A DNA stretch of 64,000 nucleotides from assembly GCA_016210485.1 (NCBI GenBank), contig JACQUD010000059.1, positions 20,800-84,799 on the forward strand, read 5' to 3'. This DNA is from Chloroflexota bacterium. Its GTDB lineage: Bacteria > Chloroflexota > Dehalococcoidia > JACQUD01. Both the position numbers and the translations under genes were made by a program. Below the pieces are notes generated by a model. It saw only the letters and a list, made by a program, of their open reading frames with translations, did not search any database and was not told the DNA's origin. Positions 1-64,000 of this stretch are shown piece after piece. The first letter of the stretch is position 1, and each line of letters starts with the position of its first letter.

Positions 1-1994
1 GGTGGCAGGCGATGGCTGAAGCCTTCAGCCTGAAAGTCCACGGCCACCCCCGCCGCCTCCAGATGGGCCTGGGTGTAGGAGCGGATGGCAGCCACCAGCC
101 CCAGGTCATCGAGAATGGTAGAACGGAGGTCTTGCATCAGCCGGCGCAGGTCCTCCAGGAGGCCCACAGCGATGATCCTGGCGTGGGCCAGCTTATTCCT
201 AATCTGGGTCTCGGAGGGCGACGCTATGTTCTCTGCGGACTCGATGCCCATGATTAGGCCGGTCAGGGCTTGCCCAGCTCCATCGTGGAGCTCTCGGGAA
301 AGCCGTCGTCGCTCCTCTTCCTGGGCGCTGATGATGGCGTTGAGGAGCTGTCCCCTAATCTCTTCCTCTTTCTTGGTCTCCCGATAGAGCAAGGAGTTCT
401 CCACAGCCAGACCCACTTGCCGCCCGATGGAGTCCAGGAGCCGGAACTCGACCTCAGTGAAGGAGGCCCCTCCTGAACAAGCCACGTTCATGACACCCAG
501 AGCCTTCTCCTTAGATCTGATGGGCACACAGGCGAAGCAGACCTCGCGCCCCAAGGCCTCTACCTTCTCTCTGAGCACCGGGCACTGGGAGATGTCATTC
601 ACCACCTGGGGATGGCCCAGGCTCAACACCTGATGGCAAGCACAAGTAGCCTCTGCCACACCAGCCTGGGGGCACTGGAAAAGGTCGGGATAGCCCGCCC
701 AGCTAGCCAATCTGAGCCTCTTGCTTCCCTCGTCAGCGATGAAGATGCCGCCGGCTTCGTCCCCGGTCACTTCCAGCACCTTCTCCAGAGCCATCCCCAG
801 TACCTCTTCCAGCTCCAGGGACTGGCTCACCGCTGTGGCAACCGAGTTGAGGGCAAGGAGCTCCTGGTTACGGGCCACCAGCTCTTTCTGAACTTTAGCC
901 AGGTCCTGGGCCATGTTGGCGAAAGCATTGCTGAGCTGTCCTATCTCATCCCGACGCCGGAGTCTGGGCACAGCATCGAAGCTCCCCGCCGCCACCCTGA
1001 CCGAAGCGGCCGTAAGCACTTTGATAGGTCTGACCACTCCCTGCATCACAAGCCATATCATCAGGAAGACGCTGGCCACCACTATGCCTCCCAGGAGGAT
1101 AAGCCTCAGCCTCAACTGTGCGATGAGGGCGAAGGCCTCCTCTTCCGATTGGCGAACGGCTATTCCCCAGGGAGCTCGCTCTAAAGGGGCGAAGGCGAGC
1201 ACATCTTTGCGCCTTTGTGGAGAGCTCGCTGGCCCATGGCATCGATAGCATGTCCTGACGGCAGCTGTGTGTTGCGCCACAAGATTGGCAAAGTGCTCCG
1301 CGCGGTCGGTGGTCTCCAGTGCTTGGGGAGGGCGCTCCGGTTCCGTCCGGGCCATGACTACGCCGTTGCTATCTACGAGCTCGGTATAACCCGTCTCGCC
1401 CAGGGTTATTGGCTTGATGAATCCGCCGATGGCGGATTGGCCTATATCAATGGCCACGCTGAGGGCACCTATCATTTGACCTGAAGCATCGAAGACAGGC
1501 ACTGTGGCGAAAACCTCGGGCGTCCCAACTGTGGGTAACTCGATCATGCTAGATATACTGGCTCCCCTTTCCTCCAGGCTGGAGGCGATGTCTCCAAACT
1601 TCGGGAAAACAACTCCCAAGGCCTCGGGGTGTTCCGATTCCACTTGGAGAACCAAGCCCGTTCTATCGAGGAGATAGACGCCGGTAGTAGCGATGCCTGA
1701 CTCGGCTAGCACCATCCTCAACGATAAGGCCCGCTCTCGGAATTCTGCTGGCGCAGGTAATTTCCCATGGAAGTCAGCGTTGCCCCGAATGTGGATTAGA
1801 AGATGATTCAGCGTCTCATCCAGATGGCTGGCTACAGTTCTGGCCATGGTTAAGCGCTCTTCCAGGATGCGCTGGGTGCTATCGCTCATGGACTGGAGGC
1901 CGAGCCAGCTGAACAGGCCAAGGCCCAGGGCCAAGCCCAGGAAGACCAGCAGCCCAATCCTTTGCTGCAGCGTTAAATTGGATAAGAACCTCAT
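1..1994 (-). CDS. Sensor histidine kinase, 5' part only (C-terminus runs off the window start). TM helix, periplasmic Cache-like sensor, HAMP, GAF, HisKA_3 (NarL-type) dimerisation/phosphoacceptor domain.
   Basis: Manual translation of the minus strand from ATG at 1994..1992. It gives a continuous ORF to position 1: MRFLSNLTLQQRIGLLVFLGLALGL (TM) ... HAMP-like VRPIKVLTAASVRVAAGSFDAVPRLRRRDEIGQLSNAFANMAQDLAKVQKEL ... GAF ... RRRLSRELHDGAGQALTGL (HisKA_3 H-box). Not in the ORF track because no stop lies inside the window. Confidence 0.75.
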   Translation of the reverse strand, partial: MRFLSNLTLQQRIGLLVFLGLALGLGLFSWLGLQSMSDSTQRILEERLTMARTVASHLDETLNHLLIHIRGNADFHGKLPAPAEFRERALSLRMVLAESGIATTGVYLLDRTGLVLQVESEHPEALGVVFPKFGDIASSLEERGASISSMIELPTVGTPEVFATVPVFDASGQMIGALSVAIDIGQSAIGGFIKPITLGETGYTELVDSNGVVMARTEPERPPQALETTDRAEHFANLVAQHTAAVRTCYRCHGPASSPQRRKDVLAFAPLERAPWGIAVRQSEEEAFALIAQLRLRLILLGGIVVASVFLMIWLVMQGVVRPIKVLTAASVRVAAGSFDAVPRLRRRDEIGQLSNAFANMAQDLAKVQKELVARNQELLALNSVATAVSQSLELEEVLGMALEKVLEVTGDEAGGIFIADEGSKRLRLASWAGYPDLFQCPQAGVAEATCACHQVLSLGHPQVVNDISQCPVLREKVEALGREVCFACVPIRSKEKALGVMNVACSGGASFTEVEFRLLDSIGRQVGLAVENSLLYRETKKEEEIRGQLLNAIISAQEEERRRLSRELHDGAGQALTGLIMGIESAENIASPSETQIRNKLAHARIIAVGLLEDLRRLMQDLRSTILDDLGLVAAIRSYTQAHLEAAGVAVDFQAEGFSHRLP

Positions 1995-2263
1995 CCCAGC
2001 CTCACCAGCAGGGTCATTACCTATAATTATACTAGTTCGTGAAACAAAATTCCTGGCAGAGTCTGCCAAGAGATTCTTGTCCCAGATATGCTTCGGGGAG
2101 AAGCACCAGTGTTAGTAAACGGCCCTATTTCTAGTGCCTTGTCTCACACTGTGTCTAGGAACTATACTGGACTTTAGCAGGTCCCTGGAACACCATGCTG
2201 CTTATCCCATTGAGGAGGGGCCGTGTCTCCAGGATTGCCCTATAATCAAGAGGGAGGAAAGAA

Positions 2264-4048
2264 TTGCGCCTGAGCCATCTCCTGGGGCGAACGGAGCGCC
2301 AGGTTCCAGCCGAGGCTGAGACAGTGAGCCACCAGTTCCTGCTCAAGGCAGGCCTCATCCACCAGGTGGCATCAGGAGTATATGCCTATTTGCCTCTGGC
2401 CTGGCGCAGCCTCCAGAAGATAGCCAAAATCATGCGGGAGGAGATGGATGCCGCCGGCGGCCAGGAGATGATGATGCCCACCCTCCAGCCCCGTGAGATG
2501 TGGGAGGAATCGGGCCGAGCCCAGGCCTTCGGCCAGGCCCTGTTCGCCGTAACCGACCGCCGGGGCCGCCCCTTAATCCTGGCTCCCACCCACGAGGAGG
2601 TGGTGACAGACCTGGCCCGGAGATTGGTGCGCTCCTATCGTGACCTCCCCATCAGGCTCTATCACATCCAGACCAAGTTTCGGGACGAGCCCCGACCCCG
2701 GGGCGGTCTCATAAGGGTTCGAGAGTTCCACATGAAGGACCTCTACAGCCTGGACGCCGACGAGGCCGGCCTGGACCAGAGCTACCAGGCCATGGTCAGG
2801 GCTTACCGCAACATCTTCATCCGCTGCGGCCTGGAGGCTATCATGGTAGAGGCCGACTCCGGGGCCATCGGAGGCAAGGAGTCCCACGAGTTCATGCTCA
2901 TCGCCGATTCCGGGGAGGACGAGGTGCTGAGATGCCCCCAATGCGACTACGCCGCCAACGCTGAGCGAGCCTCTTTTTACAAAGAGGCCATGCCATCGGA
3001 AGACCCTCTGCCTCCGATGGAAGTGGCCACCCCAGGGGTGAAGACCATCTCCGAGCTGGCCGCTTTTTTGGGCATGCCTCAGTCTCGCACCCTCAAGGCC
3101 GTGTTCTACTCCGCCGACGGCCAAGTGGTGCTGGCCCTTATCCGGGGCGATTACGACGTCAACGAGGTCAAGCTCAAGAACCTCTTGAAGTGCGCCGACC
3201 TGCGCCTGGCGGAGGACAGCCAGGCCCGGGCTGCGGGCCTGGTCCCGGGGTCAGCCTCGGCGGTGGGCCTCTCCTTCGACTCTGCTCTCCGAGCACGGAG
3301 TCCGCTCCGTTCCGAGAGTCCGCCGAGCGGACAGGGCGGACAGGGCAGGTCCCTGAAAGTGGTGGCCGACGATTCCATCGCCCTGGGGGCTAACTTTGTG
3401 GCCGGGGCCAATAAGCCCGATTTCCACCTGAGGAACGTGAATTACCCCAGGGACTTCCGCGTGGACACCCTGGCGGACATAGCGCAGGCCAAAGACAGCT
3501 ACCCCTGCCCCCGATGCCGAACGCCCATGACCTCGGTCAGGGGCATCGAGGTGGGCCACGTCTTCAAGCTGGGCGATGTCTTCAGCCAACGCTGGGGCGC
3601 TGGCTATCTGGACCGGGATGGCGTCCAGAGGCCTATCGTTATGGGGTGCTACGGCATCGGCCTGGGCCGGCTCCTGGCCGCCGCCATAGAGCAACACCAT
3701 GATGAGAGGGGCATCATCTGGCCCGTCGCCATAGCCCCGTATCACATCTATCTCTGCGCCCTGGGCATGGACAACCCTCAGGTGGCCCAGGCCGCCGAGG
3801 ACACCTACCATAAGCTCACGGCCCAGGGCCTGGAGGTCCTATACGACGACCGCCAGGAGCCGCCGGGGGTCAAGTTCAATGACGCAGACCTTCTGGGCCT
3901 GCCCATCCGCGTCGTCCTCAGCCCTCGCACCCTCAAGGAGAGCCAGGCTGAGGTGAAGAAGCGATGGGAGGACAAAACCACCCTGACACCTCTGGAGAAG
4001 CTGCCCCGCCGGCTGAAGGCAATGGTAGCCTCAGCCAAAAAGACCTAA
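2264..4048 (+). CDS. proS: Proline--tRNA ligase (bacterial type with editing domain)
   Basis: 594-aa ORF. Class II aaRS motifs and typical ProS N-terminus MRLSHLLGRTERQVPAEAETVSHQFLLKAGLIHQVASGVYAYLP. TTG start preceded by RBS agagggaggaaaga. Confidence 0.93.
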   Translation: MRLSHLLGRTERQVPAEAETVSHQFLLKAGLIHQVASGVYAYLPLAWRSLQKIAKIMREEMDAAGGQEMMMPTLQPREMWEESGRAQAFGQALFAVTDRRGRPLILAPTHEEVVTDLARRLVRSYRDLPIRLYHIQTKFRDEPRPRGGLIRVREFHMKDLYSLDADEAGLDQSYQAMVRAYRNIFIRCGLEAIMVEADSGAIGGKESHEFMLIADSGEDEVLRCPQCDYAANAERASFYKEAMPSEDPLPPMEVATPGVKTISELAAFLGMPQSRTLKAVFYSADGQVVLALIRGDYDVNEVKLKNLLKCADLRLAEDSQARAAGLVPGSASAVGLSFDSALRARSPLRSESPPSGQGGQGRSLKVVADDSIALGANFVAGANKPDFHLRNVNYPRDFRVDTLADIAQAKDSYPCPRCRTPMTSVRGIEVGHVFKLGDVFSQRWGAGYLDRDGVQRPIVMGCYGIGLGRLLAAAIEQHHDERGIIWPVAIAPYHIYLCALGMDNPQVAQAAEDTYHKLTAQGLEVLYDDRQEPPGVKFNDADLLGLPIRVVLSPRTLKESQAEVKKRWEDKTTLTPLEKLPRRLKAMVASAKKT

Positions 4049-4111
4049 TCGCCAGCTCCCTTTGAGCGTTTTGGAGCCGAAGCCCAAGCTCTGCTATAAT
4101 TAACTCCGCTT

Positions 4112-4201
<90 letters not shown>

Positions 4202-4222
4202 GACCCCCGGGGAGCAAGGAAG

Positions 4223-4711
4223 ATGAGCGGCAAAATCGCAGGGCGCAAATCGGCCAGGGAGAAGCTGCTGGAGAGCAAGGGGCTGCCCAGGGTGGAGGTA
4301 ATCACCGATAAAATGAGCAAGCGTTGGGGCACAGGGACTATGGTCATCCCGGCGCCATTAGAAGTGAATGAGCTGATGAGGACCGTGCCCAGGGGCAAGC
4401 TCACCACTATAAATGACATCCGCGCTGCCTTGGCACGCAAGCACGGGGCCACCATCGGCTGCCCTATAACCACGGGCATCTTCGCCTGGATAGCTGCCCT
4501 AGCTGCTGAGGAGGCGGCGAAGGCGGGGGAGACGGACATCACCCCCTACTGGCGGACGCTGAAGTCCGGAGGCAAGATTAATGAGAAGTATCCGGGGGGC
4601 ACAGAATACCAGGCGGCACGATTGACGGAAGAAGGGCACACCATCGAGGCCGGGATGGGCAAGGGGCCGCCCCGGGTGCTGGATTTCGAGAGGCACATGG
4701 CAAGGCTGTAG
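4223..4711 (+). CDS. Alkyltransferase-like / MGMT DNA-binding-domain-like protein (ATL/YbaZ-like; catalytic Cys absent) - tentative
   Basis: ATG at 4223 preceded by RBS ggagcaagga. The track ORF 4118..4711 reads through the tRNA and is an artefact. Architecture resembles COG3695 (E. coli YbaZ): ...TPYWRTLKSGGKIN...QAARLTEEGHTIE, with no PCHR cysteine. Confidence 0.5.
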   Translation: MSGKIAGRKSAREKLLESKGLPRVEVITDKMSKRWGTGTMVIPAPLEVNELMRTVPRGKLTTINDIRAALARKHGATIGCPITTGIFAWIAALAAEEAAKAGETDITPYWRTLKSGGKINEKYPGGTEYQAARLTEEGHTIEAGMGKGPPRVLDFERHMARL

Positions 4712-4728
4712 CCCAGACCAGGCAGAGC

Positions 4729-4818
4729 GGAGAGGTGCTGGAGTGGCCGAACAGGCACGCCTGGAGAGCGTGTAGGGGGGTAACCCCCTCGTGGGTTCGA
4801 ATCCCACCCTCTCCGCCA
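4729..4818 (+). tRNA. tRNA-Ser (anticodon GGA), long variable arm, encoded CCA
   Basis: Acceptor GGAGAGG/CCTCTCC, anticodon stem CACGC/GCGTG with loop CTGGAGA, extra arm GGGGGGTAACCCCCTC, T-arm identical to the other tRNA-Ser, G + CCA. Confidence 0.85.
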
Positions 4819-4928
4819 CTTTTTGAAGACGCTCTTGTTTCTGTAGCCAGCGCTGAGTTGCTTCCTGATGACTATGCTTTATTTTCAAACAAGTTCTATT
4901 GTAATATAGATTAATAAGAAGGGCTTCC

Positions 4929-5447
4929 ATGAAGAGATTGTCCATCCTATCTCCGGCCTTGCTCGTCCTACTATCCCTAGCTTTAGCATCCGGCTGTCAG
5001 AGGCCCGGCACTTCTCCCAGCCCAACGGCAACGCCGACTCCACAAACAGCTTTGACGCCAAGGACTACACCAGCTGGGACGCCCAGCCCAACTCCAACGT
5101 CGACCCCAAAGGCCGCGCTAGCCGGAACGCCTAGCCCAACTCCAGTGCCGACGCCGATAGCGACGACTGTGCTCCCAAGCCCGACTCCAACACCACTCCC
5201 TTTGTTTCTCACCATTATGGAACCGGCAGATGGGAGCGTTGTTGAAGCAAGCTCCATTACCATACGGGGACAGACACTCCACGGAGTTGTCGTTAGCGTG
5301 AATGGCGAGCTGGTAGATGTGGACTCCAATGGTAACTTCTCCTGGCAGGTCGCCCTGGACGAAGGCTCCAATATCATTGACATAATTGCTAGCGACGAAG
5401 CTGGTAATGAAGTGACGGCCCAGCTCGTCGTGTCTTTTGCGCCGTAG
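4929..5447 (+). CDS. Secreted lipoprotein: signal peptide with lipobox LASGC, Pro/Thr-rich linker, C-terminal Ig-like/beta-rich domain
   Basis: MKRLSILSPALLVLLSLALASGC... followed by a long PT-rich tract and a non-repetitive C-terminal domain. Confidence 0.7.
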   Translation: MKRLSILSPALLVLLSLALASGCQRPGTSPSPTATPTPQTALTPRTTPAGTPSPTPTSTPKAALAGTPSPTPVPTPIATTVLPSPTPTPLPLFLTIMEPADGSVVEASSITIRGQTLHGVVVSVNGELVDVDSNGNFSWQVALDEGSNIIDIIASDEAGNEVTAQLVVSFAP

Positions 5448-5563
5448 TAGCGCCCCAACCAAACACCTCTATCGGCGTTATATATATAGAAGGGATGAAG
5501 AAGGGATACAGGAGGCTAGCATTCTGGTGTCCCTGGTGCGTCCAAGCCTAAAGGAGGTACAAA

Positions 5564-6367
5564 ATGAGACCCTTGATGAGAACTGCTTTGATGTTGGCCT
5601 TAGTGGCGGTGTTCGCTTTAGTCAGTGTGGGCGCTGCCCTGGCTCAAACGCCTGCCCCAAACCTCGAGGTGAAGGGGGCGATAAGTGCCATAGACAAGAC
5701 GGTGACGCCACCCACCGTGACTATCACGCCAAAGGAAGGCTCGCCCGTCACTCTGAAGATAGTAGCGAGCACCATAATCATAAAGGCTGGCTTGGGCAAA
5801 GCTAGCCTAGATGACTTGGCAGTGAACGATCGCGCTGTAGCTACCTATAACCAGACTAGCATGGAAGCAAGCAGGCTCGCAGTCAGTCAACCCATAGCGA
5901 AACACCACACCTTTGTGGGCACTATTAAGAGCAAGGCATCTGCCAGCTTCGTCGTAACCACGAAGCAGGGCGATGCGACTGTTAACGTCAATGCCCAGAC
6001 AAAATACAATGTCCCCGGGGTAAAGAACGCCACCTTGGCCAATTTCAAGGAAGGGGACAAGGTCGCTGTGCTGGCGGTGGAGACCTCTAGCGGCAACCTG
6101 GTGCTCCACGTTGTTCTAATCCCCGGCAAGCCAACTTTCATTCACCGCGTGGGGACTGTTGATGCCTACGTAGCAGGCACGAGCATTACGCTCAAGGATA
6201 AGAAAGGCGAGCTCTCCACTTTCATAGTAACCGCCGACACCAAGATAGTTTTGAAGAGGGGAGCTACGGCGGTGAGCATCGGTGAGCAAGCCATCGTCGT
6301 TGCCAGGCGGAACCCAGCGACCGACCAGTTCACTGCAATGTCCATCTTGGTCTTTGGCGCCAAATAG
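5564..6367 (+). CDS. Secreted hypothetical protein with signal peptide and three internal repeats (DUF5666-like)
   Basis: MRPLMRTALMLALVAVFALVSVGAALAQ signal peptide. Repeated ~60-aa units (…KAGLGKASLDDLAVNDRAVATY / …ATLANFKEGDKVAVLAV / …GATAVSIGEQAIVVARR). RBS aaaggagg. Confidence 0.7.
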   Translation: MRPLMRTALMLALVAVFALVSVGAALAQTPAPNLEVKGAISAIDKTVTPPTVTITPKEGSPVTLKIVASTIIIKAGLGKASLDDLAVNDRAVATYNQTSMEASRLAVSQPIAKHHTFVGTIKSKASASFVVTTKQGDATVNVNAQTKYNVPGVKNATLANFKEGDKVAVLAVETSSGNLVLHVVLIPGKPTFIHRVGTVDAYVAGTSITLKDKKGELSTFIVTADTKIVLKRGATAVSIGEQAIVVARRNPATDQFTAMSILVFGAK

Positions 6368-6390
6368 CTGAAATTCCAGAAGGAGCCTAA

Positions 6391-6425
6391 AAGTCAGGCT
6401 GGGCTAATATGGCCCAGCCTGACTT
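6391..6425 (+). terminator. Intrinsic-terminator-like hairpin after the secreted-protein gene
   Basis: Perfect 14-bp stem aagtcaggctgggc / gcccagcctgactt with loop taatat. The downstream tail is only weakly U-rich. Confidence 0.45.
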
Positions 6426-6494
6426 AACATCTGAGACTTTTCATCTAGATAATCCATGACCCGTCTCACATATAATAGATAGAAACTTTCCCCT

Positions 6495-6522
6495 TTGAAT
6501 TTATCTCGGCCTCTGCTATACT
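6495..6522 (+). promoter_or_regulatory. Candidate sigma-70-type promoter of purA (TTGAAT - 16 nt - TATACT)
   Basis: Hexamers read directly; located about 35 nt upstream of the purA ATG in an AT-rich stretch. Confidence 0.35.
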
Positions 6523-6554
6523 TCTTGGGGTTTTCAGATAAACAGGAGGATAGG

Positions 6555-7838
6555 ATGCCCGTAGTAGCGATTGTCGGCGGGCAGTGGGGGGATGAAGGTA
6601 AGGGTAAGGTTGTAGACCTCCTGGCGGAGCGGGCTCACATGGTGGTGCGCTACTCCGGAGGCAGCAACGCCGGCCACACCATCGTCAACGACCTGGGCAC
6701 CTTCCGTCTCCACCTCATTCCTTCGGGCATCTTCCACCCCAAGGTATCCTGCCTCATCGGCAACGGAGTGGCCCTGGATCCCGCAGTTCTCTTGAGGGAG
6801 ATAGAGGAGCTGACGGGCTGTGGCGTCAAAATGGGCCGGCTCTACATCAGCGACCGCGCCCACCTAGTGATGCCATATCACACTCTCATCGACAAGCTGG
6901 AGGAGGAGGCCAGGGGCGGCGGGGCCATCGGCACCACCCTGCGAGGGATAGGCCCTGCCTACGCCGATAAGATAGCTCGCCAGGGGCTGCGCACCTGCGA
7001 CCTCTTGAGCGAGAACGATCTCCGGCAGCAGCTGCGCCCAATCCTGGAGCAGAAGAACCGGCTTCTGGCCCGGCTCTACGAGGCGAATCCCCTGGACCTG
7101 GACGAGATAGCACAGCTCTATATCGAGTATGGCCACAAGCTGGCCCCCTACATCCGGGACACTGGGGAAATGGCGCGGCAGGCCGTGGCCTCGGGCCAGC
7201 GGATAGTGCTGGAGGGCGCTCAGGGTACCATGCTAGATGTTGACTTCGGCACCTACCCTTACGTCACCTCATGCTCACCCTCAATAGGTGGCGCCCTGAC
7301 CGGGCTGGGGCTGGCCCCATCCGCCATTGCCGAGGTCGTGGCGGTGTTCAAGGCCTATACCACCCGGGTGGGCAGTGGCCCCCTGCCCACGGAGCTGGCC
7401 GATGAGACGGGCCAGCTCATCCGGGAGCATGCCCAGGAGTTCGGGGCCACCACAGGTCGGCCCCGGCGCTGCGGCTGGTTCGATGCCGTGGTTGCCCGCT
7501 ACGCCGCCCAGGTCAACGGCTGCACCGCATTCGCCATAACCCGGCTGGATGTTCTGGATATCCTGCCCAAAATTAAGGTCTGCGTGAGTTATGAGGCGGA
7601 GGGCAAAAGGCTATCCCGACCCCCCGCCTCCACAGCCCTCATGGAGAGGTGCACCCCCATCTACGAGGAGATGGAGGGCTGGCGGGAGCCTATCACGGAC
7701 ATTCGCCGCTTCGCAGACCTGCCCAGGGCCGCCCAGGCCTACGTCCGCCGTCTGGAGGAGCTAACAGGCTGCCCCGCAGCCATTATCTCGGTGGGGCCGC
7801 GTCGGGAGGAGACAATAGAGGTCAGACCTCTGTTCTGA
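6555..7838 (+). CDS. purA: Adenylosuccinate synthetase
   Basis: MPVVAIVGGQWGDEGKGKVVDLL... P-loop and GHTIV motif. RBS aggagga before ATG at 6555. The track ORF started upstream at 6495. Confidence 0.95.
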   Translation: MPVVAIVGGQWGDEGKGKVVDLLAERAHMVVRYSGGSNAGHTIVNDLGTFRLHLIPSGIFHPKVSCLIGNGVALDPAVLLREIEELTGCGVKMGRLYISDRAHLVMPYHTLIDKLEEEARGGGAIGTTLRGIGPAYADKIARQGLRTCDLLSENDLRQQLRPILEQKNRLLARLYEANPLDLDEIAQLYIEYGHKLAPYIRDTGEMARQAVASGQRIVLEGAQGTMLDVDFGTYPYVTSCSPSIGGALTGLGLAPSAIAEVVAVFKAYTTRVGSGPLPTELADETGQLIREHAQEFGATTGRPRRCGWFDAVVARYAAQVNGCTAFAITRLDVLDILPKIKVCVSYEAEGKRLSRPPASTALMERCTPIYEEMEGWREPITDIRRFADLPRAAQAYVRRLEELTGCPAAIISVGPRREETIEVRPLF

Positions 7839-7910
7839 GTGAGGTCGTCCCTCTCATTTTTCAGTCGCTGCGCTTCCTCAGAATGGCAAAAACGAAGCGC
7901 CTGCTAGAAG

Positions 7911-8675
7911 CTAGAGCACCAACTCCCCCAGCTCAAAAACAGGGCCTTCTTTGCAGACGCGCTTCAGGCCATGGCGAGTGAGAAGGCTGCAACCCAGGCA
8001 CAGCCCCACCCCACACCCCATCCTCTCCTCCGTGGACATCTGGGCCGAGGCCATGACGGGATGCTTTGCCATCAGGCCCTGGAGGCTTCGATACATCTCT
8101 AATGGGCCGCAGGCGAAGACCTGACTATGTCCATCCAAGAGTCGGGGCAGGACATCGGTGACTCGACCCTTCTCCCCAGCGGAGCCATCGTCGGTGGCCA
8201 GGACGAGGTTCACCCCGGTGGGGATGAGGGAGGAGGGATAGAGGAGATTGGCGGCCCTGGCCCCCAGGAGCAAGGTCACCCTCAGATTTTGGGACAGGGC
8301 AGATTCGGCCAGGGCCAGGAGGGGAGCGATGCCCAGGCCGCCGGCGGCGGCCAAGATGGGGCCCACCGACCTAAGCTCGAACCCTCGGCCCAGGGGGCCC
8401 AGGACATCCAACCTATCTCCAACTTGCCGTTCCGCCAACCATCTCGTCCCTTTCCCCATCACCTGAAAAAGCAGAGCCACCTGGCCAGCCCTCCCCCCCC
8501 TGCCCAGACGATGCAAACTCAACGGGCGGCGCAAGAGCATCTCCGAGCCGCAACTCACCATGAAAAACTGGCCAGGCTGCGCAGCCGAAGCCAACTCTGG
8601 GGCCTCTAGCCAAAGGAGGTAGACCTGGGGCATGACCTGGGATATTTCGGTTATGGCACAGGCTTTACGGAGCAA
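7911..8675 (-). CDS. pyrK: Dihydroorotate dehydrogenase electron-transfer subunit (FAD/NAD-binding, 2Fe-2S)
   Basis: FNR-like fold. C-terminal cysteine cluster CGVGLCLGC. Sits immediately downstream of carB in the pyr operon. Confidence 0.88.
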   Translation of the reverse strand: MLRKACAITEISQVMPQVYLLWLEAPELASAAQPGQFFMVSCGSEMLLRRPLSLHRLGRGGRAGQVALLFQVMGKGTRWLAERQVGDRLDVLGPLGRGFELRSVGPILAAAGGLGIAPLLALAESALSQNLRVTLLLGARAANLLYPSSLIPTGVNLVLATDDGSAGEKGRVTDVLPRLLDGHSQVFACGPLEMYRSLQGLMAKHPVMASAQMSTEERMGCGVGLCLGCSLLTRHGLKRVCKEGPVFELGELVL

Positions 8676-8694
8676 GCTACCTCCTTATGAAGGG

Positions 8695-11600
8695 CTACCT
8701 TTGCTCTTCCAAAGGTGCTAGATATTGCGGCAGGGGCAGCACCGAGTAGTTCAAGGATGCGTTCTTCAGACATTCCACCACCACTCGGACTGTGTCCAGG
8801 GAAGTGAAGCAGGGAATTCGCATCTCCACGGCTGTTCGTCGGATCTCGAAGCCATCCTGCAAGGGGGTTCGTCCCCCGGTGAGGGTGTTGACCACCCCCT
8901 GGACTGTGCCATCTCGGATAATATCCACCACGTTGGGGCTGACCCCGGAGAGCCTCTTGCTGACCATGATGACAGGCAGGTTCAAGGCCTGGATCATAGC
9001 CGCCGTGCCCTCCGTGGCATAGAGGCGGTAGCCCACGGAGGCCAGGCCCTTGATGAGGGGGATGGCCTCGGGCTTATCCCGGTCGGCAATGCTAAGGAGG
9101 ATGCCGCCCTGGGGAGGCAGCATCAGCCCGGCGGCCAAGAGGGCCTTGGCCAGGGCAGGGGGATAGGAGTAGTCTATGCCCATAACCTCGCCGGTGGACT
9201 TCATCTCCGGCCCCAGATAAGTGTCCACCCCGGTGAGCTTGGACATGGAGAAGACGGGGGCCTTCATGGCCACCAGCTTCTGTTGCGGCCAGAGCCCGCC
9301 GATATACCCCTGCTCTTTGAGGCTTCGTCCCAGCATCACTTGGGTGGCTACTCGAACGATGGGAACCCCGGTGGCCTTGGACAGGAAGGGGACGGTGCGG
9401 CTGGCCCTGGGGTTGACCTCCAGCACATATACAGAGGAGCCCCGCCCATCCCCATTGACCATGATGACCATCTGGACGTTCATCAATCCCTTCACCTGAA
9501 GGGCCAAGCCGATGCGGGTGGTGTAGTCCACGATGGTGTCTGCCTCCTCGGCGGTGAGGCTCAGGCCGGGATAGACGGCGATGGAGTCGCCGGAGTGCAC
9601 CCCAGCCCGCTCGATGTGCTCCATGATGCCGGGGATGAGGACCAGCTCGCCGTCGGCGATGGCGTCCACTTCCACCTCCCTACCCTGGAGGTATTTATCC
9701 ACCAGGATGGCCCGGCCTCCCCCGGCCTCCGCAGCCATCTCCAGATAGCGGATAAGCTCCGAGGCATTATACACAATCTCCATGGCCCGCCCTCCCAGGA
9801 CATAGCTAGGGCGCACCAGGACGGGGTAGCCGATGGCCTGGGCCACCTGGAGGGCCTCGTCCACGGTGTTCACCACCCCTCCGGGGGGTTGGGGTATGCC
9901 CAGCCGAGCGGCGAAGTCCTCGAAGCGGCCCCGGTCCGAGGCGATGTCTATGGCCTCAGCGCTGGAGCCCAGGATGGCTAGGCCGGCCCGGGCCAGGGGC
10001 AGGGCCAGGTCTATGGCCGTCTGCCCCCCGAACTGGACGATGGTCGGGGGAGAGCCACCCTCTCCCGCCTCGTTCTCCAGGATGTCCCGCAGGCTCTCTT
10101 CGTCCAGAGGCTCGAAGTAGAGGCGGTCTGAGGTATCGAAGTCCGTGGACACCGTCTCTGGGTTGGAGTTGACCATGATGGCCTTGTGGCCTGCCGACTG
10201 CAAGGCCCAGGCGGAGTGGACGCTGCAGTAATCGAACTCTATCCCCTGGCCGATGCGGATAGGCCCCGACCCTACCACCACCGCCTTGGCGCCCTCCAGG
10301 GGCAGGGCCTCGTTCTCCTGCTCATAGGTGCTGTAGAAATAGGGGGTCAGGGCCTCAAACTCGGCGGCGCAGGTGTCCACCATCTTGTAAACTGGGCGTA
10401 TCCCCCAGCCCTGGCGGGATGCGCGCACCTGCTCGGGGAGGCGATCGGCCAGGGTGCCTATCTGGACATCGGAGAAGCCCAGCCGCTTGGCCTGCCTCAG
10501 AAGGTCGGGGGTAAGCGGCTCGGAGAGGAGGCGTTTCTCCATTTGGACTATTCCCAGGAACTGGGTCGGAAACCAGGGGTCGATGCCGGTGCGTCCGGCC
10601 AGGGACAGCGGCTCGGCCCCCCGACGCAGCGCCGCCATGAGTGCCCAGAGGCGAATATCGTTGGCCTCCAGAGGGAGAGCATCCGTCCCTTTCTCCCGCC
10701 ATTCGCGGTCCTCCCACAGGAGGGAGCGCCGCCCGAACTCCAGGGAGCGCACCGCCTTTTGCATAGCAGCGGAGAAGCATCGGTCTATGGCCATGGTCTC
10801 CCCCGTGGACTTCATCTGGGTGCCCAGGTCGCGCTCCCCCAGGCTGAACTTATCGAAGGGCCAGCGGGGTATTTTGACCACACAATAGTCCAGGGCCGGC
10901 TCGAAGGCAGCCCGAGTCTTGCCGGTGACGGCGTTAGGAATCTGGTCCAGGGTCTTGCCCACGGCGATCTTGGCCGCTACCCGGGCGATGGGGTAGCCCG
11001 TGGCCTTGGAGGCCAGGGCCGAGGAGCGGCTCAGCCGGGGGTTGACCTCGATGACGTGGTAGGGAGCGGGGCCGCTCCAGGCCGGCACGTCGAAGGCTCT
11101 GGCCACCTCCGGGTGGGGGGCCAGGGCGAACTGAATGTTGCATCCGCCCTCGATGCCCAGGGCCCGGATGATCTTCAGTGAGGCGCTGCGCAGCATCTGG
11201 TACTCCTTGTCGGAGAGGGTCTGGCTGGGAGCCACCACGATGCTATCCCCGGTATGGATGCCCATAGGGTCCAGGTTCTCCATGTTGCACACGGTGATGC
11301 AGTTGTCGGCGCCATCCCGCATCACCTCGTACTCCACCTCTTTCCAGCCCTGGAGGTATCGCTCCAGGAGGACCTGATGGATGGGGCTGGCCGAAAGCCC
11401 CCCGGCCACCACTTCCTCCAACTCCTCCCAGGTGCGGGCGATGCCTCCCCCCGTCCCCCCCAGGGTGTAGGCGGGGCGCACCACCAGGGGCAGGCCCAGG
11501 CTCTTAGCCACGGACCGAGCCTCCTCCAGGGAGGTAACCGTCCGGCTCTCGGGCACCGGCTCGCCTATCTCCTGAAGGAGGTCCTTGAAAAGCTGGCGGT

Positions 11601-11973
11601 CCTCGGCCTTCCTTATGGACTCGATGGGGGTGCCCAGGGAGCGGACGCCATATTTGTCCAGGACGCCGGCCTGGGCCAGGGCCACGGCCATGTTCAGGCC
11701 CGTCTGGCCACCCATGGTGGGGAGCAGGCCATCGGGCCGCTCCCGCTCTATGATGCGGGCCACCGCCTCCACGGTGAGAGGCTCGACGTAAACGATGTCG
11801 GCGATGCCCTGGTCGGTCATGATGGTGGCCGGGTTGGAGTTGACCAGGACGGAGATGACTCCCTCCTCGCGGAGGGCCTTGCAGGCCTGGGTGCCGGCGT
11901 AGTCGAACTCCGCCGCCTGCCCGATGATTATCGGGCCGGAGCCGATGACCAGGACCTTGGGGGGCTTAGGCAT
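8695..11973 (-). CDS. carB: Carbamoyl-phosphate synthase large subunit
   Basis: 1092-aa [41 protein letters not shown]..., duplicated ATP-grasp halves, MGS-like C-terminus. Confidence 0.97.
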
Positions 11974-11981
11974 GTTTTCTT

Positions 11982-12506
11982 TTAATCATTCGGCCTCTCC
12001 CGCACGATGGCCGCCTCATAGACCAGGGGGTTGCACCGGCGATAGTCTATCTCCCCTTTGTGGTTCAGCACCGACTCCTCGGCGTGGACCGCTACCACCT
12101 CGGCGATGAAGAGCAGGTGGGAGCGCAGGTCGATAGTGTGAGTGAGGCGGCACTCGATGTTGATGGGGCAGGCGGCCACCAGGGGGGCCTTCACTTTGGC
12201 TGCCGGGGATAGGGCCAGGCCGGTCCGAGCCACCTTATCAGTGTCCCGGCCGGTGGTCGTCCCTATCAGGTGGATGGCGCTGAGCAGGGCCGGCGTGGGC
12301 AAATTTACGGTGAACTCCCCGCCCTCCTGGATGAGGCCCATCGAGTAGCGGCCCCGGCGCAGGGACATGGCGACCTGGGGCGGCTCGGCAGCTACGGAGG
12401 CGATGCGGTTGACAGCCAGGAGGTTGGGCTTCTCCAGGGTGCCGCAGACTACGATGACCAGGGGCACCGGATAGAGCACTGTGTTGGGTTCCAGAAGCCT
12501 TTTCAA
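11982..12506 (-). CDS. Flavin reductase-like domain protein (NADH:FMN oxidoreductase family)
   Basis: 174 aa, [11 protein letters not shown]... flavin-reductase fold. TTG start with strong RBS ggaggggtgaggtga. Only 8 nt upstream of carB. Confidence 0.75.
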
Positions 12507-12654
12507 ATCACCTCACCCCTCCGAAAGCTTTCAGCTTTGCGGAGTCCGATGAGTGCGACGTCATCGGACCTCGGTCCCCCTCTCCTGGAAAGAGAGGGGG
12601 AGGAGAAAAAGCTGGGGACACCCCCAGGCCCCCGACTGAGAAGTTCCCGTCCTC

Positions 12655-13521
12655 TTACTTCTCTCTGCAATAGATTTCCCCTGTCTTCGAAGCAAGCGAA
12701 ACCCTGTCAAGCAGCAGCTCTTCAAGACTGTGTCTTCCCTCCAGTACCAACACGATGTCTTGACCATCCAAGAGTATGATTTTTTGTTCCTTGCCCTCTT
12801 TCAGCGCTTCAACTGCACCCGTGGAATAGCCATTAACCGAAATAAAGAACCCACTTGCGATATGGAACTTTCCTTCGACTTTACCTCGAAACTCATACAA
12901 TGGAGCCGTCGAAACAGGCTTGTCTGTCCAAGTAGCCTCAACCAAGAAGATGTTACTACCAAGCCAGAAGCTGCCATCGATCTGTTCACCCCTCGTATTG
13001 AAAGGCGCGCCCATCTTCAGCCCAAACGCACTCCAAAGCTCCTGCAAGAAATCCTGGAAGCGATAGCCTCGCTTCTGATGATCAGATTCCGCGATAATGC
13101 TTCTAAATGAATCATTCAGTTGAGCAAATTGGGCGGCCGTCTCTACTGCCTTGTCTTTGTCACTAGCCTTACCTGGCTGTCCCTTGCTTTCTGTCACCTT
13201 CTCCCGCACCAGCACATCCAAATTGGTAGCTACGCGACTGCTCTCATTCAGCCATTTATGCATTGCAACCACGCAACGTGTGTTTCCCGTGTTTACGAGG
13301 TCTCGCAACACTCCGTCGACCACAGCGCGCTTGGAAGGTCCATAAACCCATGCCAAGCCCTTCTTTTGAGAAACGGGATACCGAGCGATAATATTGGCTG
13401 GGACACCACAATCCCGGAAAAATGTTCTTAATTCACGGTGCGATAGCTGGACAAGCTGTGTGCTCAAAAATTGAATCAGTTGATATTCCTGGTCCGTGAG
13501 CATTCTAGCCTGCTTGTCCAT
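12655..13521 (-). CDS. Restriction-endonuclease-like protein: N-terminal domain of unknown function fused to C-terminal Mrr-cat (PD-(D/E)xK) nuclease domain
   Basis: C-terminal ~150 aa match the Mrr catalytic domain layout (…EQIDGSFWLGSNIFLVEATWTDKP… ILLDGQDIVLVLEG). GC is clearly lower than flanks. Start taken at MDKQ (13521) with RBS ggagagggaagg; the track ORF extends into the carA-derived repeat. Confidence 0.65.
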   Translation of the reverse strand: MDKQARMLTDQEYQLIQFLSTQLVQLSHRELRTFFRDCGVPANIIARYPVSQKKGLAWVYGPSKRAVVDGVLRDLVNTGNTRCVVAMHKWLNESSRVATNLDVLVREKVTESKGQPGKASDKDKAVETAAQFAQLNDSFRSIIAESDHQKRGYRFQDFLQELWSAFGLKMGAPFNTRGEQIDGSFWLGSNIFLVEATWTDKPVSTAPLYEFRGKVEGKFHIASGFFISVNGYSTGAVEALKEGKEQKIILLDGQDIVLVLEGRHSLEELLLDRVSLASKTGEIYCREK

Positions 13522-13532
13522 GACCTTCCCTC

Positions 13533-13585
13533 TCCACAAACCTCTGGAGCACATACACATTGTCCAGGGGGCCAGGGGAGGCCTC
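13533..13585. repeat. Direct repeat copy 1 (degenerate duplicate of the carA 3' end), left boundary of the VapBC cassette
   Basis: ctccacaaacctctggagcacatacacattgtccagggggccaggggaggcctc versus 14251..14303, about 4 mismatches in 53 bp. Confidence 0.75.
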
Positions 13586-13598
13586 CATCCGCTCCATG

Positions 13599-13988
13599 TC
13601 AGGCACTCTCCGCCCCGTGCAGCTTCACGCCCGGGATAGTCTGGAAGTGGCGATCCAAGGCAAATATGGTGCCGTCATTCTCTATGGCCAGGGCAGCCAC
13701 CAGCAGGTCTGTGAGCGGTATCAGGCGACCCCGGTTGCGTAGATGAAAAGCCATCTCCCCAGCCCTGGCCCAGGTATCCTGAGTTGCCTCCATATAGGGT
13801 AAGGCCCGCAGCACGCCCTCCAGCCGCAACCTTTCTCCCTCAGTGCGCGCACCTTGGAGCACCTCCGCCAGAACCACCCCCACCATTGAAACCTCCCCTT
13901 GCCTCAAAAGGTTGCCCACCGCCTGGCCCTCTGGCGAATCCGGCGATCTGAGAAAAGGGACCCAGGCTGAGGTGTCGACGATTACCAC
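13599..13988 (-). CDS. vapC: PIN-domain ribonuclease toxin VapC
   Basis: MVIVDTSAWVPFL... PIN acidic residues. Overlaps the upstream antitoxin by 7 nt. Confidence 0.85.
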   Translation of the reverse strand: MVIVDTSAWVPFLRSPDSPEGQAVGNLLRQGEVSMVGVVLAEVLQGARTEGERLRLEGVLRALPYMEATQDTWARAGEMAFHLRNRGRLIPLTDLLVAALAIENDGTIFALDRHFQTIPGVKLHGAESA

Positions 13989-14194
13989 TGCATCTCCTTG
14001 AGCTCCAACTCCTCCAGCTCTCTCCAGTTATCCACCAGGTCAACCTTGCCGGCCATACTGAAGAGCTCGTCGATCTTTTTGTTACGGAGATACTCCTCCA
14101 GAGCCTTGTTCACCGCCTTGCTCTTGCTCTTCTCCTTGGTGAGCTTGGTAACCTCTTCAACGAGCCTCTCATCCAACTCCAGAGTTGTGCGCAT
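13982..14194 (-). CDS. vapB: Type II antitoxin VapB (Rv0623/COG4423-like)
   Basis: MRTTLELDERLVEEVTKLTKEKSKSKAVNKALEEYLR... typical antitoxin N-terminus, 70 aa, coupled to vapC. Confidence 0.8.
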   Translation of the reverse strand: MRTTLELDERLVEEVTKLTKEKSKSKAVNKALEEYLRNKKIDELFSMAGKVDLVDNWRELEELELKEMQW

Positions 14195-14225
14195 TATTAT
14201 CCTCCATCAATTTGTCGCATCACTA

Positions 14226-15314
14226 TTATACATCATTCTTGCGCACCATATCCACAAACCTCTCGAACACATACACGTTGTCCAGGGGGCCAGGGGAGGC
14301 CTCGGAGTGGTACTGGATGGCGAGGATGGGCAACTCCCGGTGCCTCAGGCCCTCCACGGTGCCGTCGTTGAGGTTGATGTGGCTCACCTCTACCTGGGGG
14401 GGCAGGCTATCGCCGTCCACGGCGTAGCCGTGATTCTGAGCGGTGATGTAGACCCGGCCCGTCTGGAGGTCTTTGACGGGGTGATTTCCCCCCCGGTGGC
14501 CGAACTTGAGCTTGAAGGTCCGACCGCCGAAGGCCCTCCCCAGCATCTGATGCCCCAGGCATATCCCCAGGATAGGCACCTTCCCGATGAGGCCCTTCAC
14601 CGTCTGCTCCATGTAGCCCAGGAGGGCGGGGTCGCCGGGGCCGGGGGAGAGCACCACCCCTCTCGGCTCCAGGGCCAGGACATCCTCCGCCGAGGCCGTG
14701 GCCGGGACCACGGTGATGGCACAGCCCAGGCCCGACAGGAGGCGCAGGATGTTGAGCTTGAGGCCGCAATCGATAGCCACGATGTGCGGGCCATCGGGCG
14801 GCCCCTCCCAGCGATATAGCGAAAGAGTGGTCACTTGAGGAACGAAGTCTATGAAGTCGTAGCGAGGGACGACTTTGAGGCGCTCCAGGGCCTGCGCCGG
14901 CGACTCGTCCGAGGTGATGGTGCCCATCATGACGCCTTTGGTGCGTAGCTTGCGAGTAAGAGCACGGGTGTCCACACCACAGATGCCAGGGATGCCCTGG
15001 GACTTCAGGTAGTCGTCCAGCGTCCCCTGGCTCTGCCAGTGGCTGGGGATGAGGCAGGCCTCCCGCACCACCAGCCCCGCCGCCTGGATGTGCCGCGACT
15101 CTACAGCCTGATCGTTGATGCCGTAGTTGCCGATGAGGGGATAGGTGAGGGTCAGGATCTGTCCCCGGTACGAGGGGTCGGTGAGCATCTCCTGGTAGCC
15201 GGTCATGGAGGTGTTGAAGACGACCTCTCCCTGGGCCCGGCCCGCGGCGCCGAGGGAAAGCCCCTCGAAGACCGAGCCGTCCTCCAGGACAAGGAGGGCG
15301 CTAATGGGTGTCAT
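14226..15314 (-). CDS. carA: Carbamoyl-phosphate synthase small (glutamine amidotransferase) subunit
   Basis: MTPISALLVLEDGSVFEG... GATase triad region LGICLGHQ. Confidence 0.95.
   Translation of the reverse strand: MTPISALLVLEDGSVFEGLSLGAAGRAQGEVVFNTSMTGYQEMLTDPSYRGQILTLTYPLIGNYGINDQAVESRHIQAAGLVVREACLIPSHWQSQGTLDDYLKSQGIPGICGVDTRALTRKLRTKGVMMGTITSDESPAQALERLKVVPRYDFIDFVPQVTTLSLYRWEGPPDGPHIVAIDCGLKLNILRLLSGLGCAITVVPATASAEDVLALEPRGVVLSPGPGDPALLGYMEQTVKGLIGKVPILGICLGHQMLGRAFGGRTFKLKFGHRGGNHPVKDLQTGRVYITAQNHGYAVDGDSLPPQVEVSHINLNDGTVEGLRHRELPILAIQYHSEASPGPLDNVYVFERFVDMVRKNDV
14251..14303. repeat. Direct repeat copy 2 (inside the authentic 3' end of carA)
   Basis: atccacaaacctctcgaacacatacacgttgtccagggggccaggggaggcctc. 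Encodes the carA C-terminus …PLDNVYVFERFV. Confidence 0.75.
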
Positions 15315-15810
15315 GTTCGCCCCTGAGACGCACCAATCCTAACTCCGTTGCCCGTTGCTTGACCATCTTGTCTGCCTCAATAAAGTGATCCCATATCCTT
15401 ATTAACTCTGCCCTGCCGCTGGCATATAGCGAGGCAGCGTTTGTGAGGCCGATAAAGGGCGAAACTCCAGGCAGCCCATCCTCAAGAAAGAGAGCATTGT
15501 GGTCATACCAGTCCCTTGCTTCCTCGGCGAGTCGCTTTAAATCTACATTTTCTGCTGAGTCCGGCTGCTGCGGGTTAGCACGGCTAATAGCAACGTTGAG
15601 CTTCATTAACCAGGCGTAGGCTTGTTGCACACCAGTCAGTCGCTTCTCGAATAAGGTTCGTTTGTACCACTCCTGGTAGTCGTCACGCCGTTCAGTGGCC
15701 CTTTGCTGCTGGTCAGCCTTTCTGGCGCGGTCATTGAACCAAAGATTGATCAACGAGCCCAGCAATACTATGAAGCCACCGATCAAGGCGCCTTGTGCTG
15801 TCTCGTTCAT
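15301..15810 (-). CDS. Hypothetical single-pass membrane protein (169 aa) inserted between pyrC and carA
   Basis: Start MNETAQGALIGGFIVLLGSLINLWF (TM helix) at ATG 15810..15808, forming an ATGA overlap with the pyrC stop. 3' end overlaps the carA start by 14 nt. Lower GC than flanks. No recognisable domain. Confidence 0.55.
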   Translation of the reverse strand: MNETAQGALIGGFIVLLGSLINLWFNDRARKADQQQRATERRDDYQEWYKRTLFEKRLTGVQQAYAWLMKLNVAISRANPQQPDSAENVDLKRLAEEARDWYDHNALFLEDGLPGVSPFIGLTNAASLYASGRAELIRIWDHFIEADKMVKQRATELGLVRLRGEHDTH

Positions 15811-17127
15811 CCCTGGAACACCACCTTTCCCCCGTAGATGGTAGCCATGGCCTTGCCCCGGAGCACAGCCCCGGCCAGGAGGGTGTTCCTCCCCTTGGAG
15901 GCGAAGGCCTCCGGCTCCACCGTCCACTCCGCATCGGGGTCGAAGACAGTAACATCGGCGGGGGCGCCCGCCTGCAATGTGCCCAGGCCGGGGATGCCCG
16001 CCGCCTTGAGGATTCGAGCCGGGCCTGAAGTCAGGAGGGCGATGAGGTCGGGCAGCCCTATCTCCCCCCGGTGCACCAGGCCCAGGAGGAGGCCCAGGGC
16101 CGTCTCCAGCCCGCTGATGCCTGAAGCCGCCAGGTCGTACTCGCACTCCTTGTCCACCCGGGTATGAGGCGCGTGGTCGGTGGCGATGGCGTCGATGATG
16201 CCATCCTTCAGCCCCTGAATAAGGGCTGCCACGTCCTCTTTACTGCGCAGAGGCGGGTTGACCTTAGTCCGGGTATCGTAAGGGTGAAGGCCGGGGAAAT
16301 CCGGCGACTTGCCCAGGACCAGCTCGTGGGTCAGGGCCAGATGGTGGGGGGTGACCTCAGCGGTGATGGGCAGCCCCTTCTCCTTGGCCAGGCGCACCAG
16401 CTCCACCGAGCCGGCGGTGGATAGGTGCTGAAGGTGCACCCAGCCTCCTGTAAGCTCGGCCAGGAGGATGTCTCGGGCCACGGCCACCTCCTCAGCGGCG
16501 GAGGGCATCCCCTTGAGGCCCAGGCGGGTGGCCACCCAGCCCTCGTGCATGACGCCGCCCTGGGAGAGGCTGACATCCTGAGGGTGATCCATGATGGGCA
16601 GGCCCAGGGGGAGAGCATACTCCAGGGCGTGGCGCATAAGCCTGGTCGAGGCCACGGGGTCTCCGTCGTCGCTGAAAGCCACCGCCCCGGCTCCGGCCAG
16701 CTCCGCCATCTCCGCCAGCTCCTGGCCCTTTCGGCCCTGGCTAACACAGGCCACGGGCAGGACCCGGACAGCCCCCAACTCCGCCGCTCTCCGCAGCACG
16801 AACTCCACCGATGCCAGATTATCGAGGGGAGGATTGGTGTTGGCCATGCAGCAGACGGTGGTGAAACCGCCCCGGGCTGCAGCCAGCGTCCCCGTGGCGA
16901 TGGTCTCCTTCTCCTCGAAGCCCGGCTCCCGCAGGTGACAGTGGAGGTCGATGAACCCTGGACAGACCACGAGCCCTTTGGCGGGAAGAATTTGAGCAGG
17001 CTTCTGGGGAGGCGGCTCCCCGGGCTTGCCGACCCAGGCTACCTTACCCTCTGCCAGAAGGATGTCGCCAGGGGCATCCAGGCCCTGGGAGGGGTCTATG
17101 AGATGCCCGCCCCGGATGAGAAGGGCG

Positions 17128-17141
<14 letters not shown>
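15807..17141 (-). CDS. pyrC: Dihydroorotase
   Basis: MPRTDALLIRGGHLIDP... metal-binding DLHCHLREPG. Start chosen at M18 of the track ORF (17141); overlaps the pyrB stop. Confidence 0.9.
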
Positions 17142-18770
<1,629 letters not shown>

Positions 18771-18799
18771 AAAAGGTTGCCTATTGACTTGTTGACCTA

Positions 18800-18828
18800 A
18801 TTATACCATGCCCCCCTACCCATGACAA
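18800..18828 (-). promoter_or_regulatory. Candidate pyr operon promoter (TTGTCA - 17 nt - TATAAT on the minus strand)
   Basis: Minus-strand reading ...cTTGTCAtgggtaggggggcatggTATAATtagg. Lies upstream of the PyrR-binding loop. Confidence 0.45.
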
Positions 18829-18889
18829 GAGCCAAGAGCGAGATTACCATGGGTAGCTAATAGGAACAAGCCCTCGGGCCGACGGCAGC

Positions 18890-19501
18890 CTACTCCTCCA
18901 GTCCGAAGGGAGGGTAGCGGTCCGTCATCAGAGCTGCATAGGCCATCACCCGGTAGCCCCACCGGTTTATGCCCAGGACAAGCTCAAAGATGTCCCTGGG
19001 GTATTTGCCGGTGAACAGCAGCGCCACGCCGGCGAAGAGAACGAGCACAACCACCAGACCTCCGTAGCCGACCACCAGTCCGCCCTGCAAGAGGCCTACA
19101 ACGATATAGTGAGGCAGAGCCAGCAGCCACCATTTCACCAGCACCAGCCCCCGGGATAGCCTCTCCGGATACTCCGCCTCCAGGTCAGCAGGGTAGCCGC
19201 CAGCCTTGAGGGTAAAGGGGGGATACTTGTCCACCCCCAGGGCCTGATAGCTATAAAATCCCACCCGCCACGACCAGCGCAGCACCCCGACATTGAAGTC
19301 GAACAGGCCCCGGGGATACCGCCTGGTGAACAGTATGGCCAGGAGAGCGATGATCCAGGCCAACAAAAAGGCCAGCCAAAGGAAGGCCAAGACGATGAAA
19401 TGGGGGATGAGCAGGAACCACTTCACCAGCCACAGCCCTTGGGAGAGAGGCTCCATGAGCTCCCCCTTGATCGAGACCGGATAAGCCGTCGCCTGAGACA
19501 T
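18890..19501 (-). CDS. DUF4389-like membrane protein (tandem duplicated domain)
   Basis: Two repeats of (L/W)LVKW(F/W)LL(I/A)PH(F/Y)IV… RYP(R/G)…F(D/E)…RW(S/G)(W/Y)RV. Confidence 0.65.
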   Translation of the reverse strand: MSQATAYPVSIKGELMEPLSQGLWLVKWFLLIPHFIVLAFLWLAFLLAWIIALLAILFTRRYPRGLFDFNVGVLRWSWRVGFYSYQALGVDKYPPFTLKAGGYPADLEAEYPERLSRGLVLVKWWLLALPHYIVVGLLQGGLVVGYGGLVVVLVLFAGVALLFTGKYPRDIFELVLGINRWGYRVMAYAALMTDRYPPFGLEE

Positions 19502-19606
19502 GGCTCACCTCCTGCTCTCATCCCTTTGAGCGAGCCAATTGTAGACTGGCCGGAGACTGCTGTCAAGGCGATAGAGGGACGGTCCCACCGCGGTGGCATC
19601 TTTGCC

Positions 19607-20833
19607 CTACTTAGCCTGTCCCTCCACTCCTTTTCCCGCCGATCGCCCCAGCAACCCCCAGCCATAGGAAGCCAAGCTAACGAGGCCCGCCCGACTGGAC
19701 TTGTCACGCACCAGCACCAGCGCCGCCAGGAACAGGTAGAGGCCAGCGAAGGCGTAACGCACCGCCGGGACGGGGATGAGTAGTTGCGCGCTGAACAGCA
19801 AGAACAAAAGCAGGGCCTCTCTGACTGAGATGGACAGGCTGGCCAGCACCGCCACGGCGAAGGCCGACTGCGCCGAGGTCAGGAAAAGCTCCTCCATCTG
19901 GCGACCATCCAAGGGCAGACCGGAGAGTCTGCCCAGGGAGATGGAATAGACGATGGGCAAGGTGCCCACCAGCAGCGTCCACTGGTTCACCTTGGAGGAG
20001 ATGAGGGTGCCCATGCCGGCCGCAGCATGGCCCTTGAGAGTGAAGAGGATGACTACCACCACCTCGGGGGCCTCCGAGGCCAAAGGGGCAACCCACTGCA
20101 CCAGGAGGAACTCGCTGATGCCAAAAGCCTTCCCAGTGGCCACCAGGCCCTCGGCGAAAGGCTCGGCGGAGGCCAGGATGACGGCCCCGGCGAAGAGAAA
20201 GAGGAAAAGAGTCACCAGTCGTCGCCAGGCCACAGGCAGCGCGGCCACGGCTAGGGCCGGCCCCACCAGCTCCGGCTCCTCGTGCTCCGCCTTGGAAGCC
20301 GCCCAGAGATAGAGGACGAAGAGGCCCACCAGGACGGCGGCATCCCAAATAGCGATATAACCCTTGAAAGGTATGGTGAAGGAATACAACGTTGCCAGGG
20401 TCAGGAAGAGAAGCTCGGTGCGATGGCTGGGCTCCAGATGGAGGATGCGGTGGCGGGTCTTGAACCAAAAGAGGAAGACCACCAGGGACCATCCCACCCC
20501 TATGAGGAGCCGGTTGCCGCCGGTCATGTTGGCCGTGGCGTAGGCGATGTGGTCAGGCTTATACGCCGCCGTCCAGGCGAAGTAGAGGTCCACCGAGTAC
20601 TCCGGCAGCACGGCGATGAGCGCCAGGAGGGCCAGGGCCAGCGCCTGGGAGATGTCCATCTCGGCGACCTCCGCCGCCCAGGCAAGGAGGAAGGCCGCCC
20701 CCAGGATGCCCAGGCCAGAGATAGCCGACTGCAAAAGGGGCGAGACCTCTATGCCTCCCAAACGCAGGATCAGAGCAGGCAGCGTGCTCAGGAAGGCAGC
20801 TGCGAGCCAGAGCCACTTCCTGTTTTTAATCAA
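19607..20833 (-). CDS. CaCA-family cation/proton antiporter (ChaA/Na+-Ca2+ exchanger-like)
   Basis: Polytopic membrane protein with alpha-repeat signatures (…AAEVAEM…; …GISEFLLVQWVAPLASEAPE…). Confidence 0.75.
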   Translation of the reverse strand: MIKNRKWLWLAAAFLSTLPALILRLGGIEVSPLLQSAISGLGILGAAFLLAWAAEVAEMDISQALALALLALIAVLPEYSVDLYFAWTAAYKPDHIAYATANMTGGNRLLIGVGWSLVVFLFWFKTRHRILHLEPSHRTELLFLTLATLYSFTIPFKGYIAIWDAAVLVGLFVLYLWAASKAEHEEPELVGPALAVAALPVAWRRLVTLFLFLFAGAVILASAEPFAEGLVATGKAFGISEFLLVQWVAPLASEAPEVVVVILFTLKGHAAAGMGTLISSKVNQWTLLVGTLPIVYSISLGRLSGLPLDGRQMEELFLTSAQSAFAVAVLASLSISVREALLLFLLFSAQLLIPVPAVRYAFAGLYLFLAALVLVRDKSSRAGLVSLASYGWGLLGRSAGKGVEGQAK

Positions 20834-20852
20834 AGAGAGCCCTTGAGAGATT

Positions 20853-21983
20853 TCACTTCAGCATGGCTAGAAGGACTCCACCGGCTATGGCCGAGCCGAT
20901 GACCCCGGCCACGTTGGGCCCCATGGCATGCATCAGGATGTAGTTGGTGGGGTCCACCTCATGGGCCACCCTCTGGGCCACCCTGGCCGACATGGGCACC
21001 GCCGAGACCCCCGCAGCCCCTATAAGGGGGTTTATCTTCCTACCGGAGAGCCGATACATGACCTTCCCGAAGAGGACTCCACCCGCTGTGGCCGAGGCGA
21101 AGGCAATCAGGCCGAGTGTCAGGATACCTAGCGTCTTCCAGGTCAAAAATGTGGCCGCTACCATGGTAGAGCCCACTGTGGACGACAGGAAGATAGTGAC
21201 AATGTTCATCAGCTCGTTCTGGGCGGTGTTGGATAGCCGTTCCACGACCCCGGAGACACGGAGCAAATTGCCGAACATGAAGACTCCTACCAGGGGGATG
21301 GCCTTGGGCGTGACCAGGGCGGTGATACCCATGACGACCAGGGGGAAGATAATAAGCGTTAGCCTGGATACCGGGCGAGGGTTGTAGGCCATTCTAGTCA
21401 AACGCTCTTCCTTAGTCGTCAGAAGCCTCATGATGGGAGGCTGGATGAGAGGGACCATAGCCATATAAGAGTAGGCCGCTACAGCGACCGAACCAACCAA
21501 ATGCGGGGCTAGCTGTGTAGATACGTATATGGTGGTAGGGCCGTCGGCGGAACCGATAATACCGATGGCCCCAGCTTCTTTAATACTGAACCCGATGAGT
21601 ATGGCGACGAGCATAGCGAAGTAGATGCCGAACTGGGCCGCAGCCCCTAGCAGGAAGGTTATCGGGTTGGCAATAAGCGGGCTGAAGTCGGTCAAGGCGC
21701 CCAGCCCCAGGAAAATGAGGATGGGGAAGACCTCCGTATTCAGTCCCACCTCCTTGAAATACCAATACAGCCCTCCGACATTCCCATCCGATGGCGCATC
21801 GGTCAACCCCGTGGCCGGGAAGTTAGCCAGCAGCGTGCCTATGCCCATAGGAAGAAGGATTAGAGGCTCGAACTTAAATCTGAGGGCCAGGAAGATGAGG
21901 ACGCAACCCACCCCTAACATGGCCACCTGTTTGAGCTCCAGGCTGGTGAAGCCGGAGACCAGAGGTGAAAAGTCTATGTTCAA
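20853..21983 (-). CDS. Na+-translocating decarboxylase beta subunit (OadB/MmdB/GcdB family)
   Basis: 376-aa polytopic protein. Conserved central and C-terminal OadB-like regions (…GLGALTDFSPLIANP…, …IGAAGVSAVPMSARV…). Confidence 0.85.
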   Translation of the reverse strand: MNIDFSPLVSGFTSLELKQVAMLGVGCVLIFLALRFKFEPLILLPMGIGTLLANFPATGLTDAPSDGNVGGLYWYFKEVGLNTEVFPILIFLGLGALTDFSPLIANPITFLLGAAAQFGIYFAMLVAILIGFSIKEAGAIGIIGSADGPTTIYVSTQLAPHLVGSVAVAAYSYMAMVPLIQPPIMRLLTTKEERLTRMAYNPRPVSRLTLIIFPLVVMGITALVTPKAIPLVGVFMFGNLLRVSGVVERLSNTAQNELMNIVTIFLSSTVGSTMVAATFLTWKTLGILTLGLIAFASATAGGVLFGKVMYRLSGRKINPLIGAAGVSAVPMSARVAQRVAHEVDPTNYILMHAMGPNVAGVIGSAIAGGVLLAMLK

Positions 21984-22408
21984 GCCAGCTCCACCAGTGC
22001 CTGGCCGTGGGAGACGTTCTGCCCGGGACTCACAGATATGGCCTTAACCACACCTACGTAGGGGCTTTTGATGCTCTGCTCCATCTTCATGGCTTCCAGG
22101 ACACAGACCTCGTCGCCGTATTTCACCTGGTCCCCCACCTTTACCGTGATGGACAGCACCTTCCCCGGCAGTGGAGCCGTCACCTTACCTCCGCTGACCG
22201 AGGCGGAGACAGGAGCCACGGGGTTTGATCCCGCTCTTTCCGAAGGCGGACTCGCTACAGGAGCCGGTTGAGGCGGCACCGAGGCTGAATTTTGGGTTTC
22301 TACAACATAGCTTCGCCCATTGACAATCAGCCGAAGGGGCTTGGCCCAGGGGTCCTCTATCTCCACTCTATAAGGCTTGCCATCGATGACTAGGTTGAAG
22401 ACCTTCAT
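21980..22408 (-). CDS. Biotin carboxyl-carrier (biotinyl-domain) subunit of the decarboxylase
   Basis: C-terminal biotinyl domain with EAMKM. Pro/Ala-rich linker. 4-nt overlap with the beta subunit. Confidence 0.8.
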   Translation of the reverse strand: MKVFNLVIDGKPYRVEIEDPWAKPLRLIVNGRSYVVETQNSASVPPQPAPVASPPSERAGSNPVAPVSASVSGGKVTAPLPGKVLSITVKVGDQVKYGDEVCVLEAMKMEQSIKSPYVGVVKAISVSPGQNVSHGQALVELA

Positions 22409-22411
22409 ATA

Positions 22412-22729
22412 TTAAGCGTCTCTATCCCAAAAAGGTGCCCCGACCATTCGCACCACGGCCCTCCACGGGCTTAAAGGCCGTCGCGGCGGGGAGGGCGCCG
22501 AGCCGCCCTGCTGCGCCTGGAGCAAAGCCGCAGCCAGGGCTGCCACATCCTCCTCCCGGGCCTGGGCAGGCTGCGGCCCCACTTCGGAGGTTTTCGTGGC
22601 GGACTTCTCGGCGAGGGGCCGGGCAGGCAAGCGGCTCAGCGCAGCCATGGCCAACCACATAGCGGTCAGGGCCACATAGACCACCGCCATGCCGATGCCT
22701 GTGATGATCAGACCACGGCCTATCTCCAT
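22412..22729 (-). CDS. Decarboxylase gamma/delta membrane-anchor subunit (OadG-like)
   Basis: MEIGRGLIITGIGMAVVYVALTAMWLAMAAL single TM helix then Ala/Pro-rich tail. Start taken at internal M (22729) of track ORF 22412..22771. Confidence 0.55.
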   Translation of the reverse strand: MEIGRGLIITGIGMAVVYVALTAMWLAMAALSRLPARPLAEKSATKTSEVGPQPAQAREEDVAALAAALLQAQQGGSAPSPPRRPLSPWRAVVRMVGAPFWDRDA

Positions 22730-22893
22730 AGGCTTGTCCCCTCCCTCGGGCGCTTCAGAATCCCTCGCCAAAACCCCATTATATCAAAAATTTCCCACTA
22801 GTGTCCGACATCTGAAAGAGGTTGCGCCAGGGCTGCCTTTCTTTTATTATGAGACGTGCCAGGACAGAGAGCGAGCGTGAAGGAGGTCAGACA

Positions 22894-24387
22894 GTGGAGA
22901 TAAGGGTAGAGGCCGGTGATGTCACCCAGGTGGCCGCCGGGGCGGTGGTGGTGAACTTGTTTGAAGGGTCGTCTCATCCCGAGGGCGCTACCGCCGCCGT
23001 GGACCGGGCCCTGGACGGGGCCATTTCCCGCCTCATGGCTGACGACGAGATCAAAGGCAAGCTCTACGAGGCTACCCTCATCCACACCCTGGGGAAGATG
23101 CCCGCAGCCCGAGTCCTGGTCATGGGCCTAGGGAAGAGGGAGGAACTCACCCAGGAGCGGGTGCGCGGGGTGATGGGGGAGGCCTGCCGTGCCATGAGGA
23201 AGGCTGGTGTAGCCAGGGCCGCCACCATAGCCCACGGGGCAGGCATCGGGGGCATGGAATCTCAGGCTGCTGCCCAGGCCGTGGCCGAGGGAGCCATCCT
23301 GGGCCTCTACACCTTCCGCCGCTACCTGACCCGGCCATATGAGTTAAAGGATATGGAGGAGATCCTGGTGGTGGAGCGAGAGAACAATAAGCTCCCGGCC
23401 CTGGAGCGGGGGGTGGAGATGGGGCGCATCATGTCTCATGCCACCTACCTGGCCCGGGACATGGTCAACGAGCCTGCCAACCACATGACCCCCACCCACA
23501 TGGCCGAGGCGGCGCGGAAGGTGGCCGAGGAGCACGGCCTCTCCCTCACTATCCTGGAGAGGGAGCAAATGCAGGAGCTGGGGATGGGGGCGCTCCTGGG
23601 AGTAGCCCAGGGCAGCCAGCAGCCACCCAAGCTCATCGTCCTGGAGTACAAGGGCGGGGGCAACCGGACCCCCCTGGGGCTTTTGGGCAAAGGTCTCACC
23701 TTCGACTCCGGCGGCATCTCCATCAAGCCCTCCGAGGGCATGCAGGAGATGAAGGAGGATATGGCCGGCGGGGCCGCCGTCATCGCCGCCCTGGGGGCCA
23801 TCGCCCAGCTCCACCCTCCTGTAAACGTCACCGGCATCATCCCGGCCACCGAGAATCTGCCCTCAGGCACGGCCTATAAACCCGGAGACGTGCTCAAAAC
23901 CATGGGAGGCAAGACCATTGAGGTCATCAGCACCGACGCCGAGGGCCGCCTCATCCTGGCCGATGCCCTGTGCTATGCTCGACGCCGTGGCCTCTCCCCC
24001 CTAGTGGACGCCGCCACTCTCACCGGAGCCTGCATAGTAGCCCTGGGGGACATCTGTAGCGGCGCTTTCTCCAACAACCAGGAGTTCCTGAGCCAGGTGC
24101 TCAAGGCCGCCGAAACGGCCGGGGAGCGGGCCTGGCCCATGCCCATGTTCCCCGACTACAAGGAGCAGAACAAGAGCGACGTGGCCGACATCAAGAACAC
24201 CGGAGGGCGCAACGCCGGGGCCATCACCGCCGCCCAGTTCCTGGCCGAGTTCGCCGAGACCACCCCCTGGGTGCACCTGGATATAGCAGGGACAGTCCGC
24301 GCTGACAAAGATAAAGGCTATCAGGTCAAGGGCGCTACTGGGGTCCCGGCCCGGACCTTCGTGCAACTAGCCCTGGCCCTGGCCTGA
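22894..24387 (+). CDS. pepA: Leucyl aminopeptidase (M17 family)
   Basis: (V)EIRVEAGDVTQVAAGAVVVNLFEG... M17 active-site region NTDAEGRL. GTG start at 22894 after RBS gaaggagg. Confidence 0.88.
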   Translation: MEIRVEAGDVTQVAAGAVVVNLFEGSSHPEGATAAVDRALDGAISRLMADDEIKGKLYEATLIHTLGKMPAARVLVMGLGKREELTQERVRGVMGEACRAMRKAGVARAATIAHGAGIGGMESQAAAQAVAEGAILGLYTFRRYLTRPYELKDMEEILVVERENNKLPALERGVEMGRIMSHATYLARDMVNEPANHMTPTHMAEAARKVAEEHGLSLTILEREQMQELGMGALLGVAQGSQQPPKLIVLEYKGGGNRTPLGLLGKGLTFDSGGISIKPSEGMQEMKEDMAGGAAVIAALGAIAQLHPPVNVTGIIPATENLPSGTAYKPGDVLKTMGGKTIEVISTDAEGRLILADALCYARRRGLSPLVDAATLTGACIVALGDICSGAFSNNQEFLSQVLKAAETAGERAWPMPMFPDYKEQNKSDVADIKNTGGRNAGAITAAQFLAEFAETTPWVHLDIAGTVRADKDKGYQVKGATGVPARTFVQLALALA

Positions 24388-24415
24388 GACAAAAAACAAG
24401 GAGGGAAAGGTCGCA

Positions 24416-24763
24416 ATGACGAAGATGACTGTTAACCAAAAAGTTGCCGCATTACCGAACAGTATAAAGAAGCAACTCATCCAATTAGCGTATGATGGCG
24501 AGTCAATTACTAGTATGGCTGACAGGTTTAAACTGGACTATGGTGTGGTGCAAACGCATTTGTGGCAGTCTGGCACTCTCCCGTGGCGAGGGGCCAAAGT
24601 TATCATAGCTCGCCGACTACGGTCGTTGAGGAGTGCGACAAAGCGGGATGAGCGGGATCGGTTGGTTAATGAGATCGCGGAGCAAGTCGATTACCTGTAC
24701 TACGCTGCAAGGCAGCTAGGAGACCAACTGGCTAGAGTAAAGAAACTATTACCATCGCCTTAG
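24416..24763 (+). CDS. Hypothetical protein, possible HTH; low-GC (~48%) gene
   Basis: Strong RBS aaggagggaaagg. 115 aa. N-terminal IKKQLIQLAYDGESITSMADRFKLDYGVVQTHL resembles an HTH. GC much lower than the surroundings. Confidence 0.45.
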   Translation: MTKMTVNQKVAALPNSIKKQLIQLAYDGESITSMADRFKLDYGVVQTHLWQSGTLPWRGAKVIIARRLRSLRSATKRDERDRLVNEIAEQVDYLYYAARQLGDQLARVKKLLPSP

Positions 24764-24828
24764 GTAGTCCAGGAGCCTGACCCCTGGCAGTAGCCACCAA
24801 TAAATTCTGGAGAGGAGGTCAAACCAGT

Positions 24829-25482
24829 ATGAAAGTCAAATGGCTGGGGCACGCAAGTTTCCTCCTCACCGCCGAATCGGGGAGCTGCATCATCACCGAC
24901 CCCTACCAGCCGGGGGCCTTCGGCACTATCAACTATGGCCCCATTGAGGAGCCGGCCGACATCGTAACGGTGAGCCATGACCACGGCGACCACAACGACG
25001 CCAAGAGCATCAAAGGCAACCCCCAGATCGTGAATACCCCGGGGGAGCGCCAGGTTTCTGGCATCCGCATCAAGGGCATCCCGGCCCACCACGATACCTC
25101 TGGGGGAAGGGAGCGGGGCAGCAACATCATCTTCTGCTTCACCCTGGATGGGATGAACGTGTGCCACGCGGGCGACCTGGGCCACCAGCCCACCGCGGGG
25201 CAGCTATCTCAGATAGGACAAGTAGATGTGCTTCTGGTGCCCGTGGGCGGCAAGTTCACCCTGGACGCCAAGGGGGCCAACGACCTGGTGGAGACGCTGA
25301 AGACCAAGGTGGTCATCCCCATGCACTTCAAGACGCCCAAGTGCGACCTGCCCCTAGCCGGGGTGGACGACTTCCTGAAGATGAGAAAAGATGTGAAGCG
25401 CCTCAAGGCCTCTGAGGTGAGCCTGAAGAAGGAGGCCCTCCCCTCGGCAACGGAGACCCTGGTGCTGGAGCCAGCACTGTAA
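24829..25482 (+). CDS. Metallo-beta-lactamase-fold metal-dependent hydrolase (UPF0173-like)
   Basis: MKVKWLGHASFLL... HxHxDH motif (SHDHGDHND). Confidence 0.85.
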   Translation: MKVKWLGHASFLLTAESGSCIITDPYQPGAFGTINYGPIEEPADIVTVSHDHGDHNDAKSIKGNPQIVNTPGERQVSGIRIKGIPAHHDTSGGRERGSNIIFCFTLDGMNVCHAGDLGHQPTAGQLSQIGQVDVLLVPVGGKFTLDAKGANDLVETLKTKVVIPMHFKTPKCDLPLAGVDDFLKMRKDVKRLKASEVSLKKEALPSATETLVLEPAL

Positions 25483-25497
25483 GCTGAAAGGAGGAGC

Positions 25498-25806
25498 ATG
25501 CCTTACGTTACCCAGGAGCAGGTCTTCCAGGCCCTGCGCCGCTGCTACGACCCGGAGATACCGTTGAACATCATGGACCTGGGCCTGGTCTATGAGGTTA
25601 AAGTTGAGGGCGACCAGGTCAACATCACAATGACCCTCACCGCTCCGGGCTGTCCCCTCCACGCCACCATCGCCCGCAACGTCCAGCGCGAGGTGGAGAA
25701 GGTAGCCGGGGTGAAGCAAGCCCAAGTGGAGATAGTATGGCAGCCACCCTGGACGCCGGAGCGCATGAGCGCCGAGGCCAAAAAGAAGCTAGGCCTTCTT
25801 AAGTGA
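25498..25806 (+). CDS. DUF59/MIP18-family Fe-S cluster assembly protein (SufT-like)
   Basis: …CYDPEIPLNIMDLGLVY…TLTAPGCPL…. Confidence 0.85.
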   Translation: MPYVTQEQVFQALRRCYDPEIPLNIMDLGLVYEVKVEGDQVNITMTLTAPGCPLHATIARNVQREVEKVAGVKQAQVEIVWQPPWTPERMSAEAKKKLGLLK

Positions 25807-26919
25807 TCGGGCCATCATCCAGGCGAAGGCCACAACGGCTGCCGCCACCAACAGGCCAGAGATGCCCAGCGCCTTCTCCGTGCCCGAGATGTTGAGTATA
25901 TCCAGCGCCACCCGGAGCAAGTTGCCCACCGTCAGCAGCCCCAATGGCACCAGGCTCAGCCTCTGCGCATCTATCCTCCACCAGGGGAAGATGGCCGGGG
26001 CGATGACCGGGGCATGGGCCAATATCATAGTGCCCACAAATCCCACCGCCAGGGAGTGGCTGGAGGCATCGCGCAGGGCCCCGCTATCCTGGCTTGCAGC
26101 AAAAGCTATGGCCAGGGCCAGCCCCAGAAAGAACCAGAGATAAGCCACTACGAGATGCCTCCCCAGGTAGCGGTGCAGGCGCTCCGGGGAGGCCTCTCCC
26201 GCCCGGATCAGGGCCAACTCCGAGGCCAGCAGGGGCAACGTCGCCAGGCCCAGCAGCCCCGCCCAGATGGCCACCAGATAGTCCCCATCCCCCACCAGCA
26301 ACAGCAGGAAGGCTATCCCCGCCGCCAGCAGGCTCCCTTCCGCCCGGCGGTAGGTAGCGGGCGAGAGGAACCGGCTCAGCTCCACCCTCTCCCCCAGGAT
26401 GGTGAGGATGGGGAATCCCAGCAGAAAGAGGGTGAAGTTCATATTCCCCACCGGGGCGCCCCTCAGCGAGAAAATCGCGCCCGCCAGCAGGAAAAAGGCG
26501 GCCAGGGCCATGAAGCGAAAGGGTAAGGTGCGGGCGCTCTGCCGGCCCAGTTCCAGGAGCATGTAGAGATAGATGACCAGCCCAGCCCCCAGCAACGCCA
26601 CCCCTGCAGCATTCAGCGCATCTACCTCGGCCAGCCTGCCCACCACCTTGAGCACCGCGCCCACGGCCACCAGGAAGGGCATCAAATGCACAATCCGATT
26701 CAACCTGAAAGGCAGAGAGCCGAGGTAACGTTCGGTGACAATGAGCACCGCCAGGAAGCCAAAGACCATGATCTCGCCGTGGAAGGGGAAAGCCTGGGCC
26801 AGAGGCGGCTGCCCCCCATCCAGCATGCCCCCAATGGTGAGCAGGCGGAGCACACCCACCGCCAGGGCCAGGAGCATCAGCAGCACCGCCACGGGCACTG
26901 CCAGGAGCTGAGGCCTCAT
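25789..26919 (-). CDS. Polytopic integral membrane protein (function unknown; possibly NnrS-like)
   Basis: 376 aa, about 10-12 hydrophobic helices. The competing overlapping ORF 26084..26926 is Pro/Gly/Arg-rich and looks like a wrong-frame artefact. Confidence 0.6.
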   Translation of the reverse strand: MRPQLLAVPVAVLLMLLALAVGVLRLLTIGGMLDGGQPPLAQAFPFHGEIMVFGFLAVLIVTERYLGSLPFRLNRIVHLMPFLVAVGAVLKVVGRLAEVDALNAAGVALLGAGLVIYLYMLLELGRQSARTLPFRFMALAAFFLLAGAIFSLRGAPVGNMNFTLFLLGFPILTILGERVELSRFLSPATYRRAEGSLLAAGIAFLLLLVGDGDYLVAIWAGLLGLATLPLLASELALIRAGEASPERLHRYLGRHLVVAYLWFFLGLALAIAFAASQDSGALRDASSHSLAVGFVGTMILAHAPVIAPAIFPWWRIDAQRLSLVPLGLLTVGNLLRVALDILNISGTEKALGISGLLVAAAVVAFAWMMARSLKKA

Positions 26920-26941
26920 CTCGCACCTCCGGCTTCAGGCT

Positions 26942-27559
26942 CTATTTGTGGGAACCTTGCTGGGTATCCTCCCTCAGATGACAGGTATCGTTGAACAGGG
27001 CGAGCCGGAGCCCCTGGGGCACGAACTCCAGAATGCTCACGCTGGCCGGCTCCATTCGCATCGAGCCCCAGCGCCCCAGGTCCAGGCCCAGGGCACGATA
27101 GAGAACGGCGATGATGGCCAGGGTATGGCTGACGGCCAACACTGTTCCTCCAGGATGTCGAGCTCGGATATCCTCCACAGCCCCCCAACCCCGCTCCTGC
27201 ACTTCGCGGAGGCTCTCACCGCCGGGGAAGCGCACATCGGCCCCCTGCCTCAGGATATAGCCGTAGCGCTCCCGGAACTCGGGGCTTAAAAGCCCCTCTC
27301 CATCGCCGCTGTCCATCTCCTGAAGGCCCTGTATTACCTGCACCTCCAAAGGATGAAACTGAGCAATGGCTCGCGCCGTATCCAGGGCACGGCTCAATGG
27401 GCTGGAATATATGGCCTCCAGAGGCTTCTCCTTTAAGGAGCGAGCCAGGGCCCGGGCCTGTCGCCGGCCCTCCTCGTTGAGGTGGATATCCATCAGGCCC
27501 AGGATGCGCTGATCCCGGTTCCAGTCCGTCTGGCCGTGGCGAGCCAAGATAAGCTTCAT
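26942..27559 (-). CDS. Histidine phosphatase family protein (phosphoglycerate-mutase-like)
   Basis: MKLILARHGQTDWN… RHG catalytic motif. Confidence 0.85.
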   Translation of the reverse strand: MKLILARHGQTDWNRDQRILGLMDIHLNEEGRRQARALARSLKEKPLEAIYSSPLSRALDTARAIAQFHPLEVQVIQGLQEMDSGDGEGLLSPEFRERYGYILRQGADVRFPGGESLREVQERGWGAVEDIRARHPGGTVLAVSHTLAIIAVLYRALGLDLGRWGSMRMEPASVSILEFVPQGLRLALFNDTCHLREDTQQGSHK

Positions 27560-27653
27560 CCCATCCTAATCCTTAGCCGAAGGAGCAATATCGAAGCCCT
27601 TCAAGCTTTTGACCATCGGGGCATGCCCATTCTTGAGTTACCTTAAATGACAA

Positions 27654-27690
27654 TAGGGGCAGCCGCTATAGCGGCTGCCCCTCTCTTTTT
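27654..27690. terminator. GC-rich hairpin with flanking T/A tracts (possibly a bidirectional terminator)
   Basis: aggggcagccgc-tata-gcggctgcccct, followed by ctctttttg on plus and preceded by A-rich sequence on minus. Lies between two minus-strand genes. Confidence 0.4.
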
Positions 27691-27705
27691 GCTACCTGCT
27701 ATACT

Positions 27706-28011
27706 TTAGCGCTCGCCTGAGGTAGACCTTACCTTGGCGAAGCATTCGTCGCAGTATACCGGCCGGCCCTGCCTCGGCTGGAAGGGAACCTGAGTCTCTT
27801 TGCCACAAGAAGCGCACACCGCCGGGTACATCTCCCGAGAGCCATAGCCACCACCGGAGCCCCGCCGATCCCGACGGGCCTGCCGGCAGTTGGGGCACCG
27901 CTTGGGCTGATTGACATAGCCCTTGGAGGCGAGGAACTCTTGCTCAGCGACGGTAAATACGAACTCCTGCCCGCACTCCACACATTGGAGCGTCTTGTCT
28001 GCCGGACTCAT
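27706..28011 (-). CDS. Double zinc-ribbon (2x CxxC…CxxC) small protein
   Basis: MSPADKTLQCVECGQEF…RCPNCRQ… and …VCASCGK…YCDECF. Start at internal ATG 28011 with RBS aggagg; the track ORF extended to 28134. Confidence 0.6.
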   Translation of the reverse strand: MSPADKTLQCVECGQEFVFTVAEQEFLASKGYVNQPKRCPNCRQARRDRRGSGGGYGSREMYPAVCASCGKETQVPFQPRQGRPVYCDECFAKVRSTSGER

Positions 28012-28285
28012 GGATGACCTCCTGTTTTGTATATTGGTTCCAACTCCGTCATCCATAGCCTGGGTTATCCGAGCAAAGAAGCTCTCAGGTCTTGGACTGA
28101 CCGCGACTGGTAACCTTGTAGGATTATGAGGCATGATAAAAGCTATGTCAAGCAGCTTTATGACAGGCTACTTGAAAAACGCCCCTTTCGGAAGTATCGA
28201 GCTATGCAGGTGGGAAAAGGGAAGCATGGCTAAACAATCCCCTAATAAGAGTTGCCATCGCACAGAGAACTGCTAATATAGAATT

Positions 28286-29137
28286 ATGAAGACCCGTCTT
28301 CCACCCTGGCTCAAGGTCCCTTTCCCTGGAGGCCAAAACTTCCTCCAGGTCTCTCGCCTCCTGAGGGAGAAGGAACTGCATACAGTGTGCCAGGAGGCCC
28401 GCTGCCCCAATATCGGGGAGTGCTTCGAGGCCAAGACGGCCACCTTCCTCATCCTGGGAGATGTTTGCACCCGAAGCTGCCGCTTCTGCGCTGTGGCCCC
28501 GGGCCACCCCAGCCCACCCGACCTCGGTGAGGCGCAGCGGGTAGCCCAGGCGGCGGCCGCTCTGGGGCTTAGATACGTGGTAGTTACCTCAGTAACCAGA
28601 GATGACCTCCCCGACGGCGGCGCTGGCCTCTTCGCCACCACCATCGCCGCCATCCGAGAGTCCAGCCCTGGAACCCAGGTGGAGGTTCTCATCCCCGACT
28701 TCGGTGGCTCGACGGAGCCCCTGGAAACGGTGATGGCGGCCCATCCCACTGTCCTGAGCCATAACGTAGAGACGGTGCCTCGCCTTTACCCTCGGGTCCG
28801 CCCCAGAGCCTCTTACCATCGCTCCCTGGAATTGCTGGGGCGGGCAGCGGGAGGGGGCATGACCGCCAAGTCCGGCCTCATGCTGGGGCTGGGGGAGGAG
28901 AAAGAAGAGGTCTTCCAGACCATGGCCGACCTGAGGGAACAAGGGTGCCACATCCTCACCTTGGGCCAGTATCTGCGCCCATCCCCTTCTCACCTCCCAG
29001 TGGAGAGGTTCTATACTCCGGAGGAGTTCCAAGGGCTGGGCCATCTGGCCCAGGGGATGGGCTTCATCCACGTGGAATCGGGGCCCCTGGTGCGCAGCTC
29101 ATACCACGCTCACCTCCAGGCCATATGCTTGCCTTAG
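28286..29137 (+). CDS. lipA: Lipoyl synthase
   Basis: …CQEARCPNIGEC… and radical-SAM CTRSCRFC cluster motifs. Confidence 0.95.
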   Translation: MKTRLPPWLKVPFPGGQNFLQVSRLLREKELHTVCQEARCPNIGECFEAKTATFLILGDVCTRSCRFCAVAPGHPSPPDLGEAQRVAQAAAALGLRYVVVTSVTRDDLPDGGAGLFATTIAAIRESSPGTQVEVLIPDFGGSTEPLETVMAAHPTVLSHNVETVPRLYPRVRPRASYHRSLELLGRAAGGGMTAKSGLMLGLGEEKEEVFQTMADLREQGCHILTLGQYLRPSPSHLPVERFYTPEEFQGLGHLAQGMGFIHVESGPLVRSSYHAHLQAICLP

Positions 29138-29159
29138 TCCGCTGACGTGAGAGGCCACT

Positions 29160-30515
29160 ATGAAGAGTTCGACATTGCCCCTGGAGGATGGAGCCAGGAT
29201 AGCCATCGTAGGAGGCGGCCCGGCGGGTTGCTTCTTCGCCCATTTCGCTCTGAAGCTGGCGAGGGAGAAGGGCCTCAAGCTGGAGGTAGCCATCTTCGAC
29301 GGCAAGGACTTCCACAGGCTTGGCCCTCCCGGATGCAACATGTGCGCCGGGGTGCTGGCGGCCAACTTCGTCCAGGATATGAAGGAGGCAGGGTTCCATA
29401 TCCACCCGGAGGTAGTGCAGCGCTATATTGAGGGCTACTGCCTGGAGACCAGGGCAGGCAACCTCTACCTGCATCCTCCCCCCGGCACTAGCCCTATATG
29501 CACCGTGTATCGGGGCAGCGGCCCCCGGGGCTCTGTGCCCCAACGAAATGTCAGCTTCGATGATTTTCTTCTGGAGCACGTCCGGTCAGAGGGAGCAACC
29601 ATAGTCCCTCGATACGTCCAAGACATCATCCTCCCTCAAAGGCCCCAGGAGCCTGCTCGCCTGATCACAGGGCCGCCGGAGGATGCCCGAACCTATGAAG
29701 CGGAGCTGATTGTGGGGGCCTTCGGCCTCCATACCCGGCTGACCCAGAGGATGGCCCAGTTGGACTTCGGCTACCGTCCACCCGATGCTATGCCCTGCGT
29801 GCAGGCCGAGGTCTGGCTGGGGGCCGAGCACATCCAGTCCGCCTGGGGCAACTACATCTATGTCTATGAGCTTAAGACGCCCCGCGTGAAGTTCGCCGCC
29901 ATCACCCCCAAGCGAGATTTCCTCACGGTGACCCTGATAGGCCCGGAGGTCACTGCGGAGGATGTGGATATGCTGTTCAACCATCCCGAGGTGCGCCGTC
30001 GCCTGCCCCGAGGCTGGGAGATGGCCTCGGGCTACTGCCACTGCCGCCCCAGCGTGGCCGCCTCTCCTTGCCGAAGGCCCTTCACCGACCGCCTGGTCAT
30101 CGTGGGCGACGCCAGCAACTCCCGGCTATATAAGAACGGCCTGGAGTCCTCCTACTTCACCGGAAAAGCGGCGGCGGAGTCTGCTTTGAACCACGGCGTC
30201 TCGGCCAAGGACTTCCAGAAGCACTACTATCCCACATGCCGCTCCATAGCCCGCGATGCCTTTTACGGCCGGCTGCTCTTCCTCCTCCACGACTACCTGT
30301 TCAGCGGCCAGAGGCTGACCGCAGCCTTCCTGGAGGCCGCTAGGGCCGAGGGAGGCTCCAAGGGCAGCCAGAGGATCCGGGAACTGGGCTGGAGTATGCT
30401 CACCGGCGACCGGCCTTACGGGCAGATCCTGCGCCATATGCTATCTCCCTCCCCTTACTTGAGCCTGGCCCGCGCCGCCTGGGCCACGTCCAGAAAGGAA
30501 GAGGACAGGGGATAG
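29160..30515 (+). CDS. FAD-dependent oxidoreductase (NAD(P)/FAD-binding; geranylgeranyl-reductase-like)
   Basis: N-terminal dinucleotide fold IAIVGGGPAGCFFA. Confidence 0.75.
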   Translation: MKSSTLPLEDGARIAIVGGGPAGCFFAHFALKLAREKGLKLEVAIFDGKDFHRLGPPGCNMCAGVLAANFVQDMKEAGFHIHPEVVQRYIEGYCLETRAGNLYLHPPPGTSPICTVYRGSGPRGSVPQRNVSFDDFLLEHVRSEGATIVPRYVQDIILPQRPQEPARLITGPPEDARTYEAELIVGAFGLHTRLTQRMAQLDFGYRPPDAMPCVQAEVWLGAEHIQSAWGNYIYVYELKTPRVKFAAITPKRDFLTVTLIGPEVTAEDVDMLFNHPEVRRRLPRGWEMASGYCHCRPSVAASPCRRPFTDRLVIVGDASNSRLYKNGLESSYFTGKAAAESALNHGVSAKDFQKHYYPTCRSIARDAFYGRLLFLLHDYLFSGQRLTAAFLEAARAEGGSKGSQRIRELGWSMLTGDRPYGQILRHMLSPSPYLSLARAAWATSRKEEDRG

Positions 30516-30526
30516 GAGCCGTCAGG

Positions 30527-32056
30527 TTGCGCTGTAAAGTGGATGCCCTCCTTTACAATGCCCGCATCATCACCTTAGACCCAGCTCGCCCCAGCGCCGA
30601 GGCCGTGGCAGTGGAGCAAGGGCGCATCCTCTGGGTGGGTGAAAACGCAGATATAGTAGGCCTGGAGGCAGAGCAGCACCTGGACTGCCAGGGCCTGACC
30701 CTCCTACCCGGCTTCCACGATGCACACCTTCACTTCTTCGCCTTCGCCTCCAGCGTCTCGGAGCTGGATTTGAGCGACGCCTCCTCCCTGACCAACCTTC
30801 TGGCCCTGGTTCAAGGGAGAGCCCAGACCACCCCGCCGGGGCGCTGGGTCCTGGGCCAGGGATATCACGAGTTTCACCTCAAGGAGAAGCGCCACCCCAC
30901 CCGACGGGAGCTGGACCAAGTTGCCCCCGGCCACCCCATACGCCTGGCCCACAGCACCCACCACGCCTGGGTTCTGAACAGCCAAGCCCTGGCCCTGGCC
31001 GGCATCTCCCAGGATTACGAGCCTCCCGACGTGGGCCATGTGGAGCGGGATGAGGCCGGCGAGCCCACCGGCCTCATCCTGGAGCCCCACATACATGCGG
31101 AGGCCCTGACACCTCTGAGCGCTGCAGAGCAGAAAGACATGGCGAGGGAAGCCACCCAACTCCTGCTGGGCAGGGGGATTACCTCTTTCCAGGATGCCAC
31201 GGCCGGCAACGGCCTGGCCCATTGGCGTGAGTTCCAGAGGCTGAAAGCCGAGGGGGAGATGCCCTGCCGGGCCACTGTAATGATGGGCTGGGAGGCTTTG
31301 GATGAGCTGCTGTCTCAGGGCCTACAGCCTAGGGCAGAGGAAGGGGGGCTGCGCCTGGGCCCCATAAAGATAATGCAGGACGAAGCTAGCCCAACCCTCC
31401 AGCCCCCTCAGGCGGAGCTAGATGCGATAGTCCTGGCGACCCATCGGGCCGGCTTCCAGATAGCCATCCACGCTGTGGAGGAGCCGGCCGTGGCCGCCGC
31501 TGTATCCGCCCTGGGAAAAGCACAAAAGGCCTATCCGCGCCCCGACCCCCGACACCGCATCGAGCACGCCTCCCAGTGCCCCCCTCACCTCCAGGAGCGC
31601 CTCCACCGCCTGGGGGCAGTAGTGGTCTCCCAACCCCCCTTCCTCTATGCCAGCGGCGATAGATACCTGGAGACGGTCCCGCCGGAGGGACAGCCCTGGC
31701 TCTATCCCTTCGGCTCCCTGCTCAAAGCAGGCGTGACCCTAGCCGCTAGCTCCGACGCCCCAATAGCCCCACCCAACCCATTCCTCGGCATTTACTCCGC
31801 AGCAACCCGCCACTCCAGGATGGGCCAATCTTTGAGCCTTCAGGAAAGAATATCACCACAGCAGGCCCTGAGCATGTATACCCTGGGGGCTGCCCACTCC
31901 ATCTTTCGAGAGTCCGAGCTGGGCTCCCTGACCCCGGGCAAGTTGGCCGACTTCATCCTGGTGGACCGAGACCCCACAGAGACACCTTCGGAGGAGCTGA
32001 AAGACATCCGGGTGATGAAAACCTTCATCGGAGGAAAACTGGCCTGGGAAGCCTAG
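30527..32056 (+). CDS. Amidohydrolase-family (amidohydrolase_3 / YtcJ-like) metal-dependent hydrolase
   Basis: …LLPGFHDAHLHF… metal ligands. 509 aa. Confidence 0.85.
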   Translation: MRCKVDALLYNARIITLDPARPSAEAVAVEQGRILWVGENADIVGLEAEQHLDCQGLTLLPGFHDAHLHFFAFASSVSELDLSDASSLTNLLALVQGRAQTTPPGRWVLGQGYHEFHLKEKRHPTRRELDQVAPGHPIRLAHSTHHAWVLNSQALALAGISQDYEPPDVGHVERDEAGEPTGLILEPHIHAEALTPLSAAEQKDMAREATQLLLGRGITSFQDATAGNGLAHWREFQRLKAEGEMPCRATVMMGWEALDELLSQGLQPRAEEGGLRLGPIKIMQDEASPTLQPPQAELDAIVLATHRAGFQIAIHAVEEPAVAAAVSALGKAQKAYPRPDPRHRIEHASQCPPHLQERLHRLGAVVVSQPPFLYASGDRYLETVPPEGQPWLYPFGSLLKAGVTLAASSDAPIAPPNPFLGIYSAATRHSRMGQSLSLQERISPQQALSMYTLGAAHSIFRESELGSLTPGKLADFILVDRDPTETPSEELKDIRVMKTFIGGKLAWEA

Positions 32057-32135
32057 CAGGTTAGTGGAAAAAGGGAGTCCAGAGAGGCGGAGCCCCTTTG
32101 GCAAGAGCCTGGGGGATACCCCATAGATACAAATT

Positions 32136-32163
32136 GTCCCCCTTCCTGGCCAGGAAGGGGGAC
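32136..32163. terminator. Perfect palindromic hairpin between convergent genes (bidirectional terminator candidate)
   Basis: gtcccccttcct-ggcc-aggaagggggac, preceded by acaaatt (i.e. AAUUUGU on the minus strand). Confidence 0.45.
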
Positions 32164-32194
32164 AAGGGGATGGTCGAAGGAGCTCTTCACCCTG

Positions 32195-32449
32195 CTAGGT
32201 CAGGCGCGAGGCCACCTGTCCGATGACCTGGAGCAGGATTATGGCCACTATAGGCGTAATGTCGAACGCCCCCATCATGGGAATGATGCGGCGCAGCGGG
32301 GCCAGCACCGGCTCGGTGATCTCGAAGACGAACCTGCCTATGAAGTTATCCGAGCCACCCGGAAACCAGGACAGGATGGCGCGCCCGAAGATAGCGAAGG
32401 TGAGGACCTGGATGAGGGCGAAGATGAAGTTGACAACCGCGTTGCTCAT
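32195..32449 (-). CDS. yggT: YggT-family membrane protein
   Basis: 84 aa, two TM segments, YggT-like sequence. In the conserved yggS-proC-yggT neighbourhood. Confidence 0.8.
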   Translation of the reverse strand: MSNAVVNFIFALIQVLTFAIFGRAILSWFPGGSDNFIGRFVFEITEPVLAPLRRIIPMMGAFDITPIVAIILLQVIGQVASRLT

Positions 32450-33258
32450 TTATTATCCGCACTACCCAAGAGCTTCGCTTTTTCATAGGCAGCGATGACG
32501 GCCTGGGCCAAGATGGCCCGGACCCCCCCTTCCTCCAGCTTCAGCAGTCCCTCGGCGGTGGTCCCCCCCGGCGAGGTAACCTGGTTCCTCAGCTCCGCCA
32601 GGGACTTGCCCGAGGCCTGGGCCAGCAAGGCCGAGCCGGCCACCGTCTGAATCGCCATCTCCCGGGCCATGGCCCAGGGCAGCCCCAGATAGACAGCCCC
32701 CTCGATGAGAGCCTCCAGGATCATGAAGACATAGGCCGGGCCGCTGCCGCTCAGAGCGGTAGCGATGTTCAGGTAGTCCTCTTTCTCGGCGTAAAACTCC
32801 ACCCCCAACACGGAGAGGAGGCGACGGGTTATCTCTTTCTGCTCCACCGATACCGCCTCCGTGGCAGTCCAGACCGTCACCCCTTGTCCTATTTGACCCG
32901 GCGTGTTGGGCATGGTCCTAACCACAACGCTGTGCCCCAAGCCCACGGTCAGGGTGGAAAGAGTAGCCCCGGCCACGATGGATATCACCATCTGCTCTCT
33001 TTTAAGCCTGCCATTGAGGTCGGCCATGACCTCGGCCAGGCTTTGGGGCTTCACAGCCAGCACTATCGCCTCCGCGCTGGAGGCCGCCTCCAGGTTATCG
33101 CCCAGGGCAGAGACCCTGTATTCCTTCGACAGGTAGGCCCGCCGAGCCCGGTCTATATCGCTGACGGCGATGTCAGAAGGCAAGGCCAGGCCCCGGCCCA
33201 GTATGCCCTTTACGAAGGCCTCGGCCATGACACCGCCTCCCATGAAAGCTAGCTTCAT
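32446..33258 (-). CDS. proC: Pyrroline-5-carboxylate reductase
   Basis: [15 protein letters not shown]… Rossmann fold and P5CR C-terminal dimerisation region. Confidence 0.93.
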
Positions 33259-33269
33259 CCTTTTCCCTC

Positions 33270-33926
33270 CTACGGGCCGAAGATGGCCCGGCCCAGACGC
33301 ACCATTGTGGCCCCCTCCTCCACCGCCACCTCAAAGTCATCGGTCATTCCCATGGAGAGGTTGCGCAGGCCCAGGGAATCTCGCAGTTCCCGGAGCCGGC
33401 GGAAGACGGGACGCACTTTCTCAGGGTCGTCCACCTGTGGCGCAATGGTCATCAATCCGACCAGCTCCAAGCCAGAAAGAGCTGTGATCTGGGCCGCCAC
33501 CCCTGCCACAGCCTCCGGCGGCAGGCCCATCTTGGAAGCCTCTCCCGAAACATTCACCTGGAGCAAGATGCTCAGTCTCCCTGTCGCCCTCTGGCTCAAG
33601 GATTGAGCCAACTTGAGGGAATCGACGCTGTGTATTATACCAAAGAGGCCGAGCGCCATCTTCACCTTATTGGTCTGAAGATGTCCCACCATATGCCAGG
33701 TGGCTTCGGGCATATCTGGAAGAAGGGCGAGCAGCTTATCCGCCGCCTCCTGCACACGATTCTCTCCGAAGTGGCGAGCCCCAGCCCGATAGGCCTCCAG
33801 GATGGCCGGGGGCGCTACCCCCTTTGTTATGGCCACCAGGGTTATATCTTCAGAGGAGCGCCCGGCGCGCTGGCAGGCGGCGGAGATGCGCTGCCTCACC
33901 ATACCCAACCTTTCCCCCACGGTCAA
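33270..33926 (-). CDS. yggS: YggS-family pyridoxal-phosphate homeostasis protein
   Basis: …[10 protein letters not shown]… ; …[12 protein letters not shown]… alanine-racemase-fold N-terminal domain. Confidence 0.9.
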
Positions 33927-35476
33927 CGGAGCACCTCCTCAGGCATCTTGGCTGACCCCGCACTCAGGAAGGCCCAGGGCTGCTCCGCCAGAGCCAGCTC
34001 CCGGTGGAGCCATGAGGTATCCATCCCTTCCAAAGTCTTCCTCCAAGCCGACAGTTTGTTAGCCGCCAGACGAGCCAGGGCTAGGCCCAGGCGGGCGTCC
34101 CCCCGAGCCAGGAGACCCTGGATCAGGCTCCAGGAGGCTCCCTCTCCCCTTATGTCAACTCCAGCCTTGGCCAGGAGGCTGCGAGCCAGGCGCAGACGCC
34201 CCTTTAGGACCTGAAGCTGGGCCATGGGGAGGGCCTGGAAGGGCGTCCCAGCCTTGGGCACGAAGGGGTTGATATTGGCCACTATTCGGGTTGGAGCGCT
34301 TAAGCGCTCCAACTCCTTCTTCCCCTGAAGAATGAGTCGGGCTATCTCCCAAATGTCCTCGTCATTCTCACCGGGCAGCCCCACTAGGAAGTAGAGCTTC
34401 AGCTCGGGGAAGCCCAGCGCCCCTACCCGGCGGATGGCCCTGAGGATGACCTCAGTAGAGATGGGCTTGCCAATGGCCCGGCGCAGAGCCTCTGATCCCG
34501 CCTCCGGGGCCAGGGTTACCATGCGGGTGCCGCTCTCGGCCAGCGCCTGAAGCAGACCCTGGGGCAAAGCATCCACCCGGAGGGAGCTGACAGAGATTTG
34601 AGCGCCCCGGGCTCGCAGCCGAGTGGCCAGTTCCCCGATATCGGGATGGTCCGATACCGAAGCCCCCACCAACCCCAGCCTCCTCCCTCGGGCCAGCCCG
34701 GCCTCGCCCTGGGCCAGGAGATTCGCCAGGGAACGAGTTCGCAATGGCTTGAAGTGATGTCCCGCCATACAGAAGCGACATCCCCGGGCGCAGCCCCGGG
34801 CCACCTCCATAAGGAACATATCGCCCAGCTCAGTATCGGGAGTGAGCACCACCGAGGTAGTGGCGAAGGAGTCCAGGTCAAGTGCCCACTGCCGGCTTAC
34901 TCTCGTTCGGGCATCCAAGGCTGGGACATAGAGGCCCGGCACTGAAGCGATGGCCTGGAACAGCTCTGAGCGAGAGCCACTCTCTCCCTCTCTCAGAACA
35001 TCCAGGAAAGGGGGCAAAATGGCCTCGGCCTCCCCTATGGCCAGGGCATCGAAGAAGGGAGAGAGGGGAAGAGGGTTGGCAGTTATACACGGCCCCCCGG
35101 CTATCACCAGGGGATGTCGCTCATCCCGGTCCTGGGCCAACACAGGGATGCCAGCCGACTTGAGGACTTGAAGGACGTTGAAATAGTCCAACTCGTAGGA
35201 GATAGAGAAGGCAAGGAGGGAGAAATGGTCCAGGGGTCGCCCTGACTCCAGAGCCAGGGGCCGCCCTTCACCTTCCCAGAAGAAGCGCTCGCAGACTATG
35301 CTGCCTTGGGCATTGAGCAAACCATATATAGTTTGGAATCCCAAGTTGGACATGCCTAGATAGTAGGAGTTGGGGTATATGAGAGCGATGGGGAAACGGC
35401 CACCCCAGTCCTTGATGATGGCGCCGTCCTCCCTGCGTAGCTTCTGGCGCGTCCGCCTGCTTAACTCCCCGCCCAT
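33923..35476 (-). CDS. Radical SAM protein, TIGR03960-like uncharacterised family
   Basis: …IALIYPNSYYLGMSNLGFQTIY… and CxxxCxxC in …GCARGCRFCMAGH. Confidence 0.8.
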   Translation of the reverse strand: MGGELSRRTRQKLRREDGAIIKDWGGRFPIALIYPNSYYLGMSNLGFQTIYGLLNAQGSIVCERFFWEGEGRPLALESGRPLDHFSLLAFSISYELDYFNVLQVLKSAGIPVLAQDRDERHPLVIAGGPCITANPLPLSPFFDALAIGEAEAILPPFLDVLREGESGSRSELFQAIASVPGLYVPALDARTRVSRQWALDLDSFATTSVVLTPDTELGDMFLMEVARGCARGCRFCMAGHHFKPLRTRSLANLLAQGEAGLARGRRLGLVGASVSDHPDIGELATRLRARGAQISVSSLRVDALPQGLLQALAESGTRMVTLAPEAGSEALRRAIGKPISTEVILRAIRRVGALGFPELKLYFLVGLPGENDEDIWEIARLILQGKKELERLSAPTRIVANINPFVPKAGTPFQALPMAQLQVLKGRLRLARSLLAKAGVDIRGEGASWSLIQGLLARGDARLGLALARLAANKLSAWRKTLEGMDTSWLHRELALAEQPWAFLSAGSAKMPEEVLR

Positions 35477-35513
35477 AAGTTCAATTATAGCCCAGCCCGG
35501 CCCTACTATCGAG

Positions 35514-35783
35514 CTAAAGCTCCACCCGCCTCATCTCGAAGACCACCGGATTCTCAGCATCGGGGCAGGCAATGCCAGGGTACACTTCAGGGTCTTTGAC
35601 CCAGGGGAAGGTGCCCCCAAATTGGAGGACACGGAGGGTTGGATAAAGGGCGGCGAAGGCGGAAAGGCACATCCCCCCCGGGGTTTTACTGGTTATAAAG
35701 AACTCATCGCCCACCTTGTGCTCTGCCGCGCAGTGCCCCACCTGTTTGACCACCTTGACCTTGACATTGTAGCGTTTAGCCAT
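35514..35783 (-). CDS. TIGR04076-family small cysteine-containing protein
   Basis: MAKRYNVKVKVVKQVGHCAAEHKVGDEF…GGTFPWVKDPEVYPGIACPDAENPVVFEMRRV. Start at internal ATG 35783. Confidence 0.55.
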   Translation of the reverse strand: MAKRYNVKVKVVKQVGHCAAEHKVGDEFFITSKTPGGMCLSAFAALYPTLRVLQFGGTFPWVKDPEVYPGIACPDAENPVVFEMRRVEL

Positions 35784-35942
35784 GGCATCTCCTTTCAGCA
35801 AGTCTTCACCTAGCATTGGTCTCTGCTTCTGCAGTCTGCGGTCATTATACATGATAAAGCAAGATAAGCCAAGAGTATTTTGGCTACTACCAGGAGCTCC
35901 ACCCATCCACCACAAGTTGAAGCCAGCTTTAGTCTCTTACAC

Positions 35943-37442
35943 CTAGGCCGAGGACTTCCCAGGCCGGTTGGCCTTGCCCACGAAGCCAGGGCCGATCCCA
36001 GCCTCATGGGCGGCCCAGGCCCCCGCCACCCTGCCGCTGAGGAGCGAAGGCCCCACCCCCGTTCCCCCCAGGCCAACCTTGCCTTGGATATGTCCTCCGG
36101 CTGCCCCCGCCACCTCTCCGGCGGCGAAAAGCCCTGGGATAGGCTCGTACCACTTGTTCAATACACGACAACGAAGGTCTGCCTTGACGCCGCCGAGGGT
36201 CGCCCGTGCCAGGGGGAAGAAATGAAAAGCGAAGTAAGGGGGCCACTTTATGGGACGCATCCCCGGGAGCAGGCGCCCGAAATCTGGATCACGATCCAGC
36301 CCACGCTCCAGATAGGAGTTGTAGGTGCTTACTGTCTCTGCCAGTGCTGTGGCTGGCAGCCCGGCCCGCTGGGCCAGGTCCTCGAGGCTGTTCGCCGATA
36401 AGACATGGGGCGACGTTACCAGGAATATGGAGACTTTATCCTCGTCCGGCTCGTCCGTCCCCGGCTGCCAGTAATAAGGGTCCACCACGGTGACTCCTTC
36501 AACCATGTCGCTGTCTATGATAGCCCAATACTCCGCAGGCTCCTGGCCGAGCACCACGGACGTGCCCGACACCGCGCCGGGGAAGGGCTCGTCGCGGAAG
36601 CGCCGGCCCTGACTGTTGACCCAGATGGCGCGGGGGAGCCCCCATATCACCAGCCCCCGCCTTCCCGTCGGGTCCAGGTGGTCCGGCACGGCGTGGATGT
36701 AGAGCGCCAGCTCGTTCATATGAGTGAGCGCTGCCCCCGTCCCTGCCGCCATCAGGTGACCCTCTCCCCTGGCGCCGATGTGGGATCCCTCCAGGATGCG
36801 GCGGCCCCGAAACTGCGGACAATGCTCGTAGATCATGTCGATGTTGGAGGCGAAGCCGCCCGAGGCCAGGACAATAGCGCTCGCTCTAAACTCAAGGTCT
36901 TCGCCGGTGTCGACTTTGTGGGCACGCACCCCTACAGCGCGGCCACCCTCCATGAGTATCTCAGTGGCCGCTGTGCCAGGCAGCCAGATGCGGGCGCCCC
37001 GGGCCAACGCTGTCTCATACAGCGCCTTCCACAGCCCCGGCCCTCCGTTCTCGGGCCCGTGCATGCGAGGGACGCTGTTGCCCTCATAGGGGAGCAGGCC
37101 CACCCAGCGGACGCCGCGCTCTTGGGCCCATTCGAACAACTCATGGAGCGTGTGGTCGATATAGAATCGGGCCCACTCCTCATTGGCAGCGCCTCTCCCC
37201 ACATGGATCCAGTCCTGAAAGGCCAGGTCGGGCGAGTCCTGGAGCCCAATCTCCCTTTGCAGAGGGGTATCCACCAGGCAGCAGAAGCCGGTGGAGCTGT
37301 TGGAAGCGCCGCCCAGCTCGGCCTCTCGCTCCAGCACTATGGCGCTGGCACCTTGCTCCGCCACCTCGACGGCCGCGGCCACGGCAGCGCCGCCGGAGCC
37401 AACGATCACCACATCCGCTCGTTGCATCTTTACGGTAGGCAT
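35943..37442 (-). CDS. FAD-binding dehydrogenase (fumarate reductase/succinate dehydrogenase flavoprotein-like, soluble)
   Basis: ADVVIVGSGGAAVAAAVEVAEQGASAIVLE dinucleotide fold. FrdA/KstD-like C-terminal region …AAGEVAGAAGGHIQG…. Confidence 0.85.
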   Translation of the reverse strand: MPTVKMQRADVVIVGSGGAAVAAAVEVAEQGASAIVLEREAELGGASNSSTGFCCLVDTPLQREIGLQDSPDLAFQDWIHVGRGAANEEWARFYIDHTLHELFEWAQERGVRWVGLLPYEGNSVPRMHGPENGGPGLWKALYETALARGARIWLPGTAATEILMEGGRAVGVRAHKVDTGEDLEFRASAIVLASGGFASNIDMIYEHCPQFRGRRILEGSHIGARGEGHLMAAGTGAALTHMNELALYIHAVPDHLDPTGRRGLVIWGLPRAIWVNSQGRRFRDEPFPGAVSGTSVVLGQEPAEYWAIIDSDMVEGVTVVDPYYWQPGTDEPDEDKVSIFLVTSPHVLSANSLEDLAQRAGLPATALAETVSTYNSYLERGLDRDPDFGRLLPGMRPIKWPPYFAFHFFPLARATLGGVKADLRCRVLNKWYEPIPGLFAAGEVAGAAGGHIQGKVGLGGTGVGPSLLSGRVAGAWAAHEAGIGPGFVGKANRPGKSSA

Positions 37443-37561
37443 CGCTTTCTCCCTTCCATTTCCAAACCTTGCCCGAACCTTGGATAGAGCTTATTATATC
37501 ACTCCAAAGGTGCGTTCCACTCCAGCCTTCACCTAATGGGAAAGCCGAGGGAAGTGGGCCT

Positions 37562-37640
37562 CAGGCCCCCAGCGCTGTCTCAGCCTCCCCCGCACCCAGC
37601 CCGAAGCTGCCGGAGAGCATCATGTCGCCGTTGGGGAGCG
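37562..37640 (-). pseudogene. Decayed 3' fragment of a DUF1786-like gene (paralog remnant of the gene at 43837..44925)
   Basis: Minus strand encodes …SLPNGDMMLSGSFGLGAGEAETALGA*. Intact gene encodes …AIPHGDMMLSGSFGLVRAF…VVLGA*. About 30-nt near-identical DNA core (gagagcatcatgtcgccg). Confidence 0.35.
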
Positions 37641-37699
37641 AATTTTGATTGGCTTTGATACAATCAGGACAGCTAGTTAGAGTATCGAATGGATAGTTT

Positions 37700-38737
37700 A
37701 TGCGGACAGCTGCTATGACATCGATGGAACCAGGCTACATTGCCTTATATCGCTCGGGGGAGCTGGAGCGTCGGGCGCGAGCGCTGGAAGCCCGATTGGC
37801 CTCCTGCGATGTTTGCCCCAGGGAGTGCCGGTGCAACCGGTTAGAGAATGAGCTGGGTTATTGCCATTCAGGGCTTCTGCCCATAGTCTCGGCGGTCTGC
37901 GCTCATCTCGGAGAGGAGCCGGCTATTTCAGGAACCAGAGGGTCGGGGACAGTTTTCTTCGGCAATTGTAACCTGAGATGTGTCTACTGCCAGAATCACC
38001 AGATAAGCCAAGATCGGAGAAGGCAGCGGTCAAAGCAGATGGACTGCCATACCCTGGCTGAAGAGATGTTGTACCTCCAGAACGAGCTGGGCTGCCACAA
38101 CATTAACTTCGTCTCGCCATCCCATTTTGTGCCTCAGCTCCTCCGAGCGGTGCTGGAAGCGGTGCCTATGGGACTCAGAGTGCCTCTAGTATATAACACC
38201 AGCAGCTATGATTCTGTAGCATCCCTGAGAGAACTTGACGGAGTGATAAGTATTTACCTGCCTGATTTAAGATATGCCTCTGATGAGTGGGCCAAGAAGC
38301 TGTCAGGCGTGTCTGATTATGTGGAGCGAGCTCGTGAGGCTATCGCAGAGATGTATAGACAGGTGGGAGACCTATCGGTGGATAAAGCTGGCCTGGCGCA
38401 AAAGGGGCTGATCGTGCGCCACCTTGTGCTCCCCAACGGCCTGGCTGGCAGTGAGGAGTCGCTGACCTGGCTGGCCCGCCAGCTTTCCCCTACCGTGTCG
38501 GTCAGCTTGATGTCTCAATACAGGCCAGTGCACCGGGCGCTACGAATGCCGCTGCTGTCCAGGACGATCTCCTTCGGTGAATATGGAGCGGCCCTCCGGC
38601 TGCTAGCCGACTTGGGGCTAGAGAATGGCTGGGTGCAAGAGATGGGGGCATCGGAGGAATATCTCCCCGATTTTGAACGAGAGGGCCACCCTTTTCCCTC
38701 CATCCTTGAGACAACGGAGGAGCCTATACCTACGTGA
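37700..38737 (+). CDS. Radical SAM protein, PflX-like (pyruvate-formate-lyase-activating-enzyme homolog, COG1313)
   Basis: Two Cys clusters …CDVCPRECRCNRL… and …GNCNLRCVYCQN…. Confidence 0.82.
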   Translation: MRTAAMTSMEPGYIALYRSGELERRARALEARLASCDVCPRECRCNRLENELGYCHSGLLPIVSAVCAHLGEEPAISGTRGSGTVFFGNCNLRCVYCQNHQISQDRRRQRSKQMDCHTLAEEMLYLQNELGCHNINFVSPSHFVPQLLRAVLEAVPMGLRVPLVYNTSSYDSVASLRELDGVISIYLPDLRYASDEWAKKLSGVSDYVERAREAIAEMYRQVGDLSVDKAGLAQKGLIVRHLVLPNGLAGSEESLTWLARQLSPTVSVSLMSQYRPVHRALRMPLLSRTISFGEYGAALRLLADLGLENGWVQEMGASEEYLPDFEREGHPFPSILETTEEPIPT

Positions 38738-40062
38738 CCGATAAGCGTGTCATCGTGATCGGCGCCGGGGCCAGCGGCATGATAGCCGCTGGCCGGGCTG
38801 CCGAGCTGGGCGCCAACGTCCTTCTGCTGGAAAGAACCGAGCACCCAGGCCAGAAGATGCTCATCAGCGGCAAGACACGTTGCAACCTGACCAACGCCAA
38901 GGAACTCGACAACTTTATCTCCATGTATGGCCCTAACGGTCGTTTCCTTTATAGCGCTTTTCACCGCTTCTTTCGCGATGATTTGCTCGCCTTGTTGAAG
39001 CGCTACGGCGTGGAAACCAAGGCCGAGCGCGGCGGGCGAGTCTTCCCTGCCTCCGACGATGCCCGCGATGTAGTTAAAGCCTTGGAGCAGTACATGGCCG
39101 ACCACGGTGTCCAGCTACGCACCGATATCAGAGTAACTGGGATACAGGTCGATAGGGGGCGAGCGGTCGGCGTGCAAACGGAGACAGGGTCGCTCCCCGC
39201 AGCGGCAGTAGTTCTAGCTACCGGCGGCGCCTCATATCCCCAGACCGGCTCCACGGGCGATGGCTACCGGTTTGCCGCCACCCTCGGCCATACCATCACC
39301 AGGCTGCGCCCGGCTCTGGTTCCCCTGGTCGTCCATGAAGTCCAGCGGGTCAAAAGTATGCAGGGCGTCAGCCTGCGCAATGTGCGCCTGACGGCATATC
39401 AGTGCCCCGCCGATGACATCAACCCTTCTCTGGCCCCGGCCAGCGACTGGGGGCGCGGCATGAGCGGCAAGCAACCGCCCTGGCCTATCATCGAAAGCCG
39501 CATGGGGGAGATGATGATAACCCATTTCGGCATCGGCGGGCCTGTAACTTTGCTCATGAGCTTGGCGATAGTAGACGCCCTGGAGAATGGGCCGGTCAGC
39601 GTGTCTATCGACCTGAAACCCGCCCTGGACGAAAAGCAACTGCGCCAACGGCTGCAGCGGGACTTCGATAGCTATGCCAAGCGGAGCTACAGGAACGTCC
39701 TTAAGGGACTATTGCCGCAAAAGATGATTGACCCTTTCGTCGAGGCTACCGCCATCCCGCCGGACAAGCCCGGCCATCAGATAAGCTCCGAGGAGCGCGA
39801 GCGCCTGTTATGCCAGCTCAAATCGCTGCGCTTCAACATCGTGGGGCCGTTGCCGATGGCCTCCGCCATGGTGACCGCTGGCGGCGTCTCCCTCAGGGAA
39901 ATCGACCCCCGCACCATGGCCTCCCACCTAGTCGAGGGACTCTATTGTTGCGGCGAGGTGCTGGACGTAGATGGCGACACCGGCGGCTACAACCTGCAGG
40001 CTGCCTTCTCTACAGGATATGTGGCTGGCGAGGAGGGCGCCGTTAGAAGCTTAGGCCGGTGA
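38734..40062 (+). CDS. HI0933/BaiN-family NAD(P)/FAD-dependent flavoprotein
   Basis: MTDKRVIVIGAGASGMIAAGRAAELG… and characteristic C-terminal …GGYNLQAAFSTGYVAG. ATGA overlap with the upstream gene. Confidence 0.88.
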   Translation: MTDKRVIVIGAGASGMIAAGRAAELGANVLLLERTEHPGQKMLISGKTRCNLTNAKELDNFISMYGPNGRFLYSAFHRFFRDDLLALLKRYGVETKAERGGRVFPASDDARDVVKALEQYMADHGVQLRTDIRVTGIQVDRGRAVGVQTETGSLPAAAVVLATGGASYPQTGSTGDGYRFAATLGHTITRLRPALVPLVVHEVQRVKSMQGVSLRNVRLTAYQCPADDINPSLAPASDWGRGMSGKQPPWPIIESRMGEMMITHFGIGGPVTLLMSLAIVDALENGPVSVSIDLKPALDEKQLRQRLQRDFDSYAKRSYRNVLKGLLPQKMIDPFVEATAIPPDKPGHQISSEERERLLCQLKSLRFNIVGPLPMASAMVTAGGVSLREIDPRTMASHLVEGLYCCGEVLDVDGDTGGYNLQAAFSTGYVAGEEGAVRSLGR

Positions 40063-40153
40063 TTACTTAGGGATATATGAACGCCGAAGGATTGGGGGGT
40101 CTTTCCATATATCTAACCCCTGGGCGATGGCCCTACCTATTTGGGAATGTTAA

Positions 40154-41668
40154 CTAGCTGTCGTTTCTTTTCTCAAAGTTTCGCAGGGTTTTATCCAGTT
40201 TATCTGAAGAAACATCCTCTTCTTCTGCATCAGCAGATTCTTTGGGTACGAACGAATCGCTGGAAACGCGCCGCAATCCGGGGTTAAGTTGCGTAGCAAA
40301 CGTAAGGCTACCGGACGATACAACTTTGCGGTATTTCCCAAGCTCACCTGTAATTACTGTAAGATGAACAGGCTTGCCTGTCTCCTTGAATTTTCTCTCC
40401 ACAATCTCAGCCACGGCATCGAACAAAGGTATTGACGGATGCTCATAACCCCATTCTGTTAGGGCAAATTTGCCTTTGACACCAATCCAAACCATGCCGT
40501 GCTGCTCGCGGCTCAGCACAGCGTGAATGTTACGTTCGGAGGACGGGTCATCCGGAAACATTGAATTGTAAACTAAGGAAATCTCTGAATAGTGCGCTGG
40601 TCTCCCGATGTGTCGAAGTACGGTATATACTTTTTGGGCCTTAGTTACGCGACTCCATACGGGTTGAGTTGCACTCTCAGCAAGAGTCTTAACGTCATTG
40701 GCCAGAAGGCACAGATTGCCTTTGGAATCTAAAAACTTCGCTATTGACTCTGGGTCAACTTCGTGCGGGTGCCATTCCCAAGGTCCGAGTTCCTGGACAT
40801 CCTTTGACGAAGCCCCTAAGATCACGATTTTTAGCTCGGGTAGCTCCGCAATGGGAATGCCCGCGCATTTGGCGGCGAATCTCCTGAGAGATGCCTGCAA
40901 AGAATCAGTGACGACAACAAGACTACCCTCTGCGCGCATAACATCACATAAGAATGCGCGGAGAAACACCCTGCGATTGTAACGCTGTATGAACCTTTTT
41001 CGCGCCTTATCCTCTAATTGGCGAACTCTCTCTCTGGTAACTCCAAGCCAACTACCAATCTCTTCAAGAGTCATTCTTCTCTCTACGCCGAAGCCTTCTC
41101 TAGCTAGCACAACTTGAACAAGTCTCCGTTCGAGTTTGGAAAGCGCTTCTCCGAGTGCTTCCTCTAACGGCTGGTTCAAGGCAGTAGCACGTACTTCAAT
41201 GTCTGCCAAGCTTTTCAGCAACTTGGTGGCATCTTCAAGGGCGAACAGTGATAAGTAGGAGAGAATATGTGCCAAGGGAAAGCAGTATTGGGCGGGTGTC
41301 CAAGCAGGGCCTACAAATCCGAAGCGCTCCCCAAAGTGCAAAGCCTCCTTCGAGAAAAATTCCCAACGACCAGTGGGGCGCAGGGAATTCATGAGACGCG
41401 TTAACTCACGTTCCGTCAGCCTTGCTTTGTGCGCCTGTGCCATTCTAATGTTCAGGCTGACAAACCACAGAAAGAGAGTTTTCTCTGGGACGAACCAATC
41501 CTCCTTCTCTCGACACAACGAAATATACCGAGAATCGTTAGCGAGAGCGCGTCGCACTGTCTCAGTGTCGATGTCTGATTGTGTGTAGTCAACAACTTCC
41601 GAAACGCTCAAGGCGTACGGCCGTGATGCGAAGGTTTCCAGAGTCTGAGCAATATGCTGCGTATCCAT
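40154..41668 (-). CDS. Sigma-70 region-4 HTH protein with C-terminal HARE-HTH-like winged helix (504 aa); island-1 component
   Basis: Central RRMTLEEIGSWLGVTRERVRQLEDKARKRF is a classic sigma-70 r4 HTH. C-terminal …KVYTVLRHIGRPAHYSEISLVYNSMFPDD…MVWIGVKGKFALTEWGY fits the HARE-HTH pattern. Low GC (~45-50%). Confidence 0.65.
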   Translation of the reverse strand: MDTQHIAQTLETFASRPYALSVSEVVDYTQSDIDTETVRRALANDSRYISLCREKEDWFVPEKTLFLWFVSLNIRMAQAHKARLTERELTRLMNSLRPTGRWEFFSKEALHFGERFGFVGPAWTPAQYCFPLAHILSYLSLFALEDATKLLKSLADIEVRATALNQPLEEALGEALSKLERRLVQVVLAREGFGVERRMTLEEIGSWLGVTRERVRQLEDKARKRFIQRYNRRVFLRAFLCDVMRAEGSLVVVTDSLQASLRRFAAKCAGIPIAELPELKIVILGASSKDVQELGPWEWHPHEVDPESIAKFLDSKGNLCLLANDVKTLAESATQPVWSRVTKAQKVYTVLRHIGRPAHYSEISLVYNSMFPDDPSSERNIHAVLSREQHGMVWIGVKGKFALTEWGYEHPSIPLFDAVAEIVERKFKETGKPVHLTVITGELGKYRKVVSSGSLTFATQLNPGLRRVSSDSFVPKESADAEEEDVSSDKLDKTLRNFEKRNDS

Positions 41669-41681
41669 AGTAGCAGATCGG

Positions 41682-42164
41682 TTAGACGGGAAAATCGCCC
41701 TTCAAGAGCCTTTCAGCAACCTTGCGCGTCCCCTTTTCGCAACGCCCCCAGTTTAATGAGGAGGGGATGAGTTCTTCTTTTACTAAATAGCGACGCAAGA
41801 TAACCACCTTCTCGAGCCATTTTCGCTTTACACCCAGGTCTCGAACTAGATGGTCGTAAAACCCGTCTATCTGAAGTGATATATGTTCTAGGTTGTCTCT
41901 TAGCCCAAACATAGTATCTCCGAGCTGCCAGATCTTTCTGGCAGGCGTAGGCGTATGATTCTTCCTAAACGCCTGTATCTCCGCTAACAACAGACGCATT
42001 GTTCTAATAGAGCGCGAATACGAATCAGCAGCGTTTTGCAAAACAGAACTTGGATCACTTTCCATTGAGATGATCCCATCAATAGAGAGAAACGCCATGA
42101 ATACTCCATCTCTAGGTTCAAAACACACAAAGGTCAGCTTGGGCGAGGTCACCTTTTCCCCCAA
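41682..42164 (-). CDS. Small partner protein (160 aa) of GHKL ATPase copy 1; paralog of 54573..55043
   Basis: Overlaps the GHKL gene by 16 nt. Alignable to the copy-2 partner (…IWQLGDTMFGLRDNLEH…LVRDLGVKRKWLEKVVILRRYL… vs …IYWLAGDEILSFLRRMDDLG…LARDVGVHESLLKRVISFRRRF…). Possible C-terminal HTH. Confidence 0.6.
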   Translation of the reverse strand: MGEKVTSPKLTFVCFEPRDGVFMAFLSIDGIISMESDPSSVLQNAADSYSRSIRTMRLLLAEIQAFRKNHTPTPARKIWQLGDTMFGLRDNLEHISLQIDGFYDHLVRDLGVKRKWLEKVVILRRYLVKEELIPSSLNWGRCEKGTRKVAERLLKGDFPV

Positions 42165-43675
42165 GCAGCCATCATTTTATCTAGGAACATAAGGTCTTGG
42201 GCCTCGCCCTCGCCAGCTAAGAATCTCTGGATGGCACTTCCTATGGCAAAAAGACTGTGGAGCCTTCTTGCTGTGCTATCGGTTCGAGCTTTCACATAGG
42301 ACGGATGCCCACTATTGATAACTACGCTATTGCCGTCCACCCAGGCTAAGTCCACTCTGGTAGGAGCTTCGGCGAAGGCGATTTTGGGACCTCGGCGTCC
42401 TGTTCGGCTGATGGGGGCAGCCGTCTCGTTTCCCTTCTCTTGATTTTGAACAAGCGCTTCGCCAGGCTCATTTCCTACATCGACAGGACTTGGGCCGTCT
42501 CCTCCGTTGCCTTCCCCGATGGGGAAAGTCTCCTCGGTCCCTTCTTGGATATCGGCTTTGATTGGGCCGCTATCGTTAGCTTGGAGAACGTCCTTCTTGG
42601 CGCGAAACCCAAAGAAATCTGCTAGCTCCGGAACATCTTTCACGAGCTTCTTAAGCTCCCGTTCTAGCTTCTCCGCTTCATCCGTACCTCCAATATCCAA
42701 AGACTGGATGCCCAGTGCTGCTAGCCAATTCTTGAACTCCACTCGAACAGGGTTATATAGACTTTCGAATTCTCTATGTTTCCCACGGCCACGGATAAAG
42801 TCCGTCTTAGCCGTGGTCAAGAAGTTAACAAATTTGGGAATCTCCACCAATCCGAAGATCCTCGGCCCAAGACTTCCCGGAAATTGATTAAAGAGGTCTG
42901 CTTTAATGACCTTGCCATAGGTGCACAGCAAAACACCACAAACATCTCCCCCGGCCGGGTACTCGGACGCAGCCAGGCCGAGAACGCCATAGCCTATCCT
43001 TTTGCCAACTCTAGTAGGGAAGAATTTCTTAACCATATCGAGGCTGAAGTCCCTCTCTATGTTACTAGGTATGACGGCCTGTCCGTTGACAGTGAATCTG
43101 AGATCGCTGGGGTAGTAGCCCATGCTCTTGTACAAGTCTAGGAACTGCATATCCAGAAGGGGAAGGTAGTGGTGGCGCAATAGTTTGATTAAGTCCTCAG
43201 ATGAAGAATACGAGACTCTTGTTTCTGCCCCAAATCTCACTTCTACCCTCGTGCCAGTTCCTGATAGATGCGTAGGTTGGATATCCTCCCATAACAGTTT
43301 TCTCTTCGACTCCAAATGCCAATTAGAACCACTAGAAAACATTTCACTGCGGGTCTCAGTGATCACCCTGTCCGAAATATTGAAGCTAATCTTTGCACCA
43401 ACACCGGCAAAGCCTATGCCTGTTCCTCGGGTCTTAAGACCAGCGGCGAAATCGTGGTACTCCTTGAACTGCGAATCGGTCATACCCTTGCCGTTATCGG
43501 CTACAACAAGGACTCTGTGATCAGTGTCATAAGAGATAGAAATACGTGATGCTCTAGCATCCAGAGCATTAGCCACGAGTTCCACAAACACTATCTCAGC
43601 TACTTCAAACGGGTACATTTCGGCTAAATCCCGAATCAGATTTTGGAAGTTCACGCTACTTTCGTGTGTACCCAT
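42149..43675 (-). CDS. GHKL (Bergerat-fold) ATPase of the MORC/MutL/Hsp90 class, copy 1 (508 aa)
   Basis: Motif I ELVANALDA, G1 DNGKGM, G2 GTGIGFAGVGAK, MutL/Hsp90-like GTGTRVEV. C-terminal acidic/Gly linker then …VVINSGHPSYVKA…. Start at internal ATG 43675 (RBS gagga), consistent with promoter TTGACT-18-TATACT at 43741..43770; the track ORF extended upstream. Confidence 0.75.
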   Translation of the reverse strand: MGTHESSVNFQNLIRDLAEMYPFEVAEIVFVELVANALDARASRISISYDTDHRVLVVADNGKGMTDSQFKEYHDFAAGLKTRGTGIGFAGVGAKISFNISDRVITETRSEMFSSGSNWHLESKRKLLWEDIQPTHLSGTGTRVEVRFGAETRVSYSSSEDLIKLLRHHYLPLLDMQFLDLYKSMGYYPSDLRFTVNGQAVIPSNIERDFSLDMVKKFFPTRVGKRIGYGVLGLAASEYPAGGDVCGVLLCTYGKVIKADLFNQFPGSLGPRIFGLVEIPKFVNFLTTAKTDFIRGRGKHREFESLYNPVRVEFKNWLAALGIQSLDIGGTDEAEKLERELKKLVKDVPELADFFGFRAKKDVLQANDSGPIKADIQEGTEETFPIGEGNGGDGPSPVDVGNEPGEALVQNQEKGNETAAPISRTGRRGPKIAFAEAPTRVDLAWVDGNSVVINSGHPSYVKARTDSTARRLHSLFAIGSAIQRFLAGEGEAQDLMFLDKMMAAWGKR

Positions 43676-43740
43676 GTTATCCTCGTTTAGATAATTCAAA
43701 ATATGACAATTTAAACCGTCGGACACCCGCTCCCGGGGCC

Positions 43741-43770
43741 AGTATAAGCCCGCCCCGAAAGCAGAGTCAA
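43741..43770 (-). promoter_or_regulatory. Candidate promoter of GHKL module 1 (TTGACT - 18 nt - TATACT, minus strand)
   Basis: Hexamers read on the minus strand about 65 nt upstream of the GHKL ATG. Confidence 0.4.
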
Positions 43771-43836
43771 TTGTTTGCGATGAGGGTTGGAATGGGATAT
43801 ATCCCAAAATGCCCTGACGGGCGCAAAATGGGGAGA

Positions 43837-44925
43837 CTATGCTCCCAGCACCACCTGTATCTCCTCCCGCCAGGCCTCCACTTTCAGGGCGAAGGCCCGC
43901 ACCAGGCCGAAGCTCCCGGAGAGCATCATGTCGCCGTGGGGGATGGCGAAATAAGGCTTCAGAATCGATTCCGCCATCAGCGCTCGCCTGGGCCCGGTGA
44001 CGGCCAGGAATGGCTTGCTATCCCTTTTCTCCAGGATGAGGCAGCCGTGGCCATGGTCGTCGAAGACCTCCTGAGAGGAGAGCTCCCCGGAGAGGAACCT
44101 GCTCAGGTAGCCGTCCAGCTTCTGGGTGGTGAGCTGGCCGGTGTGATGCTCGAAGAGTCCCAGGATGGCGTCGCCCCGCAAGCGGCAGGCCATGGTGTGC
44201 ATGTTCCCCAGGTTGACCACCAGCCGCTCCCGGCGTCGCCTCACCTCCCCATCTTCCAGCGCGCCCAGAGCGCCCAGCGGGGCAGTGTCCATGAGGAGGA
44301 GGGGGACATCCAGGCCGGGCAGGCTGTCCGCCACCGCCCTCATCCGGGTGAGGAAGTCCGGCACCTCCGAGGCCAGGAAAATGAAACTGGAGAAGTCGTT
44401 CCTCTGCCTCATCGCCTTGGCTAGATAGTCGAAGCGGAAGCGGCGGTCGCTCACCTCGGGCGGGGCGGCTCCGTGGTCTAGAACGCCTATGCTAAGAGCA
44501 TCGAAGTCTAACCTCACGCCGAAGCTAGAGAAGGCCTGCCCCAGGGCTTTCAAATCAACGTCCCGCAACTCAATGACTTCCGCCCCTTTAATTTGGCGGG
44601 CCTCGTCCTCGGAGACCAGCTTCACCCCCAGGGCCTCCACCTGGGAGAGGTCATCGTCGAAGGAGCGGGCGGCATCGGGGGTGGCGTAGGCGGGCAGGCC
44701 GGCCCTGATGTGGTCTTTGACAGCCCCCTGGTTGGGGCCACCGCCCATGGTGAAGCCGGTGAGGACGATGGGCTGCCCCCTTCGCGTTGCCACCTCAATT
44801 CGCCGGGCCACGATGTGGGTGGGCGAGGGCATGACCATCTTGAGGCAGTTCTCGATGGGCACCGAGCTATCGAAGAGGAGGATGTCCTGGGTGCCGCCAC
44901 CGATGTCTATGGCCAGGATGCGCAT
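43837..44925 (-). CDS. ASKHA-fold (actin/sugar-kinase-like) protein, DUF1786-like (tentative)
   Basis: MRILAIDIGGGTQDILLFD… N-terminal phosphate-1 motif of the acetate/sugar kinase/Hsp70/actin superfamily. 362 aa. High GC (core genome). Confidence 0.7.
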   Translation of the reverse strand: MRILAIDIGGGTQDILLFDSSVPIENCLKMVMPSPTHIVARRIEVATRRGQPIVLTGFTMGGGPNQGAVKDHIRAGLPAYATPDAARSFDDDLSQVEALGVKLVSEDEARQIKGAEVIELRDVDLKALGQAFSSFGVRLDFDALSIGVLDHGAAPPEVSDRRFRFDYLAKAMRQRNDFSSFIFLASEVPDFLTRMRAVADSLPGLDVPLLLMDTAPLGALGALEDGEVRRRRERLVVNLGNMHTMACRLRGDAILGLFEHHTGQLTTQKLDGYLSRFLSGELSSQEVFDDHGHGCLILEKRDSKPFLAVTGPRRALMAESILKPYFAIPHGDMMLSGSFGLVRAFALKVEAWREEIQVVLGA

Positions 44926-44937
44926 TTCGTCCTCGGC

Positions 44938-45651
44938 TCAGGACAGCTGGATATCGGATTCGTCTTTGGCCCTCTGGAGGAACTCGGTGAGGATACCCGT
45001 CTTCATTTCATTCCTCTCCCGGTAGGGAGAGACGAACTTCCCTTTGAGCCACAGATGCTGGGGCTCGATGTGGATCTGGGTGCGCGATTTCTCCTGGGCC
45101 TCCTTGAGGAAATCGGGATAGCCATCTCGAAAGGCCACCTGGGCTTCCGCGACGTATTTGGAGTCTGCCTGGCTAATGATGTCCTCCAGGAGGTGGCAGG
45201 CCTTGGCTACATCGCTTTTGGGGGTCAGAGGTATCCTGACCTCGTCGAAGATATAATCGCACTGGACCCTAGAGCTCCCCTTGATATACTCCTTGGAGTA
45301 GTTGAGGACAGGCTGGTCCAGGACGATGAGGTTGGGGATGTGGAGAAGCCTCCCCGTCAGCTCCCCGCCCAGCTTCTCATCCTCTCCCACCTCCTCCAGG
45401 ATGAAGTGGAAGAGGCCCACTTGCCGGACATCCCCTTTTATGTTGCCTATCCTGACCCGGTCGCCCACATCAAAGACCCGGGAGAAGGTGATAAGCAGGT
45501 AGCTGGCTATGCTGGCCACATATTTTTGCAGGGCCAGGGCCAGGGCCACGGCGATGAGGGGCATGTAAATGCTGACCCCTTTGAAGAAAAGGGGAGAGGC
45601 GGCAAAGAAGGCCACCACAAGAAAGAGGATTATGAGGATGGCGTATCTCAT
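44938..45651 (-). CDS. Small-conductance mechanosensitive channel (MscS family)
   Basis: …FDVGDRVRIGNIKGDVRQVGLF… MscS beta-domain signature. Confidence 0.85.
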   Translation of the reverse strand: MRYAILIILFLVVAFFAASPLFFKGVSIYMPLIAVALALALQKYVASIASYLLITFSRVFDVGDRVRIGNIKGDVRQVGLFHFILEEVGEDEKLGGELTGRLLHIPNLIVLDQPVLNYSKEYIKGSSRVQCDYIFDEVRIPLTPKSDVAKACHLLEDIISQADSKYVAEAQVAFRDGYPDFLKEAQEKSRTQIHIEPQHLWLKGKFVSPYRERNEMKTGILTEFLQRAKDESDIQLS

Positions 45652-46931
45652 TTAGCTCGGATGACCTCCAGCCCAACCATATAGGGCCGCAGCACCTGTG
45701 GGACGACTACCGAGCCATCGGCCTGCTGGTAGTTCTCCAGGATGGCGATGACCACCCGGGGCAGGGCCAGGCCGGAGCCATTCAGGGTGTGGACGAACTG
45801 GGGCCGCGTCCCCGCCGAGGGACGGTAGCGGACATTGGCCCGGCGGGCCTGGAAATCCAGGCAGTTGGAGCAGGAGGAGACCTCCAGCCACTCCCCGCAG
45901 CCGGGGGCCCACATCTCCAGGTCGTAGGACTTGGTGGCGGCGAAGCCCAACTCCCCGCTGCAAAGCTGGACCACCCGGTAGGGAAGCTCAAGGCGTCGGC
46001 ACAGGTCCTCGGCGTCGGCTGTCAGTTTCTCCATCTCGGCGTCAGAGTCCTGGGGCTCGGTGAACTTGTAAAGCTCCACCTTGTCGAACTGATGCCCCCG
46101 CTTTATCCCTCGGATGTCCTTCCCGGCGCTCATCTTCTCCCTGCGGAAACAGGGGGTGTAGGCCACGTAGTGGAGGGGGAGGGAGCCGGGGGGGAGTATC
46201 TCATCCCGATGCAGGTTGGTGAGGGGGACCTCGGCGGTGGGCACCAGCCACAGGTCCTCCTCAATGTCTCGATAGAGATTGTCGCTGAACTTGGGCAGGC
46301 TGCCCGTGCCCTCCAGGCAGTAGCCCTTGACCAGGAAGGGTGGATAGATCTCGGCATAGCCGTGCTCCTGGACATGAGTGTCCAACATCCATTGAATGAG
46401 GGCACGCTGGAGCCTGGCGCCGGCCCCCACCATGACATAGAAGCGGGAGCCGGAGAGCTTTACCCCTCGCTCGAAGTCCAGGATGCCGAGCTTCTCCCCA
46501 ATCTCCCAGTGGGGGCGGGGTGTGAAGGAGAAAGCATTAGGCTCGCCCCATCGGCGCACCACCACGTTATTCTCCTCACCTAGGCCCTCGGGGACGGAGG
46601 CGTCCACCAGGTTAGGGATAGTAAGGAGCAGGCCCCGGAGCTCGGCCTCCAGACGTTTCTGCTCGGCCTCCAGGGCCTCCAGGCGCTCCCCCAGGCTGCG
46701 CATCTCCTGCGTATGCCTGTGCATCAGTTCGTGGGGCCTTTCCTTCATGGTAGCCATTTTCTTATTGGCCTCGTTGCGCTGGGCGCGGAGGGACTCGGCC
46801 TCGTAGAGGAGGTGGCGGTGCTGGGCATCCAGCTCCAGGGCCTGATGGGCCAAGGCTGGGGACTCGCCCCGCTTGCCCAAGGATTCGACTACCAGGTCGG
46901 TGTTTTCCCGAATGAGCTGAAGGCTGAGCAT
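45648..46931 (-). CDS. serS: Serine--tRNA ligase
   Basis: MLSLQLIRENTDL… coiled-coil N-arm and class II core. Start at ATG 46931 with RBS taggagagct located inside the lysS 3' end. Confidence 0.95.
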   Translation of the reverse strand: MLSLQLIRENTDLVVESLGKRGESPALAHQALELDAQHRHLLYEAESLRAQRNEANKKMATMKERPHELMHRHTQEMRSLGERLEALEAEQKRLEAELRGLLLTIPNLVDASVPEGLGEENNVVVRRWGEPNAFSFTPRPHWEIGEKLGILDFERGVKLSGSRFYVMVGAGARLQRALIQWMLDTHVQEHGYAEIYPPFLVKGYCLEGTGSLPKFSDNLYRDIEEDLWLVPTAEVPLTNLHRDEILPPGSLPLHYVAYTPCFRREKMSAGKDIRGIKRGHQFDKVELYKFTEPQDSDAEMEKLTADAEDLCRRLELPYRVVQLCSGELGFAATKSYDLEMWAPGCGEWLEVSSCSNCLDFQARRANVRYRPSAGTRPQFVHTLNGSGLALPRVVIAILENYQQADGSVVVPQVLRPYMVGLEVIRAK

Positions 46932-46938
46932 AGCTCTC

Positions 46939-48450
46939 CTAATCCCGCATTTGCGGGAACAGTATAACATCCCGGATGGAGGGGCTATCGGTCAGCAGCA
47001 TGGCCAGGCGGTCTATACCCACCCCCAGCCCCCCGCAGGGGGGCATGCCATATTCCATCGCCTGAAGGAAGTCCTCATCGGGCAGGTCTGCCTCCTCATC
47101 CCCGGCCTGGCGCAGCCGGGCTTGCTGGGCGAAGCGCTCCCGCTGCTCCACAGGGTCGTTGAGCTCGGTGAAGGCATTTGCTATCTCCATCCCGCCGATG
47201 AAGGCCTCGAAGCGTTCCACCAGGGAAGGGTCCTGGGGCTTGGCCTTGGCCAGGGGTGAGAGCTCTGTGGGGTAGTCCAGGAGGAAGATGGGCTGGATGA
47301 GGTTCGGTTCCACCTTCTCCGAGAGGAGTCGGTCAATGAGCTTGCCCCGGCCCATTGCTTTGTCAACCTGGATGTCCAGGGAGGCCACCTTAGCTCGCAG
47401 GGCGTCGGCGTCCCGATACTCCTGAAAGTCGATGCCGGTGCGCTGGAGGATGGCCTCCCGCAGGGCGAGGCGGGGCCAGGGGGGGGTCAGGTCTATCTCC
47501 TGGCCGTTGTAGCTGATTTTAGCAACCCCAAGGACATCCCCGGCTACCGCAGCCACCATCTCCTCCACCATAGCCATGACGTCCCGGTAATCGGCGTAGG
47601 CCTGATAGCTCTCCAGGGTGGTGAACTCCGGATTGTGGCGGCTGTCGATGCCCTCGTTGCGGAAGATGCGGCCTATCTCATACACTTTGTCGAGGCCGCC
47701 GATAATGAGGCGCTTGAGATGGAGCTCCGTGGCGATGCGCAGGTAGAGGTCTCGATCTAAGGCGTTATGGTGGGTGATGAAGGGGCGAGCCATGGCCCCC
47801 CCGGCTTTGCTCTGGAGCACCGGCGTCTCCACCTCCAGAAACCCTCGACTGTCCAGGAAGCATCGGATGGCGGCGATGACCCGGCTCCGCACTTGAAAAG
47901 CCGACTTCACCTCCTGGTTGGCGATGAGGTCCAGGTAGCGCTGTCGATAGCGGGCCTCGGTATCAGTGAGGCCATGCCACTTCTCGGGTAGGGGGTGGAG
48001 GGCCTTGCTCAGGAGGACGATGTCCTTGGCCTCCAGGGAGACCTCGCCGGTGCGGGTGCGCAACATCTTCCCCTGGGCACCCACGTGGTCACCGATGTCC
48101 AGGTCTTGAAGGAGAAGCTGGGCTTCTGGGGACAGGTTGCGGGTGGATAAATAGAGTTGGACCTTGCCCGAGCTATCCCGCAGGTCCAGGAAAGTCAGCT
48201 TGCCCATGCCCCGCCGGGCCACGATGCGCCCGGTCAGGGACACATCCGGCAAAGGGAGAGAACCCGACCGCTCCGCCTCTTCAAAAAGGGACGCTGCCTC
48301 CTGAGCGGTATGGCTTCGATGGCAGCTCCTGGGATAGGGGTCTATGCCCCGCTCTCTCAGCCGACGCAGCTTGAGCCGCCGCTGCTCCTGTAAGGTTTCC
48401 TTCCCTCCGGACATCTTGGATTGCTCGCTACCAGCCTCATCGCCTCTCAC
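46939..48450 (-). CDS. lysS: Lysine--tRNA ligase (class II)
   Basis: OB-fold anticodon-binding N-domain plus class II catalytic core. 4-nt overlap with greA. Confidence 0.95.
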   Translation of the reverse strand: MRGDEAGSEQSKMSGGKETLQEQRRLKLRRLRERGIDPYPRSCHRSHTAQEAASLFEEAERSGSLPLPDVSLTGRIVARRGMGKLTFLDLRDSSGKVQLYLSTRNLSPEAQLLLQDLDIGDHVGAQGKMLRTRTGEVSLEAKDIVLLSKALHPLPEKWHGLTDTEARYRQRYLDLIANQEVKSAFQVRSRVIAAIRCFLDSRGFLEVETPVLQSKAGGAMARPFITHHNALDRDLYLRIATELHLKRLIIGGLDKVYEIGRIFRNEGIDSRHNPEFTTLESYQAYADYRDVMAMVEEMVAAVAGDVLGVAKISYNGQEIDLTPPWPRLALREAILQRTGIDFQEYRDADALRAKVASLDIQVDKAMGRGKLIDRLLSEKVEPNLIQPIFLLDYPTELSPLAKAKPQDPSLVERFEAFIGGMEIANAFTELNDPVEQRERFAQQARLRQAGDEEADLPDEDFLQAMEYGMPPCGGLGVGIDRLAMLLTDSPSIRDVILFPQMRD

Positions 48451-48920
48451 TCTATAGCGACGATAGTCATGACTACCGGTCCCGCAGGCACCATCACGGC
48501 GATCTCATCCCCCACCCTGCGGCCCAGCAGGGAACGGCCTACAGGCGACTCGTTGGAGATTTTTCCGTCGCCAGGGCTAGCCTCGGCACTCCCCACGATG
48601 ATGTAATGCTGCTCCTTCCCTCCCTGAGGGCGCACCGTAACCTTGGACCCCAGAGTGACGAAGGGCGGATGGGCCTCCTCAGAAGAGATGAGGACTGCGT
48701 TCTGAATCATGCCTTCCAGCGTCAGGACGCGCCCCTCCACAAAGGCCTGAAGATTCTTGGCATCCTCATACTCTGCGTTGTTCACCGTCCCCCCCATCTC
48801 CTTGGCACGCTGGAGTACCTCCGCCACCTCATGGCGGCGAACGGTGCGCAGATACTCCAACTCTTCCTGGAGCTTGGCCAAACCTTCGGGAGTCAGGTAA
48901 ACATCTTTGTGGGCCATCAT
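48447..48920 (-). CDS. greA: Transcription elongation factor GreA
   Basis: MMAHKDVYLTPEGLAKLQEELEYL… coiled-coil plus FKBP-like domain. Confidence 0.93.
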   Translation of the reverse strand: MMAHKDVYLTPEGLAKLQEELEYLRTVRRHEVAEVLQRAKEMGGTVNNAEYEDAKNLQAFVEGRVLTLEGMIQNAVLISSEEAHPPFVTLGSKVTVRPQGGKEQHYIIVGSAEASPGDGKISNESPVGRSLLGRRVGDEIAVMVPAGPVVMTIVAIE

Positions 48921-48933
48921 CCTATCTCCAATG

Positions 48934-48968
48934 AAAAAAGACTGAGGCGAATACTAAATCGCCCTCAG
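48934..48968 (-). terminator. Intrinsic terminator inside the greA 5' leader (GraL-like leader attenuator)
   Basis: Minus strand reads CUGAGGGCGAU-UUAGUAU-UCGCCUCAG followed by UCUUUUUU, about 12 nt upstream of the greA RBS GGAGAUAGG. Confidence 0.55.
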
Positions 48969-49207
48969 TTGACCCCATTATAAGTACCTTGTGGGGTATT
49001 GTAAAGGCCTGGGTAGAGAGTCCTGGACAACATCTGCCGTTCACACTCACCTGAAATTGAGACCATAAAGCTTTGCCCCCGGCCCTAATGTTTGGAGTGG
49101 AGGCCTCAAAAGCATGGCTGTGAGGGAAGAAAAACCCCTCTGATGACTCTATATGGGACAAAAGTGATACCAGCCTGGGTGATGTCAAGAGAAAGGGAGA
49201 AGGCTTA

Positions 49208-49585
49208 ATGTATATAGAGAAACTGCTCAGGCTATCAAATATAGCTACGGAAGTGGATAAACATCAGGAGTCTGAGGTGGCAGGTAAAAAATTGCTAGTC
49301 AGCGACCCTAACCGGCAGCTTGTCATCCTGTATATTTTTATACGCTGCCCCTTCGAACGCTACGATAGTAGTAGGTGCTATAACGCAATGAACAGCCTGG
49401 AGATACCCGGTGTTGCCCCTGCCACAGCTTTGAGCGAAGCCCACGTTGCCATCATCAGGGTTCAGCTTTGTTGCCGGGCATACTCGGGAGATCAATCTAG
49501 ACAGACCTTGCTTCAAAGGCCAGCAGCTCGATTTGATCCTGATATGATGAGAGTCTTCCTTCGCTTTCTGGAGTCTCGAGGTTAA
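49208..49585 (+). CDS. Questionable 125-aa ORF in the low-GC spacer (possibly non-coding)
   Basis: Good RBS aagggagaagg-5nt-ATG, but the product is Cys/Arg-rich with no recognisable features. Confidence 0.2.
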   Translation: MYIEKLLRLSNIATEVDKHQESEVAGKKLLVSDPNRQLVILYIFIRCPFERYDSSRCYNAMNSLEIPGVAPATALSEAHVAIIRVQLCCRAYSGDQSRQTLLQRPAARFDPDMMRVFLRFLESRG

Positions 49586-49625
49586 AGCTCCCACGAGAGC
49601 ATTTCCTTGACCCTCCCCCCCTCCG

Positions 49626-50105
49626 GTGCTATCATGGCGGCGAGGAGTTGCCTTGTTCCCCTGGAGAGTGAATGTTTATGTAGCTGATAGCTTCCAGGGC
49701 CTGGTGAAGGCAGCCCGGCTGCGGAAGGTAGCGGCTAAAACTTTGGAGGCCTATGGTGGTGGGAGGCCGGGGAAGACGAGCCTGGCCATCGTAGGGGACG
49801 AGGAAATGCGTCGGATGAGCAAAGCTAGCCGGGGCCTGGACGAGGTAACCGATGTCCTTTCTTTTTCTTTTGAGGCGGGGGATTTCCCCCGCCGACCTCG
49901 CTCCCTGCCTCTCCTGGGCGAGGTAGTGCTTTGCTATCCCCAAGCGGAGCGCCAGGCACGAGAGATGGGACATCCAGTGGAGCGCGAGCTTTCTGTCCTG
50001 GTCATCCATGGCGTCCTCCATCTGCTGGGCTACGACCATGAAAAAGAGGCTGATGCGGAGTCTATGACGCAGGCCGAGGCCCATGCCCTGGCCCTCTTGA
50101 GTTAA
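49626..50105 (+). CDS. ybeY: rRNA maturation endoribonuclease YbeY
   Basis: C-terminal HGVLHLLGYDHEKE zinc-binding motif. Exact start uncertain (GTG 49626 or downstream). Confidence 0.82.
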   Translation: MLSWRRGVALFPWRVNVYVADSFQGLVKAARLRKVAAKTLEAYGGGRPGKTSLAIVGDEEMRRMSKASRGLDEVTDVLSFSFEAGDFPRRPRSLPLLGEVVLCYPQAERQAREMGHPVERELSVLVIHGVLHLLGYDHEKEADAESMTQAEAHALALLS

Positions 50106-50119
50106 GCTGGAACCAGACG

Positions 50120-51739
50120 ATGAGCGAAGTCCTCTACCGCAAATGGCGCCCCCAGGCCCTGGCCGAGGTGGTAGGGCAGGAGGCTGTCACTAAAACCCTG
50201 GGCAATGCCCTGGCCTCGGGCAAGGTGGCCCACGCCTACCTATTCGCTGGACCCCGGGGGACGGGGAAGACCAGCACCGCCCGCATCCTGGCTCGCGCTG
50301 TGAACTGCCTCCGGGAGGATGGCCAGAAGCCCTGCCAAGAGTGCCCCATGTGCCGAGCCTTCGCCCAGGGCCAGGCCCTGGACCTCATCGAGATCGATGC
50401 CGCCTCTAACCGGGGCATAGACGAGATTCGCGACCTCCGGGAGAAGGTGAACTTCGCCCCGAACCTGGCCCGATACAAGGTCTACATCATAGACGAGGCC
50501 CACCAGCTCACCGCCGACGCCTTCAGCGCCCTGCTCAAGACACTGGAAGAGCCTCCGCCCCATGCCATCTTCGTCCTGGCCACCACCGAGCCTCACAGGG
50601 TACCCCTCACCATTCTGTCTCGATGTCAGCGCTTCGACTTCCGCCGCATCTCCTCCTCGGCCATGGTTGCCAGGCTGGAGCAAATTTGTACCGGGGAGGG
50701 CATTCGGGCCGAGGCCGAGGCCCTGGCCCTCATCGCTCGCGCCGCCGGGGGCAGTCTTCGAGATGCCCTGAACCTGCTGGAGAAGGCGGTAACCTATTAT
50801 GGGTCTGATATCGGCCTCCGCCAGGTGCAGGAGGCCCTGGGCCTGGTGGATAGCGCCCGACTCAGGGAGCTGGCGAGCCACCTTTTGGGTCGAAACCTGG
50901 CGGCGGGCCTGGCTGCCATAAGCGACGCCGGCAACAACGGCGTAGACCTGCGCCAGCTTCAGCGCGGGCTGATGGATTATCTGCGTAACGTGCTCCTGGT
51001 CAAGGCCGGAGCGGGAGATGGGGTGGATGTGGGGCCGGAGGACAAGGCCGAGCTTATCAAGCTGGCGGCGACCACCTCGGCGGAGGAGGTCATGCGCGCC
51101 CTTCGTTTGCTGTCCCAAGAGGTGAGGGTGGAAGGACAGCCTGCCCTCTCCCTGGAGCTGGCCCTGGCTGAGCTCTGTCTATCCCGGGAGGAGCCATCGC
51201 CTCCGCCTTCCCAGCCCCGTGTGACGGCCCCCAGGGCCGAGGCCAACTTCCCTAGATCCAACCCACTCCCTCGGCCCGCCCCTGCTCCTCCCCAGCCCCG
51301 GCCCGCCCCCAAGGTCGAAGCTCCCAGAGCTGAGGCCCCCAAGCCCGCCCCCCGGGAGAGGGGCCCCATGCCCATCGAGCCGGCGGCTCGGCTGGAGTTC
51401 CTCCGGGCCAACTGGCGGCGGCTCCTAGGGGAGGCTCCTCCCCCGCTCCGCAGCAGCAATGGGGTGGCTTTCCTGCGCAGCAGCCAGCCAGTCTCTCTGG
51501 AGAACAACATCGTGGTGATAGAGTTCCGCCATGAATTCCACTGCCGGGAGCTGGAGAAGGCGGAGAATAAGCACCAAGCCGAGGAGTTTCTGAGCCAGTT
51601 GCTGGGATCGCCTTGCCGGCTCCGCTGCGTGGTCTCGCAGGCCCTGACCCAGGCGGCCTCGGACCCGCTGGTGCAAGAGGCCATGCGCTGGGGAGGCAGG
51701 ATAGTGAATGTAGAGACGGAGGGTCACGTAGATGAATAG
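50120..51739 (+). CDS. dnaX: DNA polymerase III subunit gamma/tau
   Basis: MSEVLYRKWRPQALAEVVGQEAV…GPRGTGKTS… AAA+ clamp-loader motifs and zinc module CxxC. Confidence 0.95.
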   Translation: MSEVLYRKWRPQALAEVVGQEAVTKTLGNALASGKVAHAYLFAGPRGTGKTSTARILARAVNCLREDGQKPCQECPMCRAFAQGQALDLIEIDAASNRGIDEIRDLREKVNFAPNLARYKVYIIDEAHQLTADAFSALLKTLEEPPPHAIFVLATTEPHRVPLTILSRCQRFDFRRISSSAMVARLEQICTGEGIRAEAEALALIARAAGGSLRDALNLLEKAVTYYGSDIGLRQVQEALGLVDSARLRELASHLLGRNLAAGLAAISDAGNNGVDLRQLQRGLMDYLRNVLLVKAGAGDGVDVGPEDKAELIKLAATTSAEEVMRALRLLSQEVRVEGQPALSLELALAELCLSREEPSPPPSQPRVTAPRAEANFPRSNPLPRPAPAPPQPRPAPKVEAPRAEAPKPAPRERGPMPIEPAARLEFLRANWRRLLGEAPPPLRSSNGVAFLRSSQPVSLENNIVVIEFRHEFHCRELEKAENKHQAEEFLSQLLGSPCRLRCVVSQALTQAASDPLVQEAMRWGGRIVNVETEGHVDE

Positions 51740-52037
51740 GGATATGCTGCGCCAGGCGCAGAAGCTTCAGGCCCGCCTGACCCAGGCCCAGGCCGAGCTG
51801 GAGTCGGCCACGGTGGAGGGCAGCGCCGGGGGCGGCGCCATCACCGTGACCGTGACGGGACAACAGAAGGTTACCGCGGTGAAAGTCTCGCCCGAAGCCC
51901 TGGAGGGTGCCGACAGGGAGATGCTGGAGGACCTCATCTTGGCGGCGGTGAACGATGCCCTGGATAAGGCTCGGGACCTGGCCGCCCAGCGCCTGGGGGC
52001 CATCACCGGCGGCCTCAACATACCCGGCCTGATGTAG
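51732..52037 (+). CDS. ybaB: Nucleoid-associated protein YbaB/EbfC
   Basis: MNRDMLRQAQKLQARL…VTGQQKVTAVKV… ; overlaps the dnaX stop. Confidence 0.92.
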   Translation: MNRDMLRQAQKLQARLTQAQAELESATVEGSAGGGAITVTVTGQQKVTAVKVSPEALEGADREMLEDLILAAVNDALDKARDLAAQRLGAITGGLNIPGLM

Positions 52038-52045
52038 GGGCGCAG

Positions 52046-52651
52046 GTGGAGAAGGGCGGCGCGGCACCTCCCATCGCCCGGCTCATGGCGGAGCTGACCA
52101 GGCTGCCAGGCATCGGCCCCAAGACCGCCGCCCGGCTCACCTATCACCTCCTGCGCCGACCCAAGGAGGAGGCCCAAGCCCTGGCCGAGGCCATCGTCGC
52201 CCTTAAGGAGCAGACCGTCCTCTGCTCCCGCTGCCAGAACCTATCCCAGGCCGACCCCTGCCCCCTGTGCTCTAGCCCGGAGCGGGACGGAGGCCTCATC
52301 TGCGTGGTGGAGGAGCCTCTGGATATCCTGGCCCTGGAGCGCACCGGTCGCTACAAGGGCCTGTATCACGTCCTCCACGGGGTGCTGTCGCCCCTGAACG
52401 GCGTCGGCCCCGACGACCTGAAGGTTCAGGAGCTTGTGGAGCGTTTGAAGGGGGGTGGGGTGAGGGAGGTCATCCTGGCCACCAACCCCAACGTGGAGGG
52501 CGAGACCACCGCCCTCTACCTGCACCGGCTTCTCCTGCCCCTGGGGGTGCGGCTGACCCGCCTGGCCCGGGGCCTGCCCATGGGGGCCGACCTGGAATAC
52601 GCCGACGACGTTACCCTGACCCAGGCGTTAGAGGGGAGACGGGAGTTTTAG
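52046..52651 (+). CDS. recR: Recombination protein RecR
   Basis: …LPGIGPKTAARL… HhH, Cys4 zinc finger CSRCQN…CPLC, Toprim. Confidence 0.95.
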   Translation: MEKGGAAPPIARLMAELTRLPGIGPKTAARLTYHLLRRPKEEAQALAEAIVALKEQTVLCSRCQNLSQADPCPLCSSPERDGGLICVVEEPLDILALERTGRYKGLYHVLHGVLSPLNGVGPDDLKVQELVERLKGGGVREVILATNPNVEGETTALYLHRLLLPLGVRLTRLARGLPMGADLEYADDVTLTQALEGRREF

Positions 52652-52693
52652 GAGAAGAAGTCTCGGATGTTGGTCGGAAGAGTCTCACGCCCC

Positions 52694-52921
52694 TTATTTT
52701 AACCTGACGAAGACCTTCTCCCCTTTGGTCATAACTCGAATTTCCTTGCCCAAATTCTTAGCAACCTTGCGATAGAGATGGGATACTTTTCTCGGGGTAT
52801 CTCGGCCCGTAGGTGTTACCTCTATGGCATTATCAGAGCTTAACTGGTTAAGAAATTGTTCTGCTTCACGCTCTCCCGGTCTCTTCTTTAGCTCAGAAAG
52901 AGCAACGATACGTGTCCTCAT
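52694..52921 (-). CDS. Small basic hypothetical protein (75 aa), divergent from GHKL module 2
   Basis: ATG at 52921 with strong RBS aggagg-5nt. Lys/Arg-rich; possible DNA-binding regulator. Low GC. Confidence 0.5.
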   Translation of the reverse strand: MRTRIVALSELKKRPGEREAEQFLNQLSSDNAIEVTPTGRDTPRKVSHLYRKVAKNLGKEIRVMTKGEKVFVRLK

Positions 52922-52934
52922 TGTGTCCTCCTAT

Positions 52935-52963
52935 TTGACATTCGTATGTCTCCATGTTAGCAT
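52935..52963 (+). promoter_or_regulatory. Candidate promoter of GHKL module 2 (TTGACA - 17 nt - TAGCAT)
   Basis: Hexamers read directly, about 90 nt upstream of ATG 53053. Confidence 0.4.
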
Positions 52964-53052
52964 CTTTTTTGTAAGTAATCAAGGGTATTTTGGAGCTTAT
53001 AGAGATAAGCTTAAGGGCATTGCCCATAGAGGTAGTTGAGTGTAGGTGTCTT

Positions 53053-54585
53053 ATGGGTGAAACTCGGGTAAACCTGAAGCATCTTCTGGAGAACTTAAGG
53101 GACTCATATCCATTGCCTTTAGAAGAGGCCATCGTTACCGAGTTAGTAGCTAATGCCCTTGATTCCAAAGCTTCGAGGATTGGCTTTACTGTAGATTCAG
53201 GTGAGTGCTCATTGTCAATTGTGGATAATGGCGCGGGGATGAAACGCGAAGAGTTCGAGAAGTATCACGATATTGCTGAGACCACTAAGGAAAAAGGACG
53301 AGGGATAGGATTTGCCGGCCAGGGTGCCAAGTTGTCTTTGTTGGCAGTAAGGTCGGTGCAGACGGAAACGAAGACAAGTGAGGGGTCCTTTTCCACTGCG
53401 TGGCATCTTGAAGATGACTATCATGCCCCTTGGGATTTTATTCCTCCTTTGGGCCTTGTTGGTACACAGACAGGGACAGCAATCAAAGTTCTTCTGAGAG
53501 AAAAACAAAGCGATCTGGCAAATTCGACTTTCGTGATTAGGACTATTCAGAAATGGTTTGCTTCCCTCTTAGAAAAGGATTTCATGCCCAAAGCCCTTAG
53601 AGAAGTGTACCCAAGCGGAGTCTTTTTCGGCGTAAATGGGAGGATGGTGGAGCTATCCCAAAGTTCGGTGTTTCATGACTTTGCCACTGGCTATAAGCTC
53701 AGGCCTTTTGAAGTGCGACTTAAAAGGAAGCAGGTAGGAATTGGATTCCTTGGAAGAAGTATCCGCTCTTTGAAAGAGGAGGAAAGGGGCCTGGCGATAT
53801 CTGTGTTGGGTAAGGTCGTAAAGCGGGGTTGGGAGTGGGTGGATGTTTCTCCGAAAGACCGCAAGTTCATATGGGGCATGGTTGAAGTCCCCGCTCTCTC
53901 CACAATTCTTGCGACAAACAAATGCGACTTCTTGTCCGACGTGTCGAGCAAGACAAAGTATTACCAGTATCGCAAGGCTATTGTTGTGGCCATACAGCCC
54001 ATCCTACGTGCCATGGGCGAGTTGCCTGAGGCTGAGCCTGAAGCGCTACCGCAAGCGTTGGCAAAAGAAATCCGAATGGTCCTTGAGGAACTTCTGCCCG
54101 ATTTCCCTGAGCTGGAACCACTTTTGGATAAGCAGGGACGAGGGGAAAAGGTTAGCACGGTTCTGCCCGACCCTGCTGCCGATCCGGCAGGGGGCGTGGA
54201 GCAAGGGGTGGCTAGTGTAACTGGAGACCAGGGAGGGGTTGGGCAAGGAGCGGGAGTTGATGTTGGGCCAGGCACGGGGCCTGGTGAAAGGATTTCCCCA
54301 GAAGCTCCGCTTACAGAACCAGGTAGGCAGCATGAGGGAAGGCGCAGGCTTCCTGGGCTTATGATCCGCTATGAAGACAAACTAGAGGAAGAACTAGGGC
54401 GATTGGAAGGAATTACCATATTCATAAATAAGGGGCATCCTGCTTACAGAAAAGTTGCCGACTCAAAAAGCCTGGAGAATTACCATACTTTTCTAACGAT
54501 AGCTTGGGTGTTGTCAAAAAACCTTGCTGATGGAAGGTCTCCCCAGGGATTCATAAATCAGTTCCTTAGGATTTGGGGGGGTTAA
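53053..54585 (+). CDS. GHKL (Bergerat-fold) ATPase of the MORC/MutL/Hsp90 class, copy 2 (paralog of 42149..43675)
   Basis: ELVANALDS, DNGAGM, GRGIGFAGQGAK, GTAIKV. Gly/Pro/acidic linker then …ITIFINKGHPAYRKV…. Collinear with copy 1 over the full length at roughly 25-30% identity by eye. Alternative TTG start at 52990. Confidence 0.75.
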   Translation: MGETRVNLKHLLENLRDSYPLPLEEAIVTELVANALDSKASRIGFTVDSGECSLSIVDNGAGMKREEFEKYHDIAETTKEKGRGIGFAGQGAKLSLLAVRSVQTETKTSEGSFSTAWHLEDDYHAPWDFIPPLGLVGTQTGTAIKVLLREKQSDLANSTFVIRTIQKWFASLLEKDFMPKALREVYPSGVFFGVNGRMVELSQSSVFHDFATGYKLRPFEVRLKRKQVGIGFLGRSIRSLKEEERGLAISVLGKVVKRGWEWVDVSPKDRKFIWGMVEVPALSTILATNKCDFLSDVSSKTKYYQYRKAIVVAIQPILRAMGELPEAEPEALPQALAKEIRMVLEELLPDFPELEPLLDKQGRGEKVSTVLPDPAADPAGGVEQGVASVTGDQGGVGQGAGVDVGPGTGPGERISPEAPLTEPGRQHEGRRRLPGLMIRYEDKLEEELGRLEGITIFINKGHPAYRKVADSKSLENYHTFLTIAWVLSKNLADGRSPQGFINQFLRIWGG

Positions 54586-55043
54586 TCATGGGGGATAAGT
54601 TTCCGCTCATCGTATCGCCAGAAAAAGATTCCAAGGGTGAGTTCAAGGTTGCAACCTCTTTTCAAACTCTGCTGGACGCATCTCGAAGCGTGCGCAAGGA
54701 CTTAGAATATGTTGAACAAGACTATGCGCTTTTGATAAGTAACCTTCGCTGTTTGCTCATTAGAAGTGGCACGAGTGGAAGGCGAGACCCGCGTATTTAC
54801 TGGCTTGCCGGAGATGAAATATTAAGCTTCCTTCGACGTATGGATGATTTGGGCTTTTTTCTACATCAACAGAATAAAACGCTGGCAAGAGATGTGGGAG
54901 TACATGAAAGCTTGCTCAAAAGGGTTATCTCATTTCGCAGGCGCTTTCCGCTTCTTTCTCAGGTTGACCCTTCTATCTTGTGGACTAGATACAGGAGCAA
55001 TGCAGTCCCGCTACCCGGGAGCGAAAAAGATCAAGGTGTTTAG
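54573..55043 (+). CDS. Small partner protein (156 aa) of GHKL ATPase copy 2; paralog of 41682..42164
   Basis: Overlaps the GHKL gene by 13 nt. Alignable to the copy-1 partner. Ends at the recO start. Confidence 0.6.
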   Translation: MGGLIMGDKFPLIVSPEKDSKGEFKVATSFQTLLDASRSVRKDLEYVEQDYALLISNLRCLLIRSGTSGRRDPRIYWLAGDEILSFLRRMDDLGFFLHQQNKTLARDVGVHESLLKRVISFRRRFPLLSQVDPSILWTRYRSNAVPLPGSEKDQGV

Positions 55044-55852
55044 TGCCCCGCCCCCGCACCTATAAGACCGAGGCCATCGTGCTGAAGGCCGCCCGCCTGG
55101 GGGAGGCCGACAGGCTCCTCACTATGTTCACCCCCTCCCTGGGCAAGGTGCGGGCCGTGGCCCGGGGCGCCCTCCGCCCCAAAAGTAAGCTGGCCGGCCA
55201 CCTGGAGCCTTTCACCCGCGCTTCCCTCATGCTGGCCCAGGGCCGCACCCTGGACGTGGTCGCCGGCGCCCAGGCCCTGGAGGCCTTCCCCACACTCCGC
55301 GCCGACCTGGAGCGGACGGGCCTGGCCTTCTACCTGGCCGAGCTGGTGGACCGCTTCACTGCCGAGGGCCAGGAGAGCTATCCCATATACGCTTTGCTTC
55401 TGGAGGCCCTGGGCTGGCTGGACAAGGCTCAGAAGGTGGGCCTGGCCCGCCCAGCCTTCGAGCTTCAAGTGCTCCGGCTCTCGGGGCATGGCCCCCAGCT
55501 ATCCCATTGCCTGAAGTGCCGAGCCGAGATAAAGGGCGCTGCCGCCTTCTCGTCGGCCTCCGGCGGGGCGCTCTGCCCTATCTGTGAGAGAGATGCCCCC
55601 GATGCCCGCCCCCTCTCCATCGCCGCTCGCCGGGCCATGGTCTATCTCCAGGGCAGCGCCTTCTCCCGGGGGGCCAGGGTCAAGGTGCCCACAGCAGTGG
55701 AGCGGGAGATGGAGGGGCTGCTCCAGGGATACATAGCCTACGTGCTGGAGCAGAGCGTCAAATCGGCGATCTTTTTGGAGCGGCTGAGGCGGGAGGACGT
55801 CAGCGCTGCCGCTGCACCGAATAGTCGGCCATATCCAGAAGGGCCTGCCTGA
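55043..55852 (+). CDS. recO: DNA repair protein RecO
   Basis: (GTG) PRPRTYKTEAIVLKAARLGEADRLLTMFTPSLGKVRAVARG… OB-fold plus zinc-binding CLKC…CPIC. Confidence 0.88.
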   Translation: MPRPRTYKTEAIVLKAARLGEADRLLTMFTPSLGKVRAVARGALRPKSKLAGHLEPFTRASLMLAQGRTLDVVAGAQALEAFPTLRADLERTGLAFYLAELVDRFTAEGQESYPIYALLLEALGWLDKAQKVGLARPAFELQVLRLSGHGPQLSHCLKCRAEIKGAAAFSSASGGALCPICERDAPDARPLSIAARRAMVYLQGSAFSRGARVKVPTAVEREMEGLLQGYIAYVLEQSVKSAIFLERLRREDVSAAAAPNSRPYPEGPA

Positions 55853-56783
55853 AGGGACTGTCCGCCAGCACCTGGAGGGACTGGCAGGCCTGGGCCTGGA
55901 AGCCTTGGGCCACGGCGTAGCACTCCTCGATGATGGAGGAGTCTCGAATCAGGGCGATGGCCTTCTCCAAATTCGCCTCGGCGTCCTGGCCCTGGAAGAG
56001 GGCGGCCACTGGTCCCCCACCGGGGCAGCGCTCCACCAGGAGTAGGGCGGGGAGGGTGAGGGTGCCCTGAAGGAGGTCGGAGCCTACCGGCTTCCCCATC
56101 TCCCGCTCCTCCCCTACGAAGTCCAGGATATCGTCCACCACCTGGAAGGCCATGCCCAGGTGGTGTCCGTAATTCTTCATAGCTTGCACGGACCCGGCGG
56201 GGGCCTGGCTCAGAAGGGCCGCCGCCTCCGTGGCGGCGGAGAAGAGGGAGGCAGTCTTCAGGTCGATGCAGCTGAAATACTGCTCTCGGGTTACATCTAT
56301 CCGATGGGAGAAGCTCTTCTCTTGCAGCTCACCATTGCACACGTTCATCAAGGTGGCGGCGAAGAGCTTTATCACCTCCATGTTGCCAGTATTGGCGGCC
56401 AGCTCCGCGGCCAGGGAGAAGAGGTAGTCCCCCACCAGGACCGAGGTCGTCCGGTCCCAGAGGACGTTCAGGGTAGCCTTGCCCCGGCGCAGGGGCGAGT
56501 CGTCCACGGCGTCGTCATGGACCAGGGTGGCCGTGTGCAGGAGCTCGACGGCCACGGCCATGGGGACATGAAGGTGAGCACGGTAGCCCAGGCACTTGCC
56601 AATGAGGAGGCTCAGGGTAGGGCGGAGCATCTTCCCTCCACCCTCCCCCAGCACGTGCCCCAGGAGCTGGCTCAGCCACGGATATGGCGTTCTCTGGGGG
56701 AAGCTTATCAGCATATCCCTCACCTGGCTGAGCTCTTGGGCTGTCGGCTGGTAGAAAGAGGGGCTAATCTGGCCTTGGCTCAT
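55800..56783 (-). CDS. Polyprenyl diphosphate synthase (trans-isoprenyl diphosphate synthase family)
   Basis: Two DDxxD motifs (LVHDDAVDDS; VVDDILD). Start at internal ATG 56783, forming an ATGA overlap with the upstream MMPL gene. Confidence 0.85.
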   Translation of the reverse strand: MSQGQISPSFYQPTAQELSQVRDMLISFPQRTPYPWLSQLLGHVLGEGGGKMLRPTLSLLIGKCLGYRAHLHVPMAVAVELLHTATLVHDDAVDDSPLRRGKATLNVLWDRTTSVLVGDYLFSLAAELAANTGNMEVIKLFAATLMNVCNGELQEKSFSHRIDVTREQYFSCIDLKTASLFSAATEAAALLSQAPAGSVQAMKNYGHHLGMAFQVVDDILDFVGEEREMGKPVGSDLLQGTLTLPALLLVERCPGGGPVAALFQGQDAEANLEKAIALIRDSSIIEECYAVAQGFQAQACQSLQVLADSPFRQALLDMADYSVQRQR

Positions 56784-59107
56784 GGGCGAGCGATCTCCCG
56801 AGCCCGCCGCCGGCGCTCCTGCCACCGGTCGAGCCATACGATGAGCGGAGGCAGGACTACCAGGCTGCTCACCAGGGCAAAGAAGATGTTGAGCATGGTA
56901 ACTATGCCGAAGTCGCGCAGTATGAGGAACTGAGTGGCGCTAAGTAGGGCAGCGAACCCGGCGAAGGTGGTCAGCCCCGAGGCGACGATGGCCCGCCCTA
57001 TCCGAGTCATGGCCTCTATCATGGATGCCTCCGGGGCGCTACCCTTTCCACGCTCTTCATAATAACGCATCATGAGCAGAATTGTGAACTCCGTCCCTAT
57101 GCCCAGGATGAGGGCCCCCAGGGTGGCGGTCATGGGGGTGAACTTTATGCCCAGAAGATACATCACCCCGCTGGACCAGCCCAAGACAAGGGCGATGGGC
57201 AGCGTAGCCACGAAAGCCTTCATCGCATTGAGTCTGAAAACAATGAGCAGCACCAGGAAAATGAGACCCATTCCCAGGAACGTCATCTGTCGGCGACCCT
57301 GGGTGAGGGCGTTGAACAGCTCCAGCCAGATCGTGGGCGCGCCGGTCAGGCTGGCATGAATCCCTGGAGGCAACTCCCTTATCTCTGCCTTCAGGGATGG
57401 CACCAGCCTCTGGACATCGTCGATATTGATTCGGCCCAGCTCTACCACTATGTTGGCCGATGTGTAGTCTGGGCTGAGGAAATTCCTTCTGACCTGTGCC
57501 GATATTTGCTCCAGGGTTGATCTCACGGTCGCCGCATCCTCGGGCAGCTTGTCACCGTTGGTCTGGGCCACCAGATCGGCTACGCTGCGCACCCTGGCCA
57601 CCTCGTTCTTATAGTTGGACTCGATCCTCGCCTGGAGGCGGAGCATCCAGCCCAGCACAGCGGGGTCGCTGACGTCCTGGGCCTCCACCAGCACGCTGAG
57701 GGAGCTGGCACTGCCGACGATTTTCTCCAGAGCATTGAGGGCTTTGATAGGCTCCAGCTCTTGGGATATGAACTTGTTCTGGTCGGTCTCTACACCCACC
57801 TTGGTATCCAGAAACAGGCCGGCCCCGGTGAGCACGAGGGCGATAGGTAAGATGAGCGCGGGCCTAGCGATGACCGCTCGAGCCAGCCTGGCCAGGCCGG
57901 CTTGCACCCATTCCAAAGCCCTGGGCTGACCATATGGCTCGCTCTGTGTCCCAGGTTGAGTAGCGTTAGCCTTGATGGCGTTATTCTGGGAGCGCCGCCC
58001 TCGCCAGTAGAGCAGGGCCAACACCAGGAAGACAGCAGCCACAAAAGCTGTCGCCAGACCAATGATGAGCATGATGGCGAAGTCCCGCACCATGGGGAGC
58101 GGAGAGATGAGCAAGGAGGCAAAGCCCAGGCTGGTGGCTATCAGGGCCACCGTCACCGCTGGCCCGATGTGAGGCAGGGTCTCGTGGACGGCCTCGGCAG
58201 CAGTGGGGCGACGGCTGAACTCCTCATCGTAGCGATTGTGGAGCTGTATGCCATAGTCCACGCCCAAGCCGATGAGGATGGGGAAGACCGCTATAGTAGC
58301 CATGGACATGGAGATGCCCAGGGCACCCATAATGCCGAAGGTATATACGATGGTCACCACCACCACGCCCAGGGAGAGCCAGCGCCAGGGGAAAAGGCCG
58401 CGCACCCGAAAAATGACAGCTAGGATGACCAGCATGAGGAGCACAGAAATGATGAGCATGGTGCGCAGGCTGGAGGTCATCAGGTCGTTTATCACGGCGC
58501 TTATTGTCCCGGCGCCCGTGGGGGTGGCCTCTATGCCTTGCCAGGGGAGTCCCTTCACAATGTCAGTTATCTTGGCGGAAGTTGCCTGCTCCTCATCCAG
58601 GCTGAGGTCGCTCCGCAGCATTATCACGATGAGGCCATGCTGCCCGTCGGGGAGAACAGAGCGGAACTCCGGTTTAACCTCGCCGTCGCTGGCGAATACC
58701 AAGCTACGGATGGCCTGAGAGTCTGAGGGGAGCTCTGGCCCTCCCCCCTGACGGGCCGACATTTGCTTCACCAGCACCGCTGGGCCCACCACGGAGATGA
58801 CCGCTGGGTCGTCGACGACCTGGGACTCCAGGCTCTCCTCGGCCCTAAGGTTCTCAGGGAGCACTATCTGGTCCAGGCTATTGCCCGTGAGCAACACCAC
58901 CATGTTGTTGCCGCTGAAGTTCTGGCTGAACCGCTGGAAGTCCTGGTAGGTCTGCGAACGGGGCGAGATGAAGGTCTCTATGCCGCTGGACATGGTCAAG
59001 CCTCGAGCGCCGAGGAACGAGAGGATGGCCAGGGCCAGGCCTGCCCCCAGGATAGTGGCCGGCCGGGCAGCGATGAACTCAGCTAGCTTCTGAAAGGCTC
59101 GGCTCAT
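56780..59107 (-). CDS. MMPL/RND-superfamily membrane exporter (HpnN/MmpL-like)
   Basis: 775 aa. Two 6-TM bundles each preceded by a large periplasmic loop, MMPL-type organisation. Confidence 0.85.
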   Translation of the reverse strand: MSRAFQKLAEFIAARPATILGAGLALAILSFLGARGLTMSSGIETFISPRSQTYQDFQRFSQNFSGNNMVVLLTGNSLDQIVLPENLRAEESLESQVVDDPAVISVVGPAVLVKQMSARQGGGPELPSDSQAIRSLVFASDGEVKPEFRSVLPDGQHGLIVIMLRSDLSLDEEQATSAKITDIVKGLPWQGIEATPTGAGTISAVINDLMTSSLRTMLIISVLLMLVILAVIFRVRGLFPWRWLSLGVVVVTIVYTFGIMGALGISMSMATIAVFPILIGLGVDYGIQLHNRYDEEFSRRPTAAEAVHETLPHIGPAVTVALIATSLGFASLLISPLPMVRDFAIMLIIGLATAFVAAVFLVLALLYWRGRRSQNNAIKANATQPGTQSEPYGQPRALEWVQAGLARLARAVIARPALILPIALVLTGAGLFLDTKVGVETDQNKFISQELEPIKALNALEKIVGSASSLSVLVEAQDVSDPAVLGWMLRLQARIESNYKNEVARVRSVADLVAQTNGDKLPEDAATVRSTLEQISAQVRRNFLSPDYTSANIVVELGRINIDDVQRLVPSLKAEIRELPPGIHASLTGAPTIWLELFNALTQGRRQMTFLGMGLIFLVLLIVFRLNAMKAFVATLPIALVLGWSSGVMYLLGIKFTPMTATLGALILGIGTEFTILLMMRYYEERGKGSAPEASMIEAMTRIGRAIVASGLTTFAGFAALLSATQFLILRDFGIVTMLNIFFALVSSLVVLPPLIVWLDRWQERRRRAREIARP

Positions 59108-59125
59108 AGATGTCTCATATCGCGG

Positions 59126-60787
59126 CTAGCGGGGCTGGCCCAGCCGGGCCACCTCCGCCTCCAGGTCGGATTCCTCCAGCTTGACGAAGAGGGGCTGAGG
59201 GGCGGGCAGCCTCTGGCCTGCCTGGGGGACCTGCCACTCCCACCGGTCACCAGCTCCGGGGAAGCCCAACATGAGATGCAGCTTCTCGGAGCTGAAAGGG
59301 AGGAACGGGTAAAGCATGGTCTTGAGCCCAGCGATAACGCCCAGGGCGGTGTGCATGGCTGTGGCAGCCATCTCCGGGTCTTGCTTTATGTTCTTCCAGG
59401 GGGATTTCTCTTCCAGGTAGCGATTGGACTCCCCGGCCAGGGCCATGGCGGCCCTGATGGCCTCCCGAAAGCGACACCTGGAGAGGAGTCGGTCAACCTC
59501 GTCCAGGGTGGACTGGGCCCTCTGGAGGAGAGCCTGACTGGAGGTGTCGGCCTCCCCAGGATGGGGCACCTGACCGTTGAACTGGCGCTGAGTGAAGGTG
59601 AGCACCCGGTGCACCAGATTGCCGTAGGTCGCCACCAGCTCGTCGTTGTTGCGGCGGTAGAACTCCCGCCAGGAGAAGTCGGTGTCCGAGGTCTCGGGCA
59701 TGTTGATGGAGAGGTAGTAGCGCAGGGGGTCAGGGGCGTAGCGCTCCAGATAGTCCGGTAGCCATACCGCCCAGTTGCGACTGGTGGAGAATTTCTGCCC
59801 TTCGAAGGTGAGGAACTCGTTGGCAGGCACGTCGTAGGGCAAGGGCAGGACTCCATAGCCCAGGAGCATAGCTGGCCAGATGAGGGTGTGGAAGGGGATG
59901 TTATCCTTACCGATGAAGTAGTAGCTCTTGACACCCTCCTGCCAGAAGGGAAGCCAGGCATCTTTTTGTCCTTGGCCCTGGGCCCATTCCTGGGAGGCCG
60001 ACAGGTAGCCTATCACCGCCTCGAACCAGACGTAGATGCGCTTGTCCTCGAAGCCCGATAGAGGAACAGGCACCCCCCAGGCCAGGTCCCGGGTGATGGC
60101 CCGGTCTTTCAGGCCCTCTTCGATGTAGCGCCGGGTGAAGTTGAGCACATTGGACCGCCAATGGCTTTGCCTCCCCACCCATTCAGCTAGGGGCTTGGCG
60201 AAGGCGGAAAGGCGGAAGAAGAGGTGCTCCGAGTCCCTCATGATTGGCTGGCTGCCGCAGAGCTTACAGCGCGGGGACAGCAGGTCTGCGGGGTTAAGCG
60301 TCTTGCCGCACTTGTCGCACTGGTCGCCCCGGGCGTCGGGGGAGGCGCAGTGGGGGCAGGTGCCCTCCACGTAGCGGTCGGGGAGGAAGCGGCGGCAGGA
60401 GGGGCAGTAGGGGAGGGGCATGGTGCCCTGGTAAATGTAGCCCTTCTCCTTGAGGCGCAGGAACATATCGTGCACCGCCCGGGCGTGGTTGGGGGTGCCG
60501 GTAGTGGTGAAGAGGTTAAAGGTGATGCCCATGCGCTGCCAGCAGCCCAGGAACTCCTGGTGGAACCGAGCCACCACCTCCTGAGGAGAGTGGCCCTCCT
60601 GCTCCGCCCGCACGGTGATGGGGGTGCCGTGCTGGTCCGAGCCGGAGACCATGAGCACAGTGTTGCCCTTCATCCGATGGTAGCGAGCGAAGATGTCAGC
60701 GGGCAGGTAGGCCCCGGCGAGGTGACCTAGATGGAGGGAGCCGTTGGCGTAGGGCCATGCCACCCCAATGAAGATTCTCTCTATCAT
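59126..60787 (-). CDS. metG: Methionine--tRNA ligase
   Basis: …WPYANGSLHLGHLAGAY… HIGH motif, KMSKS-region, zinc knuckles CPHC/CDKC. Start ambiguous: 60787 (MIERIFIG…) or 60817. Confidence 0.93.
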   Translation of the reverse strand: MIERIFIGVAWPYANGSLHLGHLAGAYLPADIFARYHRMKGNTVLMVSGSDQHGTPITVRAEQEGHSPQEVVARFHQEFLGCWQRMGITFNLFTTTGTPNHARAVHDMFLRLKEKGYIYQGTMPLPYCPSCRRFLPDRYVEGTCPHCASPDARGDQCDKCGKTLNPADLLSPRCKLCGSQPIMRDSEHLFFRLSAFAKPLAEWVGRQSHWRSNVLNFTRRYIEEGLKDRAITRDLAWGVPVPLSGFEDKRIYVWFEAVIGYLSASQEWAQGQGQKDAWLPFWQEGVKSYYFIGKDNIPFHTLIWPAMLLGYGVLPLPYDVPANEFLTFEGQKFSTSRNWAVWLPDYLERYAPDPLRYYLSINMPETSDTDFSWREFYRRNNDELVATYGNLVHRVLTFTQRQFNGQVPHPGEADTSSQALLQRAQSTLDEVDRLLSRCRFREAIRAAMALAGESNRYLEEKSPWKNIKQDPEMAATAMHTALGVIAGLKTMLYPFLPFSSEKLHLMLGFPGAGDRWEWQVPQAGQRLPAPQPLFVKLEESDLEAEVARLGQPR

Positions 60788-60954
60788 AGCATTCAATGCT
60801 GGACTCCATATTAGCACAGATTGGGGGGATAGGGAAACCTAAAGGGGGGCGAGGCCCCAGGCTCGAGCCAGGGGTATATCCAACAAGGCTAATGGGCCAA
60901 TGCATCGACCCGCGGGCAGTGGGTTAGAAACCAACAAGAGAGGGTTAAGGCTCG

Positions 60955-61785
60955 TCAGAGAACTTGCCCCAGCTTCAGCCAGGCTCGGTAGAGCTCCCGG
61001 CGAGGCAGGCCGGTGGCTTGAGCAAGCTGGGACAGGGCCTCCCGGGCCGGCAGTCCCTTTTTCTTCAGACGGCGCATCTCCGCCGTTAGTTTGGGTGAGA
61101 GGCCAGGGAGTGTCTTCTCCTTCTCGCGCCCCTCAATGACCAGGGTGCACTCGCCCCGGGGCTGCTGAAAGTGCTCCAGGGCCTGGCTGACCCGGCCCCG
61201 AAACACCTCCTCGTGGAGCTTGGTGAGCTCTCGGCAGACGGCGATCCTTCTATCTCCCAATGTTTCCAGGATATCGGTCAGGGAATCCCGAAGGCGGTGG
61301 GGGGCCTCGAAGGCCACCAGAGTTCGCCCCTCTTCAGCCAGAGAGGACAGGAGCTTTCGCCTCTCTCCCTTCCGCCGAGGCAGGAACCCGAGATATAGAA
61401 ACTGGTTTGTTGGCAGCCCCGAGACAGAGAGGGCGCTCAGCACCGCCGAGGGGCCTGGGATGGGGACAATGGGGATGCCCTTCTCCAGTGCGGCGGCCAC
61501 CAGCTCATAGCCGGGGTCGCTGATGCCGGGGGTGCCCGCCTCGGAGACCAGGGCGACATCTTTTCCTTCCCCCAGGGCTCCAAGGAGCTGGGGCAACCTG
61601 GCCCTCTGGTTCCCCTGGTGGAAGCTGAGGAGCCGGCCATGCAGCCCATGGGCCGAGAGGAGCTGGCGTGCGGTGCGGGTGTCCTCGGCGGCGATAAGGT
61701 CCACCTCCCCCAATATCTTCAGAGCCCGGAGGGTAATGTCCTCCAGGTAGCCGATGGGTGTAGATACCAGATAGAGGGCGGACAC
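60955..61785 (-). CDS. rsmI: 16S rRNA (cytidine1402-2'-O)-methyltransferase
   Basis: MSALYLVSTPIGYLEDITLRALKILGEVDLIAAEDTR… tetrapyrrole-methylase fold. Confidence 0.92.
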   Translation of the reverse strand: MSALYLVSTPIGYLEDITLRALKILGEVDLIAAEDTRTARQLLSAHGLHGRLLSFHQGNQRARLPQLLGALGEGKDVALVSEAGTPGISDPGYELVAAALEKGIPIVPIPGPSAVLSALSVSGLPTNQFLYLGFLPRRKGERRKLLSSLAEEGRTLVAFEAPHRLRDSLTDILETLGDRRIAVCRELTKLHEEVFRGRVSQALEHFQQPRGECTLVIEGREKEKTLPGLSPKLTAEMRRLKKKGLPAREALSQLAQATGLPRRELYRAWLKLGQVL

Positions 61786-61914
61786 AACGTTCTCTCAGGC
61801 AATCTATTGTATCCTGAGGGGTGGCGGATGTCCAAAAGAGTCCCTTGTTATATTTGTGCTAGAATAATCGGAAAAAGCTGGCATAGCCAGAACATAAGGA
61901 TAAAGGATATTCGT

Positions 61915-62829
61915 ATGCTGGATGTTTTTCTCAATGTAATCCTGCCCACTTTCCTGGTGGCCGCCATTGCAGCGGCGTTTCAGCGATGGCGGAAGGTGTC
62001 AATCGCTCCGTTGAACCAGGTGATGCTATACATCCTTGCTCCGGCCCTCATCTTCACGTCCCTAGTGCAGCAGGAGATGCCTGCCTCGGTATCGGGGCGG
62101 ATAGTAGCTGCCATGCTGCTGGCCACGGCCTTTGTCTTGGTAGCCAGCACCATCATCAGCCGGTGGCTGCGGCATGACCGGGCCATGAGGAGCGCCTTCA
62201 TGCTGTCTACAGGATTCCCCAACTCAGGGAACATGGCACTGCCCATCCTGCTGCTGGCCTTCGGCCAGCCGGGGCTAACAGTGGGCATCATCGTTTTTGT
62301 GACCCAGGCCATCACCGGGCAGTCCCTGGGTATTTTCATAGCCGCCAGGAGCCAGATGAGCGGCCTAGCGCCGCTAAGACAGGTCTTCAGACTACCCGCT
62401 ATCTACGCTATTTCAGCAGCGCTCCTGGTCAGGCTGCTGGGTATTGATCTGCCCTTTACAATCTCCCGCCCTGTAGAGATGTTATCTCAGGCAGCTATTC
62501 CAGCGATGCTGGTGGTTCTGGGATTGCAGCTCGGGACTGGCTTCGGGTTGGACAGCCCCCCAAGCCTGGTGGCGGCGCTCACTGTTCGGCTGCTGCTTTC
62601 GGCTCCTTTGGCTTATCTGGCCACGGTGCTGGTGGGATTGAGTGGCCTTTCCCAGAGCGTGGTCATCATAGTGTCGGCTATGCCGGTGGCCGTTTTCACC
62701 ACCATCCTCGCCGCCGAGTTCAAGGCAGGCCCCAAGTTTGTCACCAGCGTCGTTATAGCCAGCACTTTCTTAAGCGTATTCACCTTGACGGTCATCATTT
62801 CGGCGGTGAAGGCTTTCATCGGTGTATAG
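61915..62829 (+). CDS. AEC-family (auxin efflux carrier / malate permease-like) transporter
   Basis: MLDVFLNVILPTFLVAAIA… 10-TM inverted-repeat AEC architecture. Start at internal ATG 61915; the track ORF extends antisense into rsmI. Confidence 0.82.
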   Translation: MLDVFLNVILPTFLVAAIAAAFQRWRKVSIAPLNQVMLYILAPALIFTSLVQQEMPASVSGRIVAAMLLATAFVLVASTIISRWLRHDRAMRSAFMLSTGFPNSGNMALPILLLAFGQPGLTVGIIVFVTQAITGQSLGIFIAARSQMSGLAPLRQVFRLPAIYAISAALLVRLLGIDLPFTISRPVEMLSQAAIPAMLVVLGLQLGTGFGLDSPPSLVAALTVRLLLSAPLAYLATVLVGLSGLSQSVVIIVSAMPVAVFTTILAAEFKAGPKFVTSVVIASTFLSVFTLTVIISAVKAFIGV

Positions 62830-62899
62830 CTAGAGCCTTTACAGGGGGCTGCTTATCTTGTATCCTGGCTTCGAAATCACTGTCTGAGGAGTCATTTCG

Positions 62900-64000
62900 A
62901 TGTATCGAGCACCCCGGGGCACTCAGGACATCCTGCCCCAGGAACAGCCCTACTGGAGATACATAGAGGCCAGGGCCAAGGCCCTATGCCAGCTCTATGG
63001 CTATGAGCGCATAGACACTCCTATTTTTGAGGAGGCGGGCCTCTTCGTCCGCTCCATCGGCTCCGGCACCGACATCGTGGAGAAGGAGATGTACACCTTC
63101 CCCGACCGCAGCGGCGACTCTATGACCCTGCGGCCCGAGGGCACGGCCCCGGTGTGCCGGGTCTACCTGGAGCATGGCATGGGCTCCCGCCCCCAACCCG
63201 TGCGCCTCTACTACGTCTCCCCCATCTTCCGCTATGACCGACCTCAGAAGGGCAGATACCGTCAGCACCATCAGTTCGGGGTGGAGGCTCTGGGAGAGGC
63301 GGACCCTCTCCTGGATGCCGAGGTCATGGAGATGGCCTGGCGCTTCTTCACCGACCTGGGCATCTCGGATTTCTCCATCCTTCTCAATAGCATCGGCTGC
63401 CCACAGTGTCGACCTGCCTATCTGGAGAAGCTCAAGGACTACTACTCCCGGCTGGCCCCCCGGCTCTGCCCGGACTGCCGAAGGCGGCTGGAGCAGAATC
63501 CCCTGCGTCTGCTGGACTGCAAGCAGGCCTCCTGCCTTCCGTTGGGAGAGGATGCGCCTCGCAGCGCCGAGCACCTCTGCTCCGAATGTACAAGCCACTT
63601 TCAACGTCTCCGGAGCTATCTGGACGCCCTGGGCCTGCCCTACCGGCTGGACCACCGCCTGGTTCGAGGCCTGGACTACTATACCCGCACGGTATTCGAG
63701 GTCCAGCCCTCGGAGGAGGGCGCCCAGAGCGCCCTGGGTGGCGGGGGCCGCTACGATGGCCTCATTCAGGAGCTAGGGGGCCGGCCCACTCCGGGCGTGG
63801 GCTTCGCCGCGGGCATAGAGAGAGCCGTCCTGGCCCTGAAGCACCTGGGGACGCCGGTCCCACCTCTGCCCCGACCCCAGGTTTGTCTGGCCTATCTGGG
63901 AGATGGCCTGGAGGCGGCCAGGCTGGCCTCGGCGCTACGCCAGAAGGGAATACCCGTCCTTATGGCCACGGGGAGTCGTAGCCTCAGGGCCCAGCTCAGG
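62900..64000 (+). CDS. hisS: Histidine--tRNA ligase, 5' portion (continues beyond window end)
   Basis: Manual translation from ATG 62900: MYRAPRGTQDILPQEQPYWRYIEARAKALCQLYGYERIDTPIFEE…RPEGTAPVCRVY…GGGRYDGL… (class II motifs 1-3 region). Not in the ORF track because no stop lies in the window. Confidence 0.9.
   Translation, partial: MYRAPRGTQDILPQEQPYWRYIEARAKALCQLYGYERIDTPIFEEAGLFVRSIGSGTDIVEKEMYTFPDRSGDSMTLRPEGTAPVCRVYLEHGMGSRPQPVRLYYVSPIFRYDRPQKGRYRQHHQFGVEALGEADPLLDAEVMEMAWRFFTDLGISDFSILLNSIGCPQCRPAYLEKLKDYYSRLAPRLCPDCRRRLEQNPLRLLDCKQASCLPLGEDAPRSAEHLCSECTSHFQRLRSYLDALGLPYRLDHRLVRGLDYYTRTVFEVQPSEEGAQSALGGGGRYDGLIQELGGRPTPGVGFAAGIERAVLALKHLGTPVPPLPRPQVCLAYLGDGLEAARLASALRQKGIPVLMATGSRSLRAQLR

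Follow-up and report, generated by a model that had tools for sequence, protein, structure and literature searches.

Two subtypes of a widespread, horizontally mobile MORC-class ATPase cassette on one Chloroflexota contig

We found that the window, the whole stretch of 64,000 nucleotides of Chloroflexota DNA analysed here, carries two distantly related versions of one gene cassette (subtype 1 and subtype 2). The cassette combines a MORC-class ATPase clamp, catalytically intact as judged from its sequence, with a small partner protein of orphan fold; one subtype adds a sigma region 4, and no obvious killing domain is present. The cassette is widespread yet undescribed, and it is horizontally mobile, moving between phyla. 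Our preferred, still tentative, reading is that it may be a mobile, DNA-directed ATPase module of the conflict or defence type, belonging to the prokaryotic MORC/paraMORC radiation and having no recognisable effector. Comparative genomics has linked GHKL/MORC ATPases to bacterial restriction systems since 2008, and the eukaryotic MORCs arose from these bacterial enzymes. To our knowledge, almost no bacterial GHKL/MORC ATPase has been studied biochemically.

The two cassettes and the elements beside them lie in the window as follows.

40154..41668, minus strand: third gene of cassette 1, 504 aa, with a sigma-70 region 4
41682..42164, minus strand: partner1, about 156-160 aa, basic (pI 9.4), helical
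42149..43675, minus strand: GHKL1, 508-aa MORC/Hsp90-like GHKL+S5 ATPase of the three-gene subtype
43741..43770, minus strand: promoter-like site upstream of GHKL1 (TTGACT, 18-nt spacer, TATACT), a consensus match only
52694..52921, minus strand: basic 75-aa ORF (pI 10.5) that diverges from GHKL2 within the low-GC islet and has a GGAGGA ribosome-binding site
53053..54585, plus strand: GHKL2, 510-aa ATPase of the two-gene subtype
54573..55043, plus strand: partner2, about 151-156 aa, basic (pI 9.6)

The four ORFs of the ATPases and partners, which an earlier note on this DNA had described, were all present at these coordinates. The note had taken both copies for ATPase-partner pairs. This holds for copy 2, the bare pair of subtype 2 (53053..55043), while copy 1 is a three-gene cassette (40154..43675) whose third gene had been missed. 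A local HMM scan of the entire window revealed no additional copies. Both cassettes lie in low-GC islets, as noted before, with a GC content of 0.49 against 0.61-0.62 in the flanks. The ATG starts of GHKL1 (43675, preceded by a GAGGA ribosome-binding site) and GHKL2 (53053) are backed by the N-termini of homologs. Sites of the TTGACT/TATACT type were not more numerous than expected by chance. The reported overlap of 13-16 nt between partner and ATPase gave way to likelier starts: partner1 most likely begins at GTG 42152 rather than TTG 42164, with a 4-nt GTGA overlap with the GHKL1 stop, and partner2 most likely at ATG 54588 rather than TTG 54573, 2 nt past the GHKL2 TAA. The stop of partner2 abuts the start of the recO ORF at 55043. 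The 75-aa ORF has no Pfam match, and its membership in the cassette is uncertain since other loci do not conserve it; the syntenic locus L010 has other small genes at this position.

GHKL1 and GHKL2 are collinear from end to end in a pairwise alignment (28% identity, 523 columns, E 2e-50) and share their domain layout and motifs. Pfam HATPase_c_3 matched them with 49 and 46 bits (cut-off 25), and the ATPase domain begins at about residue 25. Both contain the Bergerat-fold motifs I-IV of the GHKL superfamily (E-x3-N-x2-D; D-x-G-x-G; Gly-rich ATP lid; G-T) and the S5-fold second domain that gives a conserved basic residue to the ATP site in the MORC/MutL/Hsp90/topoisomerase class. The motifs quoted in the earlier note proved to be invariant columns of a 34-sequence alignment that includes both window copies (E32, N36, D39, D60, G62, G64, G84..G93 and G141). 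N454 and H457 are likewise invariant, as is K255 across both subtypes. Both proteins are MORC/Hsp90/MutL-class GHKL ATPases with every ATP-binding motif and an S5-type transducer bearing the phosphate-sensing lysine, which agrees with their earlier placement in this branch. ATPase conservation is unusually high for an immune gene, which counts against a conflict role.

An ordinary identity for these ATPases, which the note had asked to be checked, fails on model scores in all three cases. The MutL model TIGR00585 gave 29.6 and 34.4 bits (cut-off 180) and matched about 45 N-terminal residues only; the HtpG/Hsp90 model NF003555 gave 24.3 and 15.4 bits (cut-off 371); and there was no HisKA match, sensor histidine kinase models reaching 12-20 bits against cut-offs of 300-1000. 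We also rejected a zincin metallopeptidase, since the C-terminal domain has no HExxH or variant metal-binding helix. The same domain contains no nuclease motif and no DUF4263 match.

The N-terminal domain of the ATPase is MutL-like. An acidic disordered linker connects the middle domain to the C-terminal one, both of them basic, and the latter bears a weak resemblance to the dimerisation domain of HtpG. Among solved structures, Hsp90-family N-terminal domains gave the best sequence matches (Grp94 homolog, E 5.6e-10, residues 40-207). These matches, together with the Hsp90-like linker, the high conservation and the host-like GC of solo relatives (below), would suit a divergent Hsp90 relative of N-M-C layout with proteins as its clients, with the partner as co-chaperone or regulator and the sigma-region-4 protein as a dedicated transcription factor. 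The cassette would then be a portable proteostasis or regulatory device and not an immune one. This seems unlikely to us, because the HtpG model stays at 24 bits of the 371 required, MORC proteins score above Hsp90 in fold comparison, and the partner resembles no known co-chaperone. The patchy distribution across phyla, the GC-deviant islets and the same-orientation restriction-modification genes directly upstream in two whole subclades also speak against it.

The partners had been described as proteins of about 155 aa that can be aligned with each other, and this stands (22% identity, pairwise E 3e-5). At the family level, an alignment of 32 sequences, in which Y49, W79, G82 and W139 are invariant, establishes their homology. 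Partner1 has an N-terminal beta-hairpin and an HTH-like helix-Gly-helix at residues 102-126 (predicted structure, pLDDT 91.6). The pI of the partners is 9.4-9.6, rising to 9.7-10.1 in their C-terminal halves. The partner gene lies directly 3' of the ATPase gene in 50 non-redundant loci, and the pairwise identities of the two proteins correlate (r = 0.92). The partner is a small basic helical HTH-like protein whose translation is coupled to that of the ATPase and which co-evolves with the ATPase. The conservation of the partner beside ATPase homologs thus withstood the check, except in a third set of relatives, the solo ATPases, which have no partner.

The third gene of subtype 1 begins 13 nt past partner1, with start/stop coupling along the operon. 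It is kept in all 24 non-redundant subtype-1 loci, and its pairwise identities correlate with those of the ATPase (r = 0.88). Its family comprises 241 clusters at E<=1e-30. The protein contains a complete sigma-70 region 4 at residues ~164-238, closest to that of SigA (Pfam 38 bits, cut-off 24; PDB SigA region 4 at E 6e-14). We found no sigma region 2 or 3 in four family members even at E<=5; with region 4 alone, and not regions 2 and 4 together, the protein was rejected as a full sigma-70 family sigma factor. It also has several further conserved domains of unassigned family, among them a winged-helix-like stretch at ~336-412. A likeness of this stretch to HARE-HTH (PF05066), first noticed by eye, was matched by one of 25 family members (weak, E 0.049), and a PDB profile search with it returned nothing relevant. 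The basic pI and the SigA region 4 match indirectly suggest that the partners and the third protein may bind nucleic acids.

Members of the family are present in at least 451 species genomes from many phyla, nearly all uncultivated, including Chloroflexota, Armatimonadota, Omnitrophota, CPR, Acidobacteriota, Nitrospirota and others; relatives from MAGs named as archaeal at NCBI were among the protein search matches. Searches of IMG/VR viral contigs, PLSDB plasmids and INPHARED phages yielded no member. Since the cassette is very common in uncultivated phyla, CPR among them, it was missed by screens of model organisms, plasmids and phages.

The window copies fall in two deeply split subfamilies. 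GHKL1 has relatives at 60-77% identity, the closest in other organisms at 77%; GHKL2 is 100% identical to a Chloroflexi MAG protein, and its further relatives are at 42-52%. Since each copy is nearer to relatives elsewhere (77% and 52%) than to the other copy, the two appear to have been acquired separately and not to stem from duplication within the genome. By their sequence relationships, the GHKL1 and GHKL2 cassettes are members of two ancient subtypes that arrived by independent horizontal acquisitions. The copies are therefore not the separately maintained paralogs of one genome assumed earlier, but independent acquisitions of two subtypes with much closer relatives in other phyla.

Subtype 1 retains 55-77% identity across phyla, and in 23 of 24 loci it is poorer in GC than the flanks (mean difference 7.6 points). 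The genes flanking the cassettes are unrelated between loci, close relatives excepted. The cassette of the syntenic locus L010 shares 46-51% identity with that of the window, as against 62-85% for the adjoining housekeeping genes. One cassette copy, at L061, is inactivated by an IS element. The cassettes lack recognisable mobility genes, and we found no conserved operator and no terminal repeats around them. The solo ATPases have host-like GC, 1.8 points above their flanks; since they are also partnerless, the ATPase core may have a cellular role, which weighs against a conflict function.

Could the cassette be a selfish addiction module, in which one toxic component is neutralised by its neighbour and the cassette is thereby stabilised after transfer? 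Its compact set of two or three translationally coupled genes, mobile without recognisable mobility genes, is what such a module would look like, and toxin-antitoxin pairs adjoin some loci (L005, L008 and L009). We regard it as highly unlikely, as no known toxin or antitoxin family matched, solo ATPases exist without the partner, and such a module would not typically contain an ATPase of 56 kDa whose catalytic site is fully conserved.

Copy 2 sits between recR and recO, inside a dnaX-ybaB-recR / recO cluster, both in the window and in the syntenic L010. Such a position would follow from a role in DNA repair or chromosome maintenance, with a MutL/MORC-like clamp and a DNA-binding adaptor serving the host chromosome; the MutL-like N-terminal domain and the resident appearance of the solo relatives agree with this. 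The position is, however, restricted to the window genome and the related L010 genome, the neighbours elsewhere being unrelated, and the GC of copy 2 is 13 points under that of its flanks. The ATPases also lack the MutL C-terminal endonuclease domain (MutL models 30-34 bits, cut-off 180), and two subtypes in one genome, a patchy distribution and a copy disrupted by an IS element are what one would expect of accessory genes. We consider a housekeeping repair factor quite improbable.

Seven of 50 loci have a type IIG/ISP restriction-modification gene immediately upstream of the ATPase and in the same orientation, ending no more than 61 nt from it (L013, L041, L046, L060, L065, L069 and L078). 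These loci take in every member of two subclades. The cassette could be a helper or regulator of restriction-modification systems, a role proposed for paraMORCs, and MORC/paraMORC ATPases have precedents in such operons (PMC2292703); the window copies would then be orphans of an unlinked enzyme or inactive remnants. We think this improbable, since 43 of the 50 partner-bearing loci, both window copies included, have no such gene among the two nearest genes per side, the cassette moves without it, and L046 and L060 keep an intact ATPase and partner beside a split restriction-modification gene.

The preferred conflict/defence reading draws on mobility, GC deviation, the restriction-modification neighbours (7/50) and the toxin-antitoxin neighbours in a few loci. 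The housekeeping genes, not defence islands, that surround the cassette in the window and at most loci argue against it, as do the lack of a recognisable effector domain, of PADLOC matches other than to generic stretches, and of a conserved operator or terminal repeats. Since the cassette moves between phyla and sometimes adjoins restriction enzymes, it is a good candidate for a new defence or conflict system. By analogy with other GHKL+S5 enzymes, ATP binding would dimerise the N-terminal domains of the ATPase into a clamp, which the partner may tether to or load on nucleic acid. Target recognition in subtype 1, at DNA or RNA polymerase, would fall to the sigma-region-4 protein. The module could trap, compact or transcriptionally block invading DNA in an ATP-dependent manner, or else govern a nuclease, unlinked or adjacent, such as the type IIG restriction enzymes upstream of some relatives. 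An immune role would suggest that the cassette acts without a nuclease, and MORC function could then be studied in a tractable bacterial model. Even otherwise, a large unannotated family, now labelled 'ATP-binding protein' or 'hypothetical', deserves a name.

We give only a small chance to a more specific scheme, transcription-directed immunity without a nuclease effector. Here the third protein, with its primary-sigma region 4 and further winged helices like those of RNA polymerase factors, would decoy or guard phage-hijacked parts of RNA polymerase or recognise foreign promoters, and thereby license the MORC-like clamp and HTH partner to entrap and silence invading DNA; the two-gene subtype would be a minimal silencing engine. 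If true, this would be a bacterial counterpart of eukaryotic MORC-mediated transposon silencing.

As in the note, no named system matched the cassette in PADLOC, NCBIfam or the literature. Matches to PADLOC v2 defence systems (including MZA, Tiamat and type II REase) were confined to generic domains, and these candidates were rejected: the ATPases matched TmtA and REase_II over a short N-terminal ATPase motif only (<=26 bits), the third protein matched MzaA over region 4 (31 bits), and the partners matched no PADLOC model. No nuclease, TIR, Sir2, protease or pore domain was recognisable in any of the three proteins. Like the anti-phage system MZA, in which the sigma-70-family protein MzaA works with further components, the cassette combines a sigma-70-region-4 protein with other components in a candidate defence operon, and MZA also includes a MutL-like GHKL protein. 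MzaA is the best NCBIfam match of the third protein, but over the ~80-residue region 4 only (53 bits, cut-off 800); neither ATPase matched any Mza model at E<=0.1, and none of the other Mza components is present.

With Hsp90/HtpG/TRAP1 the ATPases share the closest N-terminal domain sequence and three domains with a disordered charged linker. Here, however, the linker connects M to C and not N to M, HtpG models score 24 against 371 bits, MORC structures fit better, and the family behaves in genomes like a mobile element. The CapK-CapS regulators of immune operons also pair a GHKL-fold protein with an adjacent small DNA-binding partner beside defence genes, but CapK belongs to the small anti-sigma-factor kinases of SpoIIAB type, and CapS is a STAS-domain repressor (PMC13373217). 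Against a 510-aa MORC-class GHKL+S5 ATPase and a non-STAS partner, this likeness is thematic and not homology. The Shedu type I-D protein VcSduA, a proven anti-phage GHKL-nuclease fusion, has an N-terminal GHKL ATPase and a clamp-like middle domain as well; its C-terminus is a DUF4263 PD-(D/E)xK nuclease (PMC12137116), whereas the cassette ATPase has neither a nuclease motif nor DUF4263.

Iyer, Abhiman & Aravind (2008, PMC2292703) described prokaryotic MORC/paraMORC ATPases from restriction-modification neighbourhoods, a context that the earlier note had also mentioned for this class. Most loci here, both window ones included, differ from the published paraMORCs in having no helicase, methylase or endonuclease partner, and their conserved partners, the orphan ~155-aa HTH-like protein and the sigma-region-4 protein, are not mentioned in PMC2292703. 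What the cassette shares with them is the GHKL domain and its intact motifs, the S5 transducer and its conserved basic residue, a family-specific C-terminal extension, a sporadic, laterally mobile distribution and a subset of relatives beside restriction-modification genes. The likeness is drawn at the level of the prokaryotic MORC/paraMORC set as described in PMC2292703.

All four open reading frames that the earlier note had proposed, two GHKL ATPases each with a small partner gene, were found in the window. For copy 1 the pairing of ATPase and partner held, but the two-gene count did not, since a third gene had been overlooked.

Genes of the two copies (window coordinates)
40154..41668, minus strand: third gene of copy 1, 504 aa, start 13 nt past partner1
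42149..43675, minus strand: GHKL1, ATPase of copy 1, 508 aa
53053..54585, plus strand: GHKL2, ATPase of copy 2, 510 aa

The ATG starts of GHKL1 and GHKL2 agree with the N-termini of their homologues. The more likely start of partner1 is the GTG at 42152, which overlaps the stop codon of GHKL1 (GTGA), while partner2 more likely starts at the ATG at 54588, 2 nt past the GHKL2 stop. Both modules do lie in low-GC islets, as had been noticed (GC 0.49 against a background of 0.61-0.62). Further kilobase bins of moderately low GC (about 0.55-0.56) are found at 5001-7000 and 13001-14000.

The surroundings of both copies are ordinary chromosome. Copy 1 is positioned between a DUF1786 gene and a gene for an HI0933-like flavoprotein, with serS, lysS and greA adjoining. 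Copy 2, whose ATPase is 100% identical to a Chloroflexi MAG protein, is positioned between recR and recO, inside ybeY-dnaX-ybaB-recR / recO-polyprenyl synthase. The partner2 stop abuts the recO ORF start at 55043 (55041-55045), so read-through out of the inserted cassette may extend into recO; the corresponding gap in L010, a locus bearing a relative of copy 2, is 5 nt. Divergent from GHKL2 and within the low-GC islet, a 75-aa basic ORF (52694-52921, minus strand, pI 10.5) has a GGAGGA ribosome-binding site and no Pfam match. In L010 the gap from recR to the ATPase is occupied by a DUF6922 gene and an ORF of 87 aa. Since these are other small genes than the 75-aa ORF of the window, this spot is variable. 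Two tRNA-Ser genes (4112-4199 and 4729-4818, anticodons CGA and GGA) are distant from the cassettes.

The collinearity of the two ATPases, claimed earlier by eye, was borne out by an end-to-end alignment (28% identity, E 2e-50). Their Pfam matches are limited to HATPase_c_3 / HATPase_c and lie at the N-terminus alone. In an alignment of 34 sequences covering both subtypes, all GHKL motifs, the second-domain lysine K255 and the C-terminal IN-x-GHP-x-Y motif are invariant. Past the transducer follows an acidic, disordered linker rich in Gly, Pro and Glu (pI ~4.3), and then a basic C-terminal alpha/beta domain of ~80 residues. The ATPase belongs to the MORC/Hsp90-class GHKL+S5 enzymes and is catalytically intact. 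The variable linker (~400-432 in GHKL1, ~402-440 in GHKL2) carries short conserved motifs ahead of the C-terminal domain, P-G-E-x-[IL] and then G-R-[RK]-x-x-P-G in subtype 2 or P-I-S-R-x-G-R-R-G-P-K in subtype 1, a possible peptide for docking or regulation.

A rival reading is that of an Hsp90-like chaperone module. Hsp90 N-terminal domains are, by sequence, the nearest solved relatives of the ATPases, and the ATPases score far under the curated cut-offs for HtpG, as they do for MutL and for every histidine-kinase model, on which ground identity with HtpG, MutL or a sensor kinase was rejected. We also rejected a protease or nuclease function of the C-terminal domain, which lacks HExxH and has no sequence matches in Pfam or PDB.

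Partner1 and partner2 share 22% identity (E 3e-5). In the 32-sequence alignment of the family Y49, W79, G82 and W139 are invariant, which makes the homology firm at the family level. The predicted model, which is confident (pLDDT 91.6), combines a beta-hairpin with two long helices and an element of the helix-Gly-helix type. A profile search retrieved 400 proteins of 137-168 aa that share contigs with the ATPases, none of them with a Pfam domain. Pairwise identities of ATPase and partner are correlated with r = 0.92, and those of ATPase and third gene with r = 0.88; conservation decreases from ATPase to partner to third gene. The partner is a basic orphan (pI 9.4-9.6), tightly coupled to the ATPase and co-evolving with it. 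Homology of its HTH to sigma region 4 was rejected: hhalign aligned that stretch with a probability of 0.3%.

The third protein, carried by one subtype, contains a complete sigma-70 region 4, most like that of SigA (E 6e-14). Sigma regions 2 and 3 were not found in it, and its other conserved domains match nothing. A likeness to HARE-HTH was seen by eye; only one of 25 members matched the profile, weakly (E 0.049). We collected 241 relatives at 50% clustering (E<=1e-30), and in the longer ones we found no fused effector domain except one Zn-ribbon.

Relatives of the ATPases number >740 for each at 90% clustering, are nearly all metagenomic and are annotated as 'ATP-binding protein' or 'hypothetical'. 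When one genome per GTDB species was scanned, the ATPase was present in at least 451 genomes, from Chloroflexota, Armatimonadota, WOR-3, Omnitrophota, Planctomycetota, Acidobacteriota, Nitrospirota, Gemmatimonadota, Thermotogota, CPR lineages and others. Protein searches added archaeal relatives, MAG proteins named Methanospirareceae and Thermoproteota at NCBI. When 90 fetched loci were scanned locally with HMMs, three architectures emerged.

Architectures of the ATPase loci
Three-gene: ATPase, partner and sigma-region-4 protein; 24 non-redundant loci, third gene in 24/24; includes copy 1
Two-gene: ATPase and partner; 26 non-redundant loci; includes copy 2
Solo: ATPase, partner absent within 6 kb, downstream genes unrelated; 33 loci in the GC-comparison set

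Neighbour-joining places the three-gene type in a single clade and intermixes the two-gene and solo types. The earlier note had taken the two copies for separately maintained paralogs. However, GHKL1 is 77% and GHKL2 52% identical to its nearest relative, against 28% to each other, so the copies were acquired separately, from two old subtypes, and are not in-genome paralogs.

As a self-contained unit, the cassette has been transferred between phyla. Its GC lies under that of the flanks in 23 of 24 three-gene loci, by a mean of 7.6 points; the two-gene type is 2.3 points below its flanks and the solo type 1.8 points above. Flanking genes are unrelated across loci, except in closely related genomes. 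Where contexts were called, housekeeping genes predominate, and a few loci have toxin-antitoxin pairs nearby. Copy 2 is syntenic with L010, where RecR, YbaB, DnaX, RecO and YbeY are 62-85% identical, compared with 51% for the ATPase and 46% for the partner. At the islets we found no integrase genes and saw no flanking repeats, tRNA or RNA genes, and subtype-1 cassettes showed no conserved operator, promoter or other upstream DNA. A phage or plasmid origin was rejected: neither the GHKL nor the partner profile retrieved a relative from 2.9 million IMG/VR contigs, nor did GHKL2 from PLSDB plasmids or INPHARED phages; viral relatives of the third protein share generic sigma region 4 only.

Toxin-antitoxin-type pairs lie 1-6 kb from several cassettes (L005, L008, L009, L010), among them HTH_3 with Gp49 (L005:14391-15301), VapB with PIN (L008:3290-3905), a nucleotidyltransferase with HEPN (L009:9079-9622) and DUF6922 with a small ORF (L010:4430-5031). 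In a Dehalococcoidia MAG the ATPase of a three-gene cassette (L061:7017-8317) is broken by an IS3-like element, made up of a 94-aa OrfA and a 314-aa DDE OrfB on the opposite strand. Solo ATPases (for example L064, L072, L079 and L087, within the range L033-L090) come from Acidobacteriota, Nitrospirota, Gemmatimonadota and CPR and are followed by mutually unrelated genes such as glycosidase, UvrA, Pif1 helicase and Fic. Lacking a partner within 6 kb and having GC equal to or above their flanks, they suggest that the core ATPase may have a partner-independent role.

Among 134 flanking proteins compared with Pfam and PADLOC, type IIG/ISP restriction-modification enzymes made up the commonest families (Pfam Eco57I, N6_Mtase and MmeI_Mtase; PADLOC REase_MTase_IIG and mad2). 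In 7 of 50 loci such a gene, large and with an N6-adenine methyltransferase core, shares the strand of the ATPase and ends <=61 nt upstream of it.

Upstream type IIG/ISP-like genes (locus coordinates, strand of the ATPase)
L013:2935-5940
L041:1529-4963
L046:1258-5972
L060:2500-5990
L065:2724-5975
L069:2-196
L078:2714-5971

A second rival reading is that of a restriction-modification accessory. The loci concerned are all the members of two two-gene subclades and one three-gene locus, and the window has no type IIG/ISP gene. In L046 and L060 the restriction-modification gene is broken into 2-3 ORFs, with ATPase and partner intact.

We propose that ATP would drive N-terminal dimerisation of the ATPase into a clamp, a general property of the GHKL+S5 enzyme class. 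The partner, together with the third protein in subtype 1, would steer this clamp towards either DNA or RNA polymerase. The role of the cassette would lie in conflict with foreign DNA, either unaided or jointly with a nuclease, for example one of the type IIG enzymes found upstream in some relatives. Further rival readings are that of a repair factor and that of an addiction module. The conflict role is in line with how comparative genomics views prokaryotic MORC/paraMORC ATPases (PMC2292703). It is unproven, because there is no recognisable effector domain, most neighbourhoods are other than defence islands, and the solo relatives resemble resident genes.

The earlier note could not name a system, and this still stands: PADLOC matches generic domains only, and neither NCBIfam models nor any paper we found describes the cassette. 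The family is abundant, restricted to little-studied lineages, and its effector is not obvious. CapK/CapS combine a different GHKL class with a STAS partner, and the match of the third protein to MzaA of MZA covers region 4 only and scores 53 bits, where the cut-off is 800. We rate the cassette as a candidate for a new type of GHKL/MORC-based conflict module. Of the nearest named systems, MZA, CapK-CapS and GHKL-Shedu have a theme in common with it, though not membership, and paraMORCs have a theme in common with it, though probably not membership.

Follow-up and report, generated by a model that had tools for sequence, protein, structure and literature searches.

Judged by composition and synteny, the 2391 nt between recR and recO (52652-55042 of the 64,000-nt stretch analysed here, called the window) are a recently acquired foreign genomic islet, set into a spacer that would ancestrally have measured ~13-55 nt. 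The islet carries genes for a GHKL ATPase and for a small partner protein with a probable helix-turn-helix (HTH). The reading that we favour, with somewhat more confidence than doubt, is that it is a recent paraMORC-type candidate module against phages or mobile DNA, in which the ATPase and the HTH partner would act as a clamp on DNA. The features of the islet, together with those of a second copy of the system in the window (Island 1), are collected in Table 1.

Table 1. Features of the recR-recO islet, its host flanks and Island 1
Feature	Position	Strand	Remarks
recR, left host flank; last gene of ybeY-dnaX-ybaB-recR	52046..52651	+	Pfam Toprim_4, RecR_HhH, RecR_ZnF, RecR_C; GC 0.69, GC3 0.88
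42-nt spacer between recR and the convergent 75-aa gene (stop to stop); left end of the islet	52652..52693		GC drop
75-aa basic protein gene	52694..52921	-	RBS; 13 homologues
131-nt divergent intergenic region	52922..53052		Promoter-like site 52935-52963 (+); GHKL RBS AGGTG 53044-53048
510-aa GHKL ATPase, MORC/MutL type	53053..54585	+	
151-aa basic partner, Pfam-less family	54588..55043	+	
recO, right host flank	55043..55852	+	Pfam RecO_N, RecO_C, match from residue 6; GC 0.685, GC3 0.83
Island 1, diverged copy of the same system	40154..43807	-	Three genes
Island 1 GHKL	42149-43807	-	29% identical to the islet GHKL over the full length, E 2e-53
Island 1 partner	41682-42164	-	22% identical to the islet partner, E 3e-5
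Island 1 504-aa protein, sigma-70 region-4 HTH	40154-41668	-	Sigma70_r4 E 1e-9

A foreign islet between recR and recO

To assess the composition of the segment, GC was computed in same-size windows every 50 nt (mean 0.604, sd 0.036). With a GC of 0.481, about 3.4 sd below the mean, the islet is the minimum of the whole window, and the low GC noticed earlier thus stands up to calculation. Binned at 60 nt, GC shows sharp edges on both sides: it goes from 0.58-0.82 down to 0.48 at 52652, where recR stops, and from 0.50 up to 0.73 at 55043, where recO starts. Inside the islet GC3 is 0.447 for the 75-aa ORF, 0.491 for the GHKL gene and 0.447 for the partner gene, against 0.881, 0.830 and 0.793 for the flanking recR, recO and dnaX. 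The identity of the flanks was confirmed with Pfam (DnaX 50120-51739, YbaB 51732-52037, RecR 52046-52651, RecO 55043-55852). Besides the islet, the only stretch of the window with GC below 0.52 is 39.5-44.2 kb. Three low-GC patches in the 64 kb carry defence-type cargo between housekeeping genes.

The earlier note had proposed an accessory insertion between conserved neighbours, and the synteny comparison was run. The closest RecO relatives found in scans of genome and metagenome contigs are only 43-48% identical (46-48% for the best of them) and have the gene order (ybeY-)dnaX-ybaB-recR-recO; no exact RecR sequence match, sought as a closer relative, was found. In five relatives (L006, L008, L079, L095 and L128) recR lies directly 5' of recO with gaps of only ~13-55 nt, and L008 and L079 additionally show dnaX-ybaB upstream. 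The N-terminus MPxPKTYKTEAIVLK is common to the RecO proteins of these five and to that of the window, MPRPRTYKTEAIVLK, which aligns with it as found in relatives starting with ATG. Because the closest RecO relatives have such short gaps, the 2.39 kb seen here is an insertion, as had been suggested. The relatives with adjacent recR and recO are devoid of the module. The modules of other hosts match the GC of their host (0.37-0.63), whereas the module here does not, and therefore we regard it as a recent arrival.

The conservation of the recR-recO neighbourhood, on the other hand, holds for the clade nearest this organism and not elsewhere: recR is upstream of recO in 7 of the 123 loci having enough upstream sequence, and in the remaining 116, mostly Anaerolineae, recO is found elsewhere. 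Among relatives, the spacer can also contain a 64-aa ORF (L096) or housekeeping genes (L064). The 2.9-kb gap of L064 was considered as a second islet and rejected, since the genes in it, argS and CBS-domain genes, have the GC of the host.

The foreign GC, the weak ParB-family resemblance of the partner (see below) and the resolvase gene near the module in L086 could suggest a mobile-element remnant, with a ParB-like partner and an ATPase that serve maintenance or partition of the element and not host defence. We find this quite improbable. Among the ORFs of the window there is no integrase or transposase at or near the islet, no tRNA was found near it, and the search for flanking direct or inverted repeats returned only matches of chance length; moreover, the islet is only 2.4 kb long. 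A tblastn search of the module against PLSDB (72,556 plasmids) and INPHARED (50,697 phage records) gave no homologue at E <= 1e-10, and in IMG/VR only three weak matches to the bare GHKL domain were obtained, two of them in giant-virus bins. No Rfam family was found in 38-57 kb, and the predicted RNA fold of the spacer 52652-52693 is no better than that of shuffled sequences (z -0.19).

The GHKL ATPase and its partner

The start of the GHKL gene is most likely ATG 53053 rather than TTG 52990, where it had previously been placed: the homologues are ~510 aa long and begin MGETRVNLKH, and AGGTG is present 4 nt upstream. The protein matches Pfam HATPase_c_3 (E 7e-12) and HATPase_c (E 3e-8). When the Bergerat motifs I (ExxxNxxD), II (DxGxG), III (GxxGxG) and IV (GT) were compared in 62 homologues, E30, N34, D37, D58, G60, G84, G86, G89 and G91 were invariant and G62 and T142 nearly so. 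All ATPase motifs are intact in the window copy, which places it in the GHKL (Bergerat-fold) ATPase superfamily. The S5 lysine K254 is likewise invariant or nearly so in 62 sequences.

The GHKL domain and S5 transducer (residues ~1-330) are followed by a variable Gly/Pro/Glu-rich segment (~360-440) and by a conserved C-terminal domain of ~75 aa with the motif N459..H462-P-A, for which no Pfam or PDB sequence match was found. The layout resembles that of MutL: the ATPase is N-terminal, a low-complexity segment that varies comes next, and the C-terminal domain is conserved. AlphaFold, however, models the Gly/Pro-rich segment with fairly high confidence as long beta-hairpins, in conflict with its reading as a flexible linker. 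Searches of Pfam, PADLOC, NCBIfam and PDB sequences detected no nuclease or other effector domain in the ATPase or the partner, and NCBIfam, PHROGs, Pfam and PADLOC gave nothing beyond the GHKL domain for the module. In PADLOC-DB v2 the ATPase has only weak matches at its GHKL N-terminus (TmtA E 0.009, REase_II E 0.007).

The partner, most likely starting at ATG 54588, is basic (pI 9.6), contains no Pfam domain and has no match in PADLOC. Its model, a confident one, consists of an N-terminal beta-hairpin, a long helical hairpin and a probable HTH at residues 95-119, ending in FRRRF; the HTH domains of ParB, KorB and SopB turn up repeatedly among its weak fold matches. The partner gene directly follows the GHKL gene in five independent loci of this two-gene subtype, usually with a 4-nt overlap, and likewise in a three-gene subtype.

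Island 1, with a GC of 0.47-0.49, holds such a trio, which is conserved in L090-L093, where the third protein is 45% identical. The parallel divergence of the two paralogous pairs fits co-evolving partners. In PADLOC, Island 1 matches MzaA (E 2e-8, HTH part only), mad1 (E 0.0012, weak) and TmtA (E 3e-7, N-terminal GHKL only). A link between its 504-aa protein and the Mrr_N protein that comes after the pair in L086 was considered and rejected, as the two have no similarity.

Homologues and their neighbourhoods

At least 330 homologues of the GHKL ATPase and 414 of the partner were found. Their distribution is patchy, with sources including Chloroflexi, Thermodesulforhabdaceae, Omnitrophica, Brocadiia and at least one archaeon (Thermoproteota). 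In seven out of eight independent contexts, known defence or toxin-antitoxin genes are located within 5 kb. A type I hsdS-hsdR ends 31 nt before the GHKL gene in L086 and a type IIG methylase-endonuclease 24 nt before it in L088, both on the same strand; in L086 an Mrr_N gene follows the pair, and a resolvase gene is found near the module. Near the module are MNT/HEPN in L001 and VapBC, HicA and DUF3800 in L004, while L089 has DUF433/DUF5615 and an NB-ARC STAND protein and is devoid of the partner. L090 carries type I restriction-modification with GmrSD, plus AbiE, and L093 type ISP restriction-modification and PLD-SNF2. In L087 there are only housekeeping genes around the module.

Guilt by association with restriction-modification, Abi or toxin-antitoxin genes in 7/8 neighbourhoods makes the pair a candidate for a role in defence. 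It appears to belong to an uncharacterised family that moves horizontally and is found elsewhere in defence islands; in the literature we found nothing specific to the GHKL-partner pair and no experimental account.

The same neighbourhoods bear on a competing, unlikely explanation. Since an accessory role in restriction-modification has been proposed for MORC and paraMORC ATPases (Iyer et al. 2008, PMC2292703), the pair could be an accessory or regulatory subunit that remodels DNA or the restriction complex, and the copy studied here an orphan that does little by itself. The short same-strand distances to hsdR and to the type IIG enzyme, the position of the three-gene subtype beside type I and type ISP genes, and the published link of paraMORC families with restriction-modification all favour it. 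The types of restriction-modification differ among the loci, however, and there is no such gene near the pair in the window, L087, L001 or L004. In addition, a decaying orphan would hardly have kept its ATPase motifs fully conserved, as the window copy has. If the module were nevertheless an ordinary restriction-modification accessory, the finding would shrink to a well-documented horizontal insertion.

The junction with recO

As the earlier note had stated, the stop of the partner abuts the GTG of recO; the TAG (55041-55043) in fact overlaps the GTG (55043-55045) by one base (TAGTG). AAGGTG precedes the GTG by 4 nt. Terminator prediction over 52400-55400 gave no terminator-like site. The overlap and the lack of a predicted terminator make co-expression of recO with the module probable. 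Read-through or coupling into recO, which had been suggested before, is therefore plausible, and translational coupling is possible. The insertion would have cost recO its native upstream region, and recO would now most likely be transcribed together with the module.

The position of the pair allows two further readings. One is a signalling pair, in which a GHKL kinase phosphorylates a small DNA-binding repressor and thus controls neighbouring genes including recO. The combination of a GHKL protein and a small, basic partner resembling an HTH protein, with recO directly downstream, would agree with this, and there are precedents in CapK/CapS (PMC13373217) and HEF_HK/Response_reg_2 (bioRxiv 10.1101/2020.08.26.268516); we nevertheless think it distinctly improbable. 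The other is recruitment of the module to recombinational repair with RecR and RecO, for instance as a MutL-like factor. The location between recR and recO, abutting the recO start, and the MutL-like fold speak for it, but recR or recO was found in none of the other module loci examined, the relatives with adjacent recR and recO do without the module, the GC is foreign, and the ATPase scores 34 bits against a MutL cut-off of 180, so that we rate it as extremely improbable. The DNA-repair context mentioned earlier seems to be incidental, as homologous modules elsewhere are never beside recR or recO. Under the favoured reading of a module against foreign DNA, the recombination-gene neighbourhood would be an accident of the insertion site with no functional link.

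The 75-aa gene and the promoter-like site

The 75-aa protein was correctly described as basic (pI 10.5) and preceded by a strong RBS (AGGAGGA, 4 nt, then ATG). Among 1.84 billion representative proteins it has 13 homologues (E 6e-15 to 5e-4), and because most of them are full-length (74-87 aa) we take the ORF for a genuine gene, though a rare one. Searches of Pfam, PHROG and PADLOC gave no match. It does not qualify as a conserved member of the module: the gene is missing beside six other GHKL-partner loci. In L179 one homologue is divergent from a neighbouring distant GHKL gene. The protein is possibly a regulator or separate cargo.

The promoter-like sequence reported upstream of the GHKL gene, TTGACA-17-TAGCAT, is indeed present, with a TG extension, and is the sole such match in 52400-55400. 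Its position is suggestive; its count is not significant, as shuffled sequences gave 1.6 matches on average compared with the one found.

Proposed mechanism and meaning

By analogy with related ATPases, a dimer would be held together by the conserved C-terminal domain, and binding of ATP would close the N-terminal GHKL and S5 halves, as in MutL, MORC and Hsp90, resulting in a clamp on DNA. The partner would supply DNA recognition or loading. The complex might then trap and compact invading DNA on its own or, where restriction enzymes are encoded nearby, assist them.

A bolder version, which we hold to be rather unlikely, is that the pair is a new, self-sufficient and nuclease-free defence, in which the HTH partner loads a MORC-like, ATP-gated clamp, invading DNA is compacted or silenced instead of cut, and the islet copy has captured the expression of recO. 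If this were true, the system would be a prokaryotic counterpart of eukaryotic MORC-mediated transposon silencing, present in two diverged versions in one genome, and loss of the islet would be tied, through recO, to loss of recombinational repair.

As early as 2008, a part in conflicts with foreign DNA was predicted for the MORC-like ATPases of prokaryotes. With the present locus, a two-gene version can be defined that is compact and widespread, has a Pfam-less partner and is not in PADLOC; the pair is therefore a tractable candidate for studying how these ATPases act when no nuclease or helicase is attached to them. It is also an unusually clean case of a foreign islet placed to the base pair before a housekeeping repair gene. 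As recO probably depends on the islet for its expression, it illustrates a simple way in which the loss of accessory DNA could be made difficult.

Comparison with known systems

Like the defence hotspots flanked by core genes (PMC10250203, PMC10121019), the islet is small defence-type cargo between housekeeping genes, with no recognisable mobility gene; unlike at those hotspots, only one occupied recR-recO site was seen here.

HEF_HK (PF19191) and Response_reg_2 (PF19192) form pairs linked to restriction-modification (bioRxiv 10.1101/2020.08.26.268516) and resemble the module in that a small partner gene accompanies that of an HATPase_c_3 protein in tight linkage, amid many restriction-modification genes. 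This assignment was rejected, as no match to PF19191 or PF19192 at E <= 0.1 was obtained with either window protein, and the partner is modelled as a helical HTH protein, not as a receiver-like fold. CapK/CapS, an anti-sigma-factor-type kinase and a STAS-domain repressor upstream of an immune operon (PMC13373217), was rejected as well, the GHKL-partner pair lacking the features that define its members, and so was VcSduA (GHKL-Shedu) as the identity of the module. For Mza (Gao et al. 2020, PADLOC models), the third protein of Island 1 matches the sigma-70 region-4 part of MzaA (E 2e-8). Mza was nevertheless rejected: the match covers only ~70 HTH residues, no other component gave a match, and the islet is without such a gene.

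The module ATPase has a MutL-like fold. It differs from MutL in that it reaches 34.3 bits for TIGR00585 against a cut-off of 180, over the N-terminal 46 residues only, in that its C-terminal domain gave no match to a dimerisation or endonuclease domain of MutL, and in that its genes are foreign and found in defence-type neighbourhoods. With MORC sensu stricto it shares the GHKL domain and the S5-fold transducer. The MORC-specific S5 motif GhXhhpXXRhl with its defining Arg (PMC2292703) is absent: by eye the corresponding residues are G-L-A-I-S-V-L-G-K254-V-V, with Lys for Arg and with polar and hydrophobic positions that do not fit.

There is a close likeness to the paraMORC families, GHKL and S5 proteins in restriction-modification neighbourhoods that are laterally mobile and without the MORC motif (Iyer, Abhiman & Aravind 2008, PMC2292703). 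In that account paraMORC1 has a conserved extension beyond S5, paraMORC2 an ExxxH in S5, paraMORC3 a RecB-like nuclease, paraMORC4 a TIR domain and paraMORC5 an HxH C-terminal domain. No nuclease or TIR domain was detected in the module ATPase, so that paraMORC3 and paraMORC4 are less likely. Nor are the helicase or nuclease partners of the paraMORC families present; the constant partner is instead a Pfam-less HTH protein of ~150 aa. On the other hand, the ATPase likewise combines GHKL and S5 with intact ATP-binding motifs and, comparably to paraMORC1, a conserved extension beyond S5, and the module is patchily distributed across bacteria and archaea, recurring beside restriction-modification and Abi genes. 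Compared with the published family descriptions, the module agrees with the general definition of paraMORC: GHKL and S5 without the MORC motif, mobility, and neighbourhoods of the restriction-modification type.

A Low-GC Islet Lies between recR and recO

The gene order of the interval was determined from a six-frame ORF list and Pfam matches, and three ORFs were found between dnaX-ybaB-recR and recO (see the table of features). An earlier note had described a low-GC segment between recR and recO, and the quantitative computation bears this out: the GC of 52652-55042 is 0.481, the minimum among all 2391-nt windows of the 64 kb (mean 0.604, SD 0.036). Besides this islet, only the stretch at 39.5-44.2 kb falls below 0.52. 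The three ORFs of the islet have a third-position GC of 0.45-0.49 versus 0.88 in recR, 0.83 in recO and 0.79 in dnaX, and in 60-nt bins the steps in GC coincide precisely with the recR stop on one side and the recO start on the other.

Positions of the features in the window
Feature	Position	Strand	Details
dnaX	50120-51739		ORF list and Pfam
ybaB	51732-52037		ORF list and Pfam
recR	52046-52651		ORF list and Pfam
75-aa ORF	52694-52921	minus	
Promoter-like site	52935-52963		TTGACA-17-TAGCAT
GHKL ATPase gene	53053-54585	plus	start ATG 53053, AGGTG ahead of it
Partner gene	54588-55043	plus	start ATG 54588, stop TAG 55041-55043
recO	55043-55852		GTG start; ORF list and Pfam
Island 1, whole	40154-43807	minus	GC 0.47-0.49
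Island 1, 504-aa protein	40154-41668	minus	sigma-70 region-4 HTH
Island 1, partner	41682-42164	minus	22% identical to islet partner, E 3e-5
Island 1, ATPase	42149-43807	minus	29% identical to islet ATPase over full length, E 2e-53
Low-GC islet around Island 1	40063-43836		GC 0.49
Third low-GC patch	12655-13560	minus	301-aa protein with Mrr_cat restriction-endonuclease domain

A TTG at 52990 was rejected as the start of the ATPase gene in favor of the tabulated ATG, since the homologues are about 510 aa long and begin with MGETRVNLKH. The strong ribosome-binding site reported for the 75-aa ORF was found as AGGAGGA, 4 nt ahead of its ATG, and the partner stop does abut recO, the last base of its TAG being common with the recO GTG. 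The promoter-like site is likewise present, but 1.6 such sites are expected in shuffled sequence against the one observed; it is therefore suggestive only by its location between the two divergent genes, not by its number.

The Islet Is an Insertion, Probably a Recent One

RecO was scanned against 185,579 species, each represented by one genome, and against the JGI metagenomes. The scan returned no close relative, the best identity being 46-48%. Five relatives (L006, L008, L079, L095, and L128) have recR immediately ahead of recO, the two matches being about 13-55 nt apart, in agreement with the proposal of an accessory insertion; read from the sequence itself, the spacer is 13 nt in L079, 31 nt in L006, and 51 nt in L008. 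The genes dnaX-ybaB are also upstream in L008 and L079, and ybeY additionally in L079, as in the window. The RecO proteins of these relatives begin with MPxPKTYKTEAIVLK or MTTTPKTYKTEAIVL, resembling the (GTG)PRPRTYKTEAIVLK of the window, and the host sequence is therefore read as resuming at the recO start codon or at most 1-2 bases off. The description of these genes as conserved neighbors holds only for this clade: of the 123 loci whose sequence extends 1.5 kb or more upstream of recO, 116, mostly Anaerolineae, have no recR ahead of it.

In the metagenomic relative L096 (211-487), a 64-aa ORF (271-465) occupies part of a spacer of about 280 nt, which suggests that small insertions are tolerated here in more than one lineage. 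The gap in an Anaerolineae MAG (L064, 1607-4525) was rejected as an islet: it contains two CBS-domain genes and argS at the GC of the host, that is, a housekeeping rearrangement. Flanking repeats, an integrase, a tRNA, and Rfam elements were all looked for at the islet and none was found. Elsewhere the homologous module has the GC of its own host (0.37-0.63), whereas in the window it is 12-20 points lower, which indicates a recent arrival. Horizontal insertion in itself is ordinary.

recO Expression and the Repair-Gene Setting

In relatives recO presumably belongs to the recR operon, after a short spacer, while in the window the two genes are separated by the convergent 75-aa gene and 2.4 kb of foreign DNA. 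No terminator-like site was predicted anywhere in 52400-55400, the sole promoter-like site is directed into the ATPase operon, the recO start is now a GTG overlapping the partner stop, and AAGGTG lies 4 nt upstream of this GTG, an arrangement matching that ahead of the ATPase gene. As the simplest reading of these sequence features, recO is predicted to be co-transcribed with the module, and it may possibly be translationally coupled to it. The module does sit in a DNA-repair gene context, as the earlier note had said, but recR or recO occurs in none of the other module loci examined, and the setting is no pointer to a repair function.

The 75-aa Protein

The 75-aa ORF is a real gene, because 13 homologues of its product were found (E 6e-15 to 5e-4), mostly full-length proteins of 74-87 aa. 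No known domain was found in it, and the gene is not beside the other GHKL and partner loci examined. In two of four contexts, the window and L179, it is divergent from a GHKL gene. At L179 (546-2315) the homologue (81 aa, 48% identity) faces a distant 490-aa HATPase_c_3 protein, which has the C-terminal N..FPAF ('VNxxFPAF') motif in common with the window ATPase, and no partner gene follows. This does no more than hint at a link.

The ATPase and Its Partner

The Pfam HATPase_c_3 match is limited to the first ~140 residues of the ATPase. In a 62-sequence alignment, the four Bergerat-fold (GHKL ATP-binding) motifs are invariant or nearly so (E30/N34/D37; D58-x-G60-x-G62; G84/G86/G89/G91; T142), as is lysine K254 of the second domain. 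The best superpositions of the AlphaFold2 model (pLDDT 88.8) were on MORC3 (21.3), MORC2 (20.4), TRAP1 (19.5), SMCHD1 (18.9), and MutL (17.9), each spanning ~280 residues, the GHKL and S5 transducer domains. Beyond these follow a helical stretch, a Gly/Pro/Glu-rich segment whose length differs strongly among homologues (the 510 residues of the query are spread across 704 alignment columns), and a conserved C-terminal domain of ~75 residues that contains an invariant W and the motif N..HPA[YF], for which domain no sequence relative was found in Pfam or PDB. The composition of residues ~359-441, within the Gly/Pro/Glu-rich segment, suggests disorder; the model shows four long beta-strands forming beta-hairpins (pLDDT mostly 83-91), which could reflect either an artefact or an unusual beta-arm and are treated as uncertain.

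None of the 414 partner homologues carries a Pfam domain or an informative name. In the confident partner model (pLDDT 89.9), a beta-hairpin and a long helical hairpin are accompanied by a helix-turn-helix (residues 95-119) that ends in FRRRF. Fold searches gave no significant match; ParB-family HTH domains head both non-significant lists (Spo0J and ParB in both; KorB, SopB, and VirB in the Foldseek list). With a pI of 9.6, the partner may reasonably be taken to bind DNA.

The Pair Occurs in Defense-Type Neighborhoods

At five other loci (L001, L004, L086, L087, and L088), the partner gene directly follows the ATPase gene, with a 4-nt overlap in four, while at a sixth, L089, an unrelated 87-aa gene stands in its place. 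At L086 hsdS-hsdR ends 31 nt ahead of the ATPase gene, an Mrr_N protein follows the partner, and MNT/HepT and a resolvase are nearby; at L088 a 1084-aa type IIG methylase-endonuclease ends 24 nt ahead. The neighbors are MNT/HEPN at L001, VapBC, HicA, and DUF3800 at L004, DUF433/DUF5615, CopG, and an NB-ARC/TPR protein at L089, and housekeeping genes only at L087. The 205-aa protein with the Mrr_N winged-helix domain (L086 7135-7752), directly after the pair, may be a third component at that locus; it has no similarity to the third gene of Island 1.

Island 1, the diverged second copy, is flanked by an HI0933-like flavoprotein gene and a DUF1786 gene. Its trio is kept at L090-L093, with 45% identity between the third protein there and that of the window; the neighbors at these loci are type I restriction-modification with GmrSD, AbiE, a type ISP enzyme, and a PLD-SNF2 protein. 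The third low-GC patch (GC ~0.50 versus 0.60-0.66 around) is probably another small defense islet. With three such patches in one window, the genome carries small defense-type islets scattered among core genes. In a ~700-nt gap between greA and ybeY (~48921-49625, GC 0.47-0.51), neither an ORF with a Pfam match nor an Rfam hit was found.

The homologues come from sources named Chloroflexi, Thermodesulforhabdaceae, Omnitrophica, Brocadiia, and one Thermoproteota archaeon. None was found in 72,556 plasmid or 50,697 phage records, and IMG/VR gave nothing beyond the bare GHKL fold. The ATPase and its partner are a conserved, mobile unit, and its defense-type context is drawn from ~8 independent neighborhoods.

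Proposed Mechanism and Comparison with Known Systems

The order of the domains, the integrity of the ATPase motifs, the constant pairing of the two genes, and their neighborhoods are direct observations, and we infer that the module is likely a candidate defense module of the paraMORC type. As a working hypothesis by analogy with MutL, Hsp90, and MORC, the ATPase would act as a dimer and bring its N-terminal halves together on ATP; the obvious candidate for a permanent contact is the conserved C-terminal domain, set off by the variable segment. The closed dimer would form a ring able to hold DNA, and choosing or loading this DNA would fall to the basic HTH partner. Since neither a nuclease nor any other effector domain was detected in the module, invading DNA might be entrapped or compacted, or a neighboring restriction enzyme helped, the latter being the role proposed for paraMORCs by Iyer et al. 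(PMC2292703).

Among known systems, the ATPase is far under the MutL cut-offs (34 bits versus 180), does not match the HEF_HK/Response_reg_2 Pfam pair, and differs in fold class from CapK/CapS. Its PADLOC matches are confined to the generic GHKL N-terminus of two models, TmtA and a restriction enzyme. The MORC-specific S5 motif is absent, with Lys in place of the Arg of MORCs, whereas the general definition of paraMORCs (GHKL and S5, laterally mobile, restriction-modification-linked) does apply. Full-text literature searches gave no description of the ATPase-partner pair.
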